Source of the DNA: a virus
Taxonomy: Duplodnaviria; Caudoviricetes
DNA: 64,000 bases
Reading direction: 5' to 3' (one strand)
Virus record (IMG/VR): IMGVR_UViG_3300042090_001530
Coordinates: 96,001-160,000 of that record
The notes under the pieces: model-generated
Told to the model about the DNA's origin: nothing
The model's input: only the letters and a program-made list of their open reading frames with translations
Databases searched by the model: none
Position numbers and translations under genes: made by a program
In this document: positions 1-64,000 of the stretch, piece by piece
Numbering within the stretch: the stretch's first letter is position 1
Layout of the letters: every line of letters starts with the position of its first letter

Positions 1-1
1 C

Positions 2-382
2 AAGCGCAACGGCACGCGGCAGGAGGAAGTCTCCGAGATCTCCCGCAGTCTGAAGCTCCTCGCGAAGGAACTCGGCGTGCCGATCGTCGCGATCGCCCAG
101 CTCAACCGTGGCCCGGAGCAGCGCACCGACAAGAAGCCGGTCATGTCCGACCTGCGCGAGTCCGGTTCGTTGGAGCAGGACGCCGATGTCGTCATCCTGA
201 TCCACCGCGAGGACGCGTACGAGAAGGAAGGCCCGCGTAGCGGCGAGGCCGACTTGATCGTTGCGAAGCATCGCAACGGGCCGACCGCGATCGTGACTGC
301 CGCGTTCCAAGGCCACTACAGCCGTTTCGTCGACATGGCCAAGCAGTGGTCACCCCACGACGCCGCTGGAGGCACCCGATGA
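2..382 (+). CDS. dnaB: replicative DNA helicase, C-terminal part (5' truncated by window)
   Basis: SEISRSLKLLAKELGVPIVAIAQLNRGPEQRTDKKPVMSDLRESGSLEQDAD...IVAKHRNGPT are canonical DnaB motifs. Confidence 0.96.
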   Translation, partial: KRNGTRQEEVSEISRSLKLLAKELGVPIVAIAQLNRGPEQRTDKKPVMSDLRESGSLEQDADVVILIHREDAYEKEGPRSGEADLIVAKHRNGPTAIVTAAFQGHYSRFVDMAKQWSPHDAAGGTR

Positions 383-508
383 CCCCCGCCGCAGACCTGC
401 GCCGCATCGCTGCCAGCGTCGCGGAACTCGACGAGTTCTACGGCGGGGAGCCGGCGTGAATGGTCTTGTGACCAGACCGAGCGCTCGCTCACCTCGCATA
501 CCACACCG

Positions 509-529
509 AAGTCCACAGCCTGTGGACGA
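509..529. promoter_or_regulatory. head-to-head pair of DnaA-box-like 9-mers spaced 3 bp
   Basis: AAGTCCACA-gcc-TGTGGACGA; 7/9 and 8/9 to TTGTCCACA; core GTCCACAG-c-CTGTGGAC is palindromic. Confidence 0.45.
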
Positions 530-557
530 CCGCCCGATAACCACCAAGGAGTAGCGA

Positions 558-1478
558 ATGCCTGATCAGACCGATACCACGCCCGACGCTGTCGAAGGAT
601 CACGGTTTTCGGGTGGCTGTGGTGGCGCCGGATTCGGTGCCGGCGGACTTTGGCGGGGGTGCCGAGTGAGCGCCTCCGTATGGGCCGAGCCGCGCAGCGG
701 CCCGCTGGGCCCCGTTGGCGCCCTCGGTGACTGCGGGGGAGCGGGAAGCGCCCTGAAGCCCGTGGCGCCCCTCGTGGTGCCCGCCGCGGCCACGCCCGGG
801 TCCGACTCGCCGGAAGCCCCGTGGGCCGCCCTGGCGCCCGCGGCCGCCTTGTCCGGCCCCGGAGGCCACGGGCCCGCTACGGACGCCCAGGCGCCGCCCC
901 GTGGCCCCCGCACGGCGTCTTCCCGCCCCGTCGACCGGCCCGCGACTCGCCCCCTGCGTCCCGCCGACGCCGCCCCGAACCTGACCCAGCGTGAGTGCGC
1001 CGTCCTGGACCTCGTGTCGTACGGCCTGGTCAACGCCGAGATCGGCGGGGAACTGTCGCTGTCGGAGGAACTGGTGCGGCGCGTGCTCGCCGACGTGCTC
1101 TCGAAGTTCGGGGTGGCGAGCCGCGCGGCCCTGGTCGGCGCCGGTTTCCGGCATGGGCCGCTGCGCCCGCGCGCGGCGTCGCCTGGCGCGGTGGGGCGTG
1201 CGGCGGGGTTGAGCCCGAGCCTGGCGGTGCTGGCCCCGTTGGTCGCGGAGGGTTTGACGGACGGGCAGATCGCGGCGCGGCTCTCCTCGGAGCCGGGTGT
1301 GCGGGTGACTGCGCGTGCGGCCCATTCGCGGATGCAGATCCTGCGGACGCGCCTGGGTGCGAGGTCCCGGGAGCATCTGGTCCGGCTGGCCGTGGAGTCC
1401 GGGCTGCTGGTGGTTTCGCCGGACGGTGCGCGGCTGGTGCTGGCCGCGGCGGCGCCAGGCTTCGGCGGTGCGCGATGA
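558..1478 (+). CDS. double LuxR-type HTH protein with Pro/Ala-rich N-terminus
   Basis: AAGGAG RBS; LTQRECAVLDLVSYGLVNAEIG... and LVAEGLTDGQIAARL...RLGARSREHLV. Confidence 0.85.
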   Translation: MPDQTDTTPDAVEGSRFSGGCGGAGFGAGGLWRGCRVSASVWAEPRSGPLGPVGALGDCGGAGSALKPVAPLVVPAAATPGSDSPEAPWAALAPAAALSGPGGHGPATDAQAPPRGPRTASSRPVDRPATRPLRPADAAPNLTQRECAVLDLVSYGLVNAEIGGELSLSEELVRRVLADVLSKFGVASRAALVGAGFRHGPLRPRAASPGAVGRAAGLSPSLAVLAPLVAEGLTDGQIAARLSSEPGVRVTARAAHSRMQILRTRLGARSREHLVRLAVESGLLVVSPDGARLVLAAAAPGFGGAR

Positions 1479-2005
1479 CCACGGTCACGGTCACCGCTCG
1501 GCCCCGCAGGTCCGATCCGGGGTTCGCGGCCTTGGCGGTCAAGCCTCCGAGCGCCCGCGAGTCGCAGGTTCTGCGACTGATGTCGTACGGCCTGGGGAAT
1601 CGGCAGATTGCACGGACGCTGCGCGTTTCGGACCACACGGTCAAGACGTTTGTGTCGCGGATGCTGGCGAAGTTCGAGGCCGCCAACCGTGCCGCGTTGA
1701 TCGCGAACGGTTTCGCGCGGGGTGTGCTGGCGCCGCGCCCGCTGCACCCGGGCGTGATCGCGCCGCCGATCGACGGGCACCTCGCGGTCGTGCTGCTGCG
1801 GATCGCCCAAGGCAAGACGAACCGTGAGATCGCGGCCGAGCTCGGGATCGAGGAGCACCGGGCCGTGCGGGGTCTGCTCGGGTTCCTCGGGGTCACCGGG
1901 CGCGACGGCGCGGTGCGCATCGGGGTCGAGGCCGGGTACCTCGCGCCGTCGCCGGACGGGTCGCGCCTCGTGCTTGCACCCCCGGTAGCCGGGGGTGCGC
2001 TGTGA
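1475..2005 (+). CDS. double LuxR-type HTH protein
   Basis: SARESQVLRLMSYGLGNRQIARTLRVSDHTVKTFVSRMLAKF; second repeat IAQGKTNREIAAELG; ATGA overlap. Confidence 0.9.
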   Translation: MTTVTVTARPRRSDPGFAALAVKPPSARESQVLRLMSYGLGNRQIARTLRVSDHTVKTFVSRMLAKFEAANRAALIANGFARGVLAPRPLHPGVIAPPIDGHLAVVLLRIAQGKTNREIAAELGIEEHRAVRGLLGFLGVTGRDGAVRIGVEAGYLAPSPDGSRLVLAPPVAGGAL

Positions 2006-2499
2006 CGGGCGCCTTGGAGGGCACCGCCGTACCCGCGGATGCGGATTCGCGCCTCGCGCGCCTGGCCGGCCGGCCGCTGACGGCCCGCGAGGTGCAGGTG
2101 CTGGATCGGGTGTCGCGCGGCTGGCCGCCGGCCCGGATCGCCCGGGAGTTGCGGATTTCGCCGTTCACCGTGGAGAGGCATGTGGAGCGGTTGCGCGCGA
2201 AGCTGGGTGTGTCGAATCGTGCCGGGCTGGTGGGTGAGGGTTTCCGCCTGGGGTTGCTGTCGCCGCAGCCGACGCGGCCGTTGGATCCGGCTTTGGCGGA
2301 GACCCTGCCGTTGATCGCTGCAGGTTTGAGTGACGGGGAGATAGCGGTCCTGGTTTTCCGTTCGTTGCACACGGTGCGTTCGAGGGTGCACCGTCTACTG
2401 CTTCTCTTGGGTGCTTCGAGCCGTCATGAGGCTGTTCGCGTGGCGGTTGAGGCCGGGTATCTGCGGCTTTCCCCGAATCGCGAGTGGGTGGTGTTGTGA
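2002..2499 (+). CDS. double LuxR-type HTH protein
   Basis: LTAREVQVLDRVSRGWPPARIARELRISPFTVERHVERLRAKLG; second repeat IAAGLSDGEIA...SLHTVRSRV. Confidence 0.9.
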   Translation: MTGALEGTAVPADADSRLARLAGRPLTAREVQVLDRVSRGWPPARIARELRISPFTVERHVERLRAKLGVSNRAGLVGEGFRLGLLSPQPTRPLDPALAETLPLIAAGLSDGEIAVLVFRSLHTVRSRVHRLLLLLGASSRHEAVRVAVEAGYLRLSPNREWVVL

Positions 2500-2894
2500 C
2501 CGCGCCGCTCGAGCTGCGTGCGCCCGCCGACCGGCTGACTCTCGCGGGGCGCCTGCGTCGCCTTGCCGGGCACGCGCAGGCGGTGGCGGACGCGGGCGGC
2601 GCGGCGGAGTCCGGGTTCGCGGCGGCCGTGTTGGGCCAGCTCACTCCGGCCGTGGAGGACGCGGAGGTTCAGGCGCTCGATGTCGAGATGTTGCGCGCTC
2701 AGGCCGCTGACCGTGAGCGTGCGCGCGGCGGTCTGCAGGCGGTACGGCACGATCTCCGATTCCTGCTCGATCTGGTCGACGGCTTGGATTCGGAGACGGT
2801 CCGGAAACCGTGGCTGGTTGAGCGTTTGGCGGCCACGATCGGGCGCCTCGATGAATCTATGAATACGAAAGGAAAGAAGGCGACTGATGAATGA
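2496..2894 (+). CDS. hypothetical protein
   Basis: GTGA-coupled ORF in + strand operon. Confidence 0.6.
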   Translation: MTAPLELRAPADRLTLAGRLRRLAGHAQAVADAGGAAESGFAAAVLGQLTPAVEDAEVQALDVEMLRAQAADRERARGGLQAVRHDLRFLLDLVDGLDSETVRKPWLVERLAATIGRLDESMNTKGKKATDE

Positions 2895-3144
2895 TCCGAT
2901 TCGCGACCGGGCCGGGCGTGTGCTCGGGGGCCGGGCCCTGGCGGCCCGCGCCCGGCTGCTCGAGACGCTGTTCTACCTGTATTTCGAGGAGCTCGAGGAC
3001 GCGCTGGTCGTATTGGCGTCTCGCACTGCTGATGCGGGCGGCGAGTTCTCGGAGCATATGCAGGCGATTCTCGATCTGCTCACGATCGAGGGTTGGAAAC
3101 TTCCCGAGTTCCCTACTGAAACCGAGGAGGCTGTTGATGCCTGA
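2887..3144 (+). CDS. hypothetical protein
   Basis: RBS GAAAGGAA, 8-nt overlaps on both sides. Confidence 0.6.
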   Translation: MNDPIRDRAGRVLGGRALAARARLLETLFYLYFEELEDALVVLASRTADAGGEFSEHMQAILDLLTIEGWKLPEFPTETEEAVDA

Positions 3145-3844
3145 CGAGGCGACCACGGCCCGGCCTGCGCGCCGGGTGACGTTGGTGCAGACCGGCTACC
3201 TGACGGCGCGCACCGGCGGCTGGTACGACTTCCACGCCCGGGCGGACGGCGGCGAGACGTGGTCGGTCCCGGAGTTCGCGGTGGACGAGGCGTCGGTGTG
3301 CGACGCCCCGCCGGAGACGTTGACGGCGGACGACTGGTCGGAGATCTGCGGGACACTCGCCGCATGCTTGGGGAAGGAGCGGATGCGGGCGCTGGTCGCC
3401 AGGTTCGAGACGGCGGTCGAGGAGGAGCAGCGTCCCGTGGCCACTGAGGCGACGGCCACGGCGCCGCCGGACCGCGAGCGCGACAACGTGTTCGCGCATC
3501 TGCTCGGCGAGTTGGAGAACGCGAAAGCGCGGCTGAGCATTGCCCGCGACGTCCTGGTCAAGGACGGCTATTTCACGGCCGACGAGGTGGGCGACGACAT
3601 CGCGCCGCGCTTGGGCGAGTGGCTTTCGCACCATCGCGCCCGCACGGAGTCCGCCGAGGCTCTCGTCGCACGGGTGCGTGAGGTCGCCGGCTCGTGGGAC
3701 GCCTACCGGTATGTCGCGATGGAGCGCGGGCTCGATGCGGACCCGGCGCACGCGGTCCGCAAGGCGGCGTTCCGGGAGGCGCGTGACGCGCTGACCGTGG
3801 TGCTGGGCGGCGCGACGACCGGCGGCACGGCGGTCGAACGGTGA
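3137..3844 (+). CDS. hypothetical protein
   Basis: GAGGAGG RBS, ATGCCTGA overlap, high GC3. Confidence 0.65.
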   Translation: MPDEATTARPARRVTLVQTGYLTARTGGWYDFHARADGGETWSVPEFAVDEASVCDAPPETLTADDWSEICGTLAACLGKERMRALVARFETAVEEEQRPVATEATATAPPDRERDNVFAHLLGELENAKARLSIARDVLVKDGYFTADEVGDDIAPRLGEWLSHHRARTESAEALVARVREVAGSWDAYRYVAMERGLDADPAHAVRKAAFREARDALTVVLGGATTGGTAVER

Positions 3845-4227
3845 TGCCACGTGCCCTTCCGCTGTTCCTCGACACTGCGGCCGTGGGCCTGACCGTCGAG
3901 TATGCCGCCCGTTTCCATCGGCACGCCGCGGCCGTGAACCTCGCGCTGGCGTCGCTCGTGCTTGTCGTCTTCGTCGCCGCGATCCTCGCGCACTACGCCG
4001 AGCGGTGCGTACGCAACTTCGAGGCCTCGCACCCGGACGTGACCGGCGGGCTGCGCGCAGAGCCGCCGGAGCTTGACGGCGACGAACTCTGGTGCCGGAT
4101 CCTCGAGCGCTCCGCGACTGTCCCGGACATGCCGCGCGACGAGTTGATCCCGTGGCTCGTCGAGCACTCCGACACTCGGGTCGCCTTTCCCCACGACTTC
4201 GACCCAAGGACCCCGGCAGATGAATGA
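3841..4227 (+). CDS. hypothetical membrane protein
   Basis: coupled ORF with hydrophobic LASLVLVVFVAAILA segment. Confidence 0.55.
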   Translation: MMPRALPLFLDTAAVGLTVEYAARFHRHAAAVNLALASLVLVVFVAAILAHYAERCVRNFEASHPDVTGGLRAEPPELDGDELWCRILERSATVPDMPRDELIPWLVEHSDTRVAFPHDFDPRTPADE

Positions 4228-4555
4228 CGACCTGCGCGCCCGGATTCTCGAGGCGCTCGTTACAGCACCTTGCGCGGAAGGCCGCGACATTCCGGGAGAC
4301 GCCGCACGGTACGCGTCCAAGCCGCATCTGCGGCACGACCGGCACCACTTCCATGCGTTCTGCGCGCTGTGCAGCGGCGAGGCCGACACGCTCGCCGACG
4401 CGGTCATGGCCGTGCTCGACCAGTACGCGCGCCTGGTTCCGACATGTTCCGAATGCGGCGGCCGACCGAAGCGCGGCCTGGTCCAGTCCGAGGACGACCA
4501 GACGTGGCAGTGCGAAGGCTGCTATCGCGACCTCGCCGACGGTGGCGCCCGATGA
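4220..4555 (+). CDS. hypothetical Cys/His-rich protein
   Basis: CxxC pairs (CALC, CSEC, CEGC); coupled. Confidence 0.6.
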   Translation: MNDDLRARILEALVTAPCAEGRDIPGDAARYASKPHLRHDRHHFHAFCALCSGEADTLADAVMAVLDQYARLVPTCSECGGRPKRGLVQSEDDQTWQCEGCYRDLADGGAR

Positions 4556-4794
4556 CCATCGCCCACCTGTACGGCCTGTCCGGCACCTGCCTGCTCGGCA
4601 CCATCACCGTTCCCGGCGGCTGGCTGTGCGGTATCGACCGATGCCACGACTGCACGGACTGCCTCCACTGCCAGGCCGGCGACGAGTGTCCCGCAGGCGA
4701 CCATCGCAGGGTCGTGCACGGCTTCCAGCTCGAGCAGTTCCTCGCTGACCACAGCGGGGCCGCAGTCCTACTTCGAGCCGGGGCGGCCCAGTGA
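4552..4794 (+). CDS. hypothetical Cys-rich protein
   Basis: CGIDRCHDCTDCLHC; ATGA overlap. Confidence 0.55.
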   Translation: MTIAHLYGLSGTCLLGTITVPGGWLCGIDRCHDCTDCLHCQAGDECPAGDHRRVVHGFQLEQFLADHSGAAVLLRAGAAQ

Positions 4795-4865
4795 CCGCGA
4801 AACGCTTCAGCCACCTGATGCCGCGCGGGTGCTCCGTCCTTCAGGGCGGGGGTGAAGCGCGACGC

Positions 4866-5282
4866 TTAAACGGGCCTGTTCTGCTGCTCGATGTACTGGC
4901 GCAGCACACTGATCGGCGCACCGCCGACGGACCCGGCGAAGTACGAGCCGGACCACAGCCGCTGCGCCCGCCAGTAGTGCCGAACGAGGTCGGGAAACTC
5001 CTGGCGCATCCGCCGCGAGGAGACGCCCTTGAGCGAGTTCACGAGTTTGGAGATCGCGACCTTCGGCGGGAAGTCGACCAGCAGGTGGACGTGGTTGTCC
5101 TCGCCGTTGAACTCGACCAGTTCGCACTCGAAGTCGGCGCACACGTCCCGCATGATCTCCTCCATGCGCCGCAGGTGCCGGTCCTGGAACACGGAATGCC
5201 GATACTTGGTCACGAAAACCAAGTGTGCGTGCAGCGCGAAAACACAGTGCCTGCCAGTGCGGATCTCGTCATACGAAGCCAT
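4866..5282 (-). CDS. tnpA: IS200/IS605 Y1 HUH transposase
   Basis: HLVFVTKYR, HVHLLV (HUH), SLKGVSSR, LRQYIEQQ (catalytic Tyr). Confidence 0.96.
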   Translation of the reverse strand: MASYDEIRTGRHCVFALHAHLVFVTKYRHSVFQDRHLRRMEEIMRDVCADFECELVEFNGEDNHVHLLVDFPPKVAISKLVNSLKGVSSRRMRQEFPDLVRHYWRAQRLWSGSYFAGSVGGAPISVLRQYIEQQNRPV

Positions 5283-5303
5283 GAAACCAAGTATGATGGA
5301 AGA

Positions 5304-6536
5304 GTGCAGCTTCGGTACAACTTCCGCCTCGACCCGACACCCGGTCAGCGCATCGCGCTCGCCAAGGCATTCGGGTGCGCGCGGGTCGTATGGAACGACG
5401 CGCTCGCGCTGCGCAGGACCGCGCACGAGGCCGGGCAGCCCTGGCCGAAGACCGGCGATCTGTCCAAGACGCTGATCACCGAAGCGAAGCGCACCCCGGA
5501 GCGCGCATGGCTCGCAGACGCGCCGACCGGGGTTCTTCAGCAGTCGCTGCGCGACTTGGATGCGGCGTACCGGAGCTTCTTCGACTCGCTGTCCGGCAAG
5601 CGCAAGGGCCCGAAGGTCCGCGAGCCTAGGTTCAAGTCCCGCAAGGACAGTCGGCAGGCCGTCAGGTACACGGTCTCGGACCGGTTCGCGGTGCGGCCGA
5701 ATGGACGCCTGCGCCTGCCGAAGGTCGGCGAGGTGGCGGTGCGCTGGTCGCGCGAGTTGCCGTCCGTCCCTTCGTCCGTGACGATCATCAGGGATCCGTC
5801 GGGTCGCTACTTCGCGAGTTTCGTCATTGTCACCGACGAGGCTGTGGATTTGGGGCGCTTCCCGGCCGGTGACGACTACGCCGAGACCGGCATCGATCTC
5901 GGCCTGACGCACTTCGCGGTTCTGTCGGACGGCAAGAAGGTCGATGCGCCGAGGTTCCTGCGGCGGGCGGAGAAGAAGCTCAAGAAGCTGCAGCAGTCCC
6001 TCGCGCGCAAGGAGAAGGGCTCGAACAACCGCAGGAAGGCCGCCCTCAAGGTCGCCAAGCAGCATGCTCACGTCGCGGATGCGCGCCGGGATTTCCACCA
6101 CAAGTTGTCGACGACGTTGATCCGCGAGAACCAAGCGGTGTACGTCGAAGATCTGTGCGTGGCCGGTCTCGGACGCACCCGGTTGGCGAAGTCGGTGCAC
6201 GACGCGGGCTGGTCGTCGTTCGTCGGGATGCTGGAGTACAAGGCCGCGCGATACGGGCGGCACTTCGGGAAAATCGGCCGGTTCGAGCCGTCGTCGCAGA
6301 CGTGCACCGCATGCTGGGCGATCGACGGCAAGAAGCCGCTCTCGGTCCGCGAGTGGACGTGCTCCGGCTGCGGTGCCGTGCACGACAGGGACGTGAACGC
6401 GGCAAAGTACATACTGGCCGCGGGACGCGCGGACAGGGTAAACGCCTGCGGAGACCAGGTAAGACCGGGACTAGTCCCGGCACAGGTCGACGAAGCAGGA
6501 ACCCGCCGAAGCGAGCTCGCCGGGGCGACCCGGTGA
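5304..6536 (+). CDS. tnpB: RNA-guided endonuclease TnpB
   Basis: FGCARVVWN, RuvC GIDLG / VEDL / DRDVNAA all intact, zinc finger CTAC..CSGC; TATGAT -10 at 5292 suggests leaderless start. Confidence 0.95.
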   Translation: MQLRYNFRLDPTPGQRIALAKAFGCARVVWNDALALRRTAHEAGQPWPKTGDLSKTLITEAKRTPERAWLADAPTGVLQQSLRDLDAAYRSFFDSLSGKRKGPKVREPRFKSRKDSRQAVRYTVSDRFAVRPNGRLRLPKVGEVAVRWSRELPSVPSSVTIIRDPSGRYFASFVIVTDEAVDLGRFPAGDDYAETGIDLGLTHFAVLSDGKKVDAPRFLRRAEKKLKKLQQSLARKEKGSNNRRKAALKVAKQHAHVADARRDFHHKLSTTLIRENQAVYVEDLCVAGLGRTRLAKSVHDAGWSSFVGMLEYKAARYGRHFGKIGRFEPSSQTCTACWAIDGKKPLSVREWTCSGCGAVHDRDVNAAKYILAAGRADRVNACGDQVRPGLVPAQVDEAGTRRSELAGATR

Positions 6537-7236
6537 GCCGCAGCAGGAATCTCCCGCCTTCAGGCAGGAGAGGACGTCAAAAGCCTGCGGCCCCCGAGGC
6601 GCCGTGCCCGAACCAGGCCGCGCACACCGGCGATCCCCTCGGCTACGGCGGCGTGGTCCGCATGTCCCGAACCCACGAGCAGCACCAGTGCCCCGGCTGC
6701 GGGATCTGGGTGATCTGGACGCCCCTGCCGGCCGGGTCGCTCGTTGCCTGTTGGCATTGCAGTGAACGCAACGTCGACCCGGCCGTGCTCGGCGAGGACG
6801 ACGGCATCCCCGACGAGCCGCTGTGCGCGGGATGCCGCGCTGCCGTAGCCGCGAAGATTGAGGCCGACCGACGCGCGGCTACCGAGAGACGGCAGCGTTC
6901 CTCGGAGGCGGCGGGCCGCCGCAACTCGAAACCCGCGCCCGATCCCGGACTCGAGCTCGCGCGCGAAGTGGAACGCGCCCTCGTCGCGGCCGACCTCGTC
7001 CCCTCATTCCCGTACTGGACTGACGGGCGCGAGCAGCGCACCCCCGGCTGGATCATCTACATCCTCGACGGCGAGACGGTGCGCGTGCGCTGGCATGCGG
7101 AGCACAACCGTGCCTACCGGATGCGGAAACTCGGCATGTCGGCTGGCGTGCTCGAAGCCGCGGGTCTGCTCGTGGCGCGCCTCGACGACGAAGACGAGAG
7201 CCCGGCGCGGCTCGTCGTCAGCCGGAGGCGGACGCG

Positions 7237-7623
7237 ATGAGCCGACTGACACCCGAAGATCGCCCCGCCGACACGCCGCCCGCACTCGGCGCCCTGCCGC
7301 GACTCGCCAAAGCCCAACGCGAGGCTCGGGGCCTGTCGCTCCGACCCGCAGCCGAGGAGATCGGCATGTCGGCTAACTCGCTTAGCCGGTTCGAACGCGG
7401 CGAACTGCCCGACGTCACCGCGCTACTCGCGATCCTCCGCTGGCTCGGGTTCCCGCTCGAATGGCTCGACGACGATCCGGGCTACGTCCCGGTCGGCGAG
7501 CGTTGGGCCTATTGGCGGGCGTGGCACGACTGTGCCGAAGCCCACCGCGCGGCCGTGAACCGGCTCGCCCCGGCCGTGCCGACCCGGGCCAACGCCGAGC
7601 AGCCGCGGGAGGTCATCTCGTGA
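7237..7623 (+). CDS. XRE-family HTH protein
   Basis: REARGLSLRPAAEEIGMSANSLSRFERG. Confidence 0.85.
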   Translation: MSRLTPEDRPADTPPALGALPRLAKAQREARGLSLRPAAEEIGMSANSLSRFERGELPDVTALLAILRWLGFPLEWLDDDPGYVPVGERWAYWRAWHDCAEAHRAAVNRLAPAVPTRANAEQPREVIS

Positions 7624-7748
7624 GCCGCCGCCGCGCCTCGCTCGGCCTGCGCTGCCTGCAAGGCATCGCCGCGCCCGCCGCGCTGGTCGCTGTCGCGTTC
7701 GCGGTCGACGGCGGGTGGCATTTGCTTGAGTGGCTGGTGGCGCGGTGA
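7620..7748 (+). CDS. small membrane protein
   Basis: GTGA-coupled 42-codon ORF with hydrophobic stretch. Confidence 0.4.
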   Translation: MSRRRASLGLRCLQGIAAPAALVAVAFAVDGGWHLLEWLVAR

Positions 7749-7750
7749 GG

Positions 7751-8101
7751 CTAAGCCCGTCTGCTGGCCATGTACCCGCGCCACCCATTCGTGTGGCCGA
7801 CGGCAATCAGCGGGAGGTCCTTCCGGATCTTGATGACGCCATCCTCACCCGTGACCTGGATGTTGTAGAGCGGGCTTTCGTCGCGTATCGCAACTGCTTC
7901 GGCGCCCAGCGCCAGCGCGCGGTTGTCGAACCATTCCTCAGTGGTGCGAGACACCTCCGCCCACCACTTCTTGAACTGCTGGTGGAACTTCATTCGTTCG
8001 GCCGGGTTCCTGGCGACGCCGACGTAGAGGAGTGCACCCTTGGAGTTGTAGAGGCGGTAGACGGCGGTCCGGGCCGCGTGTGTTGCAGCGGTGGTTGCCA
8101 C
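7751..8101 (-). CDS. GIY-YIG nuclease family protein
   Basis: AVYRLYNSKGALLYVGVARNPAERMKFH...WW. Confidence 0.85.
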   Translation of the reverse strand: MATTAATHAARTAVYRLYNSKGALLYVGVARNPAERMKFHQQFKKWWAEVSRTTEEWFDNRALALGAEAVAIRDESPLYNIQVTGEDGVIKIRKDLPLIAVGHTNGWRGYMASRRA

Positions 8102-8104
8102 AGG

Positions 8105-8335
8105 TCAGTCCTCGATCCCGCGTCGCTTCTTTTCCGCCGCGATGAGCTTGGCCACCCATTCGCGGGTAAAGCCCGTGACCCGCGCGATTTCGGACGGCCC
8201 CGAGCCTTGCTCGTCGGCGTCGAAGATCAGCGAGTTGAGGTCGCCGCGCGCCCTCTCGTACTCGGCCTTCTTGCGCTTGAAGAATGCGGCGCTGGTCTTC
8301 ATGCGTGCTGCGAGGTCATCTTCCACGTTCGTCAT
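8105..8335 (-). CDS. small HTH DNA-binding protein
   Basis: GGGAGG RBS; GPSEIARVTGFTREWVAKL. Confidence 0.8.
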   Translation of the reverse strand: MTNVEDDLAARMKTSAAFFKRKKAEYERARGDLNSLIFDADEQGSGPSEIARVTGFTREWVAKLIAAEKKRRGIED

Positions 8336-8380
8336 GATCGCACCTCCCGTTCGCGTCTGCTAGTAGCGACTAGCCTGTGC

Positions 8381-8430
8381 GAACAGCATATGCGAATAGT
8401 ATTGACAGGAACAGGGGTCGCGAATAGTGT
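8381..8430 (+). promoter_or_regulatory. sigma70-type promoter with two overlapping bipartite direct repeats
   Basis: TTGACA(8402)-17 nt-TAGTGT(8425); GAACAG-N5-GCGAATAGT at 8381-8400 and 8409-8428. Confidence 0.8.
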
Positions 8431-8470
8431 TCTCAGTGCAGGCAGTACCGCTGAGACCGAGGAGCCGAAG

Positions 8471-8860
8471 ATGACCATCCACACCCCCGCCACCGCCGCC
8501 TACACCCCGACCAGCCGGCGCGCCAACCGGGCCCGGATCGGCTCCTCCAAGTCCGTGAGCCGCCGCCACGCCGTGCTGACCGCGTACGTCAACCGGCACA
8601 ACGTGGGCATCGTCACCGCGGGCCAGTACCTCAAGGCCATCACAGGCGACGACGAGTTCGCCGCCGCGTACGACTCCCCGTTCGGCAAGGCGATCAAGAA
8701 GGCGTACAAGGCGCTCCACGGCGAGGACCCCGCGAAGATCCGCCTGGTCACCGAGCACCGCCGCCTGCACCGCGCGATCGGCTACCTCCTCGGTGAGCCC
8801 GCGCTTCAGATCGCAATCCGCACCTACCCCCGCACCGCCGCCCTGATCGGAGCCTCCTGA
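8471..8860 (+). CDS. hypothetical protein, first gene after strong promoter
   Basis: GAGGAG RBS, very high GC3. Confidence 0.7.
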   Translation: MTIHTPATAAYTPTSRRANRARIGSSKSVSRRHAVLTAYVNRHNVGIVTAGQYLKAITGDDEFAAAYDSPFGKAIKKAYKALHGEDPAKIRLVTEHRRLHRAIGYLLGEPALQIAIRTYPRTAALIGAS

Positions 8861-8864
8861 GACC

Positions 8865-9326
8865 ATGGCCAACGCCACCGTGCCCGCGTCCGTGAAGGAC
8901 ACCGCCGCCGCGATCCGCGCCGACCTGAAGGCCGCATTCCCGGGCGTGAAGTTCTCCGTCCGCAAGGGCGCAGGCACTGCCGCATCGTGGATCGACATCT
9001 CCTGGACGGACGGCCCGAACGACGACATGGTCCGCAACATCTGCGACCCGTACACCGCCGGGTTCGATTCCCCGGTCGAGGGCGTGTGCCGCGAGCGCAC
9101 CATCTCCTTCCCGGTGCGGGTCGCCGCGCAGGACCGGATCCGCGAGGTGCTGCCCGACTTCCAGGTGTACGACGCCGACGAGCACTGGGCGCCGTCGGAT
9201 GGCAATCGGGTTGAGGTTTTCCACCTGGAGGGGTGGGGGTTCGGTGGCGGAAGCGCGTACAGCGCGCTGATCGAGGTCGCCGACCTGCTGATCCTCAACC
9301 CGCGCCCGATCGGAGCCCGGCCGTGA
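8865..9326 (+). CDS. LPD29-domain protein
   Basis: TAAAIRADLKAAFPGVKFSVR...IDISWTDGP matches the large polyvalent protein-associated domain 29 pattern. Confidence 0.75.
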   Translation: MANATVPASVKDTAAAIRADLKAAFPGVKFSVRKGAGTAASWIDISWTDGPNDDMVRNICDPYTAGFDSPVEGVCRERTISFPVRVAAQDRIREVLPDFQVYDADEHWAPSDGNRVEVFHLEGWGFGGGSAYSALIEVADLLILNPRPIGARP

Positions 9327-9640
9327 CCGGCATCACTCGCACGGTCGTCGAGGCCGCGCTGGACTCGTCCTCGGCCTTCGGCTGGGTGCCGGAGGGTGCG
9401 AAGCGCGACCGCAGGTTCGTGGTCACCAAGGACTCCGTCCCGTTCGGCAGGGCAATCCGCGTCATCGGCGTCGGGGTGACCGCCTACGACTTCGACGGCG
9501 CCCAGGTCGGGCCGATCGTCGGCTCGCTCTACCAGGCTGGCCAAGCCCTTGAGGCCGAGCTTCGCGGCAGGTGGGCCGCAGGGCAGGCCGACGAGATCAC
9601 CACGCAGATCGCGGCGCTCGCCGCAGGGATCGAGGACTGA
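9323..9640 (+). CDS. hypothetical protein
   Basis: GTGA overlap, high GC3. Confidence 0.55.
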   Translation: MTGITRTVVEAALDSSSAFGWVPEGAKRDRRFVVTKDSVPFGRAIRVIGVGVTAYDFDGAQVGPIVGSLYQAGQALEAELRGRWAAGQADEITTQIAALAAGIED

Positions 9641-9641
9641 G

Positions 9642-10040
9642 ATGAACGCCCGAAGCGTGGCCGTCCGCAAGCGCATCGAGATCTTCTGTGAGATGTCCAC
9701 GCTCGCCGGCCTTATGAGCGGGCTCCGTCGCGAGTACGGCAGCAACTCCCCGCAACTTCAGGACGCGGCCCGGGAGATGAACCACCTTCGCGGCGAACTC
9801 TGCCGCGCGCAGGGCGTAGCCGAGCGGGACATCAGCGCGGACGGCTACGACATCTCGCAGCGCTCCTACGAGCGCGTGCGCGACCGCTGGATCGAGGAGC
9901 TCTCCGCGCCGTGGGCCACCGGCTGGTACTTGAACGCGGCCCGCAAGGCTCACGCCCGGTGGGTCGAGTTGCGCCCCGACCTTGCTAAGGACGACTGGTT
10001 CGCCGGTGCCGCGAACCTCGACCTGGATTCGGAGGCCTGA
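9642..10040 (+). CDS. hypothetical protein
   Basis: GAGGA RBS, operon position. Confidence 0.6.
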   Translation: MNARSVAVRKRIEIFCEMSTLAGLMSGLRREYGSNSPQLQDAAREMNHLRGELCRAQGVAERDISADGYDISQRSYERVRDRWIEELSAPWATGWYLNAARKAHARWVELRPDLAKDDWFAGAANLDLDSEA

Positions 10041-10042
10041 CG

Positions 10043-10726
10043 ATGCCCAATCCCGACTACACGATCTCCCCGTACGGCCGGGCTACGCGCCCGGCGCCCG
10101 CCGCCGCCTCGCAGAAGTGGCTGCTGACGGCCGTCGGCGAGTCGATGACCCACACGGGCCCGTTCCACGAGGCCGCGGAACTCGCCGAGCGCTCGTGGAT
10201 CGCCGCGAACGGCACCGATGAGGGCGCACTCGTGTGGTCCCGCGAACCGGACGGCTCGTGGTCGCTGCTGCACCAGCAGGATGACGGGGGCTTGATGCCC
10301 ACCCAGATCAAGGTGCGGGCCTTCGCCGCCAAGGACAGCGCTGCCCCTCCCGCTGACGCGCCGCTCGCGGTGATGCTCGACGAGGTGCACCGCATCGCGG
10401 TCGCGCGGCTCATGCCGGGCCAGATCCTTACCGTGACCGCGCCGCCGTGCACTGCCGACGTGACTGGCAAGCCCGGCTACGGGTGGACGCTGATCAGTTT
10501 TGACGATTTCGGCGTGCGTCCCCGGTTCACTCACGGACGCGAGTTCCTTGCCGCCACCCATGCCGGGACCGGTGACCTGTACCGGGCGATCGAAGACAGC
10601 ACGCTCGCGATCGAGGCCGGGGAGGCGCAGGTCGCCAGGGTCGTGTTCGAGCCGCGCGGCACGAAGCGCAAGCCGATCTGGCACGCGACCGGGCACGAGC
10701 TCATCAACCAGAACGTGGAGGCGTGA
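10043..10726 (+). CDS. hypothetical protein
   Basis: GGAGG RBS. Confidence 0.65.
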   Translation: MPNPDYTISPYGRATRPAPAAASQKWLLTAVGESMTHTGPFHEAAELAERSWIAANGTDEGALVWSREPDGSWSLLHQQDDGGLMPTQIKVRAFAAKDSAAPPADAPLAVMLDEVHRIAVARLMPGQILTVTAPPCTADVTGKPGYGWTLISFDDFGVRPRFTHGREFLAATHAGTGDLYRAIEDSTLAIEAGEAQVARVVFEPRGTKRKPIWHATGHELINQNVEA

Positions 10727-11091
10727 CCGTGGCTAAAGCCGACTACTCCATCTCCCCGCACGGCCGGGCGGTCTGCCCGGTGTGCGGCGGCGAGTACAGC
10801 CTGACGAAGAAGGGTGTGCTGCGGCATCACGACGATAAGCGGTCGCGTACGAACCTGCCGTTCCACCCGCGCTGCGCTGGAGCTGGCAAAGCGCCCGGGC
10901 ATGCGTCCGTGGCCCCCGCTTCGGCTCCAGTCGCTGCAGTTGCCGCGTCGCCGATCGAGGAGCGTCGCCGCCGTTTGACGGCGGACATCTCGGACGCGCG
11001 TACGGCCCTGAACCGTGCGCAGCAGCACTTCGACAAGCTCTGCGACGAACTCGGGGCGCTTGCCCGCGAAGAGCGCCAGGCCAAGCGATGA
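10723..11091 (+). CDS. hypothetical zinc-finger/coiled-coil protein
   Basis: CPVCGGEYSL...LRHH...C; N-terminus duplicated from preceding gene. Confidence 0.65.
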   Translation: MTVAKADYSISPHGRAVCPVCGGEYSLTKKGVLRHHDDKRSRTNLPFHPRCAGAGKAPGHASVAPASAPVAAVAASPIEERRRRLTADISDARTALNRAQQHFDKLCDELGALAREERQAKR

Positions 11092-11465
11092 CCACCTATC
11101 GCTGCACCCTCGACGGCGTCCGCCACCCAATGGCGATCGCGCACCTGCTGCCCGGGGACGTCCTGGTCGCGGAGTGTCCGCAGGGCACGATGACCATGGA
11201 GTCCGACCCGTCCGGCGACTTCGGCTGGGTCACGGTGTACTGCGACGACCCGTGTCCGCGCACTGGTCGCTACTTCAACGCGCTGCGGCTCGCGCAGAAC
11301 ACGCCGCTGCGGATGCGCCGCGTCATCACCCTGGCCACGCGCGCTCTCCGTGACGGGGGCGCTGCGGTCATCGAGTACGGCGAGCTGCAGACCTATCCCG
11401 AGCGGACCGAGCCGGGGCCGATCGCGTTCCGGCTCGTCGAGATCCACGAAACGAAGGAGGCATGA
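11088..11465 (+). CDS. hypothetical protein
   Basis: ATGA-coupled. Confidence 0.6.
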   Translation: MTTYRCTLDGVRHPMAIAHLLPGDVLVAECPQGTMTMESDPSGDFGWVTVYCDDPCPRTGRYFNALRLAQNTPLRMRRVITLATRALRDGGAAVIEYGELQTYPERTEPGPIAFRLVEIHETKEA

Positions 11466-11896
11466 CCGTGGCCGGCTGGAAGATCCGCAAGAACGACTGG
11501 TACATCCTCGACCCGCGCGAAGCCGACGATGGCGGCGAGGGCATCCTGCGCCAGGAGACCTCGATCCGGCGCGCCGAGGCGTGGATGGCCGGGCTGCACG
11601 GGCTGACGCTCACCAGGAAGGAGAAGACCGGGGGACGCGAGTACGCGTACACGTACGGGCCCGGCGGGGACGGCACGACCGACACGTTCCAGGTCGTGCT
11701 CGGCGCCTGGCTCCGGGACCTCATGTACTGGCGCCGCGAACTGCGGGTGCGCGCGAAGTACCCGTACGCGTGGCACGGCGGCGCGTACAAGACGGACCGG
11801 TTCATCAACCGCGAGCCCCTGCTGCGCGACTCCGTTGGCGAGATCGTGCTCCGCGCGCAGCTCGAAGCGCTCGCGCCCGAACAGAGCGAGAACTGA
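11462..11896 (+). CDS. hypothetical protein
   Basis: AAGGAGG RBS. Confidence 0.65.
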   Translation: MTVAGWKIRKNDWYILDPREADDGGEGILRQETSIRRAEAWMAGLHGLTLTRKEKTGGREYAYTYGPGGDGTTDTFQVVLGAWLRDLMYWRRELRVRAKYPYAWHGGAYKTDRFINREPLLRDSVGEIVLRAQLEALAPEQSEN

Positions 11897-11907
11897 GGAG
11901 GTTGACC

Positions 11908-12351
11908 GTGGACGCGCTCGGAACAGATGCGCCGAAGTATGCGGGCACCGACGACGAACTGGACGCGCTCGTAGAGGAAGCCTGGATCAGCGGTTCGCCG
12001 TCTGGCGTGCTCGACCTGAGCCAGGTGTTCGCCTGGCGTGACGCCGCTGTGGCCCGGTTCCTCGCAGAGGCTGGCGCGGTCCACCCGGCCGTGCACACGC
12101 CAGCCCGCGTCATGCAGTGGCTGGAGCAGCACGGCTGGGAACGCTACAACGTCTCCGACATCGCGGTCGCATGGCGGCACCAGTTGAGCAACGGCTCCTT
12201 CATGAACGTCTACATGCCGACGAACCCTGACGCGATCGACTACGCCCGGCGCGTCCACAACGTGCTGCAGGACGGCACCTTGTACGACGGCACGCCGCTG
12301 TCGCAAGTGCTGGCCGAGGTGGCCGTGCTGCCTGACGAGTGGGCGTGGTGA
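11908..12351 (+). CDS. hypothetical protein
   Basis: GAGGAGG RBS. Confidence 0.6.
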   Translation: MDALGTDAPKYAGTDDELDALVEEAWISGSPSGVLDLSQVFAWRDAAVARFLAEAGAVHPAVHTPARVMQWLEQHGWERYNVSDIAVAWRHQLSNGSFMNVYMPTNPDAIDYARRVHNVLQDGTLYDGTPLSQVLAEVAVLPDEWAW

Positions 12352-12353
12352 CG

Positions 12354-12629
12354 ATGCCGAAGCTGACACCCAAACAGGCCAAGGTCCTTAAGGCCGCCAG
12401 CGAGCGGCGCGTGTTCCAGCCGCTCGGCCGCAGCGCGCTGAACGTGTACGCGTGGCGAATCGACGGCGGCGAGGCCGTGACATCGACGGTCGCGAGCTTG
12501 CTACGCCAGCGGCTCGTGCGGTTCCACATCACATCCGCGCCGCTCGGGCAGCGGGCCGTGCTTACCGACGCGGGCCGTGCCCTGCTCGACACCCTCACCA
12601 ACTACCCGAATGGAAACAACCATGTCTGA
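12354..12629 (+). CDS. hypothetical protein (possible wHTH)
   Basis: LTPKQAKVL...VASLLRQRLV...LTDAGRALL. Confidence 0.5.
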   Translation: MPKLTPKQAKVLKAASERRVFQPLGRSALNVYAWRIDGGEAVTSTVASLLRQRLVRFHITSAPLGQRAVLTDAGRALLDTLTNYPNGNNHV

Positions 12630-12876
12630 CTGGCGACACCGCGCGGCTTGCCGCGACGAAGACCCGGAGCTGTTCTTCCCGATCGGGAATACGGGTCCTG
12701 CTTTACTCCAGATCGAGGACGCGAAGGCCGTGTGCCGACGCTGCGACTCGGTTGACGCTTGCCTTACCTGGGCCCTGGAGTCCGGCCAAGACGCAGGGGT
12801 ATGGGGAATGACCTCGGAGGATGAGCGCCGCGCTATCAAGCGCCGTGCTGCTCGGGCACGTTCGAGGATGGCGTAA
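12622..12876 (+). CDS. whiB: WhiB-family Fe-S transcription factor (WhiB1/WblE-like)
   Basis: WRHRAACRDEDPELFFPIG...CRRC...C...GVWGM; four Cys; in-frame TTA at 12703. Confidence 0.95.
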   Translation: MSDWRHRAACRDEDPELFFPIGNTGPALLQIEDAKAVCRRCDSVDACLTWALESGQDAGVWGMTSEDERRAIKRRAARARSRMA

Positions 12877-13193
12877 TGGTGGCCCCGACTCTCTGCCGCC
12901 CGTCCGCGATCAACGTGCGCAAGATCCTGGACTGCCCGACGTGCAGGCGGCGGCGTCGGTTCGCCGGGTTCGATACGCCGCCTTGGTACGGGATCACGCT
13001 GACGTGCTGTGCGTGCGGCGACACGTGGACCGACGGAGAGCGTGCCGAGCGTCCGTTCGCGCGGGGCTGGCGCGTGAAGTCCGCCAAGAAGGCGAAGGCC
13101 ACGTGGGCAGCGGCTGTCCGCTACGGCTCGCCCGAGCACCGGGCGTTCGTGCACGCGCAGATCGCCGCCTCCACTAACCCGAAGGAGAACTGA
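12876..13193 (+). CDS. hypothetical zinc-binding protein
   Basis: CPTC and CCACG motifs. Confidence 0.6.
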   Translation: MVAPTLCRPSAINVRKILDCPTCRRRRRFAGFDTPPWYGITLTCCACGDTWTDGERAERPFARGWRVKSAKKAKATWAAAVRYGSPEHRAFVHAQIAASTNPKEN

Positions 13194-13195
13194 CG

Positions 13196-13393
13196 ATGGA
13201 CCGCGCTGCCCCTGAGGCTGTGCAGAACACGGATGCGGCGCGACTTCTGCGAGCCGCCCGCGAGCAACTCGACCGCATTGCCGTGAACGTCAACACTGAC
13301 TCGCTGGCTACCAATCCGACTGTGGCCCGGATGTCGTTCGTTCTGGAGTTCCTTTACGAAGCAGTTCTCGAACTTGCGCCGAAGGCGGCCTGA
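13196..13393 (+). CDS. hypothetical protein
   Basis: AAGGAG RBS. Confidence 0.55.
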   Translation: MDRAAPEAVQNTDAARLLRAAREQLDRIAVNVNTDSLATNPTVARMSFVLEFLYEAVLELAPKAA

Positions 13394-13394
13394 G

Positions 13395-13670
13395 ATGCCC
13401 GAGGCGATGACCGAGCCGGTCCTGATAGATCCGCTGGTTGCGCGGCTCATGGAAGCGTCGCTGGCGCAGACCCATGCGGTGACCAACAGTGTGATCGACG
13501 ACCTGACGTACCGCGCCAAGCGCGCCGAGACGGAACTGCAGCTCGTTCGCGACACGGTCAGCGCGCTGCTCGACGGCCCGTGGATGCCGATGCCGGACGC
13601 GATCCGTCGCGCCCTGTGGCCGGGCCGCGAGGCCGTGGACGCGATCCTCGGCGAGACGGAAGACGACTGA
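13395..13670 (+). CDS. hypothetical protein
   Basis: operon-coupled ORF. Confidence 0.55.
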   Translation: MPEAMTEPVLIDPLVARLMEASLAQTHAVTNSVIDDLTYRAKRAETELQLVRDTVSALLDGPWMPMPDAIRRALWPGREAVDAILGETEDD

Positions 13671-14104
13671 TGGCCGACACTGCGAAGTGGGTGCGGGTCA
13701 GGCTCGCCGCCCCGAAGAACCCAGGGCCCGGGGGCCGCGCGTTGGCCGAGGGCGAACTCGTCCTACGCGCGGACCGGGTCACGGCCGGGGCCGAGCACGT
13801 CGTGTTCCACGTCGGCGATGAGGAAGTGTTCTGCCTCGACCGCCGCTACTACCGGACCCACGCGTGGTTTGTGGACCGGCCGACGTTCGCCGAGTGGCTG
13901 CGCTCGCGGCGCGCCCAATACCCGAACCAGCATCGGCCGTGGTCCGAGGACGAGGCCTGGCAGTTACGCAAGGAGATCACGGACAACGCCGCTTGGGAGC
14001 AGGTCGCCAAGTGGCATGGCCGGACGGTAGCTGCCGTCCGCCGTAAGGCCGTGGCCGTCGAGAAGTCGCTCGCCGAGCTGCCGTCGAATCGAGAGGAGGT
14101 CTAG
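13670..14104 (+). CDS. protein with C-terminal Myb/SANT-like HTH
   Basis: RPWSEDEAWQL...EQVAKWHGRTVAAVRRK; TTA codon at 13964. Confidence 0.55.
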   Translation: MADTAKWVRVRLAAPKNPGPGGRALAEGELVLRADRVTAGAEHVVFHVGDEEVFCLDRRYYRTHAWFVDRPTFAEWLRSRRAQYPNQHRPWSEDEAWQLRKEITDNAAWEQVAKWHGRTVAAVRRKAVAVEKSLAELPSNREEV

Positions 14105-14106
14105 CC

Positions 14107-14451
14107 ATGCAGAACCCCACTACCATGCCCGAGCGCCCGTTCGACCCGAATGTCGCGGCCCGACTCCAGGCGCGCACCGACAATCGTGACCTCTGGGGTA
14201 TCGAAGCCGACGTGCGCGAACTCCTACGCCAGTTCGCCTACGCGAAGAAGTCGCGCGACGTGCTCGCCGAGGACTGCGCGGCCTGGCGCGGCAAGTACGA
14301 GGAGGAGCACGCCAAACTCGAGGCGGCGCTGGCCGCGTTCGAGCAGTTGACCGCCAAGACGGCCAGACCCAAGCCGGCGCACAAGGTCAAGCGCGAGTAC
14401 CGGTTCCCCGGGGATGCGATGACCGGGCCGCACGACGAGCCGCAACTGTGA
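14107..14451 (+). CDS. hypothetical coiled-coil protein
   Basis: GAGGAGG RBS. Confidence 0.6.
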   Translation: MQNPTTMPERPFDPNVAARLQARTDNRDLWGIEADVRELLRQFAYAKKSRDVLAEDCAAWRGKYEEEHAKLEAALAAFEQLTAKTARPKPAHKVKREYRFPGDAMTGPHDEPQL

Positions 14452-14840
14452 ACGCGCAGCAGCACGGCAGCGGGGCAGCGGTACGACGCGTCCATGACGG
14501 CATCGCATACGCCAGCGCCGACCCGTCCGGCCCGGACTCGCGCACCGCCCTCATCGAGGCGATCCACCATGGCAAGTTCACCGTCGCCGACCTGCACGAA
14601 GTGCTGCGGGAACTCGACGACGCGAAGAGCGCGGCCGAACTCTGGGAGGACACCGCGATGAAGCTGAAGAACCGCATCGTGGGCGACAGTATCCACACCG
14701 AGCGATGGCACGTCATCGCCGCCGAACTGCGTAACCTCACAGCGCGAGTCGAGGGTTACGAAGCCACCGGATCGCTGCGGCACGACGAGGACACGGAACC
14801 TGACTTGTCGAACGAGCCGCTGGGGGAGATCGATGTCTAA
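14448..14840 (+). CDS. hypothetical protein
   Basis: GTGA-coupled. Confidence 0.5.
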   Translation: MNAQQHGSGAAVRRVHDGIAYASADPSGPDSRTALIEAIHHGKFTVADLHEVLRELDDAKSAAELWEDTAMKLKNRIVGDSIHTERWHVIAAELRNLTARVEGYEATGSLRHDEDTEPDLSNEPLGEIDV

Positions 14841-15072
14841 GCGTCCCAGCCTGCGTTCCCGCCGCCGGCGCGCCGCGGTCCTCGGTGTCCTTGCCGAACA
14901 CGGGCCGGCCCGGCTTGCCGCGATCTGTTCGCGGATCGGCTGGCACGGCTCGGTCTGGCCGACGCTCGAACGGTTGCATGCGGACGGTCTTGTGACGCGC
15001 ACGCACGTCGAACAGGACGGGACGCTGCACGTCCGCTGGGGGCTCACCAACCACGACACCGCGAAGGACTAA
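14833..15072 (+). CDS. winged-HTH protein (paralog of 15764-16000)
   Basis: RRRRAAVLGVLAEHGP...VWPTLERLHADGLV. Confidence 0.6.
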   Translation: MSKRPSLRSRRRRAAVLGVLAEHGPARLAAICSRIGWHGSVWPTLERLHADGLVTRTHVEQDGTLHVRWGLTNHDTAKD

Positions 15073-15074
15073 CT

Positions 15075-15350
15075 GTGACCGACTTCTTCACTCCCGACAT
15101 CACCTATATCCGCAACGAGCCGTTCAAGGCGCCCGAACTCCTCGGCCTGTTCAAGTGCGTCGCCGTCACCACGCATCCGGCGAGCGGTGGCCTGCGGGCG
15201 TTCGGTTTCGAGGCCACGGCGTACCCGGGCGACAACTGGTCCTCGGCCTCGTATCGCGTCGAGGAGTGGGAGGACGGGTGGCTGGCTGCGGACCGGGTTG
15301 ACGGGCGATGGATGCCTCGAACCGGAACCTGGGGGGCACCCGATGCCTGA
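15075..15350 (+). CDS. hypothetical protein
   Basis: AAGGA RBS. Confidence 0.6.
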   Translation: MTDFFTPDITYIRNEPFKAPELLGLFKCVAVTTHPASGGLRAFGFEATAYPGDNWSSASYRVEEWEDGWLAADRVDGRWMPRTGTWGAPDA

Positions 15351-15771
15351 CCTGGACCTGAATGCGCTCGCCGCGTCCCTCGCCGAGACAGCGGCCAGCA
15401 TCGAGGCGCACATTGAGCGCCGCGCCGAGGAGATCGCCGAACCGCAGGTCACGGCCGCTCAGATCGTGGCAACGAACCAGATCGAGAAGCAGCGGCGCGA
15501 ACAGCAGTCCGAGAACCAGCGGAAGGACGACCTGGTCCGGGAACTGCGGCGGCAGCTCGATGCGGCCGTTCGCTCCGTTGACCGCCTTCATGTCGAGGTC
15601 AAGGAGACCCGCGCTGCGATCCGCCGGGTCGAGGCGCTGCACGTCTGGACCAACGAGGACGGCAAGAAGTTCGTGTTCGCCGAGGAACTCTGGGCTGCGC
15701 TCGCCGAAGTGAGCAGCTATGGCCCCGCCGCGCTGCTTAAGGTCAGCCCGAAGGCGGCCACTGATGCGTAG
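15343..15771 (+). CDS. hypothetical coiled-coil protein
   Basis: ATGCCTGA overlap. Confidence 0.6.
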   Translation: MPDLDLNALAASLAETAASIEAHIERRAEEIAEPQVTAAQIVATNQIEKQRREQQSENQRKDDLVRELRRQLDAAVRSVDRLHVEVKETRAAIRRVEALHVWTNEDGKKFVFAEELWAALAEVSSYGPAALLKVSPKAATDA

Positions 15772-16000
15772 ACCCAGCCTGTTTGCCCGTCGCCGTCGTG
15801 CTGCGATCCTCAGTGTCCTCGCCGAGCACGGGCAGCTGTCCGCGTACGAGATCACCCTGCGGACTGGGCGGTGGAGCAGCGTGTACGTCGATCTCGGGGC
15901 GCTCGAGGAGGCCGGCCTGGTCGCCTCGGAGGTCCAGGAGGCGCTCAACGGCAGCCGTATCCAGTACTGGCGGCTCGCCGAGCGGCAGGCCGGCCGGTGA
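15764..16000 (+). CDS. winged-HTH protein (PadR-like)
   Basis: RRRRAAILSVLAEHGQLSAYEI...VYVDLGALEEAGLV. Confidence 0.65.
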   Translation: MRRPSLFARRRRAAILSVLAEHGQLSAYEITLRTGRWSSVYVDLGALEEAGLVASEVQEALNGSRIQYWRLAERQAGR

Positions 16001-16131
16001 CCGCCGAAGAGCGGCGGATCCTCGCCGCGCTCACCACCAACCACGCCGCCGCGGTGACGCTGCTCAACCGGCGGATCATCCGGCGCGAGCGGCACACCGT
16101 AACCGACACCACCGACAACGAAGGGAACTGA
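15997..16131 (+). CDS. small hypothetical protein
   Basis: GTGA-coupled. Confidence 0.4.
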   Translation: MTAEERRILAALTTNHAAAVTLLNRRIIRRERHTVTDTTDNEGN

Positions 16132-16133
16132 CC

Positions 16134-16565
16134 ATGGCCGAGCCGATGACCGTCGAACGCCTCGCCGAGATCGAGGCCCGCGCCAACGCGGCCGAGAACG
16201 GCTGGAGCATCGTCGCCGACACCGACGACCCGTACCGCTACGAGATCCACGGCGACGGTCCGACCCGCGTCGCCGTGTTCGGCGGCGACCCCGACGACTC
16301 GATGGCGTCCTACCCGACCGAGGAGAACGCGCGCTTCGCAGCCCACGCCCGCAGCGATGTGCCCGTACTGCTCGCCGAGGTGAAGCGCCTCAACGAGCGG
16401 CTGGCCGAGTACGTCGGCTGGGAGCCGACCGTCAAGGAAGAATACGACCACGCATGCGGCCAGCTTGGCCTCGTCAAGGAGATCGTCAGGCGCTTCGACG
16501 CCGCCCCGAAGCTCGAGGTGAACGCGTTCGTCGCGAGCCTCAAGCACGCGCTGGAGATGCCCTGA
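16134..16565 (+). CDS. phage protein, Ead/Ea22-like
   Basis: ERLAEIEARANAA...NARFAAHARSDVPVLLAEVKRL. Confidence 0.55.
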   Translation: MAEPMTVERLAEIEARANAAENGWSIVADTDDPYRYEIHGDGPTRVAVFGGDPDDSMASYPTEENARFAAHARSDVPVLLAEVKRLNERLAEYVGWEPTVKEEYDHACGQLGLVKEIVRRFDAAPKLEVNAFVASLKHALEMP

Positions 16566-16978
16566 TGGACGTCGAACTCCCGCGCGAGCTGTGGGCCGTG
16601 GACGTCACACTGATGTCCCGACAGTTCTTCGAGCAGGTGGACGGCGCGCCCGTGAACGCGGAACTGCCGTTGCTTGCCGCGTCCTGGGTGCAGACCACTT
16701 CCGGCTGGCAGTTGGGCGGACTGCTCAAGTCGCGGGCTGACCTGTCCCGCGCCGAGAAGGTCAACGTCTGCTACCCGGATCGCAGCGTCGAGACCCTGAC
16801 GCTGTCGGAGCCGCCCGCCAGGCACGCTCGGACGGGTGATCCGCGCGGCGTGTTCACGACGTTCCACATCGCTGGCGAGCCGTCCTGGCCGGGCGCCGCG
16901 GCCCAGCATGAGGCGATGCTCCAGGAGATGCGCGAAGAGGGCTTCGTGTTCGAAGGCGACGACGAGGACGGCAACTGA
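16565..16978 (+). CDS. hypothetical protein
   Basis: TGATG overlap. Confidence 0.6.
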   Translation: MDVELPRELWAVDVTLMSRQFFEQVDGAPVNAELPLLAASWVQTTSGWQLGGLLKSRADLSRAEKVNVCYPDRSVETLTLSEPPARHARTGDPRGVFTTFHIAGEPSWPGAAAQHEAMLQEMREEGFVFEGDDEDGN

Positions 16979-17262
16979 TGGCCGGGAAGAAGACCGCGCT
17001 CGAGCGCCTGGACCAACTCGTCGCCGAACACCCCCACTCGCCAGCCGGTACGCGCGTGTCGGTGACGGTCGGCGAACTGCGGGACCTCGATGCGCGGATC
17101 GACTGGCTGTCCGACATGGTCGTGTCCGCAGCGGCGCTGCACACGGGCAGGCTCTCCAGCCAGGAGAGCGAGTACGTCGAGGAGGAACTGCTGTTGGTCG
17201 CGGCCGACCTGGAGAAGTCTGGGCCGCGGCATATCCCGGTTTCCGAAGGTGGTCGCCGATGA
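16978..17262 (+). CDS. hypothetical protein
   Basis: TGATG overlap. Confidence 0.55.
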   Translation: MAGKKTALERLDQLVAEHPHSPAGTRVSVTVGELRDLDARIDWLSDMVVSAAALHTGRLSSQESEYVEEELLLVAADLEKSGPRHIPVSEGGRR

Positions 17263-17483
17263 GCGTCGATCCGAAGCGCGTCGCCGAGACGCTGCTGGCC
17301 AGCCATTTGATCGACACGCAGGGCGAGATCCACCCGAACGTGATCCGCGCGTACGTCGAGGCCCGCGCCTACGAGGGCATGGTCGCGCCGGGCGAGGTCG
17401 ACGGGCTCTGCGACGCGATCGACGAGTTGATGACCGACGCGGCCCAGGAAGGCCGCATCACCGTCACGATCGAGGAGGACTGA
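17259..17483 (+). CDS. hypothetical protein
   Basis: ATGA overlap. Confidence 0.55.
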   Translation: MSVDPKRVAETLLASHLIDTQGEIHPNVIRAYVEARAYEGMVAPGEVDGLCDAIDELMTDAAQEGRITVTIEED

Positions 17484-17932
17484 TGGCCGACCCGGACGCA
17501 CTGGCTGCCGATCTCGCTGCCGACCTCATGACAGTTGCAGACCCCACCGCCGAGGCGCGGATGCGCCGGCTGGTCGCCGATGCGGCCGCCGAACTGCGGG
17601 CCGCAGGGCATGTCCCGGTCGAGGTCAATCAGTACGGCAGCTACACGAGCCCCGGCTACAAGTGCGAGGCCTCGGGCGACATGGACACAGTCCGGATCGA
17701 GTACAAGCTGCCCGAAGACGACCTGACCGACCCCGACCGGATGAGCCGCAACGAGAAGTACGAAGCCCGGCTCGCCGCGCGCGACGCCTACGCGGCGACA
17801 CTCAGGGCGTCTGGCTGGGTCGTCGAGGAGCGCACCGTGCACGGCAACCGGCCGATCCTGCTCACCGTTTCCGAGGCCGAGGAGACGGGCGGAAACCCGG
17901 AAATTGCGCCCCCGACGTGCGAAAATAGGTAG
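17483..17932 (+). CDS. hypothetical protein
   Basis: GAGGAGG RBS, TGATG overlap. Confidence 0.6.
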   Translation: MADPDALAADLAADLMTVADPTAEARMRRLVADAAAELRAAGHVPVEVNQYGSYTSPGYKCEASGDMDTVRIEYKLPEDDLTDPDRMSRNEKYEARLAARDAYAATLRASGWVVEERTVHGNRPILLTVSEAEETGGNPEIAPPTCENR

Positions 17933-18043
17933 CAGGGTAATGACTTCCCGAAACGCTGCGGCGCGCCCGCTCATCACCTGGGCGCGCAGCCTCGGCTGTG
18001 AGGTGACGTACTCCCGCGGCCACCAACTGACTCACCAACCACC

Positions 18044-19588
18044 TTGGGGGACCTCGTGCACACTGCACGAGCACGACTTCGATCGGCACCCTGGCCGCTG
18101 CTGGGGGTGCTCGCGGTGCAGGCCGCATTCAGTCTCCGGCTCATCTGGACGCGCACCGCGTTCATAGACGAGGCCACATACATCTACGCAGGCCACGAGA
18201 TGATCGCGCACTGGCTGCACGGCATCCCGGTCCCGCCGTACCCGACGTGGCTTTCCGGTTCGCCTGCGCTGTACCCGCCGCTCGGCGCACTGGCCGACTC
18301 GCTCGGCGGCCTGGCCGGCGCCCGGCTGTTGGGCCTGGCGTTCATGCTCTCGGCCACGGTGCTGCTGTACTTCGCGGCCAAGCGCCTGTTCGACGGGCGC
18401 GCCGCACTGTTCTCAGCGATCCTGTTCGCCTCCCTCGCGGGCACGCAGTTCCTCGGCGCGTTCGCCACGTACGACCCGATGGCCCTGTTCCTGCTCGCGC
18501 TCTCAGCGTTCCTCGTGGTCCGGCACGGCGGCGGGAGCGGCCTGCGGGACGTGATCCTCTCCTGCCTCGTCGCGCCGGTCGTACTGGCGGTCGCGGACGC
18601 CACGAAGTACGCCACCGCCCTGTGGAACCCGGCCGTGATCGGCCTCGCCTTCATCGTCCCGATCACCGCAGGCGCGTCGAAGCGCGAGGCCGCCGGCCGG
18701 GCCGCAAGGTTCGCCGGGGTACTGGTCGCGGTGATCTGCGGGGCACTTTTCGGGATCGGGCACGGCGAGTACCTGCAGGGCATCGCCTACACGACGCTGG
18801 ACCGCAACGCGTCGGTCGGCGGCATGGGCCAGTCCCCGACCTCGGTACTCAAGAGCGCGTGGGAGTGGATCGGGATCGTCGTCGTGCTCGCCGCAGCCGG
18901 GATCGCCGTGCTGTGCGCCACGGACCGGCGCCGCTGGCGTTCGCCGCTGCTCGTGCTCGGCCTGCTGCTGTTCGCCGCCACCCTGGCCGCGCCGCTCGAA
19001 CAGGCCCGCATCGGCACGCTCGTGTCCCTGCAGAAGCACGTCGTGTACGGCGCCTGGTTCGGCTGCATCCCCGCCGGGTTCGCGCTCGCCCGGGTCCTGC
19101 GCTGGCGGCCCGCGTTCGCGGCCGGCGCCACCGCGGCGCTCGCACTGCTGCCGCTCGCGCTCGCCGCGCAGGCGTCCTCGTTCTACTCGTGGGGCCAGGA
19201 GAACCTCGCCTTCACGGCCGCGCTCAAGCCGCTCGTGCACCCGGGAACCGGCCGGTATCTGGTCGAGGGCTTCGACGACATCACCGCCTACTACGTCGGG
19301 GACGTCTACTCGATCCAGTGGAAGGAAGCCGGCACGGGCGATTTCCAGTACACCGACCCCGCCACCGGTAGGCGGCTGCCGAAGAACGGCGCGTCCCTGG
19401 CCGCCGCGGTGCGAGCCAAGTACTTCACGCTGATCATCCTGAATTTCGCCGAGCCCAACGACGCGCTCATCGCCGCCGACATCGCCAAGTACGGCGGGTA
19501 CCGGGTCGTCGCGACCCTGCCGCCGTCTGCGGTCGGCTCCAAGTCCGCCTACACGGTGTGGGCCGCTACAGGAAGCGCCGTCGTCTGA
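18044..19588 (+). CDS. GT-C fold membrane glycosyltransferase (GT39/ArnT/PMT-like); start uncertain
   Basis: multiple TM segments, first-loop acidic dyad AFIDEATY, ATYDPMALFLL. Confidence 0.85.
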   Translation: MGDLVHTARARLRSAPWPLLGVLAVQAAFSLRLIWTRTAFIDEATYIYAGHEMIAHWLHGIPVPPYPTWLSGSPALYPPLGALADSLGGLAGARLLGLAFMLSATVLLYFAAKRLFDGRAALFSAILFASLAGTQFLGAFATYDPMALFLLALSAFLVVRHGGGSGLRDVILSCLVAPVVLAVADATKYATALWNPAVIGLAFIVPITAGASKREAAGRAARFAGVLVAVICGALFGIGHGEYLQGIAYTTLDRNASVGGMGQSPTSVLKSAWEWIGIVVVLAAAGIAVLCATDRRRWRSPLLVLGLLLFAATLAAPLEQARIGTLVSLQKHVVYGAWFGCIPAGFALARVLRWRPAFAAGATAALALLPLALAAQASSFYSWGQENLAFTAALKPLVHPGTGRYLVEGFDDITAYYVGDVYSIQWKEAGTGDFQYTDPATGRRLPKNGASLAAAVRAKYFTLIILNFAEPNDALIAADIAKYGGYRVVATLPPSAVGSKSAYTVWAATGSAVV

Positions 19589-19701
19589 TGTTCTCTCGCT
19601 ATGACCTGATCTTGTTCGCCGCGCCCGCGCTGGGCTCGCTGCTGTCCATGTTCGCGGTGCGCGCCCTCTACCGCCGCGGCAAGGCGCTGGGGGACGTGTG
19701 A
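19588..19701 (+). CDS. small single-TM protein
   Basis: 37 aa, TGATG overlaps on both sides. Confidence 0.45.
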   Translation: MFSRYDLILFAAPALGSLLSMFAVRALYRRGKALGDV

Positions 19702-21662
19702 TGGACCACCACCATGACATCCCCACCGTCCGCCTGCGCTCGAGCGGCCGGATCGCGCTCGCTTCGATCGCCATGACGTCCCTGCTCGGCTGGGCCCTGT
19801 ACCGCGTGTTCTCCGCCAACTCGGCGCTGCACGGCCGCGACAACAACGTCCTGCTCTGGTCGGCGTTGTTCCTCGCCGCCGGGCATCAGGTGCTGCTCGC
19901 CTGGCGCGACAAGCCGTTCACCGTCACCGACGCCCAGCAGGCCGAACTCGACAAGCTGCACCTGACGGTGAACGTCCCGCTGTACAACGAGTCCCCGGAG
20001 ATCGTCGACCGGGTCATGTACGCCCTGTTCCACCAGTCGCGGCTGCCGCAGCGCATCGACGTCGTCGACGACGGATCCCGCGCCGAGTACCGGGCCGCAT
20101 ACGAGGAGATCCGCGCGTACTGGGCGGACCGGTTCGCCGAGACCGGCGCCGTGTTCACGTGGACGCGGCAGGCCAACGCGGGCAAGCGGCATGCGCAGGC
20201 CGTCACGTTCCGGGACGCCCCGGACGGCATCGTCGTCACCCTCGACTCTGATACGGCGCTCGAGCGCGGCGCCCTGGTCGAGGTGCTCAAGCCGTTCGCC
20301 GACCCGCGGGTGTTCTCGGTCGCGGGTGTTGAGATCGCGTTCAACGCCCGGCGCAACCTGCTGACCCGGATAGGTGCGCTGCGGCAGATCACCTGGCAGC
20401 TCGTCCAATGCTCCGCACTGAACCGGCGCGGGCAGATGCTGGTCAACCGCGGCACCTTCGCCGCCTATCGCACCGTCGTCGTGCAGGAGCGGCTGGCCGC
20501 CTACCTGGGCGAGACGTTCGCGGGCAAGCCCGTGAAGTACTCGGACGACTCGCTGCTCACCCTCTACGCCCTCTCGTACGGGCGCGCCGTGCAGCAGCTC
20601 ACCGCATTCCAGCTGCCTGAATACCCCGAGTACGTCAGCCATGCCCTCCGTCAATGGGCGAGATGGATGCGCGGCTCGACCATCAGGTCCCTGTGGCGCG
20701 CCAAGTACCTGCCAGTCCGATCCTACGGCTGGTTCATGAACACCCTCTCGTGGTGGCAGTTCGTCACCGCGACCATGGCCTACCTGTACGTGTGGGCGTA
20801 CCTGCCCGCCGAGGGACGGTTCGGGCTCGCGTCGGTCGCGATCGCCGTGGCGTGCACGTACCTGATGCCGCTTCGGTCGCTGCTGATAGACCGTTCCGAC
20901 GAGACGAGCGTGCAGCAGTTGGACACGTTCCTGCTCGCCCCCCTGTCCTGGGCGTGGTCGCTGCTGGTCCTGCGCCCGCTGCGCCTGTACGGTGCGCTCA
21001 CGTGCGCGAACAACGGGTGGGGTACGCGCTCGGCCGTGGAGGTCGGGTTCGCGCGCGACCATGGAACCATGGCACTCGATCCGCTGGCTGAGACCGCCGT
21101 CATCGCTACCACCTCGGACACCCTCACCCTCCCGCCGGTCGGCCGTCCGGCCCGGCACAGACGCCGCCGGGGATGGTTGCATCCGGTGCACCTGACCGCG
21201 TTCGGCGCGGTGACCGCCGCGGCGGCATGCGGCGCGGTGGTGGTGCTCGCCGGGACCTCGCCGAGCCCCGACCGGTTCGCGCCGGGCCCGCGCGCCGTAG
21301 TGTCGGCCAGGGCGGCGGCCACGATCACCATCCCCGCGATCACTGCGCCCGCTGCCGCGCCTACGCCAGGCGTAGGGGGGCAGGTGCCCGCGGCTGCGGT
21401 AAGCGTCCTTGGGCCGCCTTCCTCGACTCCGGCAGCCATCCCGCCGCCGACCGTGCCGGGGCCCGGCACGGTCGCAGCCTCAAGCGGCACGACCGCCGCC
21501 GTGCCGCCGGCTCCGATGCCAACGAAGACTCCAACGGCCTCGCCGTCCGCATCCGTGACGCCGACCGCGAGCGCGGCCCCAAGCGTCTCCTCAAGTCCGT
21601 CGGCGTCCGCGAGCATCTCGCCGAGCGCCACGATCACTACGCCGACCGGGAGCCCGGAATGA
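19701..21662 (+). CDS. processive GT2 synthase (hyaluronan/chitin synthase/NodC-like) with Pro/Ser/Thr-rich C-tail
   Basis: VPLYNE, VVDDGS, NAGKRHAQ, TLDSDT, YSDDSLLT, LRQWARW (QxxRW); N- and C-terminal TM helices. Confidence 0.9.
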   Translation: MDHHHDIPTVRLRSSGRIALASIAMTSLLGWALYRVFSANSALHGRDNNVLLWSALFLAAGHQVLLAWRDKPFTVTDAQQAELDKLHLTVNVPLYNESPEIVDRVMYALFHQSRLPQRIDVVDDGSRAEYRAAYEEIRAYWADRFAETGAVFTWTRQANAGKRHAQAVTFRDAPDGIVVTLDSDTALERGALVEVLKPFADPRVFSVAGVEIAFNARRNLLTRIGALRQITWQLVQCSALNRRGQMLVNRGTFAAYRTVVVQERLAAYLGETFAGKPVKYSDDSLLTLYALSYGRAVQQLTAFQLPEYPEYVSHALRQWARWMRGSTIRSLWRAKYLPVRSYGWFMNTLSWWQFVTATMAYLYVWAYLPAEGRFGLASVAIAVACTYLMPLRSLLIDRSDETSVQQLDTFLLAPLSWAWSLLVLRPLRLYGALTCANNGWGTRSAVEVGFARDHGTMALDPLAETAVIATTSDTLTLPPVGRPARHRRRRGWLHPVHLTAFGAVTAAAACGAVVVLAGTSPSPDRFAPGPRAVVSARAAATITIPAITAPAAAPTPGVGGQVPAAAVSVLGPPSSTPAAIPPPTVPGPGTVAASSGTTAAVPPAPMPTKTPTASPSASVTPTASAAPSVSSSPSASASISPSATITTPTGSPE

Positions 21663-22705
21663 GCAGGCGCATCTGGATCCTCGCGGCGGCCGTCGTGCTC
21701 GCGTGCGCAGCCGGGGGAGCGGGCCTGGCTGCCGACGGGCACGGGCCTGCGGCCCGCACGGTGGCCGCGGCGGGCGCGGCACGCACCAGTGCGGCCTCGA
21801 ACCCGGCGAGACCCTCAGCGTCCGCCGCGGCGCCCGCAGTGCCCGTGAACGCCGCGCCGTACACCGACCCGGCGGGCAAGTACCTGGGTGTCGCGCTCCC
21901 GGCCGGCACTGCGGGTCTCGCCGGGTTCGCCGCCTCGACCGGTGTCCACCCGGACTTGTGGGAGACGTATGCCGGCTGGGGCGAGGCGTTCCCGACGTCG
22001 GATGCCACCTCGGCGTGGTCGCAGGGCGCGATGACCCTTGTGGCGTGGCAGACGGACTCCACGAGCCTCACGTCGATCGCGGACGGCGGTAGCGACGCCT
22101 ACCTTGAGCGGTTCGCCGCCGCGGTCCACGTTTTCGCGCACCCGGTGATGATCGGCATCGACCACGAGATGAACGGCGACTGGTACCCGTGGGGCACGCA
22201 AGCCGTCACCCCGGCCCGGTTCGTCGCGGCCTGGCGGCACATCCACGACATCTTCGTGGCCGCCGGGGACGACAACGTCCTGTGGGTGTGGGCGCCCAAC
22301 GTCGTCAACCCTGTGCCCAACGTCGCCCTTCAGCCGTACTACCCGGGCAACGCGTACGTGGACATCGTCGGGATCACGGGCTACTACACGGGCGAGATCG
22401 GCGAGGACTCGTATGCGGGATTGTTCGGCCGCACCGAAACAATCGTCGAACAATTCTCTGACCGGCCGTTTCTCGCATCCGAGACAGGCGTCGAGCAAGG
22501 TGCAGACAAGGCCGCGTGGGTCAGCAACCTGATCGACGGAGTGAAGGCGGACCCGCAGATGCTCGGGTTCGTGTACTTCGACTTCGGCGCCGCCCAGGGC
22601 AAACGCGCGGACTGGACGCTGCAAGACGACCCGGCCGCGCTCACCGCCTACCGGACCGACGCGGCCACGATCACTGAAGCCGCCATCTCGAACGGAGCGC
22701 GCTGA
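21659..22705 (+). CDS. secreted/anchored GH26 glycoside hydrolase
   Basis: signal-like N-terminus; HEMNGDWYPW (acid/base), WVWAPN, YPGNAYVDIVG, LASETG (nucleophile). Confidence 0.88.
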   Translation: MSRRIWILAAAVVLACAAGGAGLAADGHGPAARTVAAAGAARTSAASNPARPSASAAAPAVPVNAAPYTDPAGKYLGVALPAGTAGLAGFAASTGVHPDLWETYAGWGEAFPTSDATSAWSQGAMTLVAWQTDSTSLTSIADGGSDAYLERFAAAVHVFAHPVMIGIDHEMNGDWYPWGTQAVTPARFVAAWRHIHDIFVAAGDDNVLWVWAPNVVNPVPNVALQPYYPGNAYVDIVGITGYYTGEIGEDSYAGLFGRTETIVEQFSDRPFLASETGVEQGADKAAWVSNLIDGVKADPQMLGFVYFDFGAAQGKRADWTLQDDPAALTAYRTDAATITEAAISNGAR

Positions 22706-24513
22706 TGGTGCAGACCACGCCCGCATTCATGATCGACGGCCCGAGTACGGTCGACCGCGACGACGCGATCCGCCTCGAGGAGAACCCGGACGGCACCCGC
22801 ACGCTCATCGTGTACGTCGCCGACCTGACGGCCGCGCTCGACACTGATCCGGGCCTACTAGGCGTGGCGCTCGACCGCGGCGCGTCGCAGTACCGGCGAC
22901 AGGTGGCGGTGGAGACGATGCTGCCGGACGACGTCCAGGCAGCGTGCACTCTCGCCGAGGACACTGCCCGGCCGGTCCTGGAGATACGGCTGCCACTCGA
23001 CCCCGCGGGCGTCGTAGGCGACGCGGTATTGGGGCGCAGCGTGCTGTCTGGCGCAGTTGCCTTGTCGCACGAGCAGGCCGCGTTCGCGGTCGCGGACCGG
23101 CGCCATCCGCACCACAAGCCGCTGACGGCGCTGCGAGAGGTCGCCGAGGCGCTCTTTCGTGCCCGCTACGGCGCGTCTTCGGCGTTCTACGACTTCACGC
23201 GAGGCGTCTTCGTGGACGAGGACGGCGCGCTAGTGAAGGTGAAGGCCGCGCACGTCGTCGGGCACCTGATCGTCCAAGAGGCGATGATCGCGGCGAACCG
23301 GGCGGTCGCAGAGTGGGCGATCCGCGAGGACGTCCCGATCATGTTCCGTAACCACGCGGCCGCAGTCTCGGCCCCGCCTGCTGCCGTGCACCTCGAAGAC
23401 TTGTCGGCCGCGCTGCGCAGCGACGACCCCGCAGAACTGGCGACGTGGTTGGCGCGGGCCGAACTCACCGGACGCCGGGCCCGGTACGACGCGTACCCGC
23501 GTGAGCATCACGGGCTCGGCATCCCCGCCTACTGCCACAGTACGAGCCCGCTGCGCCGGGCCGCGGACCTGATCACGCAGCGTTCGATCGTCGCCCGCTT
23601 GGACGGGCGGGCGGCGCCGTTCACGGTGGAGGATGTCGCCGGGTTCTCCGAGCGGCTCACGGTCGTGATCGCGGAGGCGAAGTCGGCGAGCAGCACGGCC
23701 AGTCGGGAACGCGCGCACGAGCAGGCGCGGCAGATCCTGGACCAGGGCGCCGACTATTCGAGGATGAGCGCGGCCCGGTTCTTCGCGCTCGTCAAGCGCG
23801 CGACGAAGGAAGGCATCGCGTCGCCCGGGTTCCTGACCGAGGTCACCCGCCGCGCCGACACTGACATGTTCGAACTGCGCGACCTCTACCACCTGATCCT
23901 GCTGCCGACCGGCACCGAGTGGCTGGCAGCGAAGTCGGCGTGCCTCGCTCAGGTGTCGCGGCATCCGGAGCACGCGGTGAGCCTCGTGGCGATGTGGGCT
24001 CAGACCAGAGGCGTCGAACAGCCCGCGTACTCGCATTCGGCGGCCGGCCCGTCGCATCGACCGGCGTTCACCGCGAGCGGTGCCGTGGCCGGCCGTGACG
24101 GGGTGCAGGTCTCGGGTGCGGCCCGGACCGCGGCCTCGAAGGGGTCCGCGCAAGCCCAAGCAGCGCTCAGTCTGCTCGCCGCACTCGCTGGCGTCCCTGA
24201 CTGCTCGACGGATGCAGCCATCCCGATCGAACCGGCATCCGAGCCGAAGCAGCCGACGCTCACGGGCGATCCGCTCCGGGCGTTGAATCACGCGCGCAAT
24301 ACCGGGCTGCTCTCGCGTGTGGAGTGGGTGGTCCAGCAAGGTGCAGCGGCGGACGGCCAGCCGCTGTTCGACGCACACCTCACCGCGCAGCGCCGCCCAG
24401 GCGCGGCGGTCGAGGGCCGGGGCCGCGCGGCAACGAAGAAGGCGGCGAAGGCTGCCGCTGCGGCCGACCTCGTGGACCGCCTGAAGACGACCGCCTCGAA
24501 TGGAGCGAACTGA
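22705..24513 (+). CDS. RNB-domain (RNase II/R) ribonuclease fused to two dsRNA-binding domains
   Basis: IDGPSTVDRDDA, QEAMIAAN, HSTSPLRRAAD; dsRBD-like GPSHRPAF...SKGSAQAQAA and ...GRAATKKAAKAAAA. Confidence 0.85.
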   Translation: MVQTTPAFMIDGPSTVDRDDAIRLEENPDGTRTLIVYVADLTAALDTDPGLLGVALDRGASQYRRQVAVETMLPDDVQAACTLAEDTARPVLEIRLPLDPAGVVGDAVLGRSVLSGAVALSHEQAAFAVADRRHPHHKPLTALREVAEALFRARYGASSAFYDFTRGVFVDEDGALVKVKAAHVVGHLIVQEAMIAANRAVAEWAIREDVPIMFRNHAAAVSAPPAAVHLEDLSAALRSDDPAELATWLARAELTGRRARYDAYPREHHGLGIPAYCHSTSPLRRAADLITQRSIVARLDGRAAPFTVEDVAGFSERLTVVIAEAKSASSTASRERAHEQARQILDQGADYSRMSAARFFALVKRATKEGIASPGFLTEVTRRADTDMFELRDLYHLILLPTGTEWLAAKSACLAQVSRHPEHAVSLVAMWAQTRGVEQPAYSHSAAGPSHRPAFTASGAVAGRDGVQVSGAARTAASKGSAQAQAALSLLAALAGVPDCSTDAAIPIEPASEPKQPTLTGDPLRALNHARNTGLLSRVEWVVQQGAAADGQPLFDAHLTAQRRPGAAVEGRGRAATKKAAKAAAAADLVDRLKTTASNGAN

Positions 24514-25016
24514 TGCCCGAGACCACGATCACTACCGCCGTGGAGGCCGTGTCCGAGCGGCTTCGCACGGAGATCACCGCCGCATTGACTGCTGTCCTCG
24601 CGCAGTGGGACGAGCGGGAGGTGGACGCGACGAAACGCGCCGGATTCCTGCTCGGCGACTTCACCGAAGCAATGCTCGACGTGTTCGAGTCCAAGACGGC
24701 CGAGCAGTACGGCGTGGACATCGCCGGGCAGACCAGGCTGCGGGAACTCGCGTACCGCGACGGCACGCTCCATATGGAGCTCGACGCGGCCCACGAGATC
24801 ATGATCGCGCTTGTCGCAGCAGCGCGCACGATTCTCGGCGACGCTCAGAACTACGTGGAGATGGAGTTGAAGTCCGCGGAGTCGCTGGACCGGTTCGTAC
24901 TGACGATTCAGCGGGCCGGGAAGTTGACGCCGCATGAGGCGCGGTTGAAGGCGGAGGCCGAGCGTGACGCGCTGCGGGCTGAACTCGATGCGCTGAAGGC
25001 GGCGAGCAATGCTTGA
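24513..25016 (+). CDS. hypothetical phage protein
   Basis: TGATG overlap; C-terminal coiled coil. Confidence 0.6.
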   Translation: MPETTITTAVEAVSERLRTEITAALTAVLAQWDEREVDATKRAGFLLGDFTEAMLDVFESKTAEQYGVDIAGQTRLRELAYRDGTLHMELDAAHEIMIALVAAARTILGDAQNYVEMELKSAESLDRFVLTIQRAGKLTPHEARLKAEAERDALRAELDALKAASNA

Positions 25017-25404
25017 GCAGCCCGGCACGCTCGGCCCGTCCGACGAGCCCCAACGCTCCGGCGCCATCGTCGCCGTCAACTATGGCGACTACCGCTCCCA
25101 GCAGCTATTCGTCCGCAGTGGCGCGAACATCGGGAATTGGTACTGCCTCGGTGGCGAGTTCGGACGCCCGAAGCCGTGGGACGACCCGCGCACCGATATG
25201 GAGAAGGTGCTCCACCGCCGGGACGTTCCCGCGCCTGCTCCGGGGCCGGGCGAGATAGTGCGCCACCCGACATGGCGGGACGTGCTCGCGCGTGGCCCGG
25301 TGACGTTGCTGTCGGCGGGCGAGCAGGACACGTACGCGACTGGGTGGGCGAACGGGCGGCGACGCATGCTCGAGCAGATGGAGGAGTTGAGCGACGATGC
25401 CTGA
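25009..25404 (+). CDS. hypothetical protein
   Basis: 8-nt overlap. Confidence 0.6.
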   Translation: MLEQPGTLGPSDEPQRSGAIVAVNYGDYRSQQLFVRSGANIGNWYCLGGEFGRPKPWDDPRTDMEKVLHRRDVPAPAPGPGEIVRHPTWRDVLARGPVTLLSAGEQDTYATGWANGRRRMLEQMEELSDDA

Positions 25405-25759
25405 GCCGCTGATCCGCAAGCGCACACACGCCGAGATCCTCGCGCACATGGCCGAGCGGCTTCGCGAGCAGCCTGACGCTACGGCGCTACTAGCGCACAG
25501 CCTCACGCTCGACATGCTGGCGCAGGAGCTCGCGGCCGAGTCCGAGCCGCCGCGGATCGAGTGGGCGAACAGGTCGTGCCGGTTTGAACGCGATGGCCAG
25601 CCCGAGATCGCGTCAGCCGGTCCACTAGCGGAAGGCGGCGGTGAGCCGCTCGCCCGGCGCCGCATGGAGTTCCCGTGGTTCACGGCGGTGTTGCAGCGCA
25701 CGGTCACGTTCGGGCCGTGGGTTGAGGCGCCGCACGGGACGGGGGCGAACGATGTCTGA
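25397..25759 (+). CDS. hypothetical protein
   Basis: ATGCCTGA overlap. Confidence 0.55.
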   Translation: MPEPLIRKRTHAEILAHMAERLREQPDATALLAHSLTLDMLAQELAAESEPPRIEWANRSCRFERDGQPEIASAGPLAEGGGEPLARRRMEFPWFTAVLQRTVTFGPWVEAPHGTGANDV

Positions 25760-25976
25760 CCGGAATCTGATCACGACTTGCCCGGCGTGCGGTCACCACA
25801 CGAGCGCTGCGATTGCGGGACGCTGCACAGCCATCGTCCCCGGGCCGACGGACGGGCCGATGATCCAGGTCTGCGGGTGTAACTGCTACAAGGCGCTGAC
25901 CGGTAAGGACATGCACGAGGAGTTCGCGGAACTCATGTGGGGCAAGCCCAGCGCGACGGAGGACTCCGATGCTTGA
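25752..25976 (+). CDS. hypothetical Cys-rich protein
   Basis: CPACGH..., CGCNC. Confidence 0.55.
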   Translation: MSDRNLITTCPACGHHTSAAIAGRCTAIVPGPTDGPMIQVCGCNCYKALTGKDMHEEFAELMWGKPSATEDSDA

Positions 25977-26493
25977 GCAACTCACGCTGGACCCGGACCC
26001 GGACCCGGACGCGTTCGCCCCGACCCGATCCGCAGTCATCTCCGAGGACGGCCTGTACCGCTACCGCCTGGACCGGCGGTGGGCTGACAGTCCGTCGATC
26101 GTGTGGCTGATGCTGAACCCGTCAACCGCTGACGCGGAGGCGGAAGACGCCACCAGCAGGCGTGTGCAGGCGTTCTCTCGCGCTTGGGGTTTCGGCGCGC
26201 TGACGATCGTCAACCTCTACGCATACCGCGCCACAGATCCGCACGCGCTCTGGCTCGCAGCCGATCCGGTCGGGCAGGAGAACGACGCCTACCTGGCCGA
26301 GGCCTGCGCCCAGTCCGATGTGATCGCGGCGTGGGGTGCGAACGCCCGGCCGGACCGGATCGCTGAGGTGCTCGCGCTGCCCGGCATGGCCCGTGTGCAG
26401 GCGCTAGAGGTGACGAAGGCCGGTCAGCCGCGGCATCCGCTGTACCTGCGCGGCGACCTGACCCCGCAACCATGGGAGAACCCGAATGTCTGA
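25969..26493 (+). CDS. DUF1643-domain protein
   Basis: YRYRLDRRW...MLNPSTAD...NLYAYRATDP...GQPRHPLY. Confidence 0.88.
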   Translation: MLEQLTLDPDPDPDAFAPTRSAVISEDGLYRYRLDRRWADSPSIVWLMLNPSTADAEAEDATSRRVQAFSRAWGFGALTIVNLYAYRATDPHALWLAADPVGQENDAYLAEACAQSDVIAAWGANARPDRIAEVLALPGMARVQALEVTKAGQPRHPLYLRGDLTPQPWENPNV

Positions 26494-26782
26494 CGACCTG
26501 CCCAGCCCGTCACTGGGCGAACTACGGGCGGCGGGCGCGAACCTGATGGCTGCGCATCTCGCCGCGAGCATGGTCCCGAACGCACTCAAAGCCGCAGTCG
26601 AGCGCGACGACTACTTCTGCCGCGCCCACACTCTCGGCTTCGGCCGGGCCGCCGCTGAGCGCATCCTCGCGCCGATCGTCGAGGACCGGCTGGCCAAGGG
26701 CCTGTCGCACTACGGTCCGGTTGTGTATCGCCTGGCGATGGACCGGATCTACGCTGAGATCTCGGGGGTCGGCGATGCGTAG
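26486..26782 (+). CDS. hypothetical protein
   Basis: 8-nt overlap. Confidence 0.55.
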   Translation: MSDDLPSPSLGELRAAGANLMAAHLAASMVPNALKAAVERDDYFCRAHTLGFGRAAAERILAPIVEDRLAKGLSHYGPVVYRLAMDRIYAEISGVGDA

Positions 26783-26984
26783 CCGGTTCGTTCGGTCCGC
26801 GACTCGCAGCGGCTGGCGGGGTGTCGCCTTGCTGGGACTGCTGCCTATGTCGCTCGCGGCGTTCTTCATCGCACTGTGCGCTCACGGCGTGGTGCAGTCT
26901 GTCGCGGGCGACGCGTATTGCGTCGTGGCAGGGCTGATTCTCCTACTGGCGTTCCAGATCTCGTTTGGGCGCCGGAATGGCTGA
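26775..26984 (+). CDS. small two-TM membrane protein
   Basis: two hydrophobic segments. Confidence 0.5.
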   Translation: MRSRFVRSATRSGWRGVALLGLLPMSLAAFFIALCAHGVVQSVAGDAYCVVAGLILLLAFQISFGRRNG

Positions 26985-27327
26985 GCCCCGTGATGAGTGC
27001 CGCGAGGTGACGCTGCCGTCCGGCGAGCCGGTCCGGTACCGCGGCTCCGGCGAGTTGAGCCCGGAGGCTGTCGCAGCGCTGGGCGAGCTCGTGGACGCGG
27101 CCCGCGCCTGGCATGCGGCCGAGCATCCCGAGGATCCCGCCGCCACGGCCCTGTGGCGGCGCCTGCGGGCCGTAGCCGACGCGCGCGGCCTGCTGATGCG
27201 GGAGGTCGCCCACGAGTGCGGCGTGCGGCCGTCGGTGGTGACGCGGATCGCGCAGGGCTACATGCCCGACGGGCACAACCTAGCGGCGATCGAACGCTGG
27301 CTCACTTCCGGAGGCACTGATGCTTGA
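26977..27327 (+). CDS. XRE-family HTH protein
   Basis: DARGLLMREVAHECGVRPSVVTRIAQG. Confidence 0.75.
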   Translation: MAEPRDECREVTLPSGEPVRYRGSGELSPEAVAALGELVDAARAWHAAEHPEDPAATALWRRLRAVADARGLLMREVAHECGVRPSVVTRIAQGYMPDGHNLAAIERWLTSGGTDA

Positions 27328-27490
27328 CCGCCTGCTGCGCCGCGGGTTCTGGGTCCGCTGCCAGCATCACTCGCAACGCTGGCCGCACTGGCGGTCCTGC
27401 CTGCGCGGGCAGTCGTACGACCACTTCTGCTTGGACCACAACGGCAGTTGCTTCAACGGCAGTTGCCACTATCCGAAGGGGGCTCGCTAA
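27320..27490 (+). CDS. 56-aa Cys/His/Trp-rich peptide
   Basis: GGAGG RBS, 8-nt and TAATG overlaps; internal CAACGGCAGTTGC x2. Confidence 0.5.
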   Translation: MLDRLLRRGFWVRCQHHSQRWPHWRSCLRGQSYDHFCLDHNGSCFNGSCHYPKGAR

Positions 27491-28332
27491 TGCCTGCACG
27501 TCGGACGCTCTTCGTCGATCCCGGCCAGAAGTTCGGACGCGGAACCGTTATCGACCCCGAGGTCAAGGTGGGGCCATCAGGGCAGCAGCGCGGCGCGCGG
27601 CTCGAATGCGAGTGTGGCAATGAGTACTCGGCAAGCCTCAAGTACCTGCTCAACGGCAATACGCAGTCCTGCGGCTGCTTGAGGCGAGGAGTTGTGCAGC
27701 CGGAACTCGACATGGGCGCCCGGCACGGCAGCCTCACCTTCACTGGCGGAACCCGCTACGAGAAGCGGTTCTGGATCCTGGAGTGCACGTGTGACTGCGG
27801 AAACCAGGCTGATGTCCGCTTCGATCGCTGGGGCAAAAACGGCTATTGCACCGAGTGTGCCGCCGTGGCCCGCGGGGCGGCACGCACGGATCACGGACTC
27901 TCGAGGACTGGGGCCTACTCGTCGTGGTGCGCCATGATCGACCGATGCACTCGCCCGAACGCCACGGGCTGGGAGTACTACGGCGGGCGCGGCATCACCG
28001 TGTGCCAGCGGTGGCTTGAGGACGTTCGGAACTTCGTTGCCGATATGGGCGAGCGCCCCGAGGGCACGTCGATCGATCGCATCGACGTCAACGGAAATTA
28101 TGAGCCGGGGAACTGTCGGTGGGCGACCGTGCTCGAGCAGAACAACAACAAGCGGCCGCCGCGGCGCGCGAGGACGTGCCGGCGGGGGTTGCACCCTCGG
28201 ACGCCGGAGAACCTGTACCGCAACCGGACCACTGGCACGTATACGTGCAAGCCGTGCGCCAAGAAGCGGGCGGCGGACAGTTACCTGCGGCTGAAGGCTG
28301 AGCCGCAGCTCGACGCGCCCGCGAAGAAGTAG
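27490..28332 (+). CDS. HNH homing-endonuclease-like protein
   Basis: CECG..TQSCGC, YYGGRGITVC, SIDRIDVNGNYEPGNCRWAT. Confidence 0.9.
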   Translation: MPARRTLFVDPGQKFGRGTVIDPEVKVGPSGQQRGARLECECGNEYSASLKYLLNGNTQSCGCLRRGVVQPELDMGARHGSLTFTGGTRYEKRFWILECTCDCGNQADVRFDRWGKNGYCTECAAVARGAARTDHGLSRTGAYSSWCAMIDRCTRPNATGWEYYGGRGITVCQRWLEDVRNFVADMGERPEGTSIDRIDVNGNYEPGNCRWATVLEQNNNKRPPRRARTCRRGLHPRTPENLYRNRTTGTYTCKPCAKKRAADSYLRLKAEPQLDAPAKK

Positions 28333-28371
28333 CTGCTTCACCCATCCTCGCCGTCAATCAAGGAGAACTTT

Positions 28372-28611
28372 ATGCGCCACCACTGCCCGACCTGCGGCCA
28401 TCGCCTGACGGGCTTCGGCTACCGCTGCGGCTGCGGCCACGTCTGGACCGAGGAGCGCTTCGACGACTTCGGTTTCGACGTCACGGACGGTGATTTCGTC
28501 GAGAACCTCGGGGGCGGGATCGGCTTCGACGTGCGGACCGGTCAACTCGAGGAGGAGATCGCGCCGGGGATCGACGTGCCGTTGGGTGACATGTTCGGCG
28601 GCGGCTGGTAA
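28372..28611 (+). CDS. zinc-ribbon protein with acidic C-terminus
   Basis: AAGGAG RBS; CPTC..CGC. Confidence 0.65.
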   Translation: MRHHCPTCGHRLTGFGYRCGCGHVWTEERFDDFGFDVTDGDFVENLGGGIGFDVRTGQLEEEIAPGIDVPLGDMFGGGW

Positions 28612-28626
28612 GGGTCGAGCGCGGCG

Positions 28627-28657
28627 CCGCCCCGACGCGGGCAGCGATCGGGGCGGC
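28627..28657 (+). terminator. GC-rich hairpin after 28611 stop
   Basis: CCGCCCCGA...TCGGGGCGG. Confidence 0.45.
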
Positions 28658-28661
28658 GGAT

Positions 28662-28677
28662 CCGTTGTCGACAACGG
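28662..28677. promoter_or_regulatory. perfect 16-bp palindrome, candidate operator
   Basis: CCGTTGTCGACAACGG. Confidence 0.4.
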
Positions 28678-28790
28678 GCTGCGGCTGGCCGGCAGGGGGG
28701 AGTGCCGGACCAGCGATTCCAGCGTACCTCTGGGCAACGATTCGCGCCGGTTTTCCGTCACGGCCGCCCCCGGTGGGGTACAACGTATGG

Positions 28791-28994
28791 GTGGAAACTG
28801 TGCTGTCGCCTGAGCTTGCGTCAGACCTGGTTGCCGCCTGTGCTGCGCGAAACGTGATCCACTTCGACATCTGTACCGTCTACGACGCGGAGAACCCGGA
28901 GTTCGGGTGCTCGTGCGGGATCCCGCGGCTGCTCGCCGAGTTGAAGGCCGCGCTCCTCGGCGACCTCGAGCCGGTGCCGGCGCGTCGGGCTTGA
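28791..28994 (+). CDS. hypothetical protein
   Basis: ORF with H..C...CSC motif; start uncertain. Confidence 0.4.
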   Translation: METVLSPELASDLVAACAARNVIHFDICTVYDAENPEFGCSCGIPRLLAELKAALLGDLEPVPARRA

Positions 28995-29111
28995 ACGGCG
29001 AACAATTGGCGCACAACGTCTGTCCGCGACGGCGCGTGGCCGTTCTAGGCCTATCCTGGTCTCGGGTACGAGCGGACCGCTGCGGTCCCGTCGGCTGGCG
29101 GGGCCGCTGCT

Positions 29112-29933
29112 ATGCCAGGTGGCCTAGTTACGGGTCGGCTGGGCGAACGCCGTGTAGTGCGACCGGCGCTGCGGGACACTGGCGACATGTCGTTGAAGCA
29201 GGCGCTCGCCGCGAATCGTTGGATTCCTCGGCTGCTGGCGGTCGTGACGGTGTCGGCGTTGAACTTTGCGTGGGTGGTCGTGGCGCATGAGCCACGGAGC
29301 GTGGGGCTGCCGCCGTCGCTGGGCCTGGACGGTTTGGGCGCGTGGTGCGTCGTGATGTCGGTGCGTACGGGGCTGGCTCAGGCCGGCGTGCGATTGGCGG
29401 CTGAGGCTACGGAGTCTGTCGAGTTGCGCACCCCGCGTGTCCCGGACGCCGGCCCGGATCAGTGCCCGGTATGCGGCGGCTTCGGCCTAGACGCGCTCGC
29501 TGCCGACGACCAGTTCATGGAGCGTGGCCCGGACCGGGCGAAGGTCGTGACGTACGGGCCACGGCGGGCGCACTGGGACTGCGCCGAAGTCGTGCCGTAT
29601 AAGCCGGTCACTGCGGTCGAGTTGCGGGCCGAGGCCCACAGGGCCGAACATGTCGGCCAATTCCACCCCGACTGCTTCGAGTGTCTGCATAGCGAAGAAC
29701 CTTGGCGCCAGGCCGCAGCGCGGGAACACGCAGTGTCGCAGGCCCAGGCTCGCGAACGGGCGCGCGAGCGGCGGCGCCAATCGGATGCGGCGTTCGCCGC
29801 TTCAGTGCGGCCCCCAGCGACGAGCGAGCACTCTCTTGACGAGATGGAGTTGCGCGCCGCCGCGAACGCCGCGTGGTGCGAGGAGCAGTCAGCGCGGATG
29901 GTCGAGGAGACGCGGCGGAGGTGGACGTCCTGA
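29112..29933 (+). CDS. hypothetical membrane protein with Cys/His motifs; start uncertain
   Basis: two hydrophobic segments, CPVC, HWDC, DCFEC. Confidence 0.5.
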   Translation: MPGGLVTGRLGERRVVRPALRDTGDMSLKQALAANRWIPRLLAVVTVSALNFAWVVVAHEPRSVGLPPSLGLDGLGAWCVVMSVRTGLAQAGVRLAAEATESVELRTPRVPDAGPDQCPVCGGFGLDALAADDQFMERGPDRAKVVTYGPRRAHWDCAEVVPYKPVTAVELRAEAHRAEHVGQFHPDCFECLHSEEPWRQAAAREHAVSQAQARERARERRRQSDAAFAASVRPPATSEHSLDEMELRAAANAAWCEEQSARMVEETRRRWTS

Positions 29934-30238
29934 AGTCTCTCCTGCCTCGCGGCACGTGCAGCGGCTGCCGTGAGATCGTCGAGTACCTGCCCGACGGGCT
30001 GCCCGTTCCGCACGCGATCGACGTCTACGCCTCGCGCCTCGCTGCTGGGGAGGACGTCCCCTGCCCCGGCAATGAGCATCCGATCGTGGAGATGCCGCCG
30101 GAGGGCTTCGACGGGATCTGTCAGTATGTGCGTCCGTTGGCGTGGACGCGGCTTTCGGGCTCGGGCGATCCCGGCGTCGAGGTGTTCCTGATGCTCGACG
30201 GGCGGATCTGCACGCGGACTGCGGTGGTCCCCACCTGA
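29921..30238 (+). CDS. hypothetical protein
   Basis: GGAGG before GTG; CSGC motif. Confidence 0.5.
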   Translation: MDVLKSLLPRGTCSGCREIVEYLPDGLPVPHAIDVYASRLAAGEDVPCPGNEHPIVEMPPEGFDGICQYVRPLAWTRLSGSGDPGVEVFLMLDGRICTRTAVVPT

Positions 30239-30279
30239 CTGTGTCCGCCCACGGTGGGAGCGTGCAACGGCAAAGCGAA

Positions 30280-30305
30280 CGGCCCCCGTCCGGGAACGGG
30301 GGCCG
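30280..30305. terminator. hairpin between convergent units
   Basis: CGGCCCCCGT-ccggga-ACGGGGGCCG. Confidence 0.6.
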
Positions 30306-30691
30306 CTGCTGGCTGGCCCTGGCCGCGCGTTCAGGTCGGTGCGTGCGCGGAACCCCGGCGGTCGAGCGGGACGGTCAAGCCGCCCCGGTGCCGCCTCCCA
30401 TCCAATAACCAGCCTCATCATCATGGTGGGAGCTGAGGCGCTCCCCGCACCCTGGTCCAGGCACTACGGGCCTCGACGTCTACGGCAGTTTCTGCGCTGC
30501 TATCGACGAGGCTTGCGGGCGAGGTAGCGCAGGTCTCTTCTCGCCGCTCGGTCTCTATTGGGGAGCGGATCCACGGTAGCAGGACGCGGCGACAGGCGCT
30601 GGGGAATGGTGCGTCCCGGGCTGCGCTGTGCCACAGGCGCGTTCTGCAACCCTTGTTGCGGGCTGGGTAAACCCGGGACGCTGCCACCAGT

Positions 30692-31126
30692 CTAGACATC
30701 CGTAAGCAGACTCTCGTCGGAGTACCGGTCAACGAACGACAGCCGCCAGTCCGCCGGTAGCTGCTCGCCGCAGTCCGGGTCGACGCACAACCAGGCGACA
30801 CGGTTGCCGTCCACGTCGTCAACGGGCACGGCGTCACGGTGCTTCGACGGGCACGCGTCTTGCCCGGTCCACGGGTCGACGGGCCCGAGCGGTCCGAAGT
30901 GCATGCGGCGCCCCTTCCTGTCGCTGCGGGTTGGCCGGATCGCTATCCAGATGCACCAGAGCATGCACGCGAGCAGCGGGCCGCACATGACGAACAGGGG
31001 CACGTAGTGCCCGGCCGGGTAGTTGCCGGGCAGAGTGCCATGTCGTCCATGCCAGCGACTGTACGCGGGCCCTACGTGGCATCCACGACGCCTCCTCGGC
31101 GCGCGCCCGTCAGGCCGCCGCAGCAT
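30692..31126 (-). CDS. hypothetical membrane protein; start uncertain
   Basis: hydrophobic VPLFVMCGPLLACMLWCIWIAI then CPSKH..WLC..CG. Confidence 0.45.
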   Translation of the reverse strand: MLRRPDGRAPRRRRGCHVGPAYSRWHGRHGTLPGNYPAGHYVPLFVMCGPLLACMLWCIWIAIRPTRSDRKGRRMHFGPLGPVDPWTGQDACPSKHRDAVPVDDVDGNRVAWLCVDPDCGEQLPADWRLSFVDRYSDESLLTDV

Positions 31127-32171
31127 CGCCCGTGAGCCCGAGCGGTTCGAGCACTGCGGTCGGCCACTCCGACAGCGGGCGTGTGTTGAGCCCCGCCAGG
31201 AGGGCGTGCGCGGCGATCTGACGGTCGTAGCGCCACGTGGTCTCGGCACTGGTCCAACGGGGCTCCACAATGGCCGCCAGCGCCTCCGCATGACCCGCAG
31301 CGACGGCCTGCTCGTCGGCCCACCCCAACGCCATCAACGAGAACTCGATGACCTTGTGCGGTTCCTCGGGCGAACGGGAACTCTCGACGGCAGCGATGGC
31401 CGCTTGGATCGTGTCTCGCTCTCGCTGCCGCTTTTCCTGTGCGGACAACTGCGGCGGGGGAGCGGACTCGTCTACTTGATCACTGGCCGTTCGCTCGCGC
31501 GGCGCCGTTTTTGCGCCGTGCCCCGCCGGGAGGCCGCTGGCACGTTCGCCGCCCGCGATTTGTTTGCCCGGCGGCATGGTTGCGGCAGACGCATCACCTG
31601 GCTCGTCTACTGGTCGATCAGCTGAAGAATCTAGTGATTGCTCATGGCCCCGCAGTTTTGCAGGGGTGACCCCCGCAAAGCTGCCCGGGTGACCCTGGCA
31701 ATCCTGCGGGGGAGACCCCTGCAGATCTGCCGGGGGGACCCCTGCAATATTGCGGGGGTCTAATCCTTCATCCTCCATCGCAGCCCGAATCGCGCGCGCC
31801 GTCTCCTGCTTCTCCCGCACCTTCTTGCGGCGCTCCAGCCGTGCCGGTCGGACCTTCTTGTACGGATCGAACGCCGGATCCATGAACGGCTCGATCTCCC
31901 GGTCGGTGACGTTCAGGCGATACAGATTCGAGGACCGCGTGCCGTCGTCACGCCAGCGCTCGGAGATCTCGATGATGTCCATCTCTGCCAGCTTGGCGCA
32001 GTGGCGGCTCGCCGTCCCGGTGTCCGTGAGGCCGAGTTCGGAAGCGAGCCGGTCCAGGCCGATCCAGCACTCGTGTTCTTCGTTGCAGTGGTCGGCAATG
32101 ACGGACAACGTGAAGCGGACCATGCCGCGCGGTTCGACCTTCGCGAGCGCCCACTTGCGGTGGTACCACAT
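31110..32171 (-). CDS. phage replication initiator-like protein (N-terminal HTH, lambda O-like layout)
   Basis: FTLSVIADHCNEEHECWIGLDRLASELG...SRHCAKLAEMDII...SNLYRL; internal iterons. Confidence 0.8.
   Translation of the reverse strand: MWYHRKWALAKVEPRGMVRFTLSVIADHCNEEHECWIGLDRLASELGLTDTGTASRHCAKLAEMDIIEISERWRDDGTRSSNLYRLNVTDREIEPFMDPAFDPYKKVRPARLERRKKVREKQETARAIRAAMEDEGLDPRNIAGVPPADLQGSPPQDCQGHPGSFAGVTPAKLRGHEQSLDSSADRPVDEPGDASAATMPPGKQIAGGERASGLPAGHGAKTAPRERTASDQVDESAPPPQLSAQEKRQRERDTIQAAIAAVESSRSPEEPHKVIEFSLMALGWADEQAVAAGHAEALAAIVEPRWTSAETTWRYDRQIAAHALLAGLNTRPLSEWPTAVLEPLGLTGDAAAA
31658..31758. repeat. four and a half tandem 23-bp dyad repeats (iterons, probable origin)
   Basis: units start at 31658, 31681, 31704, 31727 and (partial) 31750; consensus YTGC-NNGGG-NGACCC-YNGCA-RNN. 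Confidence 0.85.
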
Positions 32172-32224
32172 CAGCGGGCACCGCCGTTCGGGGTGCGCTT
32201 GTCACCGGGGGCGGTTATCCTCAT
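32171..32224 (-). CDS. 17-aa leader ORF coupled to initiator start
   Basis: AAGGAG at 32240-32235; MRITAPGDKRTPNGGAR*; TGA overlaps rep ATG (TGATG). Confidence 0.5.
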   Translation of the reverse strand: MRITAPGDKRTPNGGAR

Positions 32225-32416
32225 AACAGATGTGCTCCTTCGGCAGGGGAGTGGGTCGGCGAGCGGCAAACTCGCTGATCATCAGCGTGCGGGTCGGTTC
32301 TACGGAATCGGCTCGCACGCTTGTTTTCATCATCCCAGACCGCGCCGACATTCGGCGCAGGACAAGGCAACTGTCGACACGTCATGACGTACCTCGCATG
32401 GGGGACACTGGACGGC

Positions 32417-33145
32417 ATGAAGTCCACCGCCGACCAGTCGCCACAGCGATGCGCCCACTGCGGCAGGAAGATCTACTACTGCGCTGGCGACGAGTCATGG
32501 GCCGAGGGCTGGTGCCACGTCAAATCCAACCTCCGGCACTGCGACTACACGCACAACCTCGCCGCACCGACCGACCCCGACGGCGAGCACTCGTTCGCGA
32601 TTGAGCACGGCCCGCTCGACCCGAGCACGCGCGCGATGGTGGCTGCGGCGACGGGTGGCCAGCGGCGCGCGACCGAGGTTCACGCGCGGCTCGAGTGCGA
32701 GTCGTCGAGTGGGGACCCCTTCGAGTTTGCAACCAGCACCGTGCGGTTGGGCAGCGGCCCGACGATCCCGGCGGCGTCGTTCTCGATGGCGACTGACCCG
32801 CCAGCCCCGGCCTACAAGTTCGAAGCGGGCAGTATCAAGGCGCACGGCACGCTCACTGGGACGTTCGACAGCGACGTCCTCGCCGGGCTGCTCGGGTTCT
32901 CCGTCTCGCCCCGCTACGGGATGACGTGCGTGTTCCCGGAAGACGCCGACAAGCGGTGCCCCGTATGCCAGAAGCCTGCATGGGCGGTCGCGGTCGAGGA
33001 CGTGAGGATCGCCAGCAGTGGTCCGGCGTGGAACCCGGACGGCAGTGTCAGTTACGGACTCGCCGGCTTCGACGAGTCCGGGTACCGCTGCGAGCCGTGC
33101 GGGCACCGGTTCGACCGGGACGGGAAGGAGATCGCAGGTGCATGA
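32417..33145 (+). CDS. hypothetical protein with two zinc-finger motifs
   Basis: CAHC, CPVC...CEPC. Confidence 0.6.
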   Translation: MKSTADQSPQRCAHCGRKIYYCAGDESWAEGWCHVKSNLRHCDYTHNLAAPTDPDGEHSFAIEHGPLDPSTRAMVAAATGGQRRATEVHARLECESSSGDPFEFATSTVRLGSGPTIPAASFSMATDPPAPAYKFEAGSIKAHGTLTGTFDSDVLAGLLGFSVSPRYGMTCVFPEDADKRCPVCQKPAWAVAVEDVRIASSGPAWNPDGSVSYGLAGFDESGYRCEPCGHRFDRDGKEIAGA

Positions 33146-33383
33146 GGACGACCTGCACCCGGCGATCGAGGACTGGTTCGCCCAGCGCCTCGAATTCATG
33201 CCCTGCGACGACGACCTTGAGATGCACGACGCTCTCGTGATGGCCGCGCACGCGATCTCCGCGTCGATCAACGCGCATCCAACGCTGGCGAACGTGAAGG
33301 CGATCGCGGCGGCGTTGGGTATCGGTGACGACGACGGGCGCGTCATCGAGGGCGCGACTGTGCGGAAGGGGATCGAGGGCTGA
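33138..33383 (+). CDS. hypothetical protein
   Basis: AAGGAG RBS. Confidence 0.55.
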   Translation: MHEDDLHPAIEDWFAQRLEFMPCDDDLEMHDALVMAAHAISASINAHPTLANVKAIAAALGIGDDDGRVIEGATVRKGIEG

Positions 33384-33544
33384 TGGGGAGCCATCACGAG
33401 CCGTCGCTGTACTCGTCGCGCCGCTACGGCTGCTGGGCGACGTGCGAGTGCGGGCGCTGGCACTCGAAGCGGTGGACGACGACGATCGGGGCGCACATCG
33501 AGTTCGGCGATCATCTGCTGAGGGAGCACCGTGGAACCGAGTGA
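33383..33544 (+). CDS. small CxCG/His protein
   Basis: TGATG overlap; WATCECGRW...H. Confidence 0.45.
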   Translation: MGSHHEPSLYSSRRYGCWATCECGRWHSKRWTTTIGAHIEFGDHLLREHRGTE

Positions 33545-33881
33545 GGCAGCAGCCGAGGCGTTCGGCAGCCTGAAGACGGCGTTCGCGGCACTGCGCGAGG
33601 ACGACACCGACGCGGCATGGGAACTCGCGCAGGACGTGTTCTGGTGGGCGCTCGGCAACGGCGCAGGGCACGAAGGCCCGGACGCCGGGTACCTGGTTAC
33701 GCTCGGCCGACGAGTGAAGGACACGGAGGCGGAGCGCACCCTGACCGCGCTCGCGATGATCCGCGGCGTGATCGGGGTCGAACCAGTGCCGGAAGGTGGC
33801 GAGGTGAACCACGCGCACTACATCGCCCGGCAGCGGGTTCGGGACGAGGTTCAGAAGTTCGCGTTCGGATGGCCGGAGTGA
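33531..33881 (+). CDS. hypothetical protein
   Basis: GAGGGAG RBS. Confidence 0.55.
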   Translation: MEPSEAAAEAFGSLKTAFAALREDDTDAAWELAQDVFWWALGNGAGHEGPDAGYLVTLGRRVKDTEAERTLTALAMIRGVIGVEPVPEGGEVNHAHYIARQRVRDEVQKFAFGWPE

Positions 33882-34090
33882 GCGAGCCCGCGGATTTCCT
33901 ACGTGTCCCGATGCCCGGCGGTGGCAGCCGGACGCTGTTGACGCGGTTCACGGACGGCAGCGTGCTGTGCTGCATCTGCTGGGAACGCTGCCGCATGGAC
34001 GAGTTGAACCCGGTCGGCGACGGCAAGGTCGAGGACGTGTGCAAGCAGTGCGCTGCGGACGAGATGCGGGAACTGGGACGGCGCGCGTGA
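33878..34090 (+). CDS. hypothetical zinc-finger protein
   Basis: CCIC...CKQC. Confidence 0.55.
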   Translation: MSEPADFLRVPMPGGGSRTLLTRFTDGSVLCCICWERCRMDELNPVGDGKVEDVCKQCAADEMRELGRRA

Positions 34091-34806
34091 CCGCCGTCCA
34101 GCCCTTCCCGGACGTGCCAGCCTGGCAGGAGCCGCCGGAACGCTCCCAACGCTGCCTCGACCTCCTCGACCGGCTCCAGGCCGGCACGTGGCGCCCGCAC
34201 GAGGCGACGATGTGGCGCGAGGACCGGGACGCCGCGAAACGCTTCCGGATCCATCCGTGGGAATGGCAAAACCTGATCTGCCCCGCCTGGGCCGAACTGG
34301 CCGCCGCGAACCCGAACTGCCGCTGGCCGGTCTACCGTCTCCCGCACTGCCCGAGCCAGATCCTCCTGCCGGGCTGCGAACGCGACTACAGCAGCGGCAG
34401 CGGATACAGCAACGTGATTCAGGCTTACTGCACATGCCCCGAACCCGACACGGCGGCGTGGCCGCACGAGTTCTACCATCGGGTCCACTGGGTCACCCAC
34501 GACGGCAAGTCCGCGTACTGCCACTGCGGGCCGGGCGAGCAGCCGCCCGGGTCCGGGGAGTACGGGGGCACCAACGGCGACGGGTACGTGTGCGAGTCGT
34601 GCGCGCCGCTGCTCGTCACCGAGCGGTTGACGTGGGACAGCAAGTGGGTCTCCGGGCCGGGCCATGTGGGCGACGGGCCGTCGTGGAGCCATCCGTTGAA
34701 GTGCGACTGCCGCTGCTGTTACTGCGGGGACGTGGCCAAGGAGCGCCGCGGCTGGCGGCTCAACGGGCACCCGGCGACGGCGGACTCGAAATGTCCTAAT
34801 GCTTGA
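34087..34806 (+). CDS. Cys-rich hypothetical protein
   Basis: many Cys clusters incl. CDCRCCYC; GTGA overlap. Confidence 0.6.
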   Translation: MTAVQPFPDVPAWQEPPERSQRCLDLLDRLQAGTWRPHEATMWREDRDAAKRFRIHPWEWQNLICPAWAELAAANPNCRWPVYRLPHCPSQILLPGCERDYSSGSGYSNVIQAYCTCPEPDTAAWPHEFYHRVHWVTHDGKSAYCHCGPGEQPPGSGEYGGTNGDGYVCESCAPLLVTERLTWDSKWVSGPGHVGDGPSWSHPLKCDCRCCYCGDVAKERRGWRLNGHPATADSKCPNA

Positions 34807-34866
34807 GACTTGACTTCCTCCCCACGCCTAAAGGCGGGGGATTCCGACTCCTGCGAGCCGGTGCGC

Positions 34867-36063
34867 TTACCTTCGCAGGCGCGCTGGTTCCTGCTTCACG
34901 GACCGGCCAACACCGAGGTCTCCACAGGCTGTCACGGCAAGCCCTGCCGCGAGTATGTTCTTCGCCGCGTTCACGTCGGCGTGGTCTCGGTGGCCGCAAG
35001 CCGTGCACGCGAACACCGCTTGGCTCTCACGGCTGTTCGCGTCCACCCGCTTGCACCGATGGCACGTCTGGGACGTGTACGCGGCGGGGACTTTCTTCAC
35101 CCCCGACCCCGTGTAGCGGGCTGCGGAGCGCAGTGCTGTCTCGAACTGGTACCAGCCCTTGTCCAAGATGGCGCGGTTCAGGCCGGACTTCTGCGCGACG
35201 TTGCGGCCCGGGGCGTCGAGCGTGCCGGCCGCGGTCTTGGTCATGTTCCGGGTCTTGAGATCCTCGAGGACGATCAGGGCGTGGTCGCGGGTCAACCCGT
35301 GTGCGGTCTGGGCGCAGAAGTCCGCCCTACGTTCGACCGGCGCCCGGTGCGCCTTCGCGAGCAGGGCCGCGGTCTTCTTCCGGTTGCTCGAGCCGCGCTT
35401 GGACCGGGCGAGTTTCTGCTGCAGCCGACGCCGGTGCTCGAGCTCGCCGGGGGTGGCGAACACCTGGTCGTGCAGGTCGCCGTCCGATGTGGCGGCAGCG
35501 ACCACGACGCCGCGGTCCACACCTACCGCAGTGTCCGGCAGGGCGTGGGTTTCGGCCGGGATCTCGCCGTCTTCGACGAGGAAACTGACGTACCAGTGCC
35601 CGGTCTTGAACGACACCGTCGCGTTGCGGATCACGCCGCCGAGCGGCCGGGACCAGCGGAATTTCACCCAGCCGAACTTTGGAAGCTTGACGCGGGCATG
35701 ACTCCGATTGAGTTGCTCCACCGCCATCCACTTGCCTTCGGAAAGGCGAAACGACGGCTTCCACCGTGTCTTGGAGCGCCAGTGCACGGCGAAGGTGCCG
35801 TGCTTGCGGCACGCCTTGTCCAGGTCCATCAGGGTCTGCTGGAGAACGCAGGACGGCGCCTCGGCGAGCCACGGGAACTCGCGCTTCGCCTCGGCGAGCT
35901 CGGCGGCCTGCTGCTCGTAGTTGATCCACGCGCCGCGCTGCCGGTAGATCCGCCGCTGCTCCAGCGCGGTGTTCCACACGTCCCGGCACGCCGCGCCCAC
36001 CTGCTCCGCATAGGCGACCTGAGCGGGCGTCAACTCCAACCGGTACCGGCGCGCGGTGAGCAT
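34867..36063 (-). CDS. tnpB: RNA-guided endonuclease TnpB
   Basis: GVDRG / LEDL / HADVNAA, CHRC..CTAC; TGATG-coupled to tnpA. Confidence 0.95.
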   Translation of the reverse strand: MLTARRYRLELTPAQVAYAEQVGAACRDVWNTALEQRRIYRQRGAWINYEQQAAELAEAKREFPWLAEAPSCVLQQTLMDLDKACRKHGTFAVHWRSKTRWKPSFRLSEGKWMAVEQLNRSHARVKLPKFGWVKFRWSRPLGGVIRNATVSFKTGHWYVSFLVEDGEIPAETHALPDTAVGVDRGVVVAAATSDGDLHDQVFATPGELEHRRRLQQKLARSKRGSSNRKKTAALLAKAHRAPVERRADFCAQTAHGLTRDHALIVLEDLKTRNMTKTAAGTLDAPGRNVAQKSGLNRAILDKGWYQFETALRSAARYTGSGVKKVPAAYTSQTCHRCKRVDANSRESQAVFACTACGHRDHADVNAAKNILAAGLAVTACGDLGVGRSVKQEPARLRR

Positions 36064-36461
36064 CAGGCCTTCTTCTGGTTCTCGACGTACCGCTTGACGG
36101 CCTCCAGCGGCGCACCGCCGACCGTGGCGACGAAGTACGAGTTCGTCCACAGGGTGGGGAGTTTCGTCGTCAGGTACGGGAACTCCTGGCGCAGGAGCCT
36201 CGATGAGCGGCCCTTGATGGCTTTGACGAGGCGGTGGATGCCGTACTGCGGGTCGACTTCGACGAGCAGGTGGACGTGGTCCGGCATGCATTCGAGTTCG
36301 ATAAGCCATGCGCCCTTCTCGTCGACCACTTCCCGGATGATCTCCTTGAGGCGCTCCTCCATCCGGCCGCCGATCACGCGGCGCCGGTACTTCGGGCACC
36401 ACACGACGTGGAACGCGCACTGGAACGCGATGTTCCTGTTCGCGCGCAAGGTGACGGCCAT
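36063..36461 (-). CDS. tnpA: IS200/IS605 transposase
   Basis: HVVWCPKYRR, PDHVHLLV, WTNSYF, VKRYVENQK; TATACT -10 six nt upstream (leaderless). Confidence 0.96.
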   Translation of the reverse strand: MAVTLRANRNIAFQCAFHVVWCPKYRRRVIGGRMEERLKEIIREVVDEKGAWLIELECMPDHVHLLVEVDPQYGIHRLVKAIKGRSSRLLRQEFPYLTTKLPTLWTNSYFVATVGGAPLEAVKRYVENQKKA

Positions 36462-36653
36462 GAGATCAGTATACAGCTTCGCCCTGTCTAAGGGTGCGGG
36501 GAAGGGGCTTACCCCCATGGCTCAAGCCAGGGGTCCGCGCCCCAACTCTCCGATCGATTCTGGTACCGTCCGGCACGATCGGCGCTGGTGATTCGCCCGC
36601 TCCGGGTGTCACACTGGCCTTCAGAGATCAACACGCAGAGAACAGGCAGAGTA

Positions 36654-36860
36654 GTGGCAAACGGCACGGTGAAGTGGTTCAACGCGGAGAAGGGCTACGG
36701 TTTCATCGCCCAGGAGGGTGGTGGCCCGGATGTCTTCGTGCACTATTCGGCCCTGTCCGGCGACGGCTACCGGGAGCTCGTCGAGAAGCAGCGCGTCCAG
36801 TTCGAGGTCACCCAGGGAACCAAGGGCCCGCAGGCTGCGAACGTCGTCGTCATCGGCTGA
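36654..36860 (+). CDS. cspA: cold-shock protein
   Basis: [15 protein letters not shown]...DVFVHYS...GPQAANV. Confidence 0.95.
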
Positions 36861-36876
36861 CGTAGCCGACCAGCAC

Positions 36877-36910
36877 GACGCCCCAGCCGTACTGCTCCGG
36901 CCGGGGCGTC
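36877..36910. terminator. hairpin at convergence point of the two arms
   Basis: GACGCCCC-A-GCCG...CGGC-C-GGGGCGTC. Confidence 0.6.
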
Positions 36911-36941
36911 TGGCGGATCGCTCCGCGATGCTGCTCCCAGT

Positions 36942-37541
36942 CTACCCTCCCGCCTCGTGGCGTCCTTGCCGCAGCCCGTGCTCGTACATGGCTCTGGCGA
37001 TGCCCGCGTTGATCCCGGGCGCCGTGTCGGTGGGCACGGTGCCCATGTTGATGCTGGTCGCGATCTCCCGACTCAATCCCGGCGGCGCGGGTTCGGGCCC
37101 GGTCAGCGGCAGGAACGTGGTCGCGGCCACGGGCGTCCCGAACGTGTACTCCGGTTCCGGGAACCGCCTGCGCGGGCCGTGGATCTCCTCGATGTCGAAC
37201 AGGCAGCCGCAGGGCCGCACTTGAAACCATCCGGGCGCGGTGGCCGCTGCGGTGACGATCGTGGCGGCCTGCCCGCATCCGGGGCACGGCGGGGGTGTCT
37301 TGTGGGGTGCTGGCGCGCCGGAGGTGACTGCCTGGCAAGCCTCCTCCCACTCTTTCAGGAATCGGTTCGCGGTTGGGAACGGCAGGGTGCGATAGTGGTA
37401 GGTCCGGTGGGGCGCCTCGGGGTCGCCGTAGAGGACTTGCGAGACGATACGGTCCCGCGCCCCGGCGGGGACGCTTTCGGCGCGCAGCGCGGCCTCGAGG
37501 TCCAAGGTGAGCTTGTATAGCAGGTCTTCCGGGTCGGTCAT
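36942..37541 (-). CDS. hypothetical protein with CxxC...C-C motif
   Basis: GGGAG RBS; CPGC..PCGC. Confidence 0.55.
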   Translation of the reverse strand: MTDPEDLLYKLTLDLEAALRAESVPAGARDRIVSQVLYGDPEAPHRTYHYRTLPFPTANRFLKEWEEACQAVTSGAPAPHKTPPPCPGCGQAATIVTAAATAPGWFQVRPCGCLFDIEEIHGPRRRFPEPEYTFGTPVAATTFLPLTGPEPAPPGLSREIATSINMGTVPTDTAPGINAGIARAMYEHGLRQGRHEAGG

Positions 37542-37702
37542 CGACTCTCCCTGGTTGGCAGGAACGTGACTGCGAGTGCGACCGCGAGGGCTCCCGTCGC
37601 GATGCCGAACGTCCCGTCGCCGCTCGTGGCCCATCGCCACGACAACACGATGATCGCACCCGCATGGGAAGCACGGACCGCCCAGAGGCGCCAGCCGGTC
37701 AT
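37538..37702 (-). CDS. small membrane protein
   Basis: 54 aa, ATGA overlaps both sides, hydrophobic. Confidence 0.45.
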   Translation of the reverse strand: MTGWRLWAVRASHAGAIIVLSWRWATSGDGTFGIATGALAVALAVTFLPTRESR

Positions 37703-38025
37703 GTGCCGATCCCCTTCCAGTCAGCTTCGTCCGCCGCCCGCTCGGCCGCCTGGAGCGCTTCGACATCCTTGCTGGCGAGCGGCTTGTCGTCCACGGTGAT
37801 CTGCGTGAACTCGGCGGTCTCGCTCGACTCGCCGCAGTAGTGGAAGTTCGGGCCGCGACGGGTGAGCGGGTTTGCGTCCGCGCGGAACACGAGCCGGCCG
37901 TCTTCGACCGACCAAGCGCCCGTGAGCCTGTTCGCGAACCCGCAGTGCCCGCATTCGGCGAGCGGGTTGTCGATCTCCAGCAGGTTCCGGCGCGCCTTGC
38001 GCCACGCGTCCCAACCGCTAGCCAT
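37699..38025 (-). CDS. hypothetical zinc-binding protein
   Basis: AAGGAG RBS; CGHC. Confidence 0.6.
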   Translation of the reverse strand: MASGWDAWRKARRNLLEIDNPLAECGHCGFANRLTGAWSVEDGRLVFRADANPLTRRGPNFHYCGESSETAEFTQITVDDKPLASKDVEALQAAERAADEADWKGIGT

Positions 38026-38242
38026 CGTGGGTCTCCTTCCGGAACGCAGCGCTTTCCCATGCATACCCGAGCGCGGTACCCAGCAGCACGCAGGCCGGGA
38101 TCGCTAGGGCGCCGGCAAGCCGATGGTGCAGGTGCGGGAGGGTGAAGGCGGCGCTCTCCGCGCCGGCCCATCCCAGTGTCACGCCGAGGTAGTAACGCCA
38201 GGGGCGGCGCGTGAACCGCAAGCGTCGGCGCCGGTCAGCCAC
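38018..38242 (-). CDS. small two-TM protein
   Basis: 8-nt overlaps, hydrophobic segments. Confidence 0.5.
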   Translation of the reverse strand: MADRRRRLRFTRRPWRYYLGVTLGWAGAESAAFTLPHLHHRLAGALAIPACVLLGTALGYAWESAAFRKETHDG

Positions 38243-38744
38243 CGTCCACCTCGATCTCCAGCGCACCGGCGATGGCACGCCGCATGTCGTCGGCTGCGGC
38301 CCGGTACCCGCGCTGCTGCTCGTTCGCGTCGGTGTCGTCGTCGATGCGGGTCGCGTCGAGGACGCCGAGGATCGTCGCCATGATCGTGGGCCACTCGTCC
38401 CAACTGTCGGCGTCTTCTAGCCAGTCCTTCACTCGGACACGGAACGCGTCCTCGCGAGCCGCGGCAACGTAGTCGCCGCTCGGCCCGCGCACACCCCGGA
38501 CCGTGCCGTCGTGGACGAGCGTGACGCGGTCGTTCATGCCGAGGGGCAGCCGCAGAGTGACCTCCACGGTGGGCGCCGGCGTCGGGGTGACCACCTCCAT
38601 CGGCGCGGGCCGCGACAGGTGCTTCGGCAATGGGAGATCGCGGCGCACATCGCAGCCGACAAGGTGGCCGAACAGCGGCGCCGGCTCGCCGTCCACGAGC
38701 AGCGTGCCGTGGTCGCCGCTGAGGCTGATCACGAACTCAGTCAC
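38235..38744 (-). CDS. hypothetical protein
   Basis: GGGAGG RBS; ends RRAIAGALEIE. Confidence 0.55.
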   Translation of the reverse strand: MTEFVISLSGDHGTLLVDGEPAPLFGHLVGCDVRRDLPLPKHLSRPAPMEVVTPTPAPTVEVTLRLPLGMNDRVTLVHDGTVRGVRGPSGDYVAAAREDAFRVRVKDWLEDADSWDEWPTIMATILGVLDATRIDDDTDANEQQRGYRAAADDMRRAIAGALEIEVDGG

Positions 38745-39087
38745 GGGCACCTCCCGGTAGGGCGTGGTGCCCGCAGTCCTCGCAGCAGAGTCCCTCATGG
38801 TTGCCGTTCGCGTCGGTTGTGTACTCGGGCTCATCGGCCGAGATCTCGCATTCCCGGTAAGGCGTTCCGCACGTGGAGCACGGGCCGAGGACGTCGGGCT
38901 CTTCGATTCCGAGCGCGTCCGCGACTGCTTCGAGCGTCTCGCAGTGCTGCTCGTCGAGCACCGCGAGCAGCGCGTCGTACGCCCGCGAGATCCACTGGTT
39001 CACCACCTCCGCGCGGCTGCATTCGGCGGCGCCCAGCACGGGTCCTTCGTTCATCCACGCGCGGATCCGCGACGCAACGTCAGGCAC
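38737..39087 (-). CDS. DUF6221-related paralog
   Basis: RIRAWM...ALLAVLDEQHCETLEAVADALGIE. Confidence 0.55.
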   Translation of the reverse strand: MPDVASRIRAWMNEGPVLGAAECSRAEVVNQWISRAYDALLAVLDEQHCETLEAVADALGIEEPDVLGPCSTCGTPYRECEISADEPEYTTDANGNHEGLCCEDCGHHALPGGARD

Positions 39088-39373
39088 CGTCGAGCTCGAT
39101 CCCGAGCGCGCGGGCGATGTCCGTCACGGTCTCACACCAGCCGAGGCCGTTAAGGTCCCTGCTGCCGCGCATCGACGCGTGGCACCTGCCGCAGCCGAAG
39201 TCGTGCGGCCAGCCGAGCGTCTCGACGTGGCGGCCACTCCCGTCTGTCGCGTGGAAGTGCGGATGCTTCTTCAGGACGGAAAGGATCGCTTCGATCAGCG
39301 GGCCGTTACCGTTCTCGGCGAACCGCTTCGGGTCGTCGAGCCGCTCACAGATCTGCGCGGTCAAGTCAGCCAT
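39080..39373 (-). CDS. DUF6221-related paralog
   Basis: MADLTAQICERL...AILSVLKKH...C..C...CETVTDIARALGIE. Confidence 0.55.
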   Translation of the reverse strand: MADLTAQICERLDDPKRFAENGNGPLIEAILSVLKKHPHFHATDGSGRHVETLGWPHDFGCGRCHASMRGSRDLNGLGWCETVTDIARALGIELDGA

Positions 39374-39884
39374 CGATCCTCCACCCCGTCTTGAATCCAC
39401 GACGACCGGCATACCCGGCCGCGATACAGCGCAGGACCGCGAGCCGGCGCTCATCGAGTGCGCAGCTGCATCGGATACCGGACCTCAGGTCGTCCCAACA
39501 GCCCGAGCCGGGCACCGGAGCCGGCGCTTCAGGGTCAATGGCGAGACCGCACGAGAAGTAGCCGTCGTCGGCGTTGTGCGCATGCTGCCAGCCGGCCACG
39601 TGGTCGAGGAGCGCCCGCTTCCCAGCGATGTCCGCGAGCACGTTGGCCACGTCGTGCCGTGCGATGTGCCGGGCGACGCCTTCATCGGAGGAGGCTTCGG
39701 CCCGGACCTCGACCACTCGGTCTTCGAGGGAGTCGACGACGTACCAGCACTGTGGCGGTGTCCCGTAGCCTGGATGGCAGGTCCACTCGTTCGCGTCGTC
39801 GTGCCAGGATGCGTTGCGGGCGAGCGTCCCGTCTTCATCGAGCCAGGCCCGAAGCTGGGCGTCGAGTTCTTCGTAGTCACTCAT
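39366..39884 (-). CDS. DUF6221-like protein
   Basis: LRAWLDED...ARHIARHDVANVLADIAGKRALL...IAAGYAGRRGFKTGW. Confidence 0.75.
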   Translation of the reverse strand: MSDYEELDAQLRAWLDEDGTLARNASWHDDANEWTCHPGYGTPPQCWYVVDSLEDRVVEVRAEASSDEGVARHIARHDVANVLADIAGKRALLDHVAGWQHAHNADDGYFSCGLAIDPEAPAPVPGSGCWDDLRSGIRCSCALDERRLAVLRCIAAGYAGRRGFKTGWRIDG

Positions 39885-40413
39885 GGTCAGACGCCCCGAT
39901 CCCCAGCTTCTCTGCGATCACGCGCACGGTCGGGCACGGCGCGTCCTCGTGGTACCAGAGCAACTCGCCGTAACTCGAGATACTCTCCTCGTCCACGCAG
40001 TACGCGCACTCGCCGTCGACCTTGGGTTTGTGCAGTTCGAGCGCGGCGAGGATCGCGTCACGCATCTGCTCGAAGCCCGGGTAGGCCAGCGGCCCGGGTG
40101 GGAGCACCCTGAGCGGCCGGAAGGCCGCGCCCTCCGCGAGCAGCTTTTCCCGTGCCTGCTGCCAGTGTTCGATCTCTTCGGGCGTAGCGGGCGCCGCTGG
40201 GGGCTGAAATTCGGCGGGGCACCCGATCGTGTAATTCGATGAGCGCGGTGCCCGTCGCGGACCTTCAGGGATGCCGTTGATCCGGAGGTCTTCGAACTCG
40301 GCCCGGAACTTGTCCCGCTGCTCCTCCGTCCAGTCTTCAGGGAACGAGAACTCGAACGGCGCGGGCGTCCAGCTGTCGAGCCGTTGGCGGATCTGCCGGC
40401 TCAGGTCAGCCAT
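39877..40413 (-). CDS. DUF6221-related paralog
   Basis: AILAALELH...CAYC...APCPTVRVIAEKLGI. Confidence 0.55.
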   Translation of the reverse strand: MADLSRQIRQRLDSWTPAPFEFSFPEDWTEEQRDKFRAEFEDLRINGIPEGPRRAPRSSNYTIGCPAEFQPPAAPATPEEIEHWQQAREKLLAEGAAFRPLRVLPPGPLAYPGFEQMRDAILAALELHKPKVDGECAYCVDEESISSYGELLWYHEDAPCPTVRVIAEKLGIGASDHE

Positions 40414-40596
40414 CGGTCCTCTTCTCGGGGTGGCCTGGCGCGCTCGTGTTCCACCAGGTGATTGCTTCGTTGACCGTGCGGTTCGTCATCGGCTGGCGGC
40501 CGAGCGCCGGGAACTCGCGCAGCCATGCCTCGTACAGCGGATGTGCCGCTCGCCCGGCCCTTCGCTAGCGCGCAGGTACGGCACGCCGTCAGCCAT
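40406..40596 (-). pseudogene. possibly frameshifted small gene
   Basis: MADGVPYLRASEGPG in one frame, HPLYEAWLREFP...KRTDG* in another; one extra base near 40550 would join them. Confidence 0.3.
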
Positions 40597-40765
40597 CGGT
40601 CACTACCTCCCTCTTTGCCCAGTGGAGCCGTTCGAGGATGTCGAGCACTCTCAGCGTGATCTCGGCGACGTGCCGCTGGTCTTCCTGGGTCGGGAGCACG
40701 TACGCGATCTCGTCGAGCAGCGCGTCGCGCAGTTCCTTCTCGGCGGGGGTCCAACCCTCAGGCAT
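40589..40765 (-). CDS. hypothetical protein
   Basis: 8-nt overlaps. Confidence 0.5.
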   Translation of the reverse strand: MPEGWTPAEKELRDALLDEIAYVLPTQEDQRHVAEITLRVLDILERLHWAKREVVTDG

Positions 40766-41234
40766 CCAGGCTCCAAGTCTCGTCGAATTCGGCATGTGAG
40801 GCGTACGTCGCGACGTCTAGGTTGAGCACCTTGCAGATGGTGTCGAAGGTGCCGAGCGCACGCTCGTACTGCTGGACAGATCCGGCCCTGCTCATCTCGT
40901 CGGTGGCGGCGGCGCCCTTTCTGCGGGCGTCGCTCATCTGGTCGAGGCTTTCCCGCCAGATCTCAAGGTGGCGCCGCTTGGCTGCGATCTCGGCCAGCAC
41001 CCGCGGCGGATGGTTCGCGGCAATGAATTCGGCCACCGGCCGGCTCGGCATGCGCCCTATGTCGTAGGCGCCGCCACGGCCGGTCGGATTGGGCGCGAAG
41101 ACCCCGACCCATTGCAGGGTGCCGATCAAGTTCTCGGAGGCGCCCCACGGGCGCTGGGCTTCGGGCGGCAACGCGAAGATCGCGGCTTCGTGCTCATCCA
41201 GTCGCGCCTGGAGGAAGGCGGGGAGATCAGGCAT
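40758..41234 (-). CDS. DUF6221-like protein
   Basis: LPAFLQARLDEHE...EFIAANHPPRVLAEIAAKR...ATYASHAEFDETW. Confidence 0.8.
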   Translation of the reverse strand: MPDLPAFLQARLDEHEAAIFALPPEAQRPWGASENLIGTLQWVGVFAPNPTGRGGAYDIGRMPSRPVAEFIAANHPPRVLAEIAAKRRHLEIWRESLDQMSDARRKGAAATDEMSRAGSVQQYERALGTFDTICKVLNLDVATYASHAEFDETWSLDA

Positions 41235-41643
41235 CGATCCTCCATGCCGGGTCGAAGTCGGGGTGCTCGGTATACGGTGCGGCGAGCCGTAGCAGCACGC
41301 TCCAGGCGGTGGAGCAGCCCATGCGCAACTCGACGGTGCATACCTCGACGATCGCCCGCTTGGCCGCGATGTCGGCGAGCACGCGGGCCGGATCCCAGTA
41401 GGCGATGTGGGCCGCGATGCCCCGGTCGGGGCGCATTTGGCCGATGCCCATCTCCGACCGGTCGGTGACCCAGATCGCGGCGGGCACTGCCCCTTCCTCG
41501 TGCTCGGAGGGCACCCACTCCTCCACCTGCCACACGGCCGTGTCGCCCGGCTCTTGCGGGCCGAGGTGTGGTTTCGCGGCCCACTCGGCGAGCCGCTGCT
41601 CTTCATTCAGCCGCGTGGTCAGGAACTCGACCAGGTCAGGCAT
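41227..41643 (-). CDS. DUF6221-like protein
   Basis: LVEFLTTRLNEE...HIAYWDPARVLADIAAKRAIV...LAAPYTEHPDFDPAW. Confidence 0.85.
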   Translation of the reverse strand: MPDLVEFLTTRLNEEQRLAEWAAKPHLGPQEPGDTAVWQVEEWVPSEHEEGAVPAAIWVTDRSEMGIGQMRPDRGIAAHIAYWDPARVLADIAAKRAIVEVCTVELRMGCSTAWSVLLRLAAPYTEHPDFDPAWRIDA

Positions 41644-42121
41644 CGGCCCGCTCCGCTCCGATCGGCGAATGCAGCAACTCCCGCAGACGCGCAAGAAGTT
41701 GCTCGTTCTCGACCCGGAGTTGCGTGGCGCCCTCGGTTCTGTCCGCCCACCTGAGCTCACGCTCCCACGCGGGCTCGACCTCGGACGGTTCGCCACCGAG
41801 GAACGTGCCGCGTGCGGTGACGGCGCACAGCCAGCTCAGGGCATCTTTCATCTCGCCAGCGGTGGGCGGCTCGTCCATCTGGTCAAGGTGCAGGATCCGC
41901 ATGAGGGTGGCAGTGTCCTCGGCAGGCCATCTTGCGTAGCCCATCCCGTCGCCTGGGTCTTCCTTTTCGACCTGTTCGGCGTTGAGCAGGTAGTACAGGT
42001 GGCGGAAGAACTTCTCGGCGATGTCCCGCTGCCGGTTGGCGTATCCACGCAGGGCGGACGCTTTCATGAAGTCGCTGAACTTGTCGGTTGGGCTACGGGG
42101 ATCGATGTCCGCGTCAGTCAC
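41636..42121 (-). CDS. hypothetical protein
   Basis: coupled ORF. Confidence 0.55.
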   Translation of the reverse strand: MTDADIDPRSPTDKFSDFMKASALRGYANRQRDIAEKFFRHLYYLLNAEQVEKEDPGDGMGYARWPAEDTATLMRILHLDQMDEPPTAGEMKDALSWLCAVTARGTFLGGEPSEVEPAWERELRWADRTEGATQLRVENEQLLARLRELLHSPIGAERADA

Positions 42122-42426
42122 TTGCGCCCTCTTCTCGGCGCGTCGCGGAGCACCGTGTGCGGCTGAACGAGGCTGATTATGTTGCCGAAGATGAGGTCTC
42201 CCAGCCAGCCGCCCGTCAAGTGATACTCGAGCGCATACGCCTTCAACCGCTCGCGGGCGAGCCACGTCTCATCGTCGACCGCGCCGCCCAGTTCGTAGAT
42301 CCTGGCTGCGGTCCACAACCTGTCGAACTCGTCCCCGCCGCGCGGGGGCGCTTCTATGGAGACGCCAGCATCGGCTGCGGCACGCAGCACGCTCGCGGCC
42401 ACGTCGGGCCTCAGGGTGCCGCTCAC
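42118..42426 (-). CDS. hypothetical protein
   Basis: AAGGA RBS, GTGA overlaps. Confidence 0.5.
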   Translation of the reverse strand: MSGTLRPDVAASVLRAAADAGVSIEAPPRGGDEFDRLWTAARIYELGGAVDDETWLARERLKAYALEYHLTGGWLGDLIFGNIISLVQPHTVLRDAPRRGRK

Positions 42427-42599
42427 GGCCGGTCCTTCCGGTGCGGGCTGTCGAGCCGGACGTGCCCGTCGTCGAGCGGCCACGGCCAAGGGCACGTGCA
42501 GCCCTCGGGCGCCCACTGTGCGCGGGCGGTCGGGTGGCCGTCCTGTTCGTCGGCTTCGACGATCCGGGTGACGACGGAGGCGAGGATCGCGTCGGTCAC
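42423..42599 (-). CDS. small hypothetical protein
   Basis: GTGA overlaps. Confidence 0.4.
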   Translation of the reverse strand: MTDAILASVVTRIVEADEQDGHPTARAQWAPEGCTCPWPWPLDDGHVRLDSPHRKDRP

Positions 42600-42769
42600 G
42601 GGATCATGCGCCGGCGGCTGGGCAGCTTGCCGTGCAGGTACGACGGGCACGTGTGAGGCGACCGGTGGATGAACGTGCCAGACTCGTGCTGGTAGCAGCC
42701 GGTCGGCCGTTCCGGCGTCTCGGGCGCGTTGCTCTCGGCGGTCTGCGTGTCGGTGGTTTCGTCGCTCAT
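42596..42769 (-). CDS. small His/Cys-motif protein
   Basis: GAGGAG RBS; GCYQHESGTFIHRSPHTCP. Confidence 0.55.
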   Translation of the reverse strand: MSDETTDTQTAESNAPETPERPTGCYQHESGTFIHRSPHTCPSYLHGKLPSRRRMIP

Positions 42770-42791
42770 TGAGACTCCTCGGGTGAACTGG

Positions 42792-43868
42792 TCATTCGTG
42801 CATCCATGGCGGGCAGGAGTGGGGACGCCCATGGATCCAAGATCCATCTACGTGTCGACACCCCGACAGGAACCGCTCGCGTGGCACGGTGGGCATCCGC
42901 ACCCTTGGCGGCGACGGTTGGCGCGCGCTCAACGGCTTCTCGATCTCGACATCCAACTCTCGGGCGATCGCGATCAGGGTTCGGTCCATCGTGAACGGCA
43001 CGTCGCAGGCGTAGCAACTATGCATGATGCCGTCGTTGTCGTGCTCGTCAACTACGGCCGTGACCGCCCGGAGCAGCATGCTGACAGTTGGCTCGTTGCC
43101 GTATTCCAGGCCGTCTTCCAGTTCGGCGAGGCGCTTGCGGATTACGGCTGGCGGCGTAGGCCCGTCGGCTTGCGCGTCGTCGTCTACGCTGTCCGGCTCG
43201 GGCACGGCCGCCATCATGGGGGCTCTCATCCCCGACTTGGCCGGGGCGTCGGCGTTGAAACTCGACTTCACGCCGAGCGCCTCATGCACGAGCGCGGCCA
43301 TGCTCAGGTCCGGGTCGGACGGGGTGCCGTACATGACGATGTTCGACAGGGTCTTGTTCACCGCGTCGCTGGCAGCCCGCTGGACGAGCCGCGCGGCTCG
43401 TTTCGCACTCGGGTTGTCGATCTCGGCTTGGAGTTCCCGGTTGCGTTCGCGGGCGCGGGCGAGTTCCGCGCGCGCCGCCCCGATCTTCGTGGCCATCTCG
43501 CCGTAGGTTCGCTGGTGGCCTTTGATGCGCCGTTGCAGGCTGTCGATCTGCTCGAGCACCCAATCTTCGTGGTATCCCCATTGGTTCAACCAGGGCCATG
43601 CGCCGACGTCGCGGTCGGTCAGCCGGTCCCCCTGCTTAAGATCGGGACCGTGGGAGGTGTCGGCGCAGTCGGGCGGGCAGCCTGCGTAGACGACGATCCA
43701 GGAGAGCGGCGGGAGGGGCTTGAGCGGGTCAGCGACGGCGATGATGTGCCCGCCGTTGGAGCGGCGCACGATCGGCCGGCCGTGCTTGTCCAGGTTCGAC
43801 GGGTGGAGCGGGGCAGGGCCGAGGAGCCCTTCGAAGGTGAGTGGCGGTTGCTGCTGATTGTCTGGCAT
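42792..43868 (-). CDS. multi-domain hypothetical protein
   Basis: coiled coil, DUF6221-related C-terminal segment, terminal GCRHVDGSWIHGRPHSCP. Confidence 0.6.
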   Translation of the reverse strand: MPDNQQQPPLTFEGLLGPAPLHPSNLDKHGRPIVRRSNGGHIIAVADPLKPLPPLSWIVVYAGCPPDCADTSHGPDLKQGDRLTDRDVGAWPWLNQWGYHEDWVLEQIDSLQRRIKGHQRTYGEMATKIGAARAELARARERNRELQAEIDNPSAKRAARLVQRAASDAVNKTLSNIVMYGTPSDPDLSMAALVHEALGVKSSFNADAPAKSGMRAPMMAAVPEPDSVDDDAQADGPTPPAVIRKRLAELEDGLEYGNEPTVSMLLRAVTAVVDEHDNDGIMHSCYACDVPFTMDRTLIAIARELDVEIEKPLSARQPSPPRVRMPTVPRERFLSGCRHVDGSWIHGRPHSCPPWMHE

Positions 43869-43870
43869 GG

Positions 43871-44485
43871 TCACAGTCCCGTGATGATGTTCGAGATGAT
43901 GCCGGTCGGCGCGGTCGTGAACGGCGCGGTGAACATGCTGGAGCGGTAGAACTCGGCGAACCGGTCGACCGTAGGCAGCTTGATGATCTCGAGGTCCCGC
44001 GTGGTGTCGTCGTCGTAGACGAGCCGTAGATGCCGGGCGGCTATGTCGTTGTCCTCGATGACCGGCACGCCCGTGAATGCCGCGGCGCACAGCGGCCCAG
44101 GCTCGGCTTTCGGGAGCGCCGCAGCCAGGTAGGTGACGACGAACCAAGAGCCGCGGAGTTCCCGCAGGACCGGGCCGTGCGCGGCCCGGTGGCGTGCGAG
44201 CCGGTCGAGGAGTTCCGCGGTCGACGGCGGCGCGTCGGGGATGACGTACGACTCGGGCTCGCGGTCGAGCATGATCTCGGCGTACCCGCACACGTACTCG
44301 GTCGCGGCCTGGTCGATGACGGCCTGCGGGTCGGTCGGTGGCCAGACCCGCCACTCGATCGGTTCGCCGGCTGCGGCGGCCTGCATGGCGCGGACGAATC
44401 GCGCCTCGACGTTGAGCCGCCAGATCAGCCGCTCGAACTTGTCGAGCAGCAGCCGGCGGCGCTCGCGGTCCTCAGCGGTCAGCAC
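43871..44485 (-). CDS. hypothetical protein
   Basis: high-GC3 ORF in operon. Confidence 0.55.
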   Translation of the reverse strand: MLTAEDRERRRLLLDKFERLIWRLNVEARFVRAMQAAAAGEPIEWRVWPPTDPQAVIDQAATEYVCGYAEIMLDREPESYVIPDAPPSTAELLDRLARHRAAHGPVLRELRGSWFVVTYLAAALPKAEPGPLCAAAFTGVPVIEDNDIAARHLRLVYDDDTTRDLEIIKLPTVDRFAEFYRSSMFTAPFTTAPTGIISNIITGL

Positions 44486-44898
44486 TTCAGCTCGCTCATC
44501 GCCTTGAGGCAATCATGTCGGCCCTCGCCCTTCCGCTCGGGACAGCCACAGCGCTGGCACAGCGGCCACGCATGCTCGATCGGGCCGTCCTCGCCCCAGA
44601 CGATGACGGTCGGGTAACGGTCGTACTCGTCGGTCTGATAGCTGAGGACGGTGCCGCGCGGCCACGATTCGGCTTGGATCGCATCGAGCACGCCGAGGTT
44701 CAGCCGGTTGACCGCGATGTGGAACACGATCGAGTTCGAGGCGCGCGTGCCCGTGTTCTCGACCGGCTCGGGCCGGTACGCCTCGGTGCCGCCGCCGAAG
44801 AATCCGATCGGGTACCGCTCGAAGATGTCGGCGAACCTGTCCGCGTGACCGTTGAACGTGGCTGGGATCACGAACACGACGTCAGTGATAGTGCTCAC
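44479..44898 (-). CDS. hypothetical protein
   Basis: coupled ORF. Confidence 0.55.
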   Translation of the reverse strand: MSTITDVVFVIPATFNGHADRFADIFERYPIGFFGGGTEAYRPEPVENTGTRASNSIVFHIAVNRLNLGVLDAIQAESWPRGTVLSYQTDEYDRYPTVIVWGEDGPIEHAWPLCQRCGCPERKGEGRHDCLKAMSELKC

Positions 44899-45350
44899 CG
44901 ATCACCCCCGGGGACGTCGCGACCCGGCAGCTCGCCGAGCAGTCCTTGCATCGTCCGCTCGACCAGCGCCGCGAACTCGGCCGGGTCGGACGTCATGACT
45001 TGGGCGTAGACGTCGGCGTCGGCGGTTCGGGACTTGCGGCGCAGCGTGTTACGGAACGGCTCGGACACGAGCACGATGCGCGGAGGCTTCCAGTCGAGCG
45101 GCCAGACCTCCCAGCCGCACGTGTCCTCGATCGCCTCGACGAGCATGTTGTAGGCCTCGGCGTCCATCCAGCCTTCGCCGGTTAGTAGCCAGTACACGTG
45201 GCCGTCATGGCACGACTCGTAGACTTCGCGGACGTTGGTGGGGTTGTCCGGGTCGATGCCGCACTGCTCGAGGAACCCGCGGCCCCAGCCAGGCTCGGGC
45301 GGCCATTGGTCAGGATCGGCATAGGCGGGCTGGGGGATCGCGTCGGTCAC
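44895..45350 (-). CDS. hypothetical protein
   Basis: GTGA overlaps. Confidence 0.55.
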   Translation of the reverse strand: MTDAIPQPAYADPDQWPPEPGWGRGFLEQCGIDPDNPTNVREVYESCHDGHVYWLLTGEGWMDAEAYNMLVEAIEDTCGWEVWPLDWKPPRIVLVSEPFRNTLRRKSRTADADVYAQVMTSDPAEFAALVERTMQGLLGELPGRDVPGGDR

Positions 45351-45853
45351 CGCGCCACCTGCTTGTTGTCGAGCGCGTCGCGCACCTCGTCGACGTTGAA
45401 TCGTCGGTGCCCGCCGAGCGTCCAACTGTGCGGGATCCTGCCCTGGCGGGCGTACGAGCCGACTACCGACGCCCCGACGCCGAGAGCCTTAGCAACCTCT
45501 GCTGCAGTCGCACGGCGGTCCACGTGCGCGGCCGGGGGCGGCTGTGGAGTCTCGGACAGTAGGGCGCGGAGCCGGATGACTTCCGTGAACCACTCCTCCA
45601 GCGCGTGTGTCTCGAGGTGCTCGCGCAGAATGCCCTCGACGCGCATCACTTCGGCGCGGACAGTGGCGTAGACCATGGCCCCCATCGGGTCGCCGTCGTA
45701 TTCGGCGAGCGGGGTCGCGTCCGGCTCGACGAACGCCGGAGTGGCCCAGTCGTCCAACCCCGACGGCTTGTCAAAATGCCAGCCGCAGGCTTCGATCGGG
45801 CATTGGCGGCAGGTCGCGACCCCGGGCGGGTGCACATACGTCTCGTCAAGCAC
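45347..45853 (-). CDS. protein with C-terminal MerR/excisionase-like HTH (BldC/HTH_17 type)
   Basis: TAAEVAKALGVGASVVGSYARQGRIPHSWTLGGHRRFNVDEV. Confidence 0.7.
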   Translation of the reverse strand: MLDETYVHPPGVATCRQCPIEACGWHFDKPSGLDDWATPAFVEPDATPLAEYDGDPMGAMVYATVRAEVMRVEGILREHLETHALEEWFTEVIRLRALLSETPQPPPAAHVDRRATAAEVAKALGVGASVVGSYARQGRIPHSWTLGGHRRFNVDEVRDALDNKQVAR

Positions 45854-46208
45854 GGGCCCACCCCGCTGCAATAAGGAGCTCGCGGGCGTCGCCACGGCTA
45901 TCGGTCCACCACGGCTCGCGGCCCAGCAGCTTGTAGCAGTCGCTAAGGACGCCGGGCTCGGCCTTCGGCGGGTCGATCCACATGCCGCGCAGGACGACGA
46001 CCGGCTCGAGTCTGAACCCGATCCGCCGCCAGTAGACGTGCTCGACGTGCCAAAGCTGGCCCTCACCGTCCTCGTCCGGATCAACCCATAATGGGACGCG
46101 GTTGCCCGGCGTCGGCAGGAAGTCCGCTACGAGATCGAGCGTGTAGAGATCGAGGTCTTGGCTCTCGCCGCTGTATACGGCTAGGGATAGCCGCACGATG
46201 CCGGACAT
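45846..46208 (-). CDS. hypothetical protein
   Basis: GGAGG RBS. Confidence 0.55.
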   Translation of the reverse strand: MSGIVRLSLAVYSGESQDLDLYTLDLVADFLPTPGNRVPLWVDPDEDGEGQLWHVEHVYWRRIGFRLEPVVVLRGMWIDPPKAEPGVLSDCYKLLGREPWWTDSRGDARELLIAAGWARA

Positions 46209-46507
46209 CAGCTAGCCTCCTGATCCTCGGCGCGCACCGGTTCTCCAGACGCGTACGGTCGGGCGAGGAACGCGGGCACGAAGTCCCCGTAGTGCACGCC
46301 GTCCGCGAACCTGGGCGTGAACCACCTGGCCAACTCGACCACGTACGGCCCGGTGCCGCGCACGTTGCCGACGTAGGCGACCTGTGGCACGCCGACCTGC
46401 TCGGAGCCGATGAACAGGCGCTGGCCGCGGCGGACGGGCTCGACGAGTTCGATCGTGTCCGTCTCGGCTAGGGCGGCACTGCGCAGGAAGTTCGGGCGGT
46501 CAGTCAT
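46208..46507 (-). CDS. hypothetical protein
   Basis: GAGGAGG RBS. Confidence 0.55.
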   Translation of the reverse strand: MTDRPNFLRSAALAETDTIELVEPVRRGQRLFIGSEQVGVPQVAYVGNVRGTGPYVVELARWFTPRFADGVHYGDFVPAFLARPYASGEPVRAEDQEAS

Positions 46508-46970
46508 GGCCTGGCACCTCCTCGGACTGGCCGACGGTGCCGCCCGCGCGCCGGACGCGCTTGCGGAACACGCTGAACGTGACCCCGGCCGGGATGACGA
46601 CGGGTATCTCCGGTTGGGCGGTCTCGGTCCACAGCCACGGGATCTTCCCGCCGTTGATCATCTCGACGCTGTAGGGCGTGTTGAACGCGATGCTGCGCGG
46701 AGTCTCGAACGGGCCGGTGAACTCGACCATGAAGATCTGCCACGGCGGCTCCGGATTCGGCACCCACGCGTAACTGCCGTCCGGCTGCTTCGTGTACCGC
46801 CGGGCGTCCCACGTGTACGGGCTGCCGGCGTTGCAGTCGTACGGGGCGTCGTTCCAATCGTCACCCCACTGCTTCTCGAGCTCCTGGGTGGTGAAGTAAG
46901 CGAGCCGGTGGCCGCGCGTTGACTCGTAGACGTAGCAGAGGGCCGCGTTGCGTACGGCGCGGCTAAGCAT
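46500..46970 (-). CDS. conserved phage hypothetical protein
   Basis: QWGDDWNDAPYDCNAG motif. Confidence 0.6.
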   Translation of the reverse strand: MLSRAVRNAALCYVYESTRGHRLAYFTTQELEKQWGDDWNDAPYDCNAGSPYTWDARRYTKQPDGSYAWVPNPEPPWQIFMVEFTGPFETPRSIAFNTPYSVEMINGGKIPWLWTETAQPEIPVVIPAGVTFSVFRKRVRRAGGTVGQSEEVPGHD

Positions 46971-47310
46971 CGGCGGCCTCTGTGCTCTCGGGCGGCGCAT
47001 GATGCCCCCGCTGGTATTCGCGTCCCTTGGCCGAGACCTCAAGGTTCCCGCGGCACCCACACGAACAGCCCGCGACGAGGCCCTTGTGGACGAGCCGCCG
47101 GATTTTCGAGAGCACGACTTTCGACGGCGTGTCGGGCCAGCTGCGCGCCGACTCGGCAGTGCCGACCGCCTCCGGGTGGCCGGCGAGCACGGAGGCCACG
47201 TCCCACCGACTGGCTGCGGTGAACGTGTGCCCGGTCAGTTCGGTGCGGCGCCGGTTCGCCTCGTCGATCGCGTCCAGGAACGCGACGTCGGGAATGTCAG
47301 CGGCCTTCAC
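46963..47310 (-). CDS. hypothetical protein
   Basis: KVVLSKIRRLVHKGLVAGCSCGCRG; GTGA overlap. Confidence 0.55.
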   Translation of the reverse strand: MKAADIPDVAFLDAIDEANRRRTELTGHTFTAASRWDVASVLAGHPEAVGTAESARSWPDTPSKVVLSKIRRLVHKGLVAGCSCGCRGNLEVSAKGREYQRGHHAPPESTEAADA

Positions 47311-47885
47311 GTGCCACCGCCAGCCTGCTCGGTGTTGGCGACTGCTTCGTCCCACCTGAACCCACAGATCATGCACAGGCGCCCGAGCCATTCGTCGGGC
47401 CACCACGGTGCTATCCCGGTCGCTGACGGATACGGGCGCCAGTCCGCGCCGCCGCTGAAGTAGCCCGCATACCAAGGGCCGTTCTCGCCGAGCAGCCCGA
47501 TCTGCCGCTGCGGGTCGGTTAGCGCGCGAAGGTATCGCGTCTGCGCACAGGAGCACCCGCACTTCGGACAGGCCCCGTCCTTGCCGGAGAACGGCGGCAG
47601 GCCGGGGCGCGGATCCTCGGGTGCAGGGGCGTCGTCGACTTCGACGCGTACCGGGCTGCCTGCGGCGTGCGCTCGGGCGAGCACTACGCGGTCGCTGTAC
47701 GGCTGGCCGTAGCCGAGCCGCACCACCGGGATCTCGTCGTCCGAGCACAGGTACACCGGGACGGTCTCAGCGGCGGCCGTGTCCGGTGACAGGGTGATCC
47801 GGCACGGGGCTGGCACCGGCTCGTTCAGGTGGACGTATCCGGCGCCGGGGCGCACGCTGTTCGCCAGCGTCGTCGGCCCGCTCAC
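47307..47885 (-). CDS. hypothetical zinc-finger protein
   Basis: CPKCGC...CMICG. Confidence 0.55.
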   Translation of the reverse strand: MSGPTTLANSVRPGAGYVHLNEPVPAPCRITLSPDTAAAETVPVYLCSDDEIPVVRLGYGQPYSDRVVLARAHAAGSPVRVEVDDAPAPEDPRPGLPPFSGKDGACPKCGCSCAQTRYLRALTDPQRQIGLLGENGPWYAGYFSGGADWRPYPSATGIAPWWPDEWLGRLCMICGFRWDEAVANTEQAGGGT

Positions 47886-48184
47886 CGGTTCGCCGCCTCT
47901 CGGATCACGTCGAGTCGCTCGCGCAGATCGCGGGCTTCGGCCTCTGCCGCGATCGCCCGCTTCAGCGCGTCGAGGTATCTCCGTTCCGTCTCCTCATCCA
48001 CGCCCTTGCGCCGAGCCTCATGCACCTGCCGCGCCGTATCGGCAGGCAGCCCGCACCTAGGGCACGGCTGGCCGTCGCGGAACGCGGCGAGGATGTCCGA
48101 GAGGTAGTTGCCGCAGCCTGGGCACTCGATCCGGCCGTAGTCGCGGGCTTCCTCGAACACGTCAGTCGTTGAAGTGGTACTCAC
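47882..48184 (-). CDS. zinc-ribbon/coiled-coil protein (paralog of next)
   Basis: CPGC..LS..CPRCGL..AEAEARDLR. Confidence 0.6.
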   Translation of the reverse strand: MSTTSTTDVFEEARDYGRIECPGCGNYLSDILAAFRDGQPCPRCGLPADTARQVHEARRKGVDEETERRYLDALKRAIAAEAEARDLRERLDVIREAANR

Positions 48185-48473
48185 GTTCGCGCCCCTCCCA
48201 GTCGAAGGCTCCCAGGTAGCTGCGCAGCCGGGCGAGCTTCCGCTTCAGGTTCGTGGCCTCCGCCTCGGCCTTCCCGGCCCGGACGGCGAGTTCCTCGAAC
48301 TTCGCGGTCACCTCGGCCGACGCGTGCGTCTCGCGGACCCGGTAGATCTCACGGAGCGTCTCGCCCGCCAGTCCGCACGTCGGGCACGCGTCCGGGTAGG
48401 CGTCGCCGTCGTACACCTCAGCGAGCGCGGACAGGTGCGACTGGCAGGACGGGCACGTGAACTTGCGGGTCAC
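48162..48473 (-). CDS. zinc-ribbon/coiled-coil protein
   Basis: CPSC..LS..CPTCGL..AEAEATNLK. Confidence 0.6.
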   Translation of the reverse strand: MTRKFTCPSCQSHLSALAEVYDGDAYPDACPTCGLAGETLREIYRVRETHASAEVTAKFEELAVRAGKAEAEATNLKRKLARLRSYLGAFDWEGREREYHFND

Positions 48474-48943
48474 GACAGCGCCCCGATCGCCGCGTCGAAC
48501 AGTTCGTTCGCACGCCGCTTGTCATAATCCTTGACGTAGTAGCCGTCGTCGAAGTACTCCATGTCCAACAGCCCTCCGGCAGCGAACGCGATGAAAAGCC
48601 TCGTGTCCCAGTCAGAGCTGCCCCACGGGGATTTGAGGCCCTTGGCGGCCCGAAGCAGAGCGATCAGGTATTCGCGCACCGTGGAGGCGTTGACGTCGTT
48701 CGGGCCCATGGGCAGGCCGAGGATCAGTGCGCCGTCCGGTTCCTGCCGCGGGTCGCGCTGCACGACGACTGACGGTTCGTCGATGCGGATGGAGGTGATC
48801 GTGTCGCCGGCGCGTAGTTCGAAGCCGGCGTAGTCATTCGGGCTGGGCTCGATGGTCCAGGTGCCGTCGCGCCACACCGGCTCGTATCGGCCGCGCTCGG
48901 TGGCGGTGAACGGTTCGGTGAGGGGGATTTCGAAGTCAGCCAT
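48470..48943 (-). CDS. hypothetical protein
   Basis: GGAG RBS, 8-nt overlap. Confidence 0.55.
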   Translation of the reverse strand: MADFEIPLTEPFTATERGRYEPVWRDGTWTIEPSPNDYAGFELRAGDTITSIRIDEPSVVVQRDPRQEPDGALILGLPMGPNDVNASTVREYLIALLRAAKGLKSPWGSSDWDTRLFIAFAAGGLLDMEYFDDGYYVKDYDKRRANELFDAAIGALS

Positions 48944-49151
48944 CAGCGTCTCCGTGCGTTGGTTCCGTGGCGGGGAGTAGTCCGGCGTCGTCGAGCATCC
49001 CGAGCGCCCGCCTGGCCGCCGCGTCCGGGTAGGGCGCGCCGCCGGGCTGATGGTCGACCGCGCGCCGGCCGAGCGAGACGTACGTGGCGACCTGTACGAG
49101 CGCGTCGAACGCCTCACGGGGTACGGCGACGTAGCCGCTCTCCCGGCTCAC
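48936..49151 (-). CDS. hypothetical protein
   Basis: coupled ORF. Confidence 0.5.
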   Translation of the reverse strand: MSRESGYVAVPREAFDALVQVATYVSLGRRAVDHQPGGAPYPDAAARRALGMLDDAGLLPATEPTHGDADG

Positions 49152-49429
49152 TCCGCGCTCAATTCGAAGTGCAGCCCAAGCTCGGTGATGACGGCGCTCG
49201 CCCCCGGCATCAGGCCGTCGAGGACGGTCGGGTTCGCGTTGATGTAGGCAGTGACCGCCTTCGCGTTTCCGAGAACCCGTGCGGCGGCGGCATCGTTCTC
49301 GCGCTGGATCTCCTCCATGACGCGGTCGTACGCCTCCCAGTAGGCCTGCTCTTCCGGGGTCATGTCGTCGAGCCCGAACACGGCCTCGATCCGCAGCTTC
49401 AGGTGCCCGGCGTACGCGTCGTCAGTCAT
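49148..49429 (-). CDS. hypothetical protein
   Basis: coupled ORF. Confidence 0.55.
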   Translation of the reverse strand: MTDDAYAGHLKLRIEAVFGLDDMTPEEQAYWEAYDRVMEEIQRENDAAAARVLGNAKAVTAYINANPTVLDGLMPGASAVITELGLHFELSAE

Positions 49430-50165
49430 CGGCCGCCTCGTCCTCGTTCAACTGGTCTTCGTCGAAGGCCGGGATGCCGTGCAGGTTCGCCGTCAGCTTG
49501 GCGCTCGGGCCGTACACGTCGTTCCGGTGGCACCGGCACGGGCACACCCCGAGGACGCTGGTCCTGCTCAGCACCGTGCCCCAGCCGATCGGATTTGGCT
49601 CCACGGCGCCAGCGGAGCGGATAATGAACCCGGCGGTACAGCGCGGCCACACCTCGTCCTGATGGTCCCTGTCGCTGTCACGGCAGCGCTCCAGGTCGTG
49701 CTTGTCGCCCGGCTTGACGATGAACACCTTGCCGCGCAGGTACCGGTACGACTCCTCATCGGCGGTCGCGACCGCGCCGAAGCTGCGCTCGATGAAGTAC
49801 TTCACGAAGTGCTCGAACCGGTCCGTGTCGGTGCCGCCGAACTGAAGGTCCAGCAGCATCGGGTCGAGATGCGTCTCGCGCGACGTGAACCGGCGTCCGT
49901 CAATGCGCACGGACACTTCCATCAGGACGTTCGACTCATGCCACGCCGGGCGCCCGGTATGCGGGTCGTAGACGCCGGGGTAGGGTGCCCGGGACGGACC
50001 GGTGGGCCAGCGCACGACCTGCCCGGCGACGGCCCGCATGTGCTCGTCGCCACCGGCTTCGGCGTCCTGGATCAGCCGTAGGACGTCGCGTTCGCTACCG
50101 CCGTCCGTGCCGAGGCGACGGGCGCGCTCGGACAACTCCTCGGGAGTGGGGCCGGACTCAGTCAT
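49422..50165 (-). CDS. hypothetical protein
   Basis: coupled ORF, high GC3, CPCRCH motif. Confidence 0.6.
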   Translation of the reverse strand: MTESGPTPEELSERARRLGTDGGSERDVLRLIQDAEAGGDEHMRAVAGQVVRWPTGPSRAPYPGVYDPHTGRPAWHESNVLMEVSVRIDGRRFTSRETHLDPMLLDLQFGGTDTDRFEHFVKYFIERSFGAVATADEESYRYLRGKVFIVKPGDKHDLERCRDSDRDHQDEVWPRCTAGFIIRSAGAVEPNPIGWGTVLSRTSVLGVCPCRCHRNDVYGPSAKLTANLHGIPAFDEDQLNEDEAADD

Positions 50166-50508
50166 CGTCGTCCCCTTTGCAGAGCAGCGTCCCGGATTCC
50201 TGGAAGCCGCAGGTCCTGCACGCCTCCTGGAAGTTGCACTGCCGCCGAGCGCCTTCGTGGTCGTGGAAGTCGTGATGCGCCATCGGTCCGCAGCCTTGCG
50301 GACACTCCCGTTCGATCACGGGCCGCAGCGGGGCTGACTCGCAGACCTCGGGCCACCGGTAGTAGTCGTTCGCGTCGTCATCGTCGAGGAACCACGCGAA
50401 GCCCCACGCGTCGCTCCGAAACCAGAGCCGGCCGTGTCGGTCCACGACGCGGGTAAGCGGGGGCGGTTCGGCGCAGCCGAGGGGGAGCGGTTCGCCGAGG
50501 CTAAGCAT
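50158..50508 (-). CDS. hypothetical zinc-finger protein
   Basis: AAGGAG RBS; CPQGC..CRTC. Confidence 0.55.
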   Translation of the reverse strand: MLSLGEPLPLGCAEPPPLTRVVDRHGRLWFRSDAWGFAWFLDDDDANDYYRWPEVCESAPLRPVIERECPQGCGPMAHHDFHDHEGARRQCNFQEACRTCGFQESGTLLCKGDDDD

Positions 50509-50851
50509 CGATCTCCTTCGGTCGCAGGACTTCGCCGTCCACGAACTCGGGCTGAACGGACGCGACCTTGACGTAGCCTTCGCTCTCGCCGTCAGTGGTT
50601 ACCGACAGGTAGACCGAGAGCCCTGGCGTGTGCCACTCCCAGCAGCGGCTGCCGTCGTCGCCGACGCCTTCGGACGGGGCCGTGGTGACGACGAGATGCC
50701 GGGCGCCGTCGCGGGCATGCTCGGGCACGCCCAGGCCGGCGAGGAACGCGGCTGCGAGCGGCGTATTCGCGGCCGTCGAGCATTCGGCCGGCGGCACCGG
50801 CGCGACGCTGAGGAGGTCGACTGGGCGGAAGACGTCGCGGGGGTTAGTCAT
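50501..50851 (-). CDS. hypothetical protein
   Basis: GGAG RBS, 8-nt overlap. Confidence 0.5.
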   Translation of the reverse strand: MTNPRDVFRPVDLLSVAPVPPAECSTAANTPLAAAFLAGLGVPEHARDGARHLVVTTAPSEGVGDDGSRCWEWHTPGLSVYLSVTTDGESEGYVKVASVQPEFVDGEVLRPKEIDA

Positions 50852-51326
50852 CGCAATCTCCGGGTGCAACCAGTTCGAGCAGCCGCTGCTCCCAGGACGC
50901 GTGCAGCGTGTTGACGTTGTCGCCAGCGAGTTGGCCTGCCTCGCCTGCCTGCGCCACGACGCCGCCGAGTTCGTTCAGGCCCGCGCCGTCGGCGGTGCGG
51001 ATCCGGTACTCCAGTTCGGTGAACGCGTCCGGCCCGGACGGCGGCGCTGGCTCAGCGCCTTTGGGCGCGACCAGCCTGCCGAGCCGCGCCGACCAGGCTT
51101 CGCACAACTCGAGGTCTTGGTCGCGGGTGAGACTCTGGCCGAGCCACGCCTCACGGATCTCGATCCACAACGGTCCGAGTGCCGCACCGTCGGCCGCCTT
51201 GATCCGGGTGAGCAGCGCGTTGAACAGCGCCGTGTCCGGGCGCCACGTGAAGTCGTGCGTCCATGCCGCCAGGATCTCGCCGAACACCTGGCCGAAGGCT
51301 TCGGGGAACGGTATGGGCTCAGTCAT
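50844..51326 (-). CDS. hypothetical helical protein
   Basis: coupled ORF. Confidence 0.55.
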   Translation of the reverse strand: MTEPIPFPEAFGQVFGEILAAWTHDFTWRPDTALFNALLTRIKAADGAALGPLWIEIREAWLGQSLTRDQDLELCEAWSARLGRLVAPKGAEPAPPSGPDAFTELEYRIRTADGAGLNELGGVVAQAGEAGQLAGDNVNTLHASWEQRLLELVAPGDCDD

Positions 51327-51636
51327 CGACCTTCACCACCGTCACGGGCCCGGTTTCGCACACTCGCGTCCACGATTCCGGTTCGAAGTAGTCGACGTCG
51401 GTCTTCTCCCAGTTCGCGGCACCGTCATGGTCGCCATCGTCCGTCCGCCGCCACAGCCGACCGCTGGCGTCTCGAACCGTGACCCAGTGCCCGGGCTCGG
51501 GGTCGCCCGCGGTGAGTACGTCGCCGACGTTCGGCGGCACCCGGTCCTCCCAAGGAAACGGGGTCGAGTCGTTGACCCGGAACAGCCCGCCGACCATCGC
51601 GTGCGGGCGGATGACCGGTCCGAGGCTCTCAGCCAT
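51319..51636 (-). CDS. hypothetical protein
   Basis: coupled ORF. Confidence 0.55.
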   Translation of the reverse strand: MAESLGPVIRPHAMVGGLFRVNDSTPFPWEDRVPPNVGDVLTAGDPEPGHWVTVRDASGRLWRRTDDGDHDGAANWEKTDVDYFEPESWTRVCETGPVTVVKVDD

Positions 51637-51853
51637 CGGCCACCGCCGTCGATTCGACGATCTCGTACTTGAGCGACTGGACCAGCCGCCCCTTGAACTG
51701 ACGCACCCGCAGGCCGGTCACGACGCAGCGCGTGAGCTCAGGCGTGCCGGACTCCCAGTCGGTGAAGTCGAACTCGAGCGGCTCATCGAGCAGCGCGTAG
51801 TTCGCGGTGAATTCGTGGAGCAGTCCGCGGAGAGTCGGCGGCTTGTCAGTCAT
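51629..51853 (-). CDS. hypothetical protein
   Basis: coupled ORF. Confidence 0.5.
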   Translation of the reverse strand: MTDKPPTLRGLLHEFTANYALLDEPLEFDFTDWESGTPELTRCVVTGLRVRQFKGRLVQSLKYEIVESTAVADG

Positions 51854-52118
51854 CCTCGCGCTCCGCTTCAGCGGCCGCCGCCGGGCATCCGAGCCACGGC
51901 CAGTGCACGAGGCTCAGGTTGACGTTCGTCGGCCCGGTCTCGGTGCGTTCGGGATGGAAGTACGCGCCACTGTGCATGTCGGCCTTCTCGAGTCCGTACC
52001 AGTGCCCGTTGAGCGTGATGAACGAGCCGCCTGTGAGGCCGTGGAGGTCGATGTCGTGGTGAGCGCCGAGGTGTTCGACGCGGGCGGTGAGGGGTTGACG
52101 CTTCGCTGAGTCCGGCAC
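51846..52118 (-). CDS. hypothetical protein
   Basis: first gene of the - strand unit. Confidence 0.5.
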   Translation of the reverse strand: MPDSAKRQPLTARVEHLGAHHDIDLHGLTGGSFITLNGHWYGLEKADMHSGAYFHPERTETGPTNVNLSLVHWPWLGCPAAAAEAEREDD

Positions 52119-52135
52119 GCGACCAGTGTGCCGTA

Positions 52136-52192
52136 TTACGTCCTACCATCACACGTCTTACGGCTACCATCGGACGCAGTCTCAGAAAGGGG
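52136..52192 (+). promoter_or_regulatory. tandem repeat with two -10-like hexamers, plus RBS
   Basis: TTACG-tc-CTACCATC and TTACG-g-CTACCATC; TACCAT at 52144 and 52165; AGAAAGGGG before GTG. Confidence 0.55.
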
Positions 52193-52198
52193 TCACCA

Positions 52199-52933
52199 GT
52201 GGCCAAGCTGTGCCAGATCGTCGCCGTCGAGAAGTCGGTGAAGTCCAAGTCGTTCGCGGACCTCACCGAAGCGCATCACGCGTTGCAGAAGCCCGCGCTG
52301 CTCGCCGGGATCTCCCGCACCTACCAGCCCAAGGACGAGGAAGGCGACACGTTCCCGCCCGAGTCCACGAAGGTCCAGGTGCGCGCCGAGGACGTGATCG
52401 AACGCACCGCGGCGAACCTCACCCGGCTGTTCGACGTGACCGCAACGAAGGAGTGGGCGAACTGCACGGCCCGGGCGGACGTGAAGCTCCCGGACGGCAC
52501 GGTGCTCGTGCACCAGGCGCCGGTCACGTACCTGCTGTTCCTGGAGAAGCAACTGGTCGACCTGGCGACGTTCGTGAAGAAGCTGCCGGTGCTCGACGCG
52601 GCCGAGTCGTGGGAGCACGACCCTGCGTCCAACGCGTGGCGCACCCCCGCGGTGCAGACGAACCGGTCGAAGAAGGTCTACCGCAACCACATCAAGGCCG
52701 AAGCCACCGATAAGCACCCGGCTCAGGTCGAGACGTACACCGAAGACGTGACCGCCGGGCACTGGACGACCACGAAGTTCTCCGGCGCCCTGCCGGCGAC
52801 GCGGGTTAAGGAGCTCGCCGAGCGGGTGGAGACGCTGCACCACGCCGTGAAGTTCGCGCGCGAGGAGGCCAACGGGGCCGAGGTGACGGATCGTCTGGTC
52901 GGCGAGGCCGTGTTCGGTTACCTGTTCGCGTGA
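52199..52933 (+). CDS. conserved actinobacterial/phage protein of unknown function (DUF7873-like)
   Basis: KLCQIVAVEKSVKSK..ISRTYQPKDEEG..VTYLLFLEKQL..KHPAQVE..KFSGAL..VKFAREEAN; family recalled from memory, not searched. Confidence 0.75.
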   Translation: MAKLCQIVAVEKSVKSKSFADLTEAHHALQKPALLAGISRTYQPKDEEGDTFPPESTKVQVRAEDVIERTAANLTRLFDVTATKEWANCTARADVKLPDGTVLVHQAPVTYLLFLEKQLVDLATFVKKLPVLDAAESWEHDPASNAWRTPAVQTNRSKKVYRNHIKAEATDKHPAQVETYTEDVTAGHWTTTKFSGALPATRVKELAERVETLHHAVKFAREEANGAEVTDRLVGEAVFGYLFA

Positions 52934-52956
52934 TGGTCTAGGATCTGCTGCGAGCG

Positions 52957-53070
52957 CAGGTTGAGGCTAAGGCTGAAACTGACGGATCGCTCGACGAGGT
53001 TGCAGGTTCGAGTCCTGCTCTGCGCACTCCGGGCGCAGATGGCCCAATTGGTAGAGGCGCGTCGGGTTCC
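52957..53070 (+). ncRNA. circularly permuted tRNA-like module 1 (YrlA-like)
   Basis: CTCGACG-AGGTT-GCAGG TTCGAGT CCTGC-TCTGCGC ACTCCGG GCGCAGA-TG-GCC CAATTGGTAGA GGC-G-CGTCGGG (core 52990-53066). Confidence 0.8.
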
Positions 53071-53073
53071 ACC

Positions 53074-53230
53074 CAGGTTGAGGCTCTCGCTCCAGGCTCG
53101 CGTATCGCAGTCGATCGCCCGATCGAATGGATTGCCGCTGAGACCGCCAGGTTGTTGGTTCGATCCCAACGCGAGGCTCTTCGTGCCTCGCTAGCTCAAT
53201 CGGCAGAGCAGGCGCTTCAAGGTGACGGTG
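53074..53230 (+). ncRNA. circularly permuted tRNA-like module 2 (YrlA-like)
   Basis: CGCC-AGGTT-GTTGG TTCGATC CCAAC-GCGAGGC TCTTCGT GCCTCGC-TA-GCTC AATCGGCA GAGC-A-GGCG (core 53145-53214). Confidence 0.85.
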
Positions 53231-53343
53231 TTCCTTAAACGTCGCGGGTGTGACAAATGGCTGTCAACTGACTCGATATCAGTGATTGGGACCCTCGGGA
53301 TGGATATGGCCCGGGGGTTCCGCCATGTCCGGGCAACCGTCGC

Positions 53344-53383
53344 CGGACAGGCTCGGACACCACCGGACAGCGCCCCGTACGCT
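53344..53383 (+). promoter_or_regulatory. three helically phased CGGACA repeats plus -10 of a leaderless promoter
   Basis: CGGACA at 53344, 53354, 53364; TACGCT 53378-53383; ATG at 53390. Confidence 0.55.
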
Positions 53384-53389
53384 GTTCGC

Positions 53390-53683
53390 ATGTGCCGTTA
53401 CGCGATGAGCGACTATCGGACGCACTTCGTGTGCACGTTGTGCCGCCGCTCGTTCAAGCACGAGCCCGGTAGTGAGCAGCGCTGCCCTGGCTGCCGCGGG
53501 CCGATGGTGGATGCGGGCCGGGACCTTGAGGTGCCGCGGCGTGGTGACGTGGCCGGGTGGCGTGCGCTGGCCGCAGTGCTCGACGCGGGGCTGACGTTCC
53601 ATTCGTGCGGCTGCAACGGGCCCGGCTACCGGCCGAGAACGCCGGCCGCAGCCCGGCAGGTGGCATTCGCCAGCCGTAGATAG
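53390..53683 (+). CDS. small zinc-ribbon protein
   Basis: HFVCTLCRRSFK..CPGC..MVDAGRDLEVPRR..W..HSCGCNGPGYRP. Confidence 0.7.
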   Translation: MCRYAMSDYRTHFVCTLCRRSFKHEPGSEQRCPGCRGPMVDAGRDLEVPRRGDVAGWRALAAVLDAGLTFHSCGCNGPGYRPRTPAAARQVAFASRR

Positions 53684-53684
53684 C

Positions 53685-53716
53685 GCGACCGCCCCGGTTT
53701 CGGCCGGGGCGGTCGC
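53685..53716. terminator. intrinsic terminator, probably bidirectional
   Basis: GCGACCGCCCCGG-TTTCGG-CCGGGGCGGTCGC then TTCTCT. Confidence 0.85.
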
Positions 53717-53938
53717 TTCTCTGTAGGCGGGACGTCAGGGCCGTCTCTTGCAGTTCGACGGAACTGGCCGGTCAAGCGCTTAGCGGACCGGACACCCTTC
53801 CCTAAGCGGCGTCCCTAATTGGGAGTCCAGCGCGCCGCAGTGCCGTGGTGTCCTGCGACGCTGAGTACAGGATACGCGACGGGTCCGCGCGTGTCCGGGA
53901 GGCCTGACTAGTTGTCCGACGCTGGCCCACGGCCGCGT

Positions 53939-54208
53939 CTACGCCGCTGGCATGTCCCGCAAGGCGTCGCGCACCGCGTCCCAAGGGAATACCACGAGTC
54001 GTCCGTCGCTGCCGATGTCGGCGCCGTCGGGCAGTTGGGCGCGGAGTTCCTCGGCCCTGTCTTTGCCGATGTACGCGATGCTGCCGTCGGACAGGATGAA
54101 CACGTCCGGGCAGTTCATGCCCTGTGAGCTGCCGCGTTCCTGCGGTGTCGATCCGAGTCGGCCCACGATGGTGACTGGCGCGTGCCCGTCGCTGTCGGCA
54201 GATCCCAT
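53939..54208 (-). CDS. small conserved actinobacterial protein
   Basis: GGGAG RBS; NCPDVFILSDGSIAYIG..GRLVVFP. Confidence 0.6.
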   Translation of the reverse strand: MGSADSDGHAPVTIVGRLGSTPQERGSSQGMNCPDVFILSDGSIAYIGKDRAEELRAQLPDGADIGSDGRLVVFPWDAVRDALRDMPAA

Positions 54209-54279
54209 GCCTGCGCTCCCTTCTTCGACGGCGCGCGAAGCGGCGTGGCCAACCGTAGCAGCGCGCCCGAATTGGCGTC

Positions 54280-55425
54280 TCAGGCCTTGACGATCGCCCC
54301 CCAGTGCCCGCGGCTGAGCCGGATCGTGCCGTCGAGCCCGACGGTCGCGTTCGCACCGTACAGCGGCAGGCGCCCTTCGATCAGCCACCTCTTCTTGAGC
54401 CCGTCGAGGCTGCGCCACAGGTCGATCGGGCCACTCACGTGGACCGTAGGGAGTTGCCCGATGGAGCCTTCGGCGCGGGCCCATGAACCTTCCCGATCCC
54501 AGATCAGGCTGATCGCGTAGGTGCCGCGTCGCACCCACCGCGTTTGGATGCCCTGATGCTGGACGGCGAGGTTGGAGTACAACTCCCACGCGTCGTCGAG
54601 GTCGGTCAGCGGGAACACGCCCGCGCGCGCCGACTGGTCGCCGCTGGACTCGAGCATCAGGTCGAGTCGCCGCTTCGAGACTTCCGGCGGATAGGTGTCG
54701 GAGTGGCGTGCGGGCATGAACCCGGCCCAGTCGCGTTCGATACGCCCGAGCAGCGTCCCGTCGGGTTGTCGGTTGGCGGTGAGGATCGCCGTCGTGCCGT
54801 CGAGCACCGTGACGATCCGGCCGCCGGGCCGTAGGGCTTCGATCCACGCGGGCGGGATCGGGCTGACGGCGACGGTCGCGACGATCCGGTCGTACGTGCC
54901 GGGCACGATCCGGGTCGCGTCGCACACCTCGAGGGTGGGCGTCAGGCCGTTTGCCTCGAGGCGTTCACGCGCGGCCTTCACCAGGTACGGGTCTACGTCG
55001 ACCGAGGTGACATGCCTGTCGCCGAGGCGCGTGCACAGCAGGGCGGTGCCGTATCCGGAGCCGGTGCCGACGTCGAGGACGTCCATGCCGTCGACGAGTT
55101 GGCCGTGCCGGTACATCTGGATCAGCAGTCCGGGATGCGTGCTCGACGACGTGGGCCTACCGTCGTCCAGGGTCGTGCCGGGGGCCGCCGCGTCCGCGTG
55201 CATCGTGCCGACGCGGGTGACGAGCGAGACGTCCCGGTATGCGGCATCGACCCATCGGTCTGGGTTCTGCTTGCCGCCGTGGTTGACCCATCCGTCGCCG
55301 CGACGCGCCCACCAGGAGGGCACGTATTCGTGCCGGGGGACCGATGCTAGGGGTTGGCGCCAGCGGGAGACGCCGGGCGTGACGGCGGCGGCCATGTCGG
55401 CGGCGCGCGTTTTCCAGTCGGGCAC
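54280..55425 (-). CDS. protein-L-isoaspartate O-methyltransferase-like (PIMT/PCMT) SAM methyltransferase
   Basis: VPRHEYVP, TSSSTHP, VLDVGTGSGYGTALL, VTSVDVD, YDRIVAT, LRPGGRIV. Confidence 0.88.
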   Translation of the reverse strand: MPDWKTRAADMAAAVTPGVSRWRQPLASVPRHEYVPSWWARRGDGWVNHGGKQNPDRWVDAAYRDVSLVTRVGTMHADAAAPGTTLDDGRPTSSSTHPGLLIQMYRHGQLVDGMDVLDVGTGSGYGTALLCTRLGDRHVTSVDVDPYLVKAARERLEANGLTPTLEVCDATRIVPGTYDRIVATVAVSPIPPAWIEALRPGGRIVTVLDGTTAILTANRQPDGTLLGRIERDWAGFMPARHSDTYPPEVSKRRLDLMLESSGDQSARAGVFPLTDLDDAWELYSNLAVQHQGIQTRWVRRGTYAISLIWDREGSWARAEGSIGQLPTVHVSGPIDLWRSLDGLKKRWLIEGRLPLYGANATVGLDGTIRLSRGHWGAIVKA

Positions 55426-55428
55426 GGG

Positions 55429-56334
55429 TCAGTCCTTGGTTCTCTGTGTGAGCCGGATGGTCGGGAACGGCGGCGTGTAGTCGTAGGCCGGGGCGCATGC
55501 GGGGGTGCGGGCCGGGTCGCAGTCGTTCGAGTCGTCCGGTGTGCATGGGTCGCTGCTGCGGCGCGGGATGCTGCGCATGTGCCGGTTCCAGGTCGGGCCG
55601 GCGAGGATCCCGGCGAGTGTCGCACCGTCGAGGAGGTTGCCTGCACGCAGGCCGCGGCCGAGCACGCACGGGGCGACGGTGCCGTCCGGTAGGATCGCGA
55701 GCCGTCCGTCACCGCAGCGCCCGCACAGTTCGGTGACAGGCGCGTCAATGTCCGGGTTCGGGCTGGCCCGGCCGACACCGCGCGCCCGGTCTATCTTCAC
55801 CAGATCTTCGGGGACGCCGAGCCCGATCAACTCCGCTTTGGCTTCGTCGGCGCGTTGGCCCGGAAGCACTCGGACGATGCCGACCTGCAGCGGGATGCCC
55901 AGGTTTAGGGCCGTGACGATGTTCGCGCGCGTCCGGGCGTGGCTGCCGGGCTTCGTCGTGACCGCATCATGCTCGGCCGCGACGTCGGAGTAGTACGACG
56001 TGCCGAGGGTCACGCGCGGATTGGAGAACGCGTCCCAATGCTGCGCGGTGACGCTGTAGAGGTTCGAGTAGACCTGCACTTTGAGGCCTTCGAAGCCGAG
56101 GACGTAGTCGAGCAGTTCGAGCCAGTGCGGTGACGCGGTCGGCTCGCCGCCGATGAGTTGGATGGTTTCGGCGCCGCAGTCGCGGGCTTGGCGCACTGCA
56201 GCCTTCCAGTCTTCGAGGGTCATCGCGCCGTGGTGTGCGCCCGGATGCGAGCGCGTCAGACAGTGGGTGCACTTGAGTTGGCAGGCATGGGTGAGTTCGA
56301 GTTCGACGAGGCGCGGGACTGCGTCGGCGCCCAT
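55429..56334 (-). CDS. radical SAM protein with SPASM/twitch-like domain and Cys/Asp/Pro-rich C-terminal tail
   Basis: CQLKCTHC, LIGGEPT, YSN, CGRC..G..APC; tail PCTPDDSNDCDPARTPACAPAYD. Confidence 0.9.
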   Translation of the reverse strand: MGADAVPRLVELELTHACQLKCTHCLTRSHPGAHHGAMTLEDWKAAVRQARDCGAETIQLIGGEPTASPHWLELLDYVLGFEGLKVQVYSNLYSVTAQHWDAFSNPRVTLGTSYYSDVAAEHDAVTTKPGSHARTRANIVTALNLGIPLQVGIVRVLPGQRADEAKAELIGLGVPEDLVKIDRARGVGRASPNPDIDAPVTELCGRCGDGRLAILPDGTVAPCVLGRGLRAGNLLDGATLAGILAGPTWNRHMRSIPRRSSDPCTPDDSNDCDPARTPACAPAYDYTPPFPTIRLTQRTKD

Positions 56335-56362
56335 GGCGCTCCTTGTGGTCGGTGGGTGGGGG

Positions 56363-56836
56363 TTAAGCCGAGACGCGTTGCAGTACTACGGTAGGCGGGT
56401 CCTCGGCGTGGGCGCCCGCGCTCATGGTCGCCCCGATCGCGAGTGACGCCCACACCAGCTTGCCGAGCCTGGCGGGTTCCGTGCCCCATTCTGCGGCGAG
56501 CGCGTCCACGATCTGCAGGCCGCGCCCGGTTTCTGCGTCGTCGTCGGCGTCGCGTTCCAGCGGCATGGCATCTTTCGCGTCCTGGACTTCGACGAACAGC
56601 AGTCCGTCGTCGGCTTCGCGGTCGGTGTAGATGGTGAGGAACGCAGGCTCCGCACCATGCATCACGGCGTTGGTGACGAGCTCGGATGTGATCAGGTCTG
56701 CTGCGTCCGCGAGATGCCCGAGACCCCACTTGGCCAGGGCGGCGTCGAGGATGCGGCGGGCCTGGTGCGGCGCAGAGCGGGTGAGGGCGAACTGCGTGGA
56801 GACGCGTTCGTGGGTGCGGGGCAGGCGGGTGTTCAC
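56363..56836 (-). CDS. RsbW-like HATPase_c ATP-binding protein
   Basis: ARRIL..LITSELVTNAVMHG..VEVQD..ETGRGLQIVDALAAEWG..KLVWA. Confidence 0.9.
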   Translation of the reverse strand: MNTRLPRTHERVSTQFALTRSAPHQARRILDAALAKWGLGHLADAADLITSELVTNAVMHGAEPAFLTIYTDREADDGLLFVEVQDAKDAMPLERDADDDAETGRGLQIVDALAAEWGTEPARLGKLVWASLAIGATMSAGAHAEDPPTVVLQRVSA

Positions 56837-56979
56837 CGGGGCGCCCCGGCGCGTGGCTGCGGCCGGCTGGCGGCGGACTGGGGCGCCTTGGGCGCCTCGG
56901 TTCGATGGGGCGCCGTCGTCGCTCGCATACCGTGCCGCTCCTCGCTGCCGAAGGAAAAGGTGCGCTGTGCAATGTGCAT
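56833..56979 (-). CDS. possible 48-aa leader ORF coupled to HATPase gene
   Basis: GTGA overlap only. Confidence 0.3.
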   Translation of the reverse strand: MHIAQRTFSFGSEERHGMRATTAPHRTEAPKAPQSAASRPQPRAGAPR

Positions 56980-57176
56980 ACGATTGCGCGCCGGTCGCCC
57001 GATGGCTAGATGCGCGGACCCGGGTGTAGTGCATCCGGGTCCGGAGCCCGGCGGCCGCTGCGTGTGGACCACGGGCACTCCCCAGATTGATACGGCTGCA
57101 CTAAGACAGGTGTATCACCGCCGTAGTACGCTGCCAAGACATACCGCACAGGAACCTGAAAGAAGGACGTCAACCC

Positions 57177-57908
57177 GTGACGCCGAAACAGCGCACCGAA
57201 CCCACCCACCGACGCGACGAAATCGCCGAAGCACTCCGCGGACGCATCGGCATCGGCGAATTCGCCCCCGGGGCCGAAGTGCCGTCCGGACGGGAACTCG
57301 CCGCCCAATACGACTGCGCGCCCATGACCGCCAACGCCGCCCTGCACATACTCGCCGAGGACGGCGTCATCACCATCCGGCCCGGCCGAGGGTCGATCGT
57401 CGCCCGGGCCGTCCCGTCGATCGCCGGGCCCGCCGAGAGGATGAACCGCTCGCGTTCCGGCACCCTGTTCCGCGAGGGCGACGTCCAGGAGATCCTGCGC
57501 TGCCACCTGACGCGGGGACATCCGGACGCGCGGGCCGCGTTGCGCGTGTTCGACGACGAGGAACTGGGCGCCCGCGACTACCTGGTGCGCAACGCGGCCG
57601 GCGCGGTCGTGACGCGTGCGACGTCGTATGTGCATCCGGACGTGTGGACGGCGGTCGCCGAGATCCGGGGGCCGGCGCCGATCCGGGACGGCATCATCGG
57701 CGCGATCCGGCGTGTCCTGGGGCGCGAGGCGGTCGACACCCCGACGCGGCGCAAGGCCGCCCATGCGACGGATGAGGAGGCCGCCGTGTTCGGCGTGCCG
57801 GAGGGCTCCCCGGTGCTCGTCGAGGTCACCGAATGCCAGCTGCGGGACGGCACGGTCGTGGAGTGGAACGTGTCGGTGCACCCGGAAGGGTACTGGGTCG
57901 GGCGGTAA
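57177..57908 (+). CDS. GntR-family regulator with UTRA-like domain (HutC/KorSA-like)
   Basis: AGAAGGA RBS; EIAEALRGRIGIGEF..PSGRELAAQY..GRGSIV; ATDEEAAVFGV..PVL. Confidence 0.9.
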   Translation: MTPKQRTEPTHRRDEIAEALRGRIGIGEFAPGAEVPSGRELAAQYDCAPMTANAALHILAEDGVITIRPGRGSIVARAVPSIAGPAERMNRSRSGTLFREGDVQEILRCHLTRGHPDARAALRVFDDEELGARDYLVRNAAGAVVTRATSYVHPDVWTAVAEIRGPAPIRDGIIGAIRRVLGREAVDTPTRRKAAHATDEEAAVFGVPEGSPVLVEVTECQLRDGTVVEWNVSVHPEGYWVGR

Positions 57909-57914
57909 GTGTCT

Positions 57915-58349
57915 TCAGTCGCCGCCGTCTCCAGCCTCGAGCGTGAGCCGAACTCCAGTGCCGCCGGGATCGACTACGGCGGCGCGCAGGATCCGGGTGA
58001 CCGTGGTGGGCGGCGGTCCCTTGAGCGTGATGAGGATCGACTCGCCGATCTGGTCCGCGAAGGCGTCAGGTGCGAACCGGGAGTCGAGCGGGGACGGCTG
58101 CCAGAGTTCGATCATTTCGGGGACGTGCCCCATCGTGCCCGTGTTACTTCCGCAGCCGCGTGGCGCCCCGGCCGGGCTCGGGTACAGGTCGACGTCCTCG
58201 CCGAACACGAGCGTCGTCTCGCCGGGAGTCGGGCAGCCCGGTTCGCAGAAATGCCGCCCGACGTGCCCGCGCTGCTTGCGGCAGCCGTGCGTGCCCCAGT
58301 ACACGCGGCACGGGCCTTTCGCCGCGAGCTTCCGGGCCTTACCGCGCAT
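57915..58349 (-). CDS. hypothetical protein
   Basis: GAGG RBS; CRVYWGTHGC motif. Confidence 0.55.
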   Translation of the reverse strand: MRGKARKLAAKGPCRVYWGTHGCRKQRGHVGRHFCEPGCPTPGETTLVFGEDVDLYPSPAGAPRGCGSNTGTMGHVPEMIELWQPSPLDSRFAPDAFADQIGESILITLKGPPPTTVTRILRAAVVDPGGTGVRLTLEAGDGGD

Positions 58350-58504
58350 CAGCCGACCTCGGTCCCGGTCGCGTCATCAAGCATCCGGCCGACGTAGTCG
58401 AGGTCGAGCCAGCACACCCAACCGCCTTCGTCCTGTCGAGTCGAGTCGGGGGCCCGGCACAGTCGGCCCACGTGCGCCCGGATTTCCGCGTCCAGGTCAG
58501 CCAT
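58349..58504 (-). CDS. small hypothetical protein
   Basis: 8-nt and TGATG overlaps. Confidence 0.45.
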   Translation of the reverse strand: MADLDAEIRAHVGRLCRAPDSTRQDEGGWVCWLDLDYVGRMLDDATGTEVG

Positions 58505-58766
58505 CGGCGCCCGCCGTCTCCGTCTCGATCGCGGGCTTCTCGCCGACGTAGTCCTCGCGACAGCCCTCGCAGTACCGAATATGCACCGTGTCCCAGGCGG
58601 AGACGGGTTCGCCGGCCTCCTGGTGCTCACGGGCGCCGCACTCCGAGCACACGTCGAACCCGCCGCAGCAGCATCCGGGGCACGACCCGGACGTCGTGTG
58701 CCAGCCGGACCAGGGCTCGCCGGAACCGTCGTCGAACCGGGCCCAGCGGAAGCGGGCGTCAGCCAT
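58497..58766 (-). CDS. Cys-rich hypothetical protein
   Basis: CPGCCC, CSEC, CEGC. Confidence 0.55.
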   Translation of the reverse strand: MADARFRWARFDDGSGEPWSGWHTTSGSCPGCCCGGFDVCSECGAREHQEAGEPVSAWDTVHIRYCEGCREDYVGEKPAIETETAGADG

Positions 58767-59106
58767 CGCTCAGCACCTCCCAGCCGACTTGCCGCAGGAG
58801 TCTCGCCGCGTCGCCTTCACTGGGCCCCCACCGCACCCAGTTCGGGCGTGCAGAAGCCGCGATGGGCGCGTTTCCGGGGGTATCGATGACGAGTTCGGCT
58901 ACCTCGATGAGGACTCGCCCGTCCGGGGTCCACCAACGTCGGACTATCGGCGCGAGAGGGCTTGGGTTGGTGTCGGAGTCCCAGAGTTGCATGTCGTCGC
59001 TGGTGCCTGGCAAGAACTCTGTGGCCATGTACTTCTGCCAGGTGACGTCACTCCTGTCCGGGCCGGAGCGGTCGAGGACGCGCAGCCGCAGAATGATCTC
59101 AGGCAT
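58759..59106 (-). CDS. hypothetical protein
   Basis: GGAGG RBS. Confidence 0.5.
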   Translation of the reverse strand: MPEIILRLRVLDRSGPDRSDVTWQKYMATEFLPGTSDDMQLWDSDTNPSPLAPIVRRWWTPDGRVLIEVAELVIDTPGNAPIAASARPNWVRWGPSEGDAARLLRQVGWEVLSDG

Positions 59107-59165
59107 CGCGGCCTCCGACGTAGGCGCAGGCCTGGATCTCTTCGAGACGCATATCGGGCATCGGG

Positions 59166-59438
59166 TCAGCCACGGTCGGCCGCCCTCGGGTGGTCCGGGT
59201 GCAGCCGGGGCCAGTACTGCGACACGGGGATGCCGTGCCCGCGCAGGTGCGCCTGGACCAGCGTCATCATCTCGGCGACCGTGCCGTCCATGTGCAGGCC
59301 GCCGCACGAGCAGTCGACAAGGAACAGGACCGGTTCGCTCGATGTCAGGCCTCGGAAGTCGAGGTGCGGGGTGGCGGTCAGCGTGTGGTTGCGGCACTCG
59401 ACGCGGACCGCGTCGTCGTCAGCGAGAAGGTCAGTCAT
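59166..59438 (-). CDS. hypothetical protein
   Basis: GGAGGG RBS; CxxH..CSCG..H. Confidence 0.55.
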   Translation of the reverse strand: MTDLLADDDAVRVECRNHTLTATPHLDFRGLTSSEPVLFLVDCSCGGLHMDGTVAEMMTLVQAHLRGHGIPVSQYWPRLHPDHPRAADRG

Positions 59439-59976
59439 CGTCACCCTCCATCGGCTCGTCCGCCTCCATCAGCAACGTCCACAACCAATCCACGCGCAGC
59501 GGCAACTCCTGCGCTCCGCGGTGCGTCACGCCAATGACCGGCGAGCCGTAGCCTTGCGCGTGGTCGTCGATCCACTCCAGGATGCGCTTCGCCGCTTCGA
59601 GTCGCTTCCCGCTCACGGCGGGCCGGGCCAGCCGTAGCGCGCACAATTCGTCGTTGGACTCCCGGAAGCGGGCGCGGATCTCCCGTTCGGCCGCCGTGGC
59701 GCGCTCCAGCCTCTTCAGGAGCGTCGCCGTGTCGTCGTCAGCCTCCGGGCTGCCCGCGGCGCCCCTGTCGTAGCTGTCGCCCTCGGCCGCGAACGCCTCC
59801 TCGGCGAGCGCGCAAGCTGCGCCGTCGCGGTACTGGTCGTAGGCGTTCAGGATGTCAGCGAGGCACGATCGGACGGCCCCGGTCGGCGAGTGCATCTTGC
59901 TGGCCTGCTCGTCGAGGATCGCGGTTAGCTCGGGCGGGATGGTTTCGGCGGTCCAGCGCGCCATCATCTCAGGCAT
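59431..59976 (-). CDS. hypothetical protein
   Basis: GGGAG RBS, 8-nt overlaps. Confidence 0.55.
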   Translation of the reverse strand: MPEMMARWTAETIPPELTAILDEQASKMHSPTGAVRSCLADILNAYDQYRDGAACALAEEAFAAEGDSYDRGAAGSPEADDDTATLLKRLERATAAEREIRARFRESNDELCALRLARPAVSGKRLEAAKRILEWIDDHAQGYGSPVIGVTHRGAQELPLRVDWLWTLLMEADEPMEGDDD

Positions 59977-60373
59977 TCCCGTCTCCCATTCCGGGTCGTG
60001 CAACATGGATTCGGATCGTGCCCTTCGCCACCGACGGGTCAGATGTCACCGGGATCCCTGCCAAGTCGGCGAGCGGCACGCGCGGCCCGGTCGGCTGGTT
60101 CGGCGAATCGGCGTACTCCAATCGCATCCACGTGCCCGCCTCAGTAATTGCCCTATAGCCAGCGAAGTCGCCGAGTTGGACGGTGCACCGCTCGCCGCAG
60201 CCACGCTGCCGATGTGGGACGCCTACGCCGAAGTGCCACAGGCCCGGCATGGGCTCGGCGAACGCCTGAACCCAGGCGGACAGCGCGTCCTCGAGGGCGT
60301 TGCCGCGTTCCCGTTCCGCCGCGGCCTGACCCTTCCACGCCTCGGCATCATCGGACCACTCGTCGTCATGCAT
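59969..60373 (-). CDS. hypothetical protein
   Basis: GGGAGG RBS, 8-nt overlaps. Confidence 0.5.
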   Translation of the reverse strand: MHDDEWSDDAEAWKGQAAAERERGNALEDALSAWVQAFAEPMPGLWHFGVGVPHRQRGCGERCTVQLGDFAGYRAITEAGTWMRLEYADSPNQPTGPRVPLADLAGIPVTSDPSVAKGTIRIHVARPGMGDGNA

Positions 60374-61523
60374 CTCGGGCCGCCTCCCGTTCGCGCCGGA
60401 TGGCGGAGAGCGCGGCCTCTTCCTCGACGGTGGGCGCCGGGAGCCCCCAAGCGCCGAGCAACTGGTTGCGGACTTTCCGCACACCGTCAGGGCCGGTGTG
60501 CGGCTGGCACAGGCCCCAGAGCGGGCCGCGCCGAAAGTCTTCAACGGCCTCGGTTTCGAACCCGCATTCACGGCAGGCGCCGTAGATCTTGCCGCCGTGC
60601 TTGTCGGTGCGGATCCCGGCGTAGCAGGTCGGCGTCGCGCCCGTGCCCTTGCGTAGGACGAGGATCGGCCTGTTGTACAACTCGCGCCGCCGGTCTTGCC
60701 CGGCCGCATGCTTGTGGGCGAAGCGCACAAGTTGGGCGCGCCGAGCCATCGGGGTGTCGTACTCGGTCGCCCATCCGCAGGCGCAGGTGGCTTGCAGCAT
60801 GTCGGCCGGTAGGTAGAACAGGTCGGTGACCTTGATGCTGCAGTCCTTGAGCGGGTCTCCGATCGTCATGACCGTGATCGGGGTCGCCCGGTCGGCGTCG
60901 GTATCCGGGACGGCGTCCCACGGGATGAGGCCCTGCTCGGCGAGCGCGGTCGGCACGTGCTCGGCCAGCGCTTCCTGCTCCGGCTGGAATCCGGCGCTCA
61001 CCCCGACGCGGATCCAGATACGGGTGCCGCGATAGTCGCAGTACACGGTGGTCAGCGAGTAGTAGGCGGTCTCGCGGGGTATCGGGCGCGCCAGGTCCGC
61101 CGCCTCAAAGGTGAGGCACAGTGGACGCGGGACGTCGACCATGTAGCTGATGAAGTCGCTCGGGATCGGGCGCAGCAGGCCGGCGACCGGGCCGTCGATG
61201 AACACGGCCTTCTCGGCGGTGATCTCCCTAGGCTTGGCGACCTTGTACCGCGGGTAGTCGCCGCTTGCTATCTGAGCGCCGATCGCGCGGGCGGTCGTGC
61301 ACTGTAGCGGTGCGTTGATCTGCGCTGCGTAGCTTCGCGGTTCGGCTGGGCCATGGCAGCGGCACTGGCATCTGCCGAGCCATTCGCAGATTCCGTAACA
61401 GTTCTCGTGCCCGCAGGGTCCGTACACTTCTCCGTCGAGGCAGCGCTCCATTTCGGGCCGGTCGGCCGAGTCTTCGGCGTTGCCCGCGGCGCACAGGGCG
61501 TCGTCGTGCACGGGATCAACCAC
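60366..61523 (-). CDS. Cys-rich multi-domain hypothetical protein
   Basis: several Cys clusters (CQCRCH, CACG, CRECG). Confidence 0.55.
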   Translation of the reverse strand: MVDPVHDDALCAAGNAEDSADRPEMERCLDGEVYGPCGHENCYGICEWLGRCQCRCHGPAEPRSYAAQINAPLQCTTARAIGAQIASGDYPRYKVAKPREITAEKAVFIDGPVAGLLRPIPSDFISYMVDVPRPLCLTFEAADLARPIPRETAYYSLTTVYCDYRGTRIWIRVGVSAGFQPEQEALAEHVPTALAEQGLIPWDAVPDTDADRATPITVMTIGDPLKDCSIKVTDLFYLPADMLQATCACGWATEYDTPMARRAQLVRFAHKHAAGQDRRRELYNRPILVLRKGTGATPTCYAGIRTDKHGGKIYGACRECGFETEAVEDFRRGPLWGLCQPHTGPDGVRKVRNQLLGAWGLPAPTVEEEAALSAIRREREAARDA

Positions 61524-61722
61524 GGTCGCCCTCGCAGTTCTCGACGACGGGGAGGCCGCCGCCGTCGCACATGAGCGCGTCCCACGCGCCGAGCCGCGCG
61601 CCAATCACCACGTCCTCGTAGCTGGCGGTCTTGGAGTGCCCGATGAGCGCGCCGTCGAGCACGAGCACGTTGGTCATGCCGCACCAGGGGCAGCTCGCCC
61701 ACGCGAGTACCGGCTCAGTCAC
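61516..61722 (-). CDS. small zinc-binding protein
   Basis: CPWC..H..C. Confidence 0.5.
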   Translation of the reverse strand: MTEPVLAWASCPWCGMTNVLVLDGALIGHSKTASYEDVVIGARLGAWDALMCDGGGLPVVENCEGDRG

Positions 61723-61918
61723 CATCGGTCGCCTCGCAGCCAAGCACGTCCGCGACGTGCCGTCGTAGCGCGGCCCGGTCAGCGTGCCGCAGCGCCCTGG
61801 TCGCGCGAGCGGTGTCTGCGCAGACCGGACCCGGTCGAGCGCGGCAGTACGGGCATCGCGGGCCGCAGTAAGCGCCAGCCATGCGGTCACGTGGCGAGGG
61901 AGGGGGGACGGTGCGCAT
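61715..61918 (-). CDS. small zinc-finger protein; start uncertain
   Basis: CPYCRARPGPVC...HADR. Confidence 0.45.
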   Translation of the reverse strand: MRTVPPPSPRDRMAGAYCGPRCPYCRARPGPVCADTARATRALRHADRAALRRHVADVLGCEATDGD

Positions 61919-61972
61919 GCGACCAGTATGCAGCGGTCGGGCATCCGATGATCTGACCTTTGTGTCGATCGC

Positions 61973-62293
61973 TCAGCTGCCGCAATCCGGCTCGTCCTCG
62001 GCAAGTTCAGCAGGGGCCTCGTCGCGCGACTGAGGATGGTGGAACAGCCGTTCGCCAGCCGCCGCGAGCGCGTTCGAGATGTCCAGCGCGCTGGCCTTCG
62101 GATTGGCCACGAACGCATTCTTCGCGAACACCGCCGCACGCAGCAGGACGGCACCGGCATGCTCGTCGGGGACGCCGTCGAGGTCCCGGTGGAAGTCGCC
62201 GGCGATCTGCTTGGCCAACCGGCGGCCTTCGGGGAGTTGCGCACCGGCACGCTTGCGGACCTCGGCAGCGAGTTGATCGATCTCGGGATTCAT
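61973..62293 (-). CDS. hypothetical protein
   Basis: GAGG RBS. Confidence 0.55.
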   Translation of the reverse strand: MNPEIDQLAAEVRKRAGAQLPEGRRLAKQIAGDFHRDLDGVPDEHAGAVLLRAAVFAKNAFVANPKASALDISNALAAAGERLFHHPQSRDEAPAELAEDEPDCGS

Positions 62294-62306
62294 CGTCACC
62301 TCGCCA

Positions 62307-62759
62307 TCATCCCGCAAGGACTGGATCCCAGCCGGGTACGACGGTCAGCGGGATGCCTTCGCGCACCCACAGGGCGCAGGGCTCGGGCCGGTCGTCGTAC
62401 GCGTGCACGGGCCTGTATCGGAGCCGGATCTTCGCAAGGATCTCAGCCTTGATGACCTCGTCGGGCCGGCAGTCGTTATTCGGCCGCATGTACATGGCGT
62501 CGCTCGGAACCGAGTGCAATGCCAAGGTCCACGCGCTCACGTGCCGGTAGCGGATCTGCCGGGCGGTCGTGATCAGGATGGCGCGGCCGAGCTTGGCGTG
62601 CTCGCGCAACTCGTCCACGACCCACTGGTTGACGGGGCAGTTGACGCTGGCCATGTGGAAGGCGTGGAAACGGCCGGGACCGTTGATCAGATGCCGGATG
62701 CCGCGAACGTCGACGATCGTGCCATCAAGATCCGCGATGACGGCCTCGGGCAGGATCAC
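62307..62759 (-). CDS. HAD-family phosphatase, T4 Pnk 3'-phosphatase-like
   Basis: ADLDGT, TTAR, LYM-like AMYMR..D.RPDEVIK, YDDRP. Confidence 0.85.
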   Translation of the reverse strand: MILPEAVIADLDGTIVDVRGIRHLINGPGRFHAFHMASVNCPVNQWVVDELREHAKLGRAILITTARQIRYRHVSAWTLALHSVPSDAMYMRPNNDCRPDEVIKAEILAKIRLRYRPVHAYDDRPEPCALWVREGIPLTVVPGWDPVLAG

Positions 62760-63505
62760 GGCACCTCCTTCGGCGTGACGCGGTAGTACTCGGCGCGCAC
62801 CCGGTTGAGCCAGGACTGCACGATCGCGGTGCGCGGCTCGTCAGGGAGCACGGTCTTGGCGGCGTTGAACCGATCTTCGGCGGCGGCCATGAACGGCACG
62901 GCGGCCTGCGGGTTGGCGGCGACAGCCTCGCCGAAGTCGAGGTACTTCTGCGGGTTCTCGAGCCGGATGCGCAGGTTGCCGGTGGTGTACAGCTCGAATC
63001 CTTGATCAACCAGGCGCATCAAGTGCCTGGCGTGCTTGGAGGCTCGCCGTGCCGGGATGTCTGAGTCGAACGACCCGTCACCGCGCGTCAGCAGCTTCTT
63101 GAACTGCTGCGTCGCATAGCCGAGGTACGCGTCCCTCGTCCGCTTGGCGCAGTGGAACGCACTCCGGAGCCCGATCAGTTCCGCACCGAGCGGCGCCCTG
63201 ACCTCATACTCAGTCAACCAGAGCACCTCTGTCGACGTTGGATTACCGGCCAGTAGTAGCCGTACGGCTTTCGAGGCCTCGTGCAGCGTCGAGTCGGGTT
63301 TCGTCGTCACGATCGAGTCGCGCGGCGGGTCGAGCCTGAACAGCCGCACCGTGTCGTACGCGAAGATCCCGAGACGGTCCACGTCCGAGTCCGGGCCGGC
63401 AAGCCCGTAAGCCGTCGATCCGACCACGCCCTCAAGGAGAATGTGCATGCCGCCAGTCTCTGATGTCGGCGCGGCCGGGGCGACCTGATTCGCAACGGCC
63501 GTCAC
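62756..63505 (-). CDS. Pol-beta superfamily nucleotidyltransferase (RlaP/YcgL-like)
   Basis: GSTAYGLAGPDSDVDRLG, HEASKAVRLLLAGNPTSTEVL, SKHARHLMRL. Confidence 0.87.
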   Translation of the reverse strand: MTAVANQVAPAAPTSETGGMHILLEGVVGSTAYGLAGPDSDVDRLGIFAYDTVRLFRLDPPRDSIVTTKPDSTLHEASKAVRLLLAGNPTSTEVLWLTEYEVRAPLGAELIGLRSAFHCAKRTRDAYLGYATQQFKKLLTRGDGSFDSDIPARRASKHARHLMRLVDQGFELYTTGNLRIRLENPQKYLDFGEAVAANPQAAVPFMAAAEDRFNAAKTVLPDEPRTAIVQSWLNRVRAEYYRVTPKEVP

Positions 63506-63924
63506 GGCGCTTCCTCGTCCGGTACTGGGACCGCCTTGTACGTGTCCACGAGTTCGCGGCCGTGCCGGTTGCACACCAGAGTTTCGGCGCCGACGCCCCC
63601 GAACGTGCCGTCGGGCGTCACGGCTGCGACGATGACGGTCGTCTCGGCGGGGTCTACGCACTGGGCGAGCTTGCCGCTGGCCGGGTTCTGGGCGTGGAAG
63701 CCGCACTGCGGCGCAGCCTCATCGGTCTCGGGCGTCCGCGTTTCTTCGTCGACCACTTCGTCTCCTTCGACGGGTAGGCGCCGCGAGGACTCGGCGAGCG
63801 CCTTGAAGAAGACGGCCACGGCTGCGGGTGCGTCGCTCATGCTGATCCCGCTGTCGGCCCAGAGTTTGAGGCCGTCGGTCGTAATGTCGCTGGCCCGGAT
63901 GCCGCCGAGGTTGATGCCATCCAC
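63502..63924 (-). CDS. hypothetical protein
   Basis: AAGGAG RBS, GTGA overlap. Confidence 0.6.
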   Translation of the reverse strand: MDGINLGGIRASDITTDGLKLWADSGISMSDAPAAVAVFFKALAESSRRLPVEGDEVVDEETRTPETDEAAPQCGFHAQNPASGKLAQCVDPAETTVIVAAVTPDGTFGGVGAETLVCNRHGRELVDTYKAVPVPDEEAP

Positions 63925-64000
63925 GGTCAGTCTCCTTCGGTTGCGAGGACGAGCTTGACGATCAGTGTGAGGTCGTCTTTCTCGACGTAGAGGAGTCGCC

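What the first reader, a model, noticed from the sequence alone, without database searches (positions are those of the whole stretch)
22705..24513. RNase II/R catalytic domain fused to two dsRBDs, lacking CSD and S1
Seen: RNB starts almost at the N-terminus with the acidic motif IDGPSTVDRDDA and SPLRR intact, followed by two dsRBD-like repeats. Known: RNase II/R normally use cold-shock and S1 domains to thread ssRNA, and dsRBDs bind duplex RNA. Inference: an element-encoded exoribonuclease retargeted to structured or duplex RNA, such as antisense pairs, defence RNAs or the tRNA-like RNAs at 53 kb.
Basis: partly seen in the sequence, partly recalled or inferred. Interest (0 to 1): 0.7.

Follow-up and report, generated by a model that had tools for sequence, protein, structure and literature searches.

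The report
Phage RNase II-type exonuclease with dsRNA-binding tail
A 202-kb phage of high-GC soil bacteria encodes an apparently active RNase II/R-type RNA-chewing enzyme whose usual single-strand RNA-gripping domains are replaced by two double-stranded-RNA-binding domains; it belongs to a sizeable, unstudied family carried mainly by large phages and plasmids.

Summary
ORF 22705-24513 (+) encodes a 602-aa protein. It has a complete RNB catalytic domain starting at residue 5, with all four motif-I aspartates, the Tyr clamp and the catalytic Arg. A four-helix module of no known family follows, then two dsRBDs (aa 421-496 and 522-599). There is no room for cold-shock domains and no S1 domain.

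The window lies in a real tailed phage (terminase, portal, tape measure). The gene is translationally coupled to its neighbours but has no conserved partner gene.

The architecture is a conserved family, not a one-off. There are 375 clusters (50% identity) at E<1e-30. Members sit on large phages, on 75 plasmid records (Rhodococcus, Streptomyces, Acaryochloris and others) and patchily in bacterial genomes. I found no paper on it. This scan has already met the same design in at least six other genomes.

Best reading: a solitary 3'-5' exoribonuclease recruited to duplex or structured RNA through its dsRBDs. The biological target is unknown. The proposed link to the tRNA-like RNAs at 53 kb is not supported: their partner gene co-occurs in 1 of 5 genomes. 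This is a new variant of a known enzyme kind, of moderate interest.

The parts
22705..24513 (+). Whole gene for the RNB-dsRBD exoribonuclease, 602 aa (P0001)
   Evidence: ORF list and translation; GC3 0.86; 84-51% identical orthologues in related phage contigs.
22717..23739 (+). RNB catalytic domain, aa 5-345. The Pfam match covers 5-299; the C-terminal long helix to about aa 345 belongs to the RNB fold.
   Evidence: Pfam RNB E=3.6e-40. The family profile aligns positions 8-343 to B. subtilis RNase R 255-622 at E=4.8e-57. Foldseek matches RNase R, RNase II and Rrp44 at E about 1e-17.
22732..22767 (+). Motif I, IDGPSTVDRDDA (aa 10-21), carrying the four metal-binding aspartates D11, D17, D19 and D20
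   Evidence: Aligned residue by residue to RNase II D201/D207/D209/D210; at least 90% conserved in the family.
23506..23568 (+). Motif IV, H268...Y276-H278-x-T-S-P-L-R284-R285-x-x-D288, carrying the catalytic Arg (RNase II R500 equivalent)
   Evidence: Alignment to 2id0; H268, Y276, H278, S281, P282, L283, R284, R285 and D288 are invariant in 24 sequences.
23356..23505 (+). Shortened 'tri-helix wedge' region between motifs III and IV (aa 218-267), modelled as three short helices of low confidence
   Evidence: Helices 218-221, 226-238 and 242-256 at pLDDT 55-68. The segment is about 18 residues shorter than in RNase II and about 22 shorter than in B. subtilis RNase R (alignments). The wedge role is taken from PMC5714204.
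23770..23961 (+). Conserved four-helix module (aa 356-419) of no known family, always placed before dsRBD1
   Evidence: Model helices 356-369, 374-385, 391-399 and 404-419 at pLDDT 90-96. No Pfam hit. The Atlas finds it only in the same family. It is duplicated together with a dsRBD in P0010 and in Streptomyces SNF2 helicases.
23965..24192 (+). dsRBD1 (aa 421-496). The GPxH...F loop (G448-P-S-H451...F455) is kept; the KKxAK motif is reduced to K479-G-S-A-Q.
   Evidence: Pfam dsrm 425-493, E=3.6e-4, below the cut-off. VIA Z 7.6-8.0 to HYL1, TRBP2 and DRB4 dsRBDs. G448, F455 and K479 are nearly invariant; A482 and Q485 are invariant.
24193..24267 (+). Flexible linker (aa 497-521), variable in length and sequence
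   Evidence: pLDDT below 50 at aa 508-520; poorly conserved columns.
24268..24501 (+). dsRBD2 (aa 522-599). The canonical KKxAK is intact (K578-K-A-A-K582). Helix 1 reads LNH where the family has LNE. The GPxH loop is lost in this subclade.
   Evidence: VIA Z 10.6 (DCL4 dsRBD2), 10.4 (TRBP) and 10.1 (Staufen dsRBD5). Profile hit to TARBP2 at E=2.3e-16. K578 and K582 are invariant.
22694..22707 (+). Upstream coupling junction: GGAGCG, 3 nt, then TGATG. The stop of the GH26 gene overlaps the ATG of the nuclease gene by one base.
   Evidence: Sequence read directly.
24502..24515 (+). Downstream coupling junction: GGAGCG, 3 nt, then TGATG. The stop of the nuclease gene overlaps the ATG of a 167-aa ORF (24513-25016) of unknown function.
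   Evidence: Sequence read directly. No + strand terminator-like site between 17 and 31 kb.

Best explanation
The gene encodes a catalytically competent, hydrolytic 3'-to-5' exoribonuclease of the RNase II/R (RNB) superfamily. It works on its own, without a dedicated partner protein. In it, a four-helix module plus two tandem dsRBDs take the place of the CSD1-CSD2 and S1 domains.

Proposed mechanism:
1. The flexible dsRBD tail docks on an A-form duplex, such as a stem of a structured RNA or a sense-antisense pair.
2. This raises the local concentration of the RNB domain. Without CSD and S1, the mouth of the RNB channel is exposed.
3. The RNB domain engages the nearby 3' end and degrades it processively to nucleoside monophosphates.

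Within the phage, the gene is expressed as part of a long, translationally coupled rightward operon. It most likely serves turnover of duplex or structured RNA, phage or host, during infection.

Shown here: the domain architecture, the intact active-site residues, the conserved dsRBD RNA-contact motifs, family-wide conservation, carriage by phages and plasmids, and the absence of a conserved partner.

Inferred: nuclease activity, duplex preference, whether the enzyme unwinds duplexes or stalls at them, and the in vivo substrates.
For: - RNB domain well above threshold and complete.
- All residues known to be needed in RNase II are present and conserved across 24 relatives: D201, D207, D209, D210, Y253, E390 and R500 equivalents.
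- The RNB is closer to RNase R than to RNase II: 113.6 against 57-63 bits in NCBIfam, and 197 against 135 bits against the PDB.
- Two dsRBD folds, supported by profile, Foldseek and VIA-align. The lysines K578 and K582 of KKxAK are invariant, and the GPxH/F positions are nearly invariant.
- The family is under purifying selection over its whole length. There are 375 clusters (50% identity) at E<1e-30, and most of the 150 listed align from about aa 8 to beyond about aa 495.
- The family is monophyletic against canonical RNase R (quick tree, SH-aLRT 99).
- No conserved neighbour in 17 loci, nor in the closest relatives.
Against: - No biochemical or expression data exist for any member. No RNA-seq run holding this DNA was listed, which is neither for nor against.
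- The region equivalent to the RNase R tri-helix wedge, which is needed for unwinding, is 18-22 residues shorter here and is modelled with low confidence. The enzyme may stall at duplexes as RNase II does.
- In this protein each dsRBD has lost one of the three canonical RNA-contact elements: KKxAK is degenerate in dsRBD1, and GPxH is lost in dsRBD2.
- The best structural matches of dsRBD2 include protein-binding 'type B' dsRBDs (TRBP dsRBD3, Staufen dsRBD5, DCL4 dsRBD2). One of the two domains could therefore mediate protein contacts or dimerisation rather than RNA binding.
Confidence: 0.6

Rival explanations
1. Bulk RNA scavenger or host shut-off enzyme. The nuclease degrades host rRNA and other structured host RNA, docking by its dsRBDs on rRNA helices, in order to stop host translation and supply ribonucleotides for phage DNA synthesis. 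Duplex docking would be only a way to reach abundant structured RNA, not a specific targeting device.
For: - In the 323-kb phage contig L004 the homologue lies beside a nucleoside 2-deoxyribosyltransferase-like gene and a dNMP kinase.
- The carrying phages checked are all large, 94-323 kb.
- In the Streptomyces genomes sampled, no RNB gene was found in 76 of 201. The common cellular RNB protein there is a different, distant ~480-aa form.
- RNase R is known to degrade ribosomes (titles).
Against: - The nucleotide-metabolism neighbourhood is seen in one locus only.
- Here the neighbours are polysaccharide genes and unknown small ORFs.
- The family also sits on large plasmids, with 75 records, and plasmids gain nothing from destroying host ribosomes.
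Confidence: 0.17
2. Counter-defence or RNA-hygiene factor of mobile elements. The nuclease removes dsRNA or structured RNAs that would otherwise trigger or guide host immunity. Candidates are sense-antisense duplexes from convergent transcription, crRNA-tracrRNA or other guide duplexes, retron-type or toxin-antitoxin RNAs, and RNA triggers of cyclic-nucleotide signalling.
For: - The family is carried mainly by elements that must evade host defence. These include at least three separate phage lineages (tree) and 75 plasmid records, mostly large actinobacterial plasmids.
- Its distribution in cellular genomes is patchy: 2 of 201 Streptomyces species, one of them on a 338-kb linear plasmid.
- The phage genome switches from rightward to leftward genes about 6 kb downstream, so convergent transcripts are plausible.
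Against: - No PADLOC hit and no recurring defence or anti-defence neighbour.
- A cyanobacterial member lies among housekeeping genes.
- Nothing identifies a target RNA.
Confidence: 0.12
3. Component of a phage RNA repair or quality-control kit. The nuclease trims or removes damaged structured RNAs (tRNAs, or the tRNA-mimic Y-RNA-like transcript at 53 kb) together with the phage's RlaP nucleotidyltransferase and Thg1-like 3'-5' polymerase. This would be analogous to the Ro60/Y-RNA/PNPase machine, with dsRBDs replacing Ro60 as the adaptor.
For: - This phage encodes RlaP (62759-63706, minus strand), a Thg1-like protein (genome 171613-171987) and DUF7873.
- A Thg1-like gene lies two genes downstream of the orthologue in a related phage contig, and about 10 kb away in provirus G207.
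- RlaP is adjacent to the homologue in L004.
- An RNA ligase lies within 8 kb in L140.
Against: - Co-occurrence is partial. DUF7873 is found in 1 of the 5 other carriers searched. RlaP and Thg1 are each in 2 of the 5 phage records searched, counting this phage.
- None of these genes is a constant neighbour.
- In this window the genes are 28-39 kb apart and on the opposite strand.
- An earlier follow-up on a plasmid copy rejected an RNA-repair module.
Confidence: 0.08
4. The RNB domain is a pseudo-nuclease, and the protein acts only as a dsRNA-binding or scaffolding protein, as yeast Ssd1 does.
For: Inactive RNB proteins exist (Ssd1, 7am1, appears among the fold matches). The wedge region is shortened.
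Against: All four motif-I aspartates, Y63, E192 and R284 are present and conserved across the family. Pseudo-nucleases have lost these residues.
Confidence: 0.03

Closest known systems
Bacterial RNase R (E. coli Rnr, PDB 5xgu; B. subtilis, 8cdu; M. genitalium, 7dcy)
   Same: It shares the RNB catalytic fold and the full set of active-site residues. RNase R is the best sequence and structure match. Processive hydrolytic 3'-5' decay is therefore expected, and the RNase R nuclease domain alone is known to attack duplex RNA (PMC5714204).
   Different: It has no HTH, CSD1 or CSD2 at the N-terminus and no S1 or basic tail at the C-terminus. It scores 113.6 bits against the RNase R equivalog cut-off of 597.85. 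The tri-helix wedge region is about 22 residues shorter. A four-helix module and two dsRBDs are added. It is carried by phages and plasmids rather than being a housekeeping gene.
E. coli RNase II (PDB 2id0, 2ix0, 2ix1)
   Same: Active-site residues map one to one: D201, D207, D209, D210, Y253, E390 and R500.
   Different: RNase II clamps ssRNA between CSDs and S1 and stalls before duplexes. Here that clamp is absent and duplex-binding domains are attached instead.
Deinococcus radiodurans RNase II-family protein DR0020 (PDB 2r7d, 469 aa)
   Same: It is the best single-sequence PDB match (E=1.3e-18). It is another naturally shortened RNB protein with a reduced set of RNA-binding domains.
   Different: DR0020 keeps an N-terminal ~85-aa region before the RNB domain and has no dsRBD (one search shows the RNB starting at chain residue 87).
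Tandem-dsRBD proteins (TRBP/TARBP2, Loquacious, Staufen, HYL1, DRB4) and the dsRBD of RNase III
   Same: Both C-terminal domains have the alpha-beta-beta-beta-alpha fold with GPxH and KKxAK motifs. The two domains are joined by a flexible linker, as in TRBP dsRBD1-2.
   Different: Those proteins are either non-catalytic partners of endonucleases or, in RNase III, carry one dsRBD fused to an endonuclease. None is fused to a processive exonuclease. In bacteria the dsRBD is otherwise known almost only from RNase III (my own knowledge).
The same uncharacterised RNB-dsRBD family elsewhere (NCBI 'RNB domain-containing ribonuclease', for example on Rhodococcus, Gordonia, Dietzia and Streptomyces plasmids)
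   Same: It has the same architecture and a monophyletic family. ESM Atlas clusters of 76 and 350 members carry RNB plus dsrm. The design was already met by this scan in at least six other genomes.
   Different: This copy belongs to a distinct clade of phage-borne sequences, 51-84% identical to each other and 36-40% identical to the Streptomyces copies. In this clade dsRBD2 has lost the GPxH loop.

Membership tests
RNase II/R (RNB) superfamily | RNB domain detected above the curated threshold over its full length | tested here: met
   Pfam PF00773 at 138.7 bits against 29.3, profile positions 7-324 of 326.
RNase II/R (RNB) superfamily | Catalytic residues: four motif-I Asp, Tyr clamp, motif-III Glu, motif-IV Arg | tested here: met
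   D11, D17, D19, D20, Y63, E192 and R284 align to RNase II D201, D207, D209, D210, Y253, E390 and R500. They are conserved in 24 relatives.
RNase II/R (RNB) superfamily | Mg2+-dependent processive 3'-5' exoribonuclease activity | not testable with these tools
   Needs a biochemical assay.
Canonical RNase R / RNase II orthologues | N-terminal CSD1-CSD2 and C-terminal S1 flanking the RNB domain | tested here: not met
   RNB starts at aa 5 and only 9 codons are open upstream. There is no CSD or S1 Pfam hit. The region after RNB is helical and then dsRBDs.
Canonical RNase R / RNase II orthologues | Score above the NCBIfam equivalog cut-offs | tested here: not met
   RNase R TIGR02063 at 113.6 against 597.85; RNase II TIGR02062 at 57.7 against 641.9.
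dsRBD (dsrm, PF00035) | alpha-beta-beta-beta-alpha fold, twice | tested here: met
   Secondary structure 422-495 and 523-599. VIA Z 10.6 for dsRBD2 and 7.6-8.0 for dsRBD1. Foldseek matches to TRBP and MLE tandem dsRBDs.
dsRBD (dsrm, PF00035) | Sequence match to the family model | tested here: met
   This protein alone is sub-threshold (21.5 against 23 bits, one domain only). But 22 of 24 relatives match, best E 1.4e-14. The family profile hits TARBP2 at E=2.3e-16 with two stretches.
dsRBD (dsrm, PF00035) | RNA-contact motifs: helix-1 Glu, GPxH loop, KKxAK | tested here: inconclusive
   At family level all three motifs are present in both domains (consensus). In this protein dsRBD1 keeps GPxH but has KGSAQ. 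dsRBD2 keeps KKAAK but has lost GPxH and has His in place of the helix-1 Glu.
dsRBD (dsrm, PF00035) | Binding to A-form dsRNA | not testable with these tools
   Needs EMSA or a similar assay.
Known anti-phage defence systems (PADLOC-DB) | Match to a defence-protein model, or a conserved multi-gene system | tested here: inconclusive
   No PADLOC hit. No conserved neighbour in 17 loci plus 8 further contexts. Absence from a 2023 library does not exclude a role in defence.
Ro60/Y-RNA-type RNA quality-control machine | Constant co-occurrence with the Y-RNA-like RNA and its partner gene (DUF7873) | tested here: not met
   DUF7873 was found in 1 of 5 other carriers. In this phage it lies 28 kb away.

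The most novel reading that the evidence does not exclude
The family is a mobile-element tool for dsRNA control. It would be a processive exonuclease that docks on RNA duplexes and erases them, a job that no characterised bacterial or phage enzyme is known to do exonucleolytically. Large phages and plasmids of Actinomycetota and other phyla would use it to remove sense-antisense or guide-RNA duplexes. That would let them escape RNA-sensing or RNA-guided host immunity, or regulate their own antisense control.
Probability: 0.15. Interest if true: 0.75.

Novelty: new variant of a known kind. Interest (0 to 1): 0.5.

Why it matters
RNase II/R enzymes are textbook ssRNA-threading exonucleases with a nearly fixed CSD-CSD-RNB-S1 layout. 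In bacteria the dsRBD is essentially the signature of the endonuclease RNase III.

A conserved family that joins the RNB engine to tandem dsRBDs would be a new way of selecting substrates for 3'-5' decay. Its strong bias towards large phages and plasmids hints that dsRNA or structured RNA is a contested molecule in conflicts between mobile elements and their hosts in Actinomycetota.

The family is large, intact and easy to express, so one set of in vitro assays could settle its specificity. The accompanying helix-bundle-plus-dsRBD module, which is also fused to SNF2 helicases, could define a wider set of bacterial dsRNA-directed enzymes.

Tried and rejected
- ARAGORN and Rfam (gathering thresholds) found no RNA gene in the window. 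I could not confirm the 53-kb tRNA-like RNAs myself; only earlier notes of this scan describe them.
- PADLOC: no hit.
- Megablast of the region against the phage and plasmid collections: no match.
- Search for a conserved partner gene: none in 17 loci. The ORFs immediately downstream in the two closest contexts are unrelated to the window's 167-aa ORF.
- Complex prediction of the nuclease with the downstream 167-aa ORF: no verdict, score 0.00. I tried it because a SUKH/SMI1 immunity-type gene follows the cyanobacterial homologue.
- No RNA holder listed. Only a wetland DNA metagenome, probably the source sample, holds the gene.
- Pfam families for HK97 capsid and TerL_ATPase missed the phage. 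PHROGs then found terminase, portal, tape measure and tail fibre.
- Four-helix module: no Pfam hit, and no Atlas feature hit outside the family.
- Literature searches for an RNB-dsRBD enzyme or a phage RNB enzyme found nothing relevant. The 224-jumbo-phage survey PMC7824862 mentions no RNB or RNase II/R.
- Rejected: that the phage copy derives from the common Streptomyces RNB gene. That ~480-aa protein is only 26% identical (pairwise E=0.001) and has no dsRBD.
- Rejected: the antisense ORF 23230-24378 (minus strand, 382 aa) as a gene. It is a high-GC shadow of the + strand frame. It failed the codon-position GC filter that the + strand gene passes.


Full report
**1. The observation**

The window is high-GC (0.66-0.72). 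ORF 22705..24513 (+) is open for 602 codons and has the codon-position GC pattern of real genes in this genome (GC3 0.86).

Pfam places a complete RNB domain at aa 5-299 (E=3.6e-40). NCBIfam's RNase R model matches only its positions 253-581, far below the equivalog cut-off.

Residue-level alignment to E. coli RNase II shows every residue known to matter is in place. D11, D17, D19 and D20 correspond to D201, D207, D209 and D210. Y63 corresponds to Y253, E192 to E390 and R284 to R500.

The open frame extends only 9 codons upstream of the ATG, so cold-shock domains cannot be hidden there. The segment after RNB is helical rather than an S1 barrel.

**2. The C-terminal half**

Pfam on this sequence alone gives one sub-threshold dsrm hit (aa 425-493, 21.5 bits against 23). 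I therefore built the family.

A search of 5.8 billion proteins found 24 full-length relatives. Most carry precomputed RNB and dsrm hits. Their alignment (A1) shows two blocks with the dsRBD signatures: helix-1 LNE..Q, the GPxH..F loop, and KKxAK.

Further support:
- 22 of 24 members hit dsrm, best E 1.4e-14.
- The A1 profile hits RNase R (E=4.8e-57). Separately it hits TARBP2 with two stretches (E=2.3e-16), and also Loquacious, Staufen, ADAR2, PKR and RNase III-type dsRBDs.
- AlphaFold2 on A1 (pLDDT 85) gives two alpha-beta-beta-beta-alpha units at 422-495 and 523-599, joined by a disordered linker.
- Foldseek returns RNase R, RNase II and Rrp44 for the N-terminal half, and TRBP dsRBD1-2, MLE and Loqs for the tail.
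- A separate model of aa 300-602 (pLDDT 87.7) was aligned to 48,161 PDB representatives. It gives Z 10.6 for dsRBD2 and Z 7.6-8.0 for dsRBD1 (HYL1 at rmsd 1.3 over 71 residues).

Between RNB and dsRBD1 lies a confidently modelled four-helix module (aa 356-419). It has no Pfam match and no structural neighbours outside this family in the ESM Atlas.

So the layout is: RNB (5-345), four-helix module (356-419), dsRBD1 (421-496), flexible linker, dsRBD2 (522-599). The helical module is an addition to it.

**3. What carries the gene**

The window is bases 96001-160000 of a 202,490-bp IMG/VR virus record that CheckV rates 98% complete.

Two Pfam capsid and terminase models missed it. PHROGs found a large terminase, a portal fusion, a 1382-aa tape measure and a tail fibre in the left arm. 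It is therefore a genuine large tailed phage of a high-GC host.

The gene sits in a rightward, terminator-free run. The order is: PMT-like glycosyltransferase (18044-19588), GT2 synthase (19698-21662), secreted GH26 (about 21662-22705), then the nuclease, then small unknown ORFs, DUF1643, an HTH protein and an HNH endonuclease.

Both ends of the nuclease gene have the same coupling signal, GGAGCG-N3-TGATG, in which stop and start codons overlap.

**4. The family and its distribution**

An exhaustive HMMER scan of 1.84 billion cluster representatives gave 375 proteins at E<1e-30. Most of the 150 listed align from about aa 8 to beyond aa 495.

ESM Atlas holds clusters of 76 and 350 members with RNB in 100% and dsrm in 99% and 71% respectively. 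They are mostly Actinomycetota.

In GTDB species genomes the full-length form is patchy. It occurs in a few Streptomyces and Kitasatospora, in Glycomycetaceae, in Ktedonobacteria, in a Chthonomonadaceae MAG, in a Candidatus Taylorbacteria genome and in a Pararhizobium.

Among 201 Streptomyces species, 125 have some RNB gene. That gene is generally a different ~480-aa protein, only 26% identical and without dsRBDs in the one copy examined. Only 2 species have the RNB-dsRBD form, and one of those copies lies on a 338-kb linear plasmid.

PLSDB holds 75 plasmid records with the family: Rhodococcus 33, Acaryochloris 14, Pseudomonas 6, Streptomyces 5, Gordonia 4, Mycolicibacterium 4 and others.

IMG/VR holds four further full-length copies:
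- a complete 115-kb phage with terminal repeats (63% identical);
- a 94-kb provirus;
- contigs of 137 kb and 323 kb.

A quick maximum-likelihood tree (the careful search was not finished) gives these results:
- The family separates from canonical RNase R (SH-aLRT 99).
- This protein falls in a 9-member clade (support 100) whose known contexts are all phage.
- That clade is sister to a Streptomycetaceae clade.
- Two other phage lineages appear elsewhere in the tree.

The family is thus mainly cargo of large mobile elements, exchanged repeatedly. One cyanobacterial member does sit among housekeeping genes. Earlier follow-ups in this scan reached the same picture on other genomes.

**5. Partners**

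I compared all ORFs within 10 kb in 17 loci and found no gene family that travels with the nuclease beyond close relatives.

A 51%-identical orthologue keeps the PMT-like/GT2/GH26 genes upstream. The 82%- and 63%-identical ones do not. That arrangement is therefore local synteny.

The ORFs immediately downstream are unrelated between the closest contexts. A complex prediction with the window's downstream ORF gave no verdict.

RNA-repair-type genes do recur loosely:
- Thg1-like genes occur in this phage, in provirus G207, and two genes downstream in the 51% orthologue's contig.
- RlaP occurs in this window (62759-63706, minus strand) and next to the homologue in the 323-kb contig.
- An RNA ligase lies within 8 kb in one Streptomyces locus.

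None of these is constant. DUF7873 is the partner gene of the tRNA-mimic RNA that earlier notes describe at 53 kb. It is present here but in only 1 of 5 other carriers.

**6. Mechanism**

Established knowledge: in RNase II/R the CSDs and the S1 domain form the ssRNA anchor above the RNB channel. [quoted passage not shown] A tri-helix wedge in the RNB domain is needed for unwinding (PMC5714204, read).

Here the RNB is closer to RNase R than to RNase II. It is naturally free of CSD and S1, and it carries two flexibly linked dsRBDs whose RNA-contact lysines are invariant across the family.

The most economical model has three steps. The tail docks on an A-form helix. The exposed RNB channel captures the adjacent 3' end. 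Hydrolysis-driven threading then degrades the strand.

Two cautions apply. First, the wedge region is 18-22 residues shorter than in RNase II/R and is poorly modelled, so the enzyme might stall at a duplex rather than read through it. Second, each dsRBD of this particular protein has lost one canonical motif, and dsRBD2 resembles protein-binding dsRBDs as much as RNA-binding ones.

The biological role is open. It could be general turnover or scavenging of structured RNA, dsRNA hygiene or counter-defence, or RNA quality control. I rank general duplex and structured-RNA turnover first because there is no conserved partner and the carriers are diverse.

**7. Novelty**

I found no paper on an RNB-dsRBD enzyme. 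A survey of 224 jumbo phages mentions no RNB enzyme. In the UniProt viral structure set the RNB fold appears almost only in giant eukaryotic viruses, never together with a dsRBD.

Databases do annotate the family automatically as 'RNB domain-containing ribonuclease'. I therefore class it as a new, uncharacterised variant of a known enzyme kind, not a new kind. This copy is one more member, and notably a phage-borne one.

The same helix-bundle-plus-dsRBD module is also fused to SNF2 helicases in Streptomyces. This suggests a wider repertoire of bacterial dsRNA-directed enzymes.

Noticed in passing
L127:4780-9252 (+) and L129:1958-5827 (-), Streptomyces chromosomes; also L128:3677-5245: The four-helix-plus-dsRBD module of this nuclease is also found, once or twice per protein, at the N-terminus of ~1300-1500-aa SNF2-family helicases (DUF3670 + SNF2 + Helicase_C). 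It also occurs as a stand-alone 523-aa protein. Nine of the 201 Streptomyces species sampled carry it apart from an RNB gene, most of them in helicase-sized ORFs (three fetched and scanned with Pfam). These are candidate dsRNA-directed translocases.
   Followed up: partly
L142:1610-3049 (-), a Streptomyces chromosome; similar ORFs in about 120 of the 201 Streptomyces species sampled: The common Streptomyces RNB protein is a ~480-aa form that also lacks recognisable CSD and S1 domains. In the copy examined its motif I reads DPPTSRDLDQA, so the fourth aspartate is Gln. It may be an atypical or inactive RNB enzyme.
   Followed up: partly
window 18044-22705 (+): There is a translationally coupled polysaccharide cassette inside the phage: a PMT/GT-C-like membrane transferase, a GT2 synthase and a secreted GH26 hydrolase. 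It is conserved in the same order upstream of the nuclease in a 51%-related phage contig (L133) but not in closer relatives.
   Followed up: partly
window 62759-63706 (-); genome 171613-171987 (-), outside the window: The phage encodes an RlaP-family (RNA-ligase-associated Pol-beta) nucleotidyltransferase and a Thg1-like 3'-5' polymerase. Together with DUF7873 at 52199-52933, this looks like an RNA-repair or tRNA-maintenance gene set scattered over the right arm.
   Followed up: partly
window 4791-6536 (+) and 34867-36420 (-); genome 10899-12836 (+): Three TnpB/IS605-OrfB-like genes (phrog_506, E down to 1e-114) lie in one phage genome.
   Followed up: no
genome 32178-35996 (+), outside the window (L131:9179-12994): A 1272-aa portal protein is fused to a NUDIX hydrolase region and to a segment with weak similarity to RNA ligase.
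   Followed up: no
L138:9871-10434 (+), cyanobacterial MAG: A SUKH/SMI1_KNR4 immunity-type gene directly follows the cyanobacterial RNB-dsRBD homologue. This hints that at least there the nuclease might be paired with an inhibitor. No equivalent was recognisable in the phage.
   Followed up: partly
P0010 (802 aa, Streptomyces sp. NPDC048638), locus L140:8001-10409: This variant of the family has the helical module and dsRBD duplicated, giving three dsRBDs. It lies near an RNA ligase, a MoxR-type AAA/VWA pair and a prokaryotic RING protein.
   Followed up: no
window 54280-56334 (-): A methyltransferase (phrog_13505) and a radical-SAM protein are adjacent. They could be a nucleic-acid modification pair.
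   Followed up: no
window 25969-26493 (+) and 27448-28332 (+): A DUF1643 protein (E=1e-39) and an HNH endonuclease (phrog_374) lie in the same rightward run, downstream of the nuclease.
   Followed up: no

What the first reader, a model, noticed from the sequence alone, without database searches (positions are those of the whole stretch)
52136..53230. Conserved unknown protein followed by two circularly permuted tRNA-like RNAs, with no Ro60 nearby
Seen: right after the DUF7873-like gene are two modules in the order stem, AGGTT, T-arm (TTCGA loop), 7-bp acceptor closed by a 7-nt loop, U8-purine9, D-arm (GG in loop), stem. The stems differ in sequence but pair in both copies. There is no anticodon loop, no CCA and no G3-U70. 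Each module is preceded by CAGGTTGAGGCT (52957, 53074). The unit is a + strand island with its own promoter-like repeats inside a - strand arm. Known: this topology is that of YrlA Y RNAs, which normally sit beside Ro60/TROVE and RNA-repair genes. No TROVE gene is in these 64 kb, and the GNCGAAN(0-1)G motif occurs only with a mismatch. Inference: an uncharacterised ribonucleoprotein in which the DUF7873-like protein is the partner, acting as tRNA decoys against anticodon or tRNA-targeting defences, or as a scaffold.
Basis: partly seen in the sequence, partly recalled or inferred. Interest (0 to 1): 0.9.

Follow-up and report, generated by a model that had tools for sequence, protein, structure and literature searches.

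The report
Double tRNA-mimic RNA beside DUF7873
Right after a conserved phage gene of unknown function (DUF7873) lies a roughly 380-base structured RNA carrying two back-to-front tRNA look-alikes; this gene-RNA pair recurs in many phages and most Streptomyces without the Ro60 protein that such RNAs normally serve, so it probably marks an undescribed RNA-protein system.

Summary
The ORF at 52199-52933 is DUF7873 (E 2e-108). It is followed by two circularly permuted tRNA-like modules (52991-53065, 53144-53215), each closed by a long stem made from its own flanks. Together they form one RNA of about 380 nt that ends at a conserved hairpin (53288-53321).

- **Rfam:** YrlA scores only 25-28 bits (cut-off 69), and the Ro60-binding motif is absent.
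- **No Ro60:** there is no TROVE gene in the 98%-complete 202-kb phage genome.
- **Linkage:** covariance models built here find the RNA beside DUF7873 in about nine of ten phage and viral loci. They also find it beside all 75 intact genes in 121 sampled Streptomycetaceae genomes. Other strong matches checked were tandem tRNA genes.
- **Module identity:** module A is tRNA-Leu-like.
- **Acceptor loops:** in relatives they often encode N-CCA and U(-1), which suggests RNase P-type processing.
- **Expression:** RNA-seq contigs from related Streptomyces cover the gene plus the RNA, with a roughly 15-fold more abundant stem fragment.

The protein has a confident new fold. Protein-RNA binding and function are untested, and the decoy idea is unsupported.

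This scan has already reported the same pair on other DNA (at least 37 genomes). I found no publication describing it.

The parts
52199..52933 (+). DUF7873 gene (244 aa, GTG start, TGA stop at 52931-33)
   Evidence: Pfam PF25283, E 2e-108. AlphaFold2 model has pLDDT 95.5: four long helices plus a long beta-hairpin with the conserved tip TDKHPAQ. No named structural relative was found.
52940..53321 (+). Whole non-coding RNA, about 380 nt (ends are approximate)
   Evidence: Conserved sequence blocks and helices run across this whole span in homologous loci. RNA-seq contigs of relatives cover the equivalent span and drop about 50-fold after the 3' hairpin.
52952..52981 (+). 5' strand of unit A's closing stem: GAGCGC plus four hexamers (AGGTTG AGGCTA AGGCTG AAACTG)
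   Evidence: Hexamer consensus is A-R-R-Y-U-N across 32 loci. A cognate flank duplex is more stable than a non-cognate one: mean -23.4 vs -16.7 kcal/mol. The window's own duplex is -37.4 kcal/mol.
52991..53065 (+). Module A, a permuted tRNA-Leu-like domain: stem, AGGTT, T arm 53002-18, acceptor hairpin 53019-39 (loop ACTCCGG), U8-G9, D arm 53042-58, stem
   Evidence: R1 scores it 82.5 bits (this sequence was in the seed). T, acceptor and D stems are 100% paired, with 19 of 21 pairs showing compensatory changes. The D-arm segment best matches tRNA-Leu in 36 of 37 loci.
53075..53092 (+). 3' strand of unit A's closing stem: hexamers AGGTTG AGGCTC plus the conserved UCGCUC
   Evidence: Conserved block ..AGRYUC AGRUUMUCGCUC... 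In relatives this stem region is the most abundant RNA-seq fragment.
53116..53137 (+). 5' side of unit B's closing stem: outer helix CGCCCG (53116-21), conserved internal-loop AUCGAA (53122-27), inner helix GGATTGCCG (53129-37)
   Evidence: RNAalifold helices at columns 199-204/340-345 and 212-220/321-329, with compensatory changes in 14 of the 15 pairs. An independent column scan agrees.
53144..53215 (+). Module B, a permuted tRNA-like domain of YrlA type: stem, AGGTT, T arm 53154-70, acceptor hairpin 53171-91 (loop TCTTCGT, U at -1), U8-A9, D arm 53194-209, stem
   Evidence: R2 scores it 74.2 bits (this sequence was in the seed). Rfam YrlA scores 28 bits over the full model. 20 of 22 pairs show compensatory changes.
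53226..53250 (+). 3' side of unit B's closing stem: CGGTGTTCC (53226-34), conserved CCUUAAACG (53233-41), outer helix CGGGTG (53245-50)
   Evidence: UUAAACG is almost invariant in the S3 alignment across actinobacterial, cyanobacterial and proteobacterial phage loci.
53288..53321 (+). 3' hairpin with a conserved GGAUAU loop; likely 3' end of the RNA
   Evidence: The same hairpin and loop motif occur in relatives. In run X10 RNA-seq depth falls from about 1,900 to 36 at the equivalent hairpin of L162.

Best explanation
The locus encodes a conserved, expressed non-coding RNA of about 380 nt, genetically locked to the DUF7873 gene.

**Shown.**
- The RNA has two Y-RNA-like units. Each is a long imperfect closing stem with conserved internal motifs, capped by a circularly permuted tRNA-like domain.
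- Unit A's stem carries A-R-R-Y-U-N hexamer repeats and UCGCUC. Unit B's stem carries AUCGA opposite CUUAAACG.
- Module A mimics the tRNA-Leu elbow. Module B is generic and YrlA-like.
- The RNA-gene linkage holds across phages and Streptomycetaceae, and it does not depend on Ro60.
- The RNA is transcribed in related Streptomyces.

**Inferred.**
- The DUF7873 protein binds the conserved stem motifs, as Ro60 binds the Y RNA stem.
- The tRNA-like heads present tRNA-shaped surfaces to tRNA-handling enzymes such as RNase P, the CCA-adding enzyme, modification enzymes, or repair and decay factors.
- The acceptor loops are probably opened by RNase P and 3' trimming. Relatives often encode N73-CCA, and U(-1) is nearly invariant in module B.
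- The particle would act in tRNA/RNA quality control or repair. Phages, which often place the pair inside their tRNA arrays, carry it to keep the tRNA pool working during infection.
For: **The RNA is real.**
- Rfam YrlA gives sub-threshold hits on both modules and downstream of DUF7873 in 6 of the 11 GenBank phage loci scanned.
- T, acceptor and D stems are fully paired, with many compensatory changes.
- Flanks pair better with their own partner than with others'.

**Linkage to DUF7873.**
- R1/R2 hits lie within 1 kb downstream in about 79 of 84 testable viral loci. These include far relatives (27-38% protein identity) from Klebsiella, Ralstonia, Rhizobium and Pseudanabaena phages.
- At least 57 of 80 Streptomycetaceae loci have module A at E<1e-12.
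- In 121 sampled Streptomycetaceae genomes, 76 carry the gene. 62 have module A and the other 13 intact genes have module B adjacent, so 75 of 75.
- Listed R1 hits of 64 bits or more lie beside the gene. The lower class checked consists of tandem tRNA genes.

**Independence from Ro60.**

**Expression.**
- RNA-seq contigs from three coded organisms (four runs from four studies laid) span the gene plus about 400 nt downstream.
- In one run the stem fragment has depth 20,000-25,000 against 1,629 for the gene, with adapter-bearing ends.
- In that run depth drops to 36 after the 3' hairpin.

**RNA-metabolism context.**
- RlaP plus a PNKP phosphatase lie 9 kb away in the window.
- Rnl1 and PNKP sit in the Catenulispora prophage.
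- TROVE and an RLIG1-like gene lie next to DUF7873 in Streptacidiphilus.
- The pair sits inside tRNA arrays in Racecar, GodonK, NiceHouse and RHph_TM2_3B.
Against: - No binding datum exists.
- The protein family is slightly acidic (median pI 6.2, net charge -2) and has no recognised RNA-binding domain.
- The RNA-seq evidence comes from relatives about 90-95% identical to S. toyocaensis, which lack module A's tRNA-like head. It consists of assembled contigs, which cannot show ends or strand rigorously. No RNA run was listed for this phage.
- A few loci lack the RNA (L034/L035) or carry it upstream of the gene (L068).
- An earlier checker in this scan priced the 'protein binds the RNA' claim at 22/100.
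Confidence: 0.55

Rival explanations
1. These are ordinary Ro60 Y RNAs (YrlA). The phage RNAs are loaded onto the host's Ro60/Rsr in trans, and DUF7873 is only a neighbour.
For: - The topology is YrlA-like and Rfam YrlA is the best family hit.
- TROVE lies 1.7 kb from DUF7873 in Streptacidiphilus rugosus and 6 kb away in phage RHph_TM2_3B.
- Ro60-adjacent RNAs in those two genomes also score only 36-38 bits on Rfam YrlA, so a low score alone does not exclude membership.
- 3 of 5 complete Streptomyces genomes have a TROVE gene somewhere.
Against: - 2 of 5 complete Streptomyces genomes and 5 of 6 complete phage genomes with the pair have no TROVE.
- The GNCGAAN0-1G motif is absent here, and the conserved motif in the family is AUCGAC instead.
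- Where TROVE is present it has its own separate YrlA-like RNAs directly upstream.
- Linkage to DUF7873 is 75 of 75 in Streptomycetaceae.
Confidence: 0.12
2. One reading: the RNAs are phage tRNA decoys that soak up tRNA-targeting defence nucleases or acceptor-end-modifying toxins.
For: - Module A is a faithful tRNA-Leu elbow.
- Acceptor ends could be exposed by processing.
- The pair sits in phage tRNA arrays and near RNA-repair genes.
Against: - With no anticodon loop, anticodon nucleases cannot be decoyed.
- The pair is a single-copy chromosomal gene in 63% of sampled Streptomycetaceae species. It sat in the same gene neighbourhood in three of the four Streptomyces loci examined.
- Some Streptomyces keep the hexamer stem but have lost module A's tRNA-like head.
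- A decoy would not need a strictly co-inherited protein.
Confidence: 0.12
3. The modules are matured into split tRNA-like molecules with free acceptor ends. Module A is charged, probably with leucine. DUF7873 then uses the charged RNA, either as an amino-acid donor or in a tmRNA/SmpB-like way.
For: - N73-CCA is often encoded after the acceptor 3' strand. C74 is at least 90% conserved, A73 dominates in module A, and U(-1) is nearly invariant in module B.
- The tRNA-Leu D arm occurs in 36 of 37 loci.
- M. smegmatis YrlA is cleaved by RNase P and receives CCA (PMC4201824).
- The gene order matches two-piece tmRNA, and Rfam beta_tmRNA partial hits fall on the same modules.
- From my own knowledge, unverified here: E. 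coli LeuRS needs neither the anticodon nor the long variable arm.
Against: - ARAGORN finds no tmRNA, and there is no G3:U70.
- The hexamer 'K/R-L' reading has no fixed frame, start or stop.
- UCGCUC is conserved at the nucleotide level, not the codon level.
- This window's copies lack CCA.
- There is no aminoacylation datum.
Confidence: 0.07
4. The RNA is a cis-acting 3' UTR element of the DUF7873 mRNA that affects stability, termination or processing, with no trans function.
For: - It lies immediately downstream on the same strand.
- RNA-seq contigs join gene and RNA at similar depth.
- No promoter was found between them in the window.
Against: - Many relatives have a hairpin, and in at least one case (L009) a terminator-like hairpin followed by a U-run, between the gene and the RNA.
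- L068 has the RNA upstream of the gene.
- A stem fragment accumulates about 15-fold over the mRNA.
- Two elaborate tRNA-like domains with conserved tertiary-contact nucleotides are far more than a stability element needs.
Confidence: 0.08
5. The modules are decayed tandem tRNA genes or a chance resemblance.
For: Junctions of tandem tRNA genes do score 50-62 bits with my models.
Against: - The acceptor stems are closed by loops of mostly 6-40 nt and covary within each module.
- ARAGORN finds no tRNA here.
- The elements are conserved across phyla with flanking motifs, and they are expressed.
Confidence: 0.02

Closest known systems
YrlA (Y RNA-like A; Rfam RF02553), partner of bacterial and mycobacteriophage Ro60/Rsr (Chen et al. 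2014, PMC4201824)
   Same: - Both have a long closing stem capped by a permuted tRNA-like domain in the order T arm, loop-closed acceptor stem, U8-N9, D arm.
- Both are often present in more than one copy.
- Both lie on the same strand next to a protein gene.
- Acceptor-loop processing by RNase P and CCA addition is known for M. smegmatis YrlA.
   Different: - Rfam scores are 25-38 bits against a cut-off of 69.
- The GNCGAAN0-1G Ro-binding motif is absent.
- The neighbour is DUF7873, not TROVE.
- The two units form one RNA of about 380 nt with its own conserved motifs: hexamer repeats, UCGCUC, AUCGA/CUUAAACG and a GGAUAU hairpin.
- Module A has a tRNA-Leu-type D arm.
Two-piece (circularly permuted) tmRNA with SmpB
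   Same: - The gene order is the same: T arm, acceptor 3' strand, (N)CCA, intervening loop, acceptor 5' strand, D-like region.
- A dedicated small protein partner is encoded in the genome.
- Rfam beta_tmRNA partial hits fall on the modules.
   Different: - There is no G3:U70.
- There is no tag reading frame with a fixed start and stop.
- No pseudoknots were identified.
- ARAGORN finds nothing.
- The protein is not an SmpB fold.
Permuted tRNA genes of Cyanidioschyzon merolae and other algae and archaea
   Same: The 3' half is encoded before the 5' half, and the acceptor ends are joined by a short linker that is later cut.
   Different: Those genes have a full anticodon loop, formed after circularisation at a bulge-helix-bulge motif. 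Here the 'anticodon stem' continues into a long helix, and no anticodon loop exists.
GOLLD and ROOL large ncRNAs of phages and tRNA arrays
   Same: Both are large structured RNAs, often in phage or prophage tRNA clusters, of unknown function.
   Different: There are no Rfam hits to GOLLD or ROOL. The architecture differs, and this RNA is strictly linked to one protein gene.

Membership tests
YrlA (Rfam RF02553) | Permuted tRNA-like domain (T arm, loop-closed acceptor stem, D arm) on a closing stem | tested here: met
YrlA (Rfam RF02553) | Score at or above the family's gathering threshold (69 bits) | tested here: not met
   The modules score 28 and 25 bits. Ro60-adjacent RNAs in two other genomes also reach only 36-38 bits, so this criterion is strict.
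YrlA (Rfam RF02553) | GNCGAAN0-1G motif near the 5' end (proposed Ro60 contact; PMC4201824) | tested here: not met
   No exact GNCGAANG match lies in 52934-53330. By eye, the nearest site is GATCGAATG. The family consensus at that site is RAUCGAC.
YrlA (Rfam RF02553) | Encoded within about 4 kb of a Ro60/TROVE gene on the same strand (PMC4201824) | tested here: not met
   There is no TROVE in the 202-kb genome and none in 4 of 5 other phages. In 5 complete Streptomyces genomes it is absent or 74-146 kb away. It is met only in S. rugosus and roughly in RHph_TM2_3B.
YrlA (Rfam RF02553) | Bound by Ro60/Rsr | not testable with these tools
   Needs immunoprecipitation.
tRNA (RF00005) | Cloverleaf with an anticodon arm, in the normal 5'-to-3' order | tested here: not met
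   ARAGORN finds 0 genes. The Rfam tRNA model gives 24.3 bits (cut-off 29), and only for an alternative fold using upstream GCGCAGG. No anticodon loop is present.
tmRNA (one- or two-piece) | tRNA-Ala-like acceptor with G3:U70, a tag reading frame, and detection by ARAGORN or Rfam tmRNA models | tested here: not met
   Searches find nothing. The acceptors GCGCAGA and GCCTCGC have no G3:U70. The hexamer frame is inconsistent.
DUF7873 (PF25283) | Full-length match above the Pfam gathering score | tested here: met
   362 bits against a cut-off of 27.

The most novel reading that the evidence does not exclude
The pair is a new ribonucleoprotein machine. After RNase P opens the acceptor loops, module A, a tRNA-Leu mimic without an anticodon, is aminoacylated. 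The new-fold DUF7873 protein then uses this charged, ribosome-independent tRNA mimic, either as an amino-acid donor or in a trans-translation-like rescue. That would be a function outside any known Y RNA or tmRNA role.
Probability: 0.08. Interest if true: 0.95.

Novelty: new variant of a known kind. Interest (0 to 1): 0.75.

Why it matters
Y RNAs are defined by Ro60. Here is a Y-RNA-like tRNA mimic that has swapped Ro60 for a different, structurally new protein. The pair is present in about two thirds of sampled Streptomycetaceae species and in phages of Actinobacteria, Proteobacteria and Cyanobacteria, often inside their tRNA gene clusters.

If the protein and RNA form a particle, it would be a widespread, unstudied ribonucleoprotein of RNA metabolism. 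It occurs in the main antibiotic-producing bacteria and their phages. It would also give a second, independent case in which to ask what tRNA mimicry in Y RNAs is for.

The system is directly testable. The gene is single-copy, the RNA is abundant, and Streptomyces genetics and actinophage collections exist.

Tried and rejected
- **Read-through or coding reading of the hexamers (K/R-L repeats).** The hexamer frame relative to the gene is 0/+1/+2 in 14/12/6 loci. There is no conserved start or stop, and UCGCUC is conserved as nucleotides. Rejected.
- **Zn-ribbon ORF 53390-53683 as a third component.** It has no homologue in any other DUF7873 locus. Rejected.
- **Structural relatives of DUF7873.** PDB by sequence profile, Foldseek PDB, VIA-align wide (best Z 7.7, helical-bundle noise), AFDB clusters (only unnamed family members), ESM Atlas features (below 0.9), PHROGs, PADLOC and NCBIfam. 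Nothing informative.
- **Consensus fold of unit A's closing stem by column-wise covariation.** It failed because the flanks do not align well. Only the cognate versus non-cognate duplex test supports that stem.
- **Neighbour-gene clustering in Streptomyces loci.** Swamped by spurious high-GC ORFs.
- **RNA runs for this phage.** None was listed.
- **RtcB and Rnl2 in the phage.** None found.
- **Burroughs & Aravind 2016.** An earlier checker named it as the nearest idea in print. I could not read it because the ids I tried are not held. Sim et al. 2020 is also not held.
Full report
**1. Setting.**
The window is bases 96001-160000 of a 202,490-bp IMG/VR virus record. CheckV estimates it 98% complete, and its G+C content is 68.6%. 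ARAGORN finds one tRNA in the whole genome and none in the window.

The unit on the + strand has three parts:
- the ORF at 52199-52933;
- an ORF-poor stretch up to about 53330;
- a 97-aa Zn-ribbon-like ORF (53390-53683), followed by a strong terminator hairpin at 53685-53716.

**2.
The ORF is a full-length DUF7873 (PF25283, E 2e-108). Coordinates are under 'parts'.
- At the gathering threshold Rfam finds nothing in the window.
- With permissive settings the best family is YrlA, at 28 bits over the whole model for module 2 and 25 bits for module 1, against a cut-off of 69.
- CAGGTTGAGGCT occurs twice, where 0.01 occurrences are expected by chance.
- There is no TROVE gene in the whole phage genome.
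- No exact GNCGAANG lies in the RNA.

**3. The modules are two heads of one larger RNA.**
I aligned the stretch downstream of DUF7873 from phages, IMG/VR contigs and actinobacterial chromosomes. Conserved blocks run along about 380 nt:
- upstream of module A, GAGCRC and 3-5 hexamers of consensus A-R-R-Y-U-N;
- downstream of module A, two more hexamers and UCGCUC;
- then a helix, with the conserved AUCGA in an internal loop;
- then module B, then CUUAAACG, then the 3' strand of the same helix;
- finally a hairpin with a GGAUAU loop.

RNAalifold recovers the T, acceptor and D stems of both modules. It also recovers two long-range helices that enclose module B. Of 50 predicted pairs, 40 show compensatory changes.

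On module-only alignments the T, acceptor and D stems are 100% paired (93% for module B's D stem). Covariation scores are 0.66 and 0.72, against 0.19 and 0.24 in shuffles and no more than 0.24 when the partner is slid. One caveat applies: these sequences were picked by a scanner that demanded pairing. The variation and the independent RNAalifold and Infernal results are what count.

The stem around module A does not align column by column. However, each locus's upstream flank pairs much better with its own downstream flank than with those of other loci. The means are -23.4 vs -16.7 kcal/mol for A and -23.0 vs -15.4 for B. There is no such signal for A-upstream with B-downstream. Each head therefore sits on its own closing stem, as in a Y RNA.

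**4. Linkage to DUF7873.**
I built two covariance models, R1 for module A and R2 for module B.
- **Viral and phage loci.** In 85 sources they find a module within 1 kb downstream of the gene, on the same strand, in about 79 of 84 testable loci, and two modules in about 60.
- **Exceptions.** L034/L035 have none. L010 carries a HEARO/IscB element inserted there. L064 is divergent but recognisable by eye. L068 has the pair upstream of the gene.
- **Far relatives.** Loci with 27-38% protein identity from Klebsiella jumbo phages, Ralstonia phiRSL1, Rhizobium phages and Pseudanabaena phage Pam2 carry the RNA; the Vibrio phage locus (L013) scores only 17.5-23.7 bits but passes the regex scan. The Rhizobium and Vibrio versions have a single B-type head plus CAAACU-type hexamers.
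- **Chromosomes.** DUF7873 has thousands of relatives. At least 593 candidate loci were confirmed across the species-genome collection. It is found in 76 of 121 sampled Streptomycetaceae genomes, always as a single copy.
- **Module A in those genomes.** Module A lies 80-100 nt downstream in 62 of the 76.
- **Module B in the rest.** The other 13 intact genes all have module B 170-320 nt downstream. That gives 75 of 75. The 76th match is a gene fragment without the RNA.
- **False positives.** The other R1 hits, at 50-62 bits and present in nearly all genomes, were tandem tRNA-Asn or tRNA-Arg genes in the five cases I checked.
- **This phage.** The two modules are the only R1 hits in the genome.

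**5. Independence from Ro60.**
- TROVE is absent from this phage and from Racecar, GodonK, KpLz-2_45 and phiRSL1. RHph_TM2_3B has one 6 kb downstream.
- Of five complete Streptomyces genomes with the pair, two have no TROVE. In the other three it lies 74-146 kb away.
- In Streptacidiphilus rugosus TROVE is 1.7 kb upstream of DUF7873. It has its own YrlA-like RNA directly in front of it, plus two more further upstream and an RLIG1-like gene.
- The two systems are therefore separate but sometimes neighbours. That fits a shared field of action.

**6. Details of the heads.**
- Module A's segment from U8 to N26 best matches tRNA-Leu in 36 of 37 loci. The mean best score is 15.5, against 9.9 or less for any other tRNA type. 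Some copies carry GCGG-AATTGGTAG-ACGC, which from memory matches the E. coli tRNA-Leu D arm (not checked here).
- Module B has no single identity and resembles the YrlA consensus.
- In relatives the acceptor loop usually starts with N73-C74, and often with a full CCA (ACCA.., TCCA.., GCCA..).
- In module B the base before G1 is U in at least 90% of sequences.
- From general knowledge, these are features of RNase P substrates. M. smegmatis YrlA is cleaved by RNase P and receives CCA (PMC4201824).

**7. Expression.**
No RNA run was listed for this phage. For the S. toyocaensis locus L162, RNA-seq runs of three coded organisms hold related sequence.

When laid on L162:3001-4300, single contigs with 90-95% identity run from the gene to position 4130, which is the conserved 3' hairpin.

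In run X10:
- the gene contig has depth 1,629;
- the piece at 3905-4100 (unit B) has depth 1,918;
- the contig beyond the hairpin has depth 36;
- three short pieces at 3841-3930 have depth 20,000-25,000;
- two of these short pieces continue into Illumina adapter sequence at 3925 and 3934.

That span is exactly the hexamer stem of unit A. In L162 this stem is capped by a short hairpin instead of a tRNA-like head. The RNA is therefore transcribed, and a stem fragment accumulates.

Limits: these are assembled contigs from relatives, and they show neither strand nor exact ends.

**8. The protein.**
An AlphaFold2 model built from 120 family members has pLDDT 95.5 and pTM 0.84. It shows four long helices, a small sheet, and a 40-residue beta-hairpin. 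The tip of the hairpin carries the most conserved motif, TDKHPAQ.

No solved or predicted structure with a name resembles it. The family is slightly acidic (median pI 6.2). It has conserved Arg/Lys/Trp/Tyr/His positions that could form a binding face. RNA binding is thus plausible but not indicated by composition.

**9. Interpretation.**
**Shown:**
- a conserved, structured, expressed RNA of Y-RNA architecture;
- its strict co-inheritance with DUF7873;
- its independence from Ro60;
- its frequent placement in phage tRNA arrays;
- its proximity to RNA-repair genes. These are RlaP plus a PNKP phosphatase at 62307-63706 here, and Rnl1 with PNKP in the Catenulispora prophage.

**Inferred:**
- DUF7873 binds the conserved stem motifs;
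- the tRNA-like heads engage tRNA-handling enzymes;
- the whole particle acts in tRNA/RNA quality control or repair.

The decoy idea remains possible for phages. It is weakened by the lack of anticodon loops, by the chromosomal, single-copy distribution in Streptomycetaceae, and by natural variants that lost head A but kept the stem.

**10. Novelty.**
I found no paper mentioning DUF7873 and none describing a Ro60-less YrlA-like RNA with another partner.

This scan has reported the same pair before on other DNA: 46 notes in at least 37 genomes. A later checker accepted the observation (90/100) but priced the binding claim at 22/100. That checker named Burroughs & Aravind 2016 as the nearest idea in print, which I could not read.

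- the 75-of-75 linkage test with covariance models;
- the RNA-seq evidence;
- the tRNA-Leu identity of head A;
- the hexamer motif;
- the head-less variant.

Noticed in passing
window 62307-63706 (-): An RNA end-healing pair: a stand-alone PNKP-type phosphatase (PF25109, E 6e-17) next to an RlaP nucleotidyltransferase (PF10127, E 1e-17). No RtcB or Rnl2 ligase was found anywhere in the phage genome.
   Followed up: partly
window 54280-56334 (-): A radical SAM/SPASM enzyme (55429-56334) lies directly beside a PCMT-like methyltransferase (54280-55425). This looks like a peptide-modification cassette in a phage.
   Followed up: no
window 53390-53716 (+): A 97-aa Cys-rich Zn-ribbon ORF (weak HypA-like hit), followed by a 14-bp GC-rich terminator hairpin. 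It shares the + strand unit with DUF7873 and the RNA, but it is not found in any other DUF7873 locus.
   Followed up: yes
L162:3826-3935 (Streptomyces toyocaensis): A natural variant in which module A's tRNA-like head is replaced by a short hairpin, while the hexamer stem, UCGCUC and module B are kept. In 13 of 75 sampled Streptomycetaceae only module B was detected beside the gene; L162 shows one way this can arise.
   Followed up: partly
L010:3950-4159 (Microcoleus phage My-WqHQDG): A HEARO RNA (129 bits) and an adjacent 1.3-kb ORF are inserted right where the DUF7873-associated RNA should be. Only a T-arm-like remnant is left.
   Followed up: no
L177:3036-7284 (Streptacidiphilus rugosus): A Ro60/TROVE gene preceded by a YrlA-like RNA. 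Two further YrlA-like modules and an RLIG1-like RNA ligase fragment also lie in the stretch upstream of the DUF7873 unit.
   Followed up: partly
L178-L182 (Streptomycetaceae genomes): Tandem tRNA-Asn and tRNA-Arg genes with spacers of 4-36 nt score 50-62 bits with permuted-tRNA covariance models. This is a systematic false positive for any YrlA-type search, and a plausible evolutionary source of permuted modules.
   Followed up: yes
L006:384-912 (Gordonia phage GodonK): Rfam finds a tmRNA (90 bits) in the tRNA array upstream of DUF7873. It spans a stretch where the record annotates only a 62-nt 'tRNA-His'.
   Followed up: no
whole genome G000: This 202-kb phage has a single tRNA gene (tRNA-Thr, genome position 10711-10783). 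Several relatives place the DUF7873-RNA pair in the middle of large tRNA arrays.
   Followed up: no
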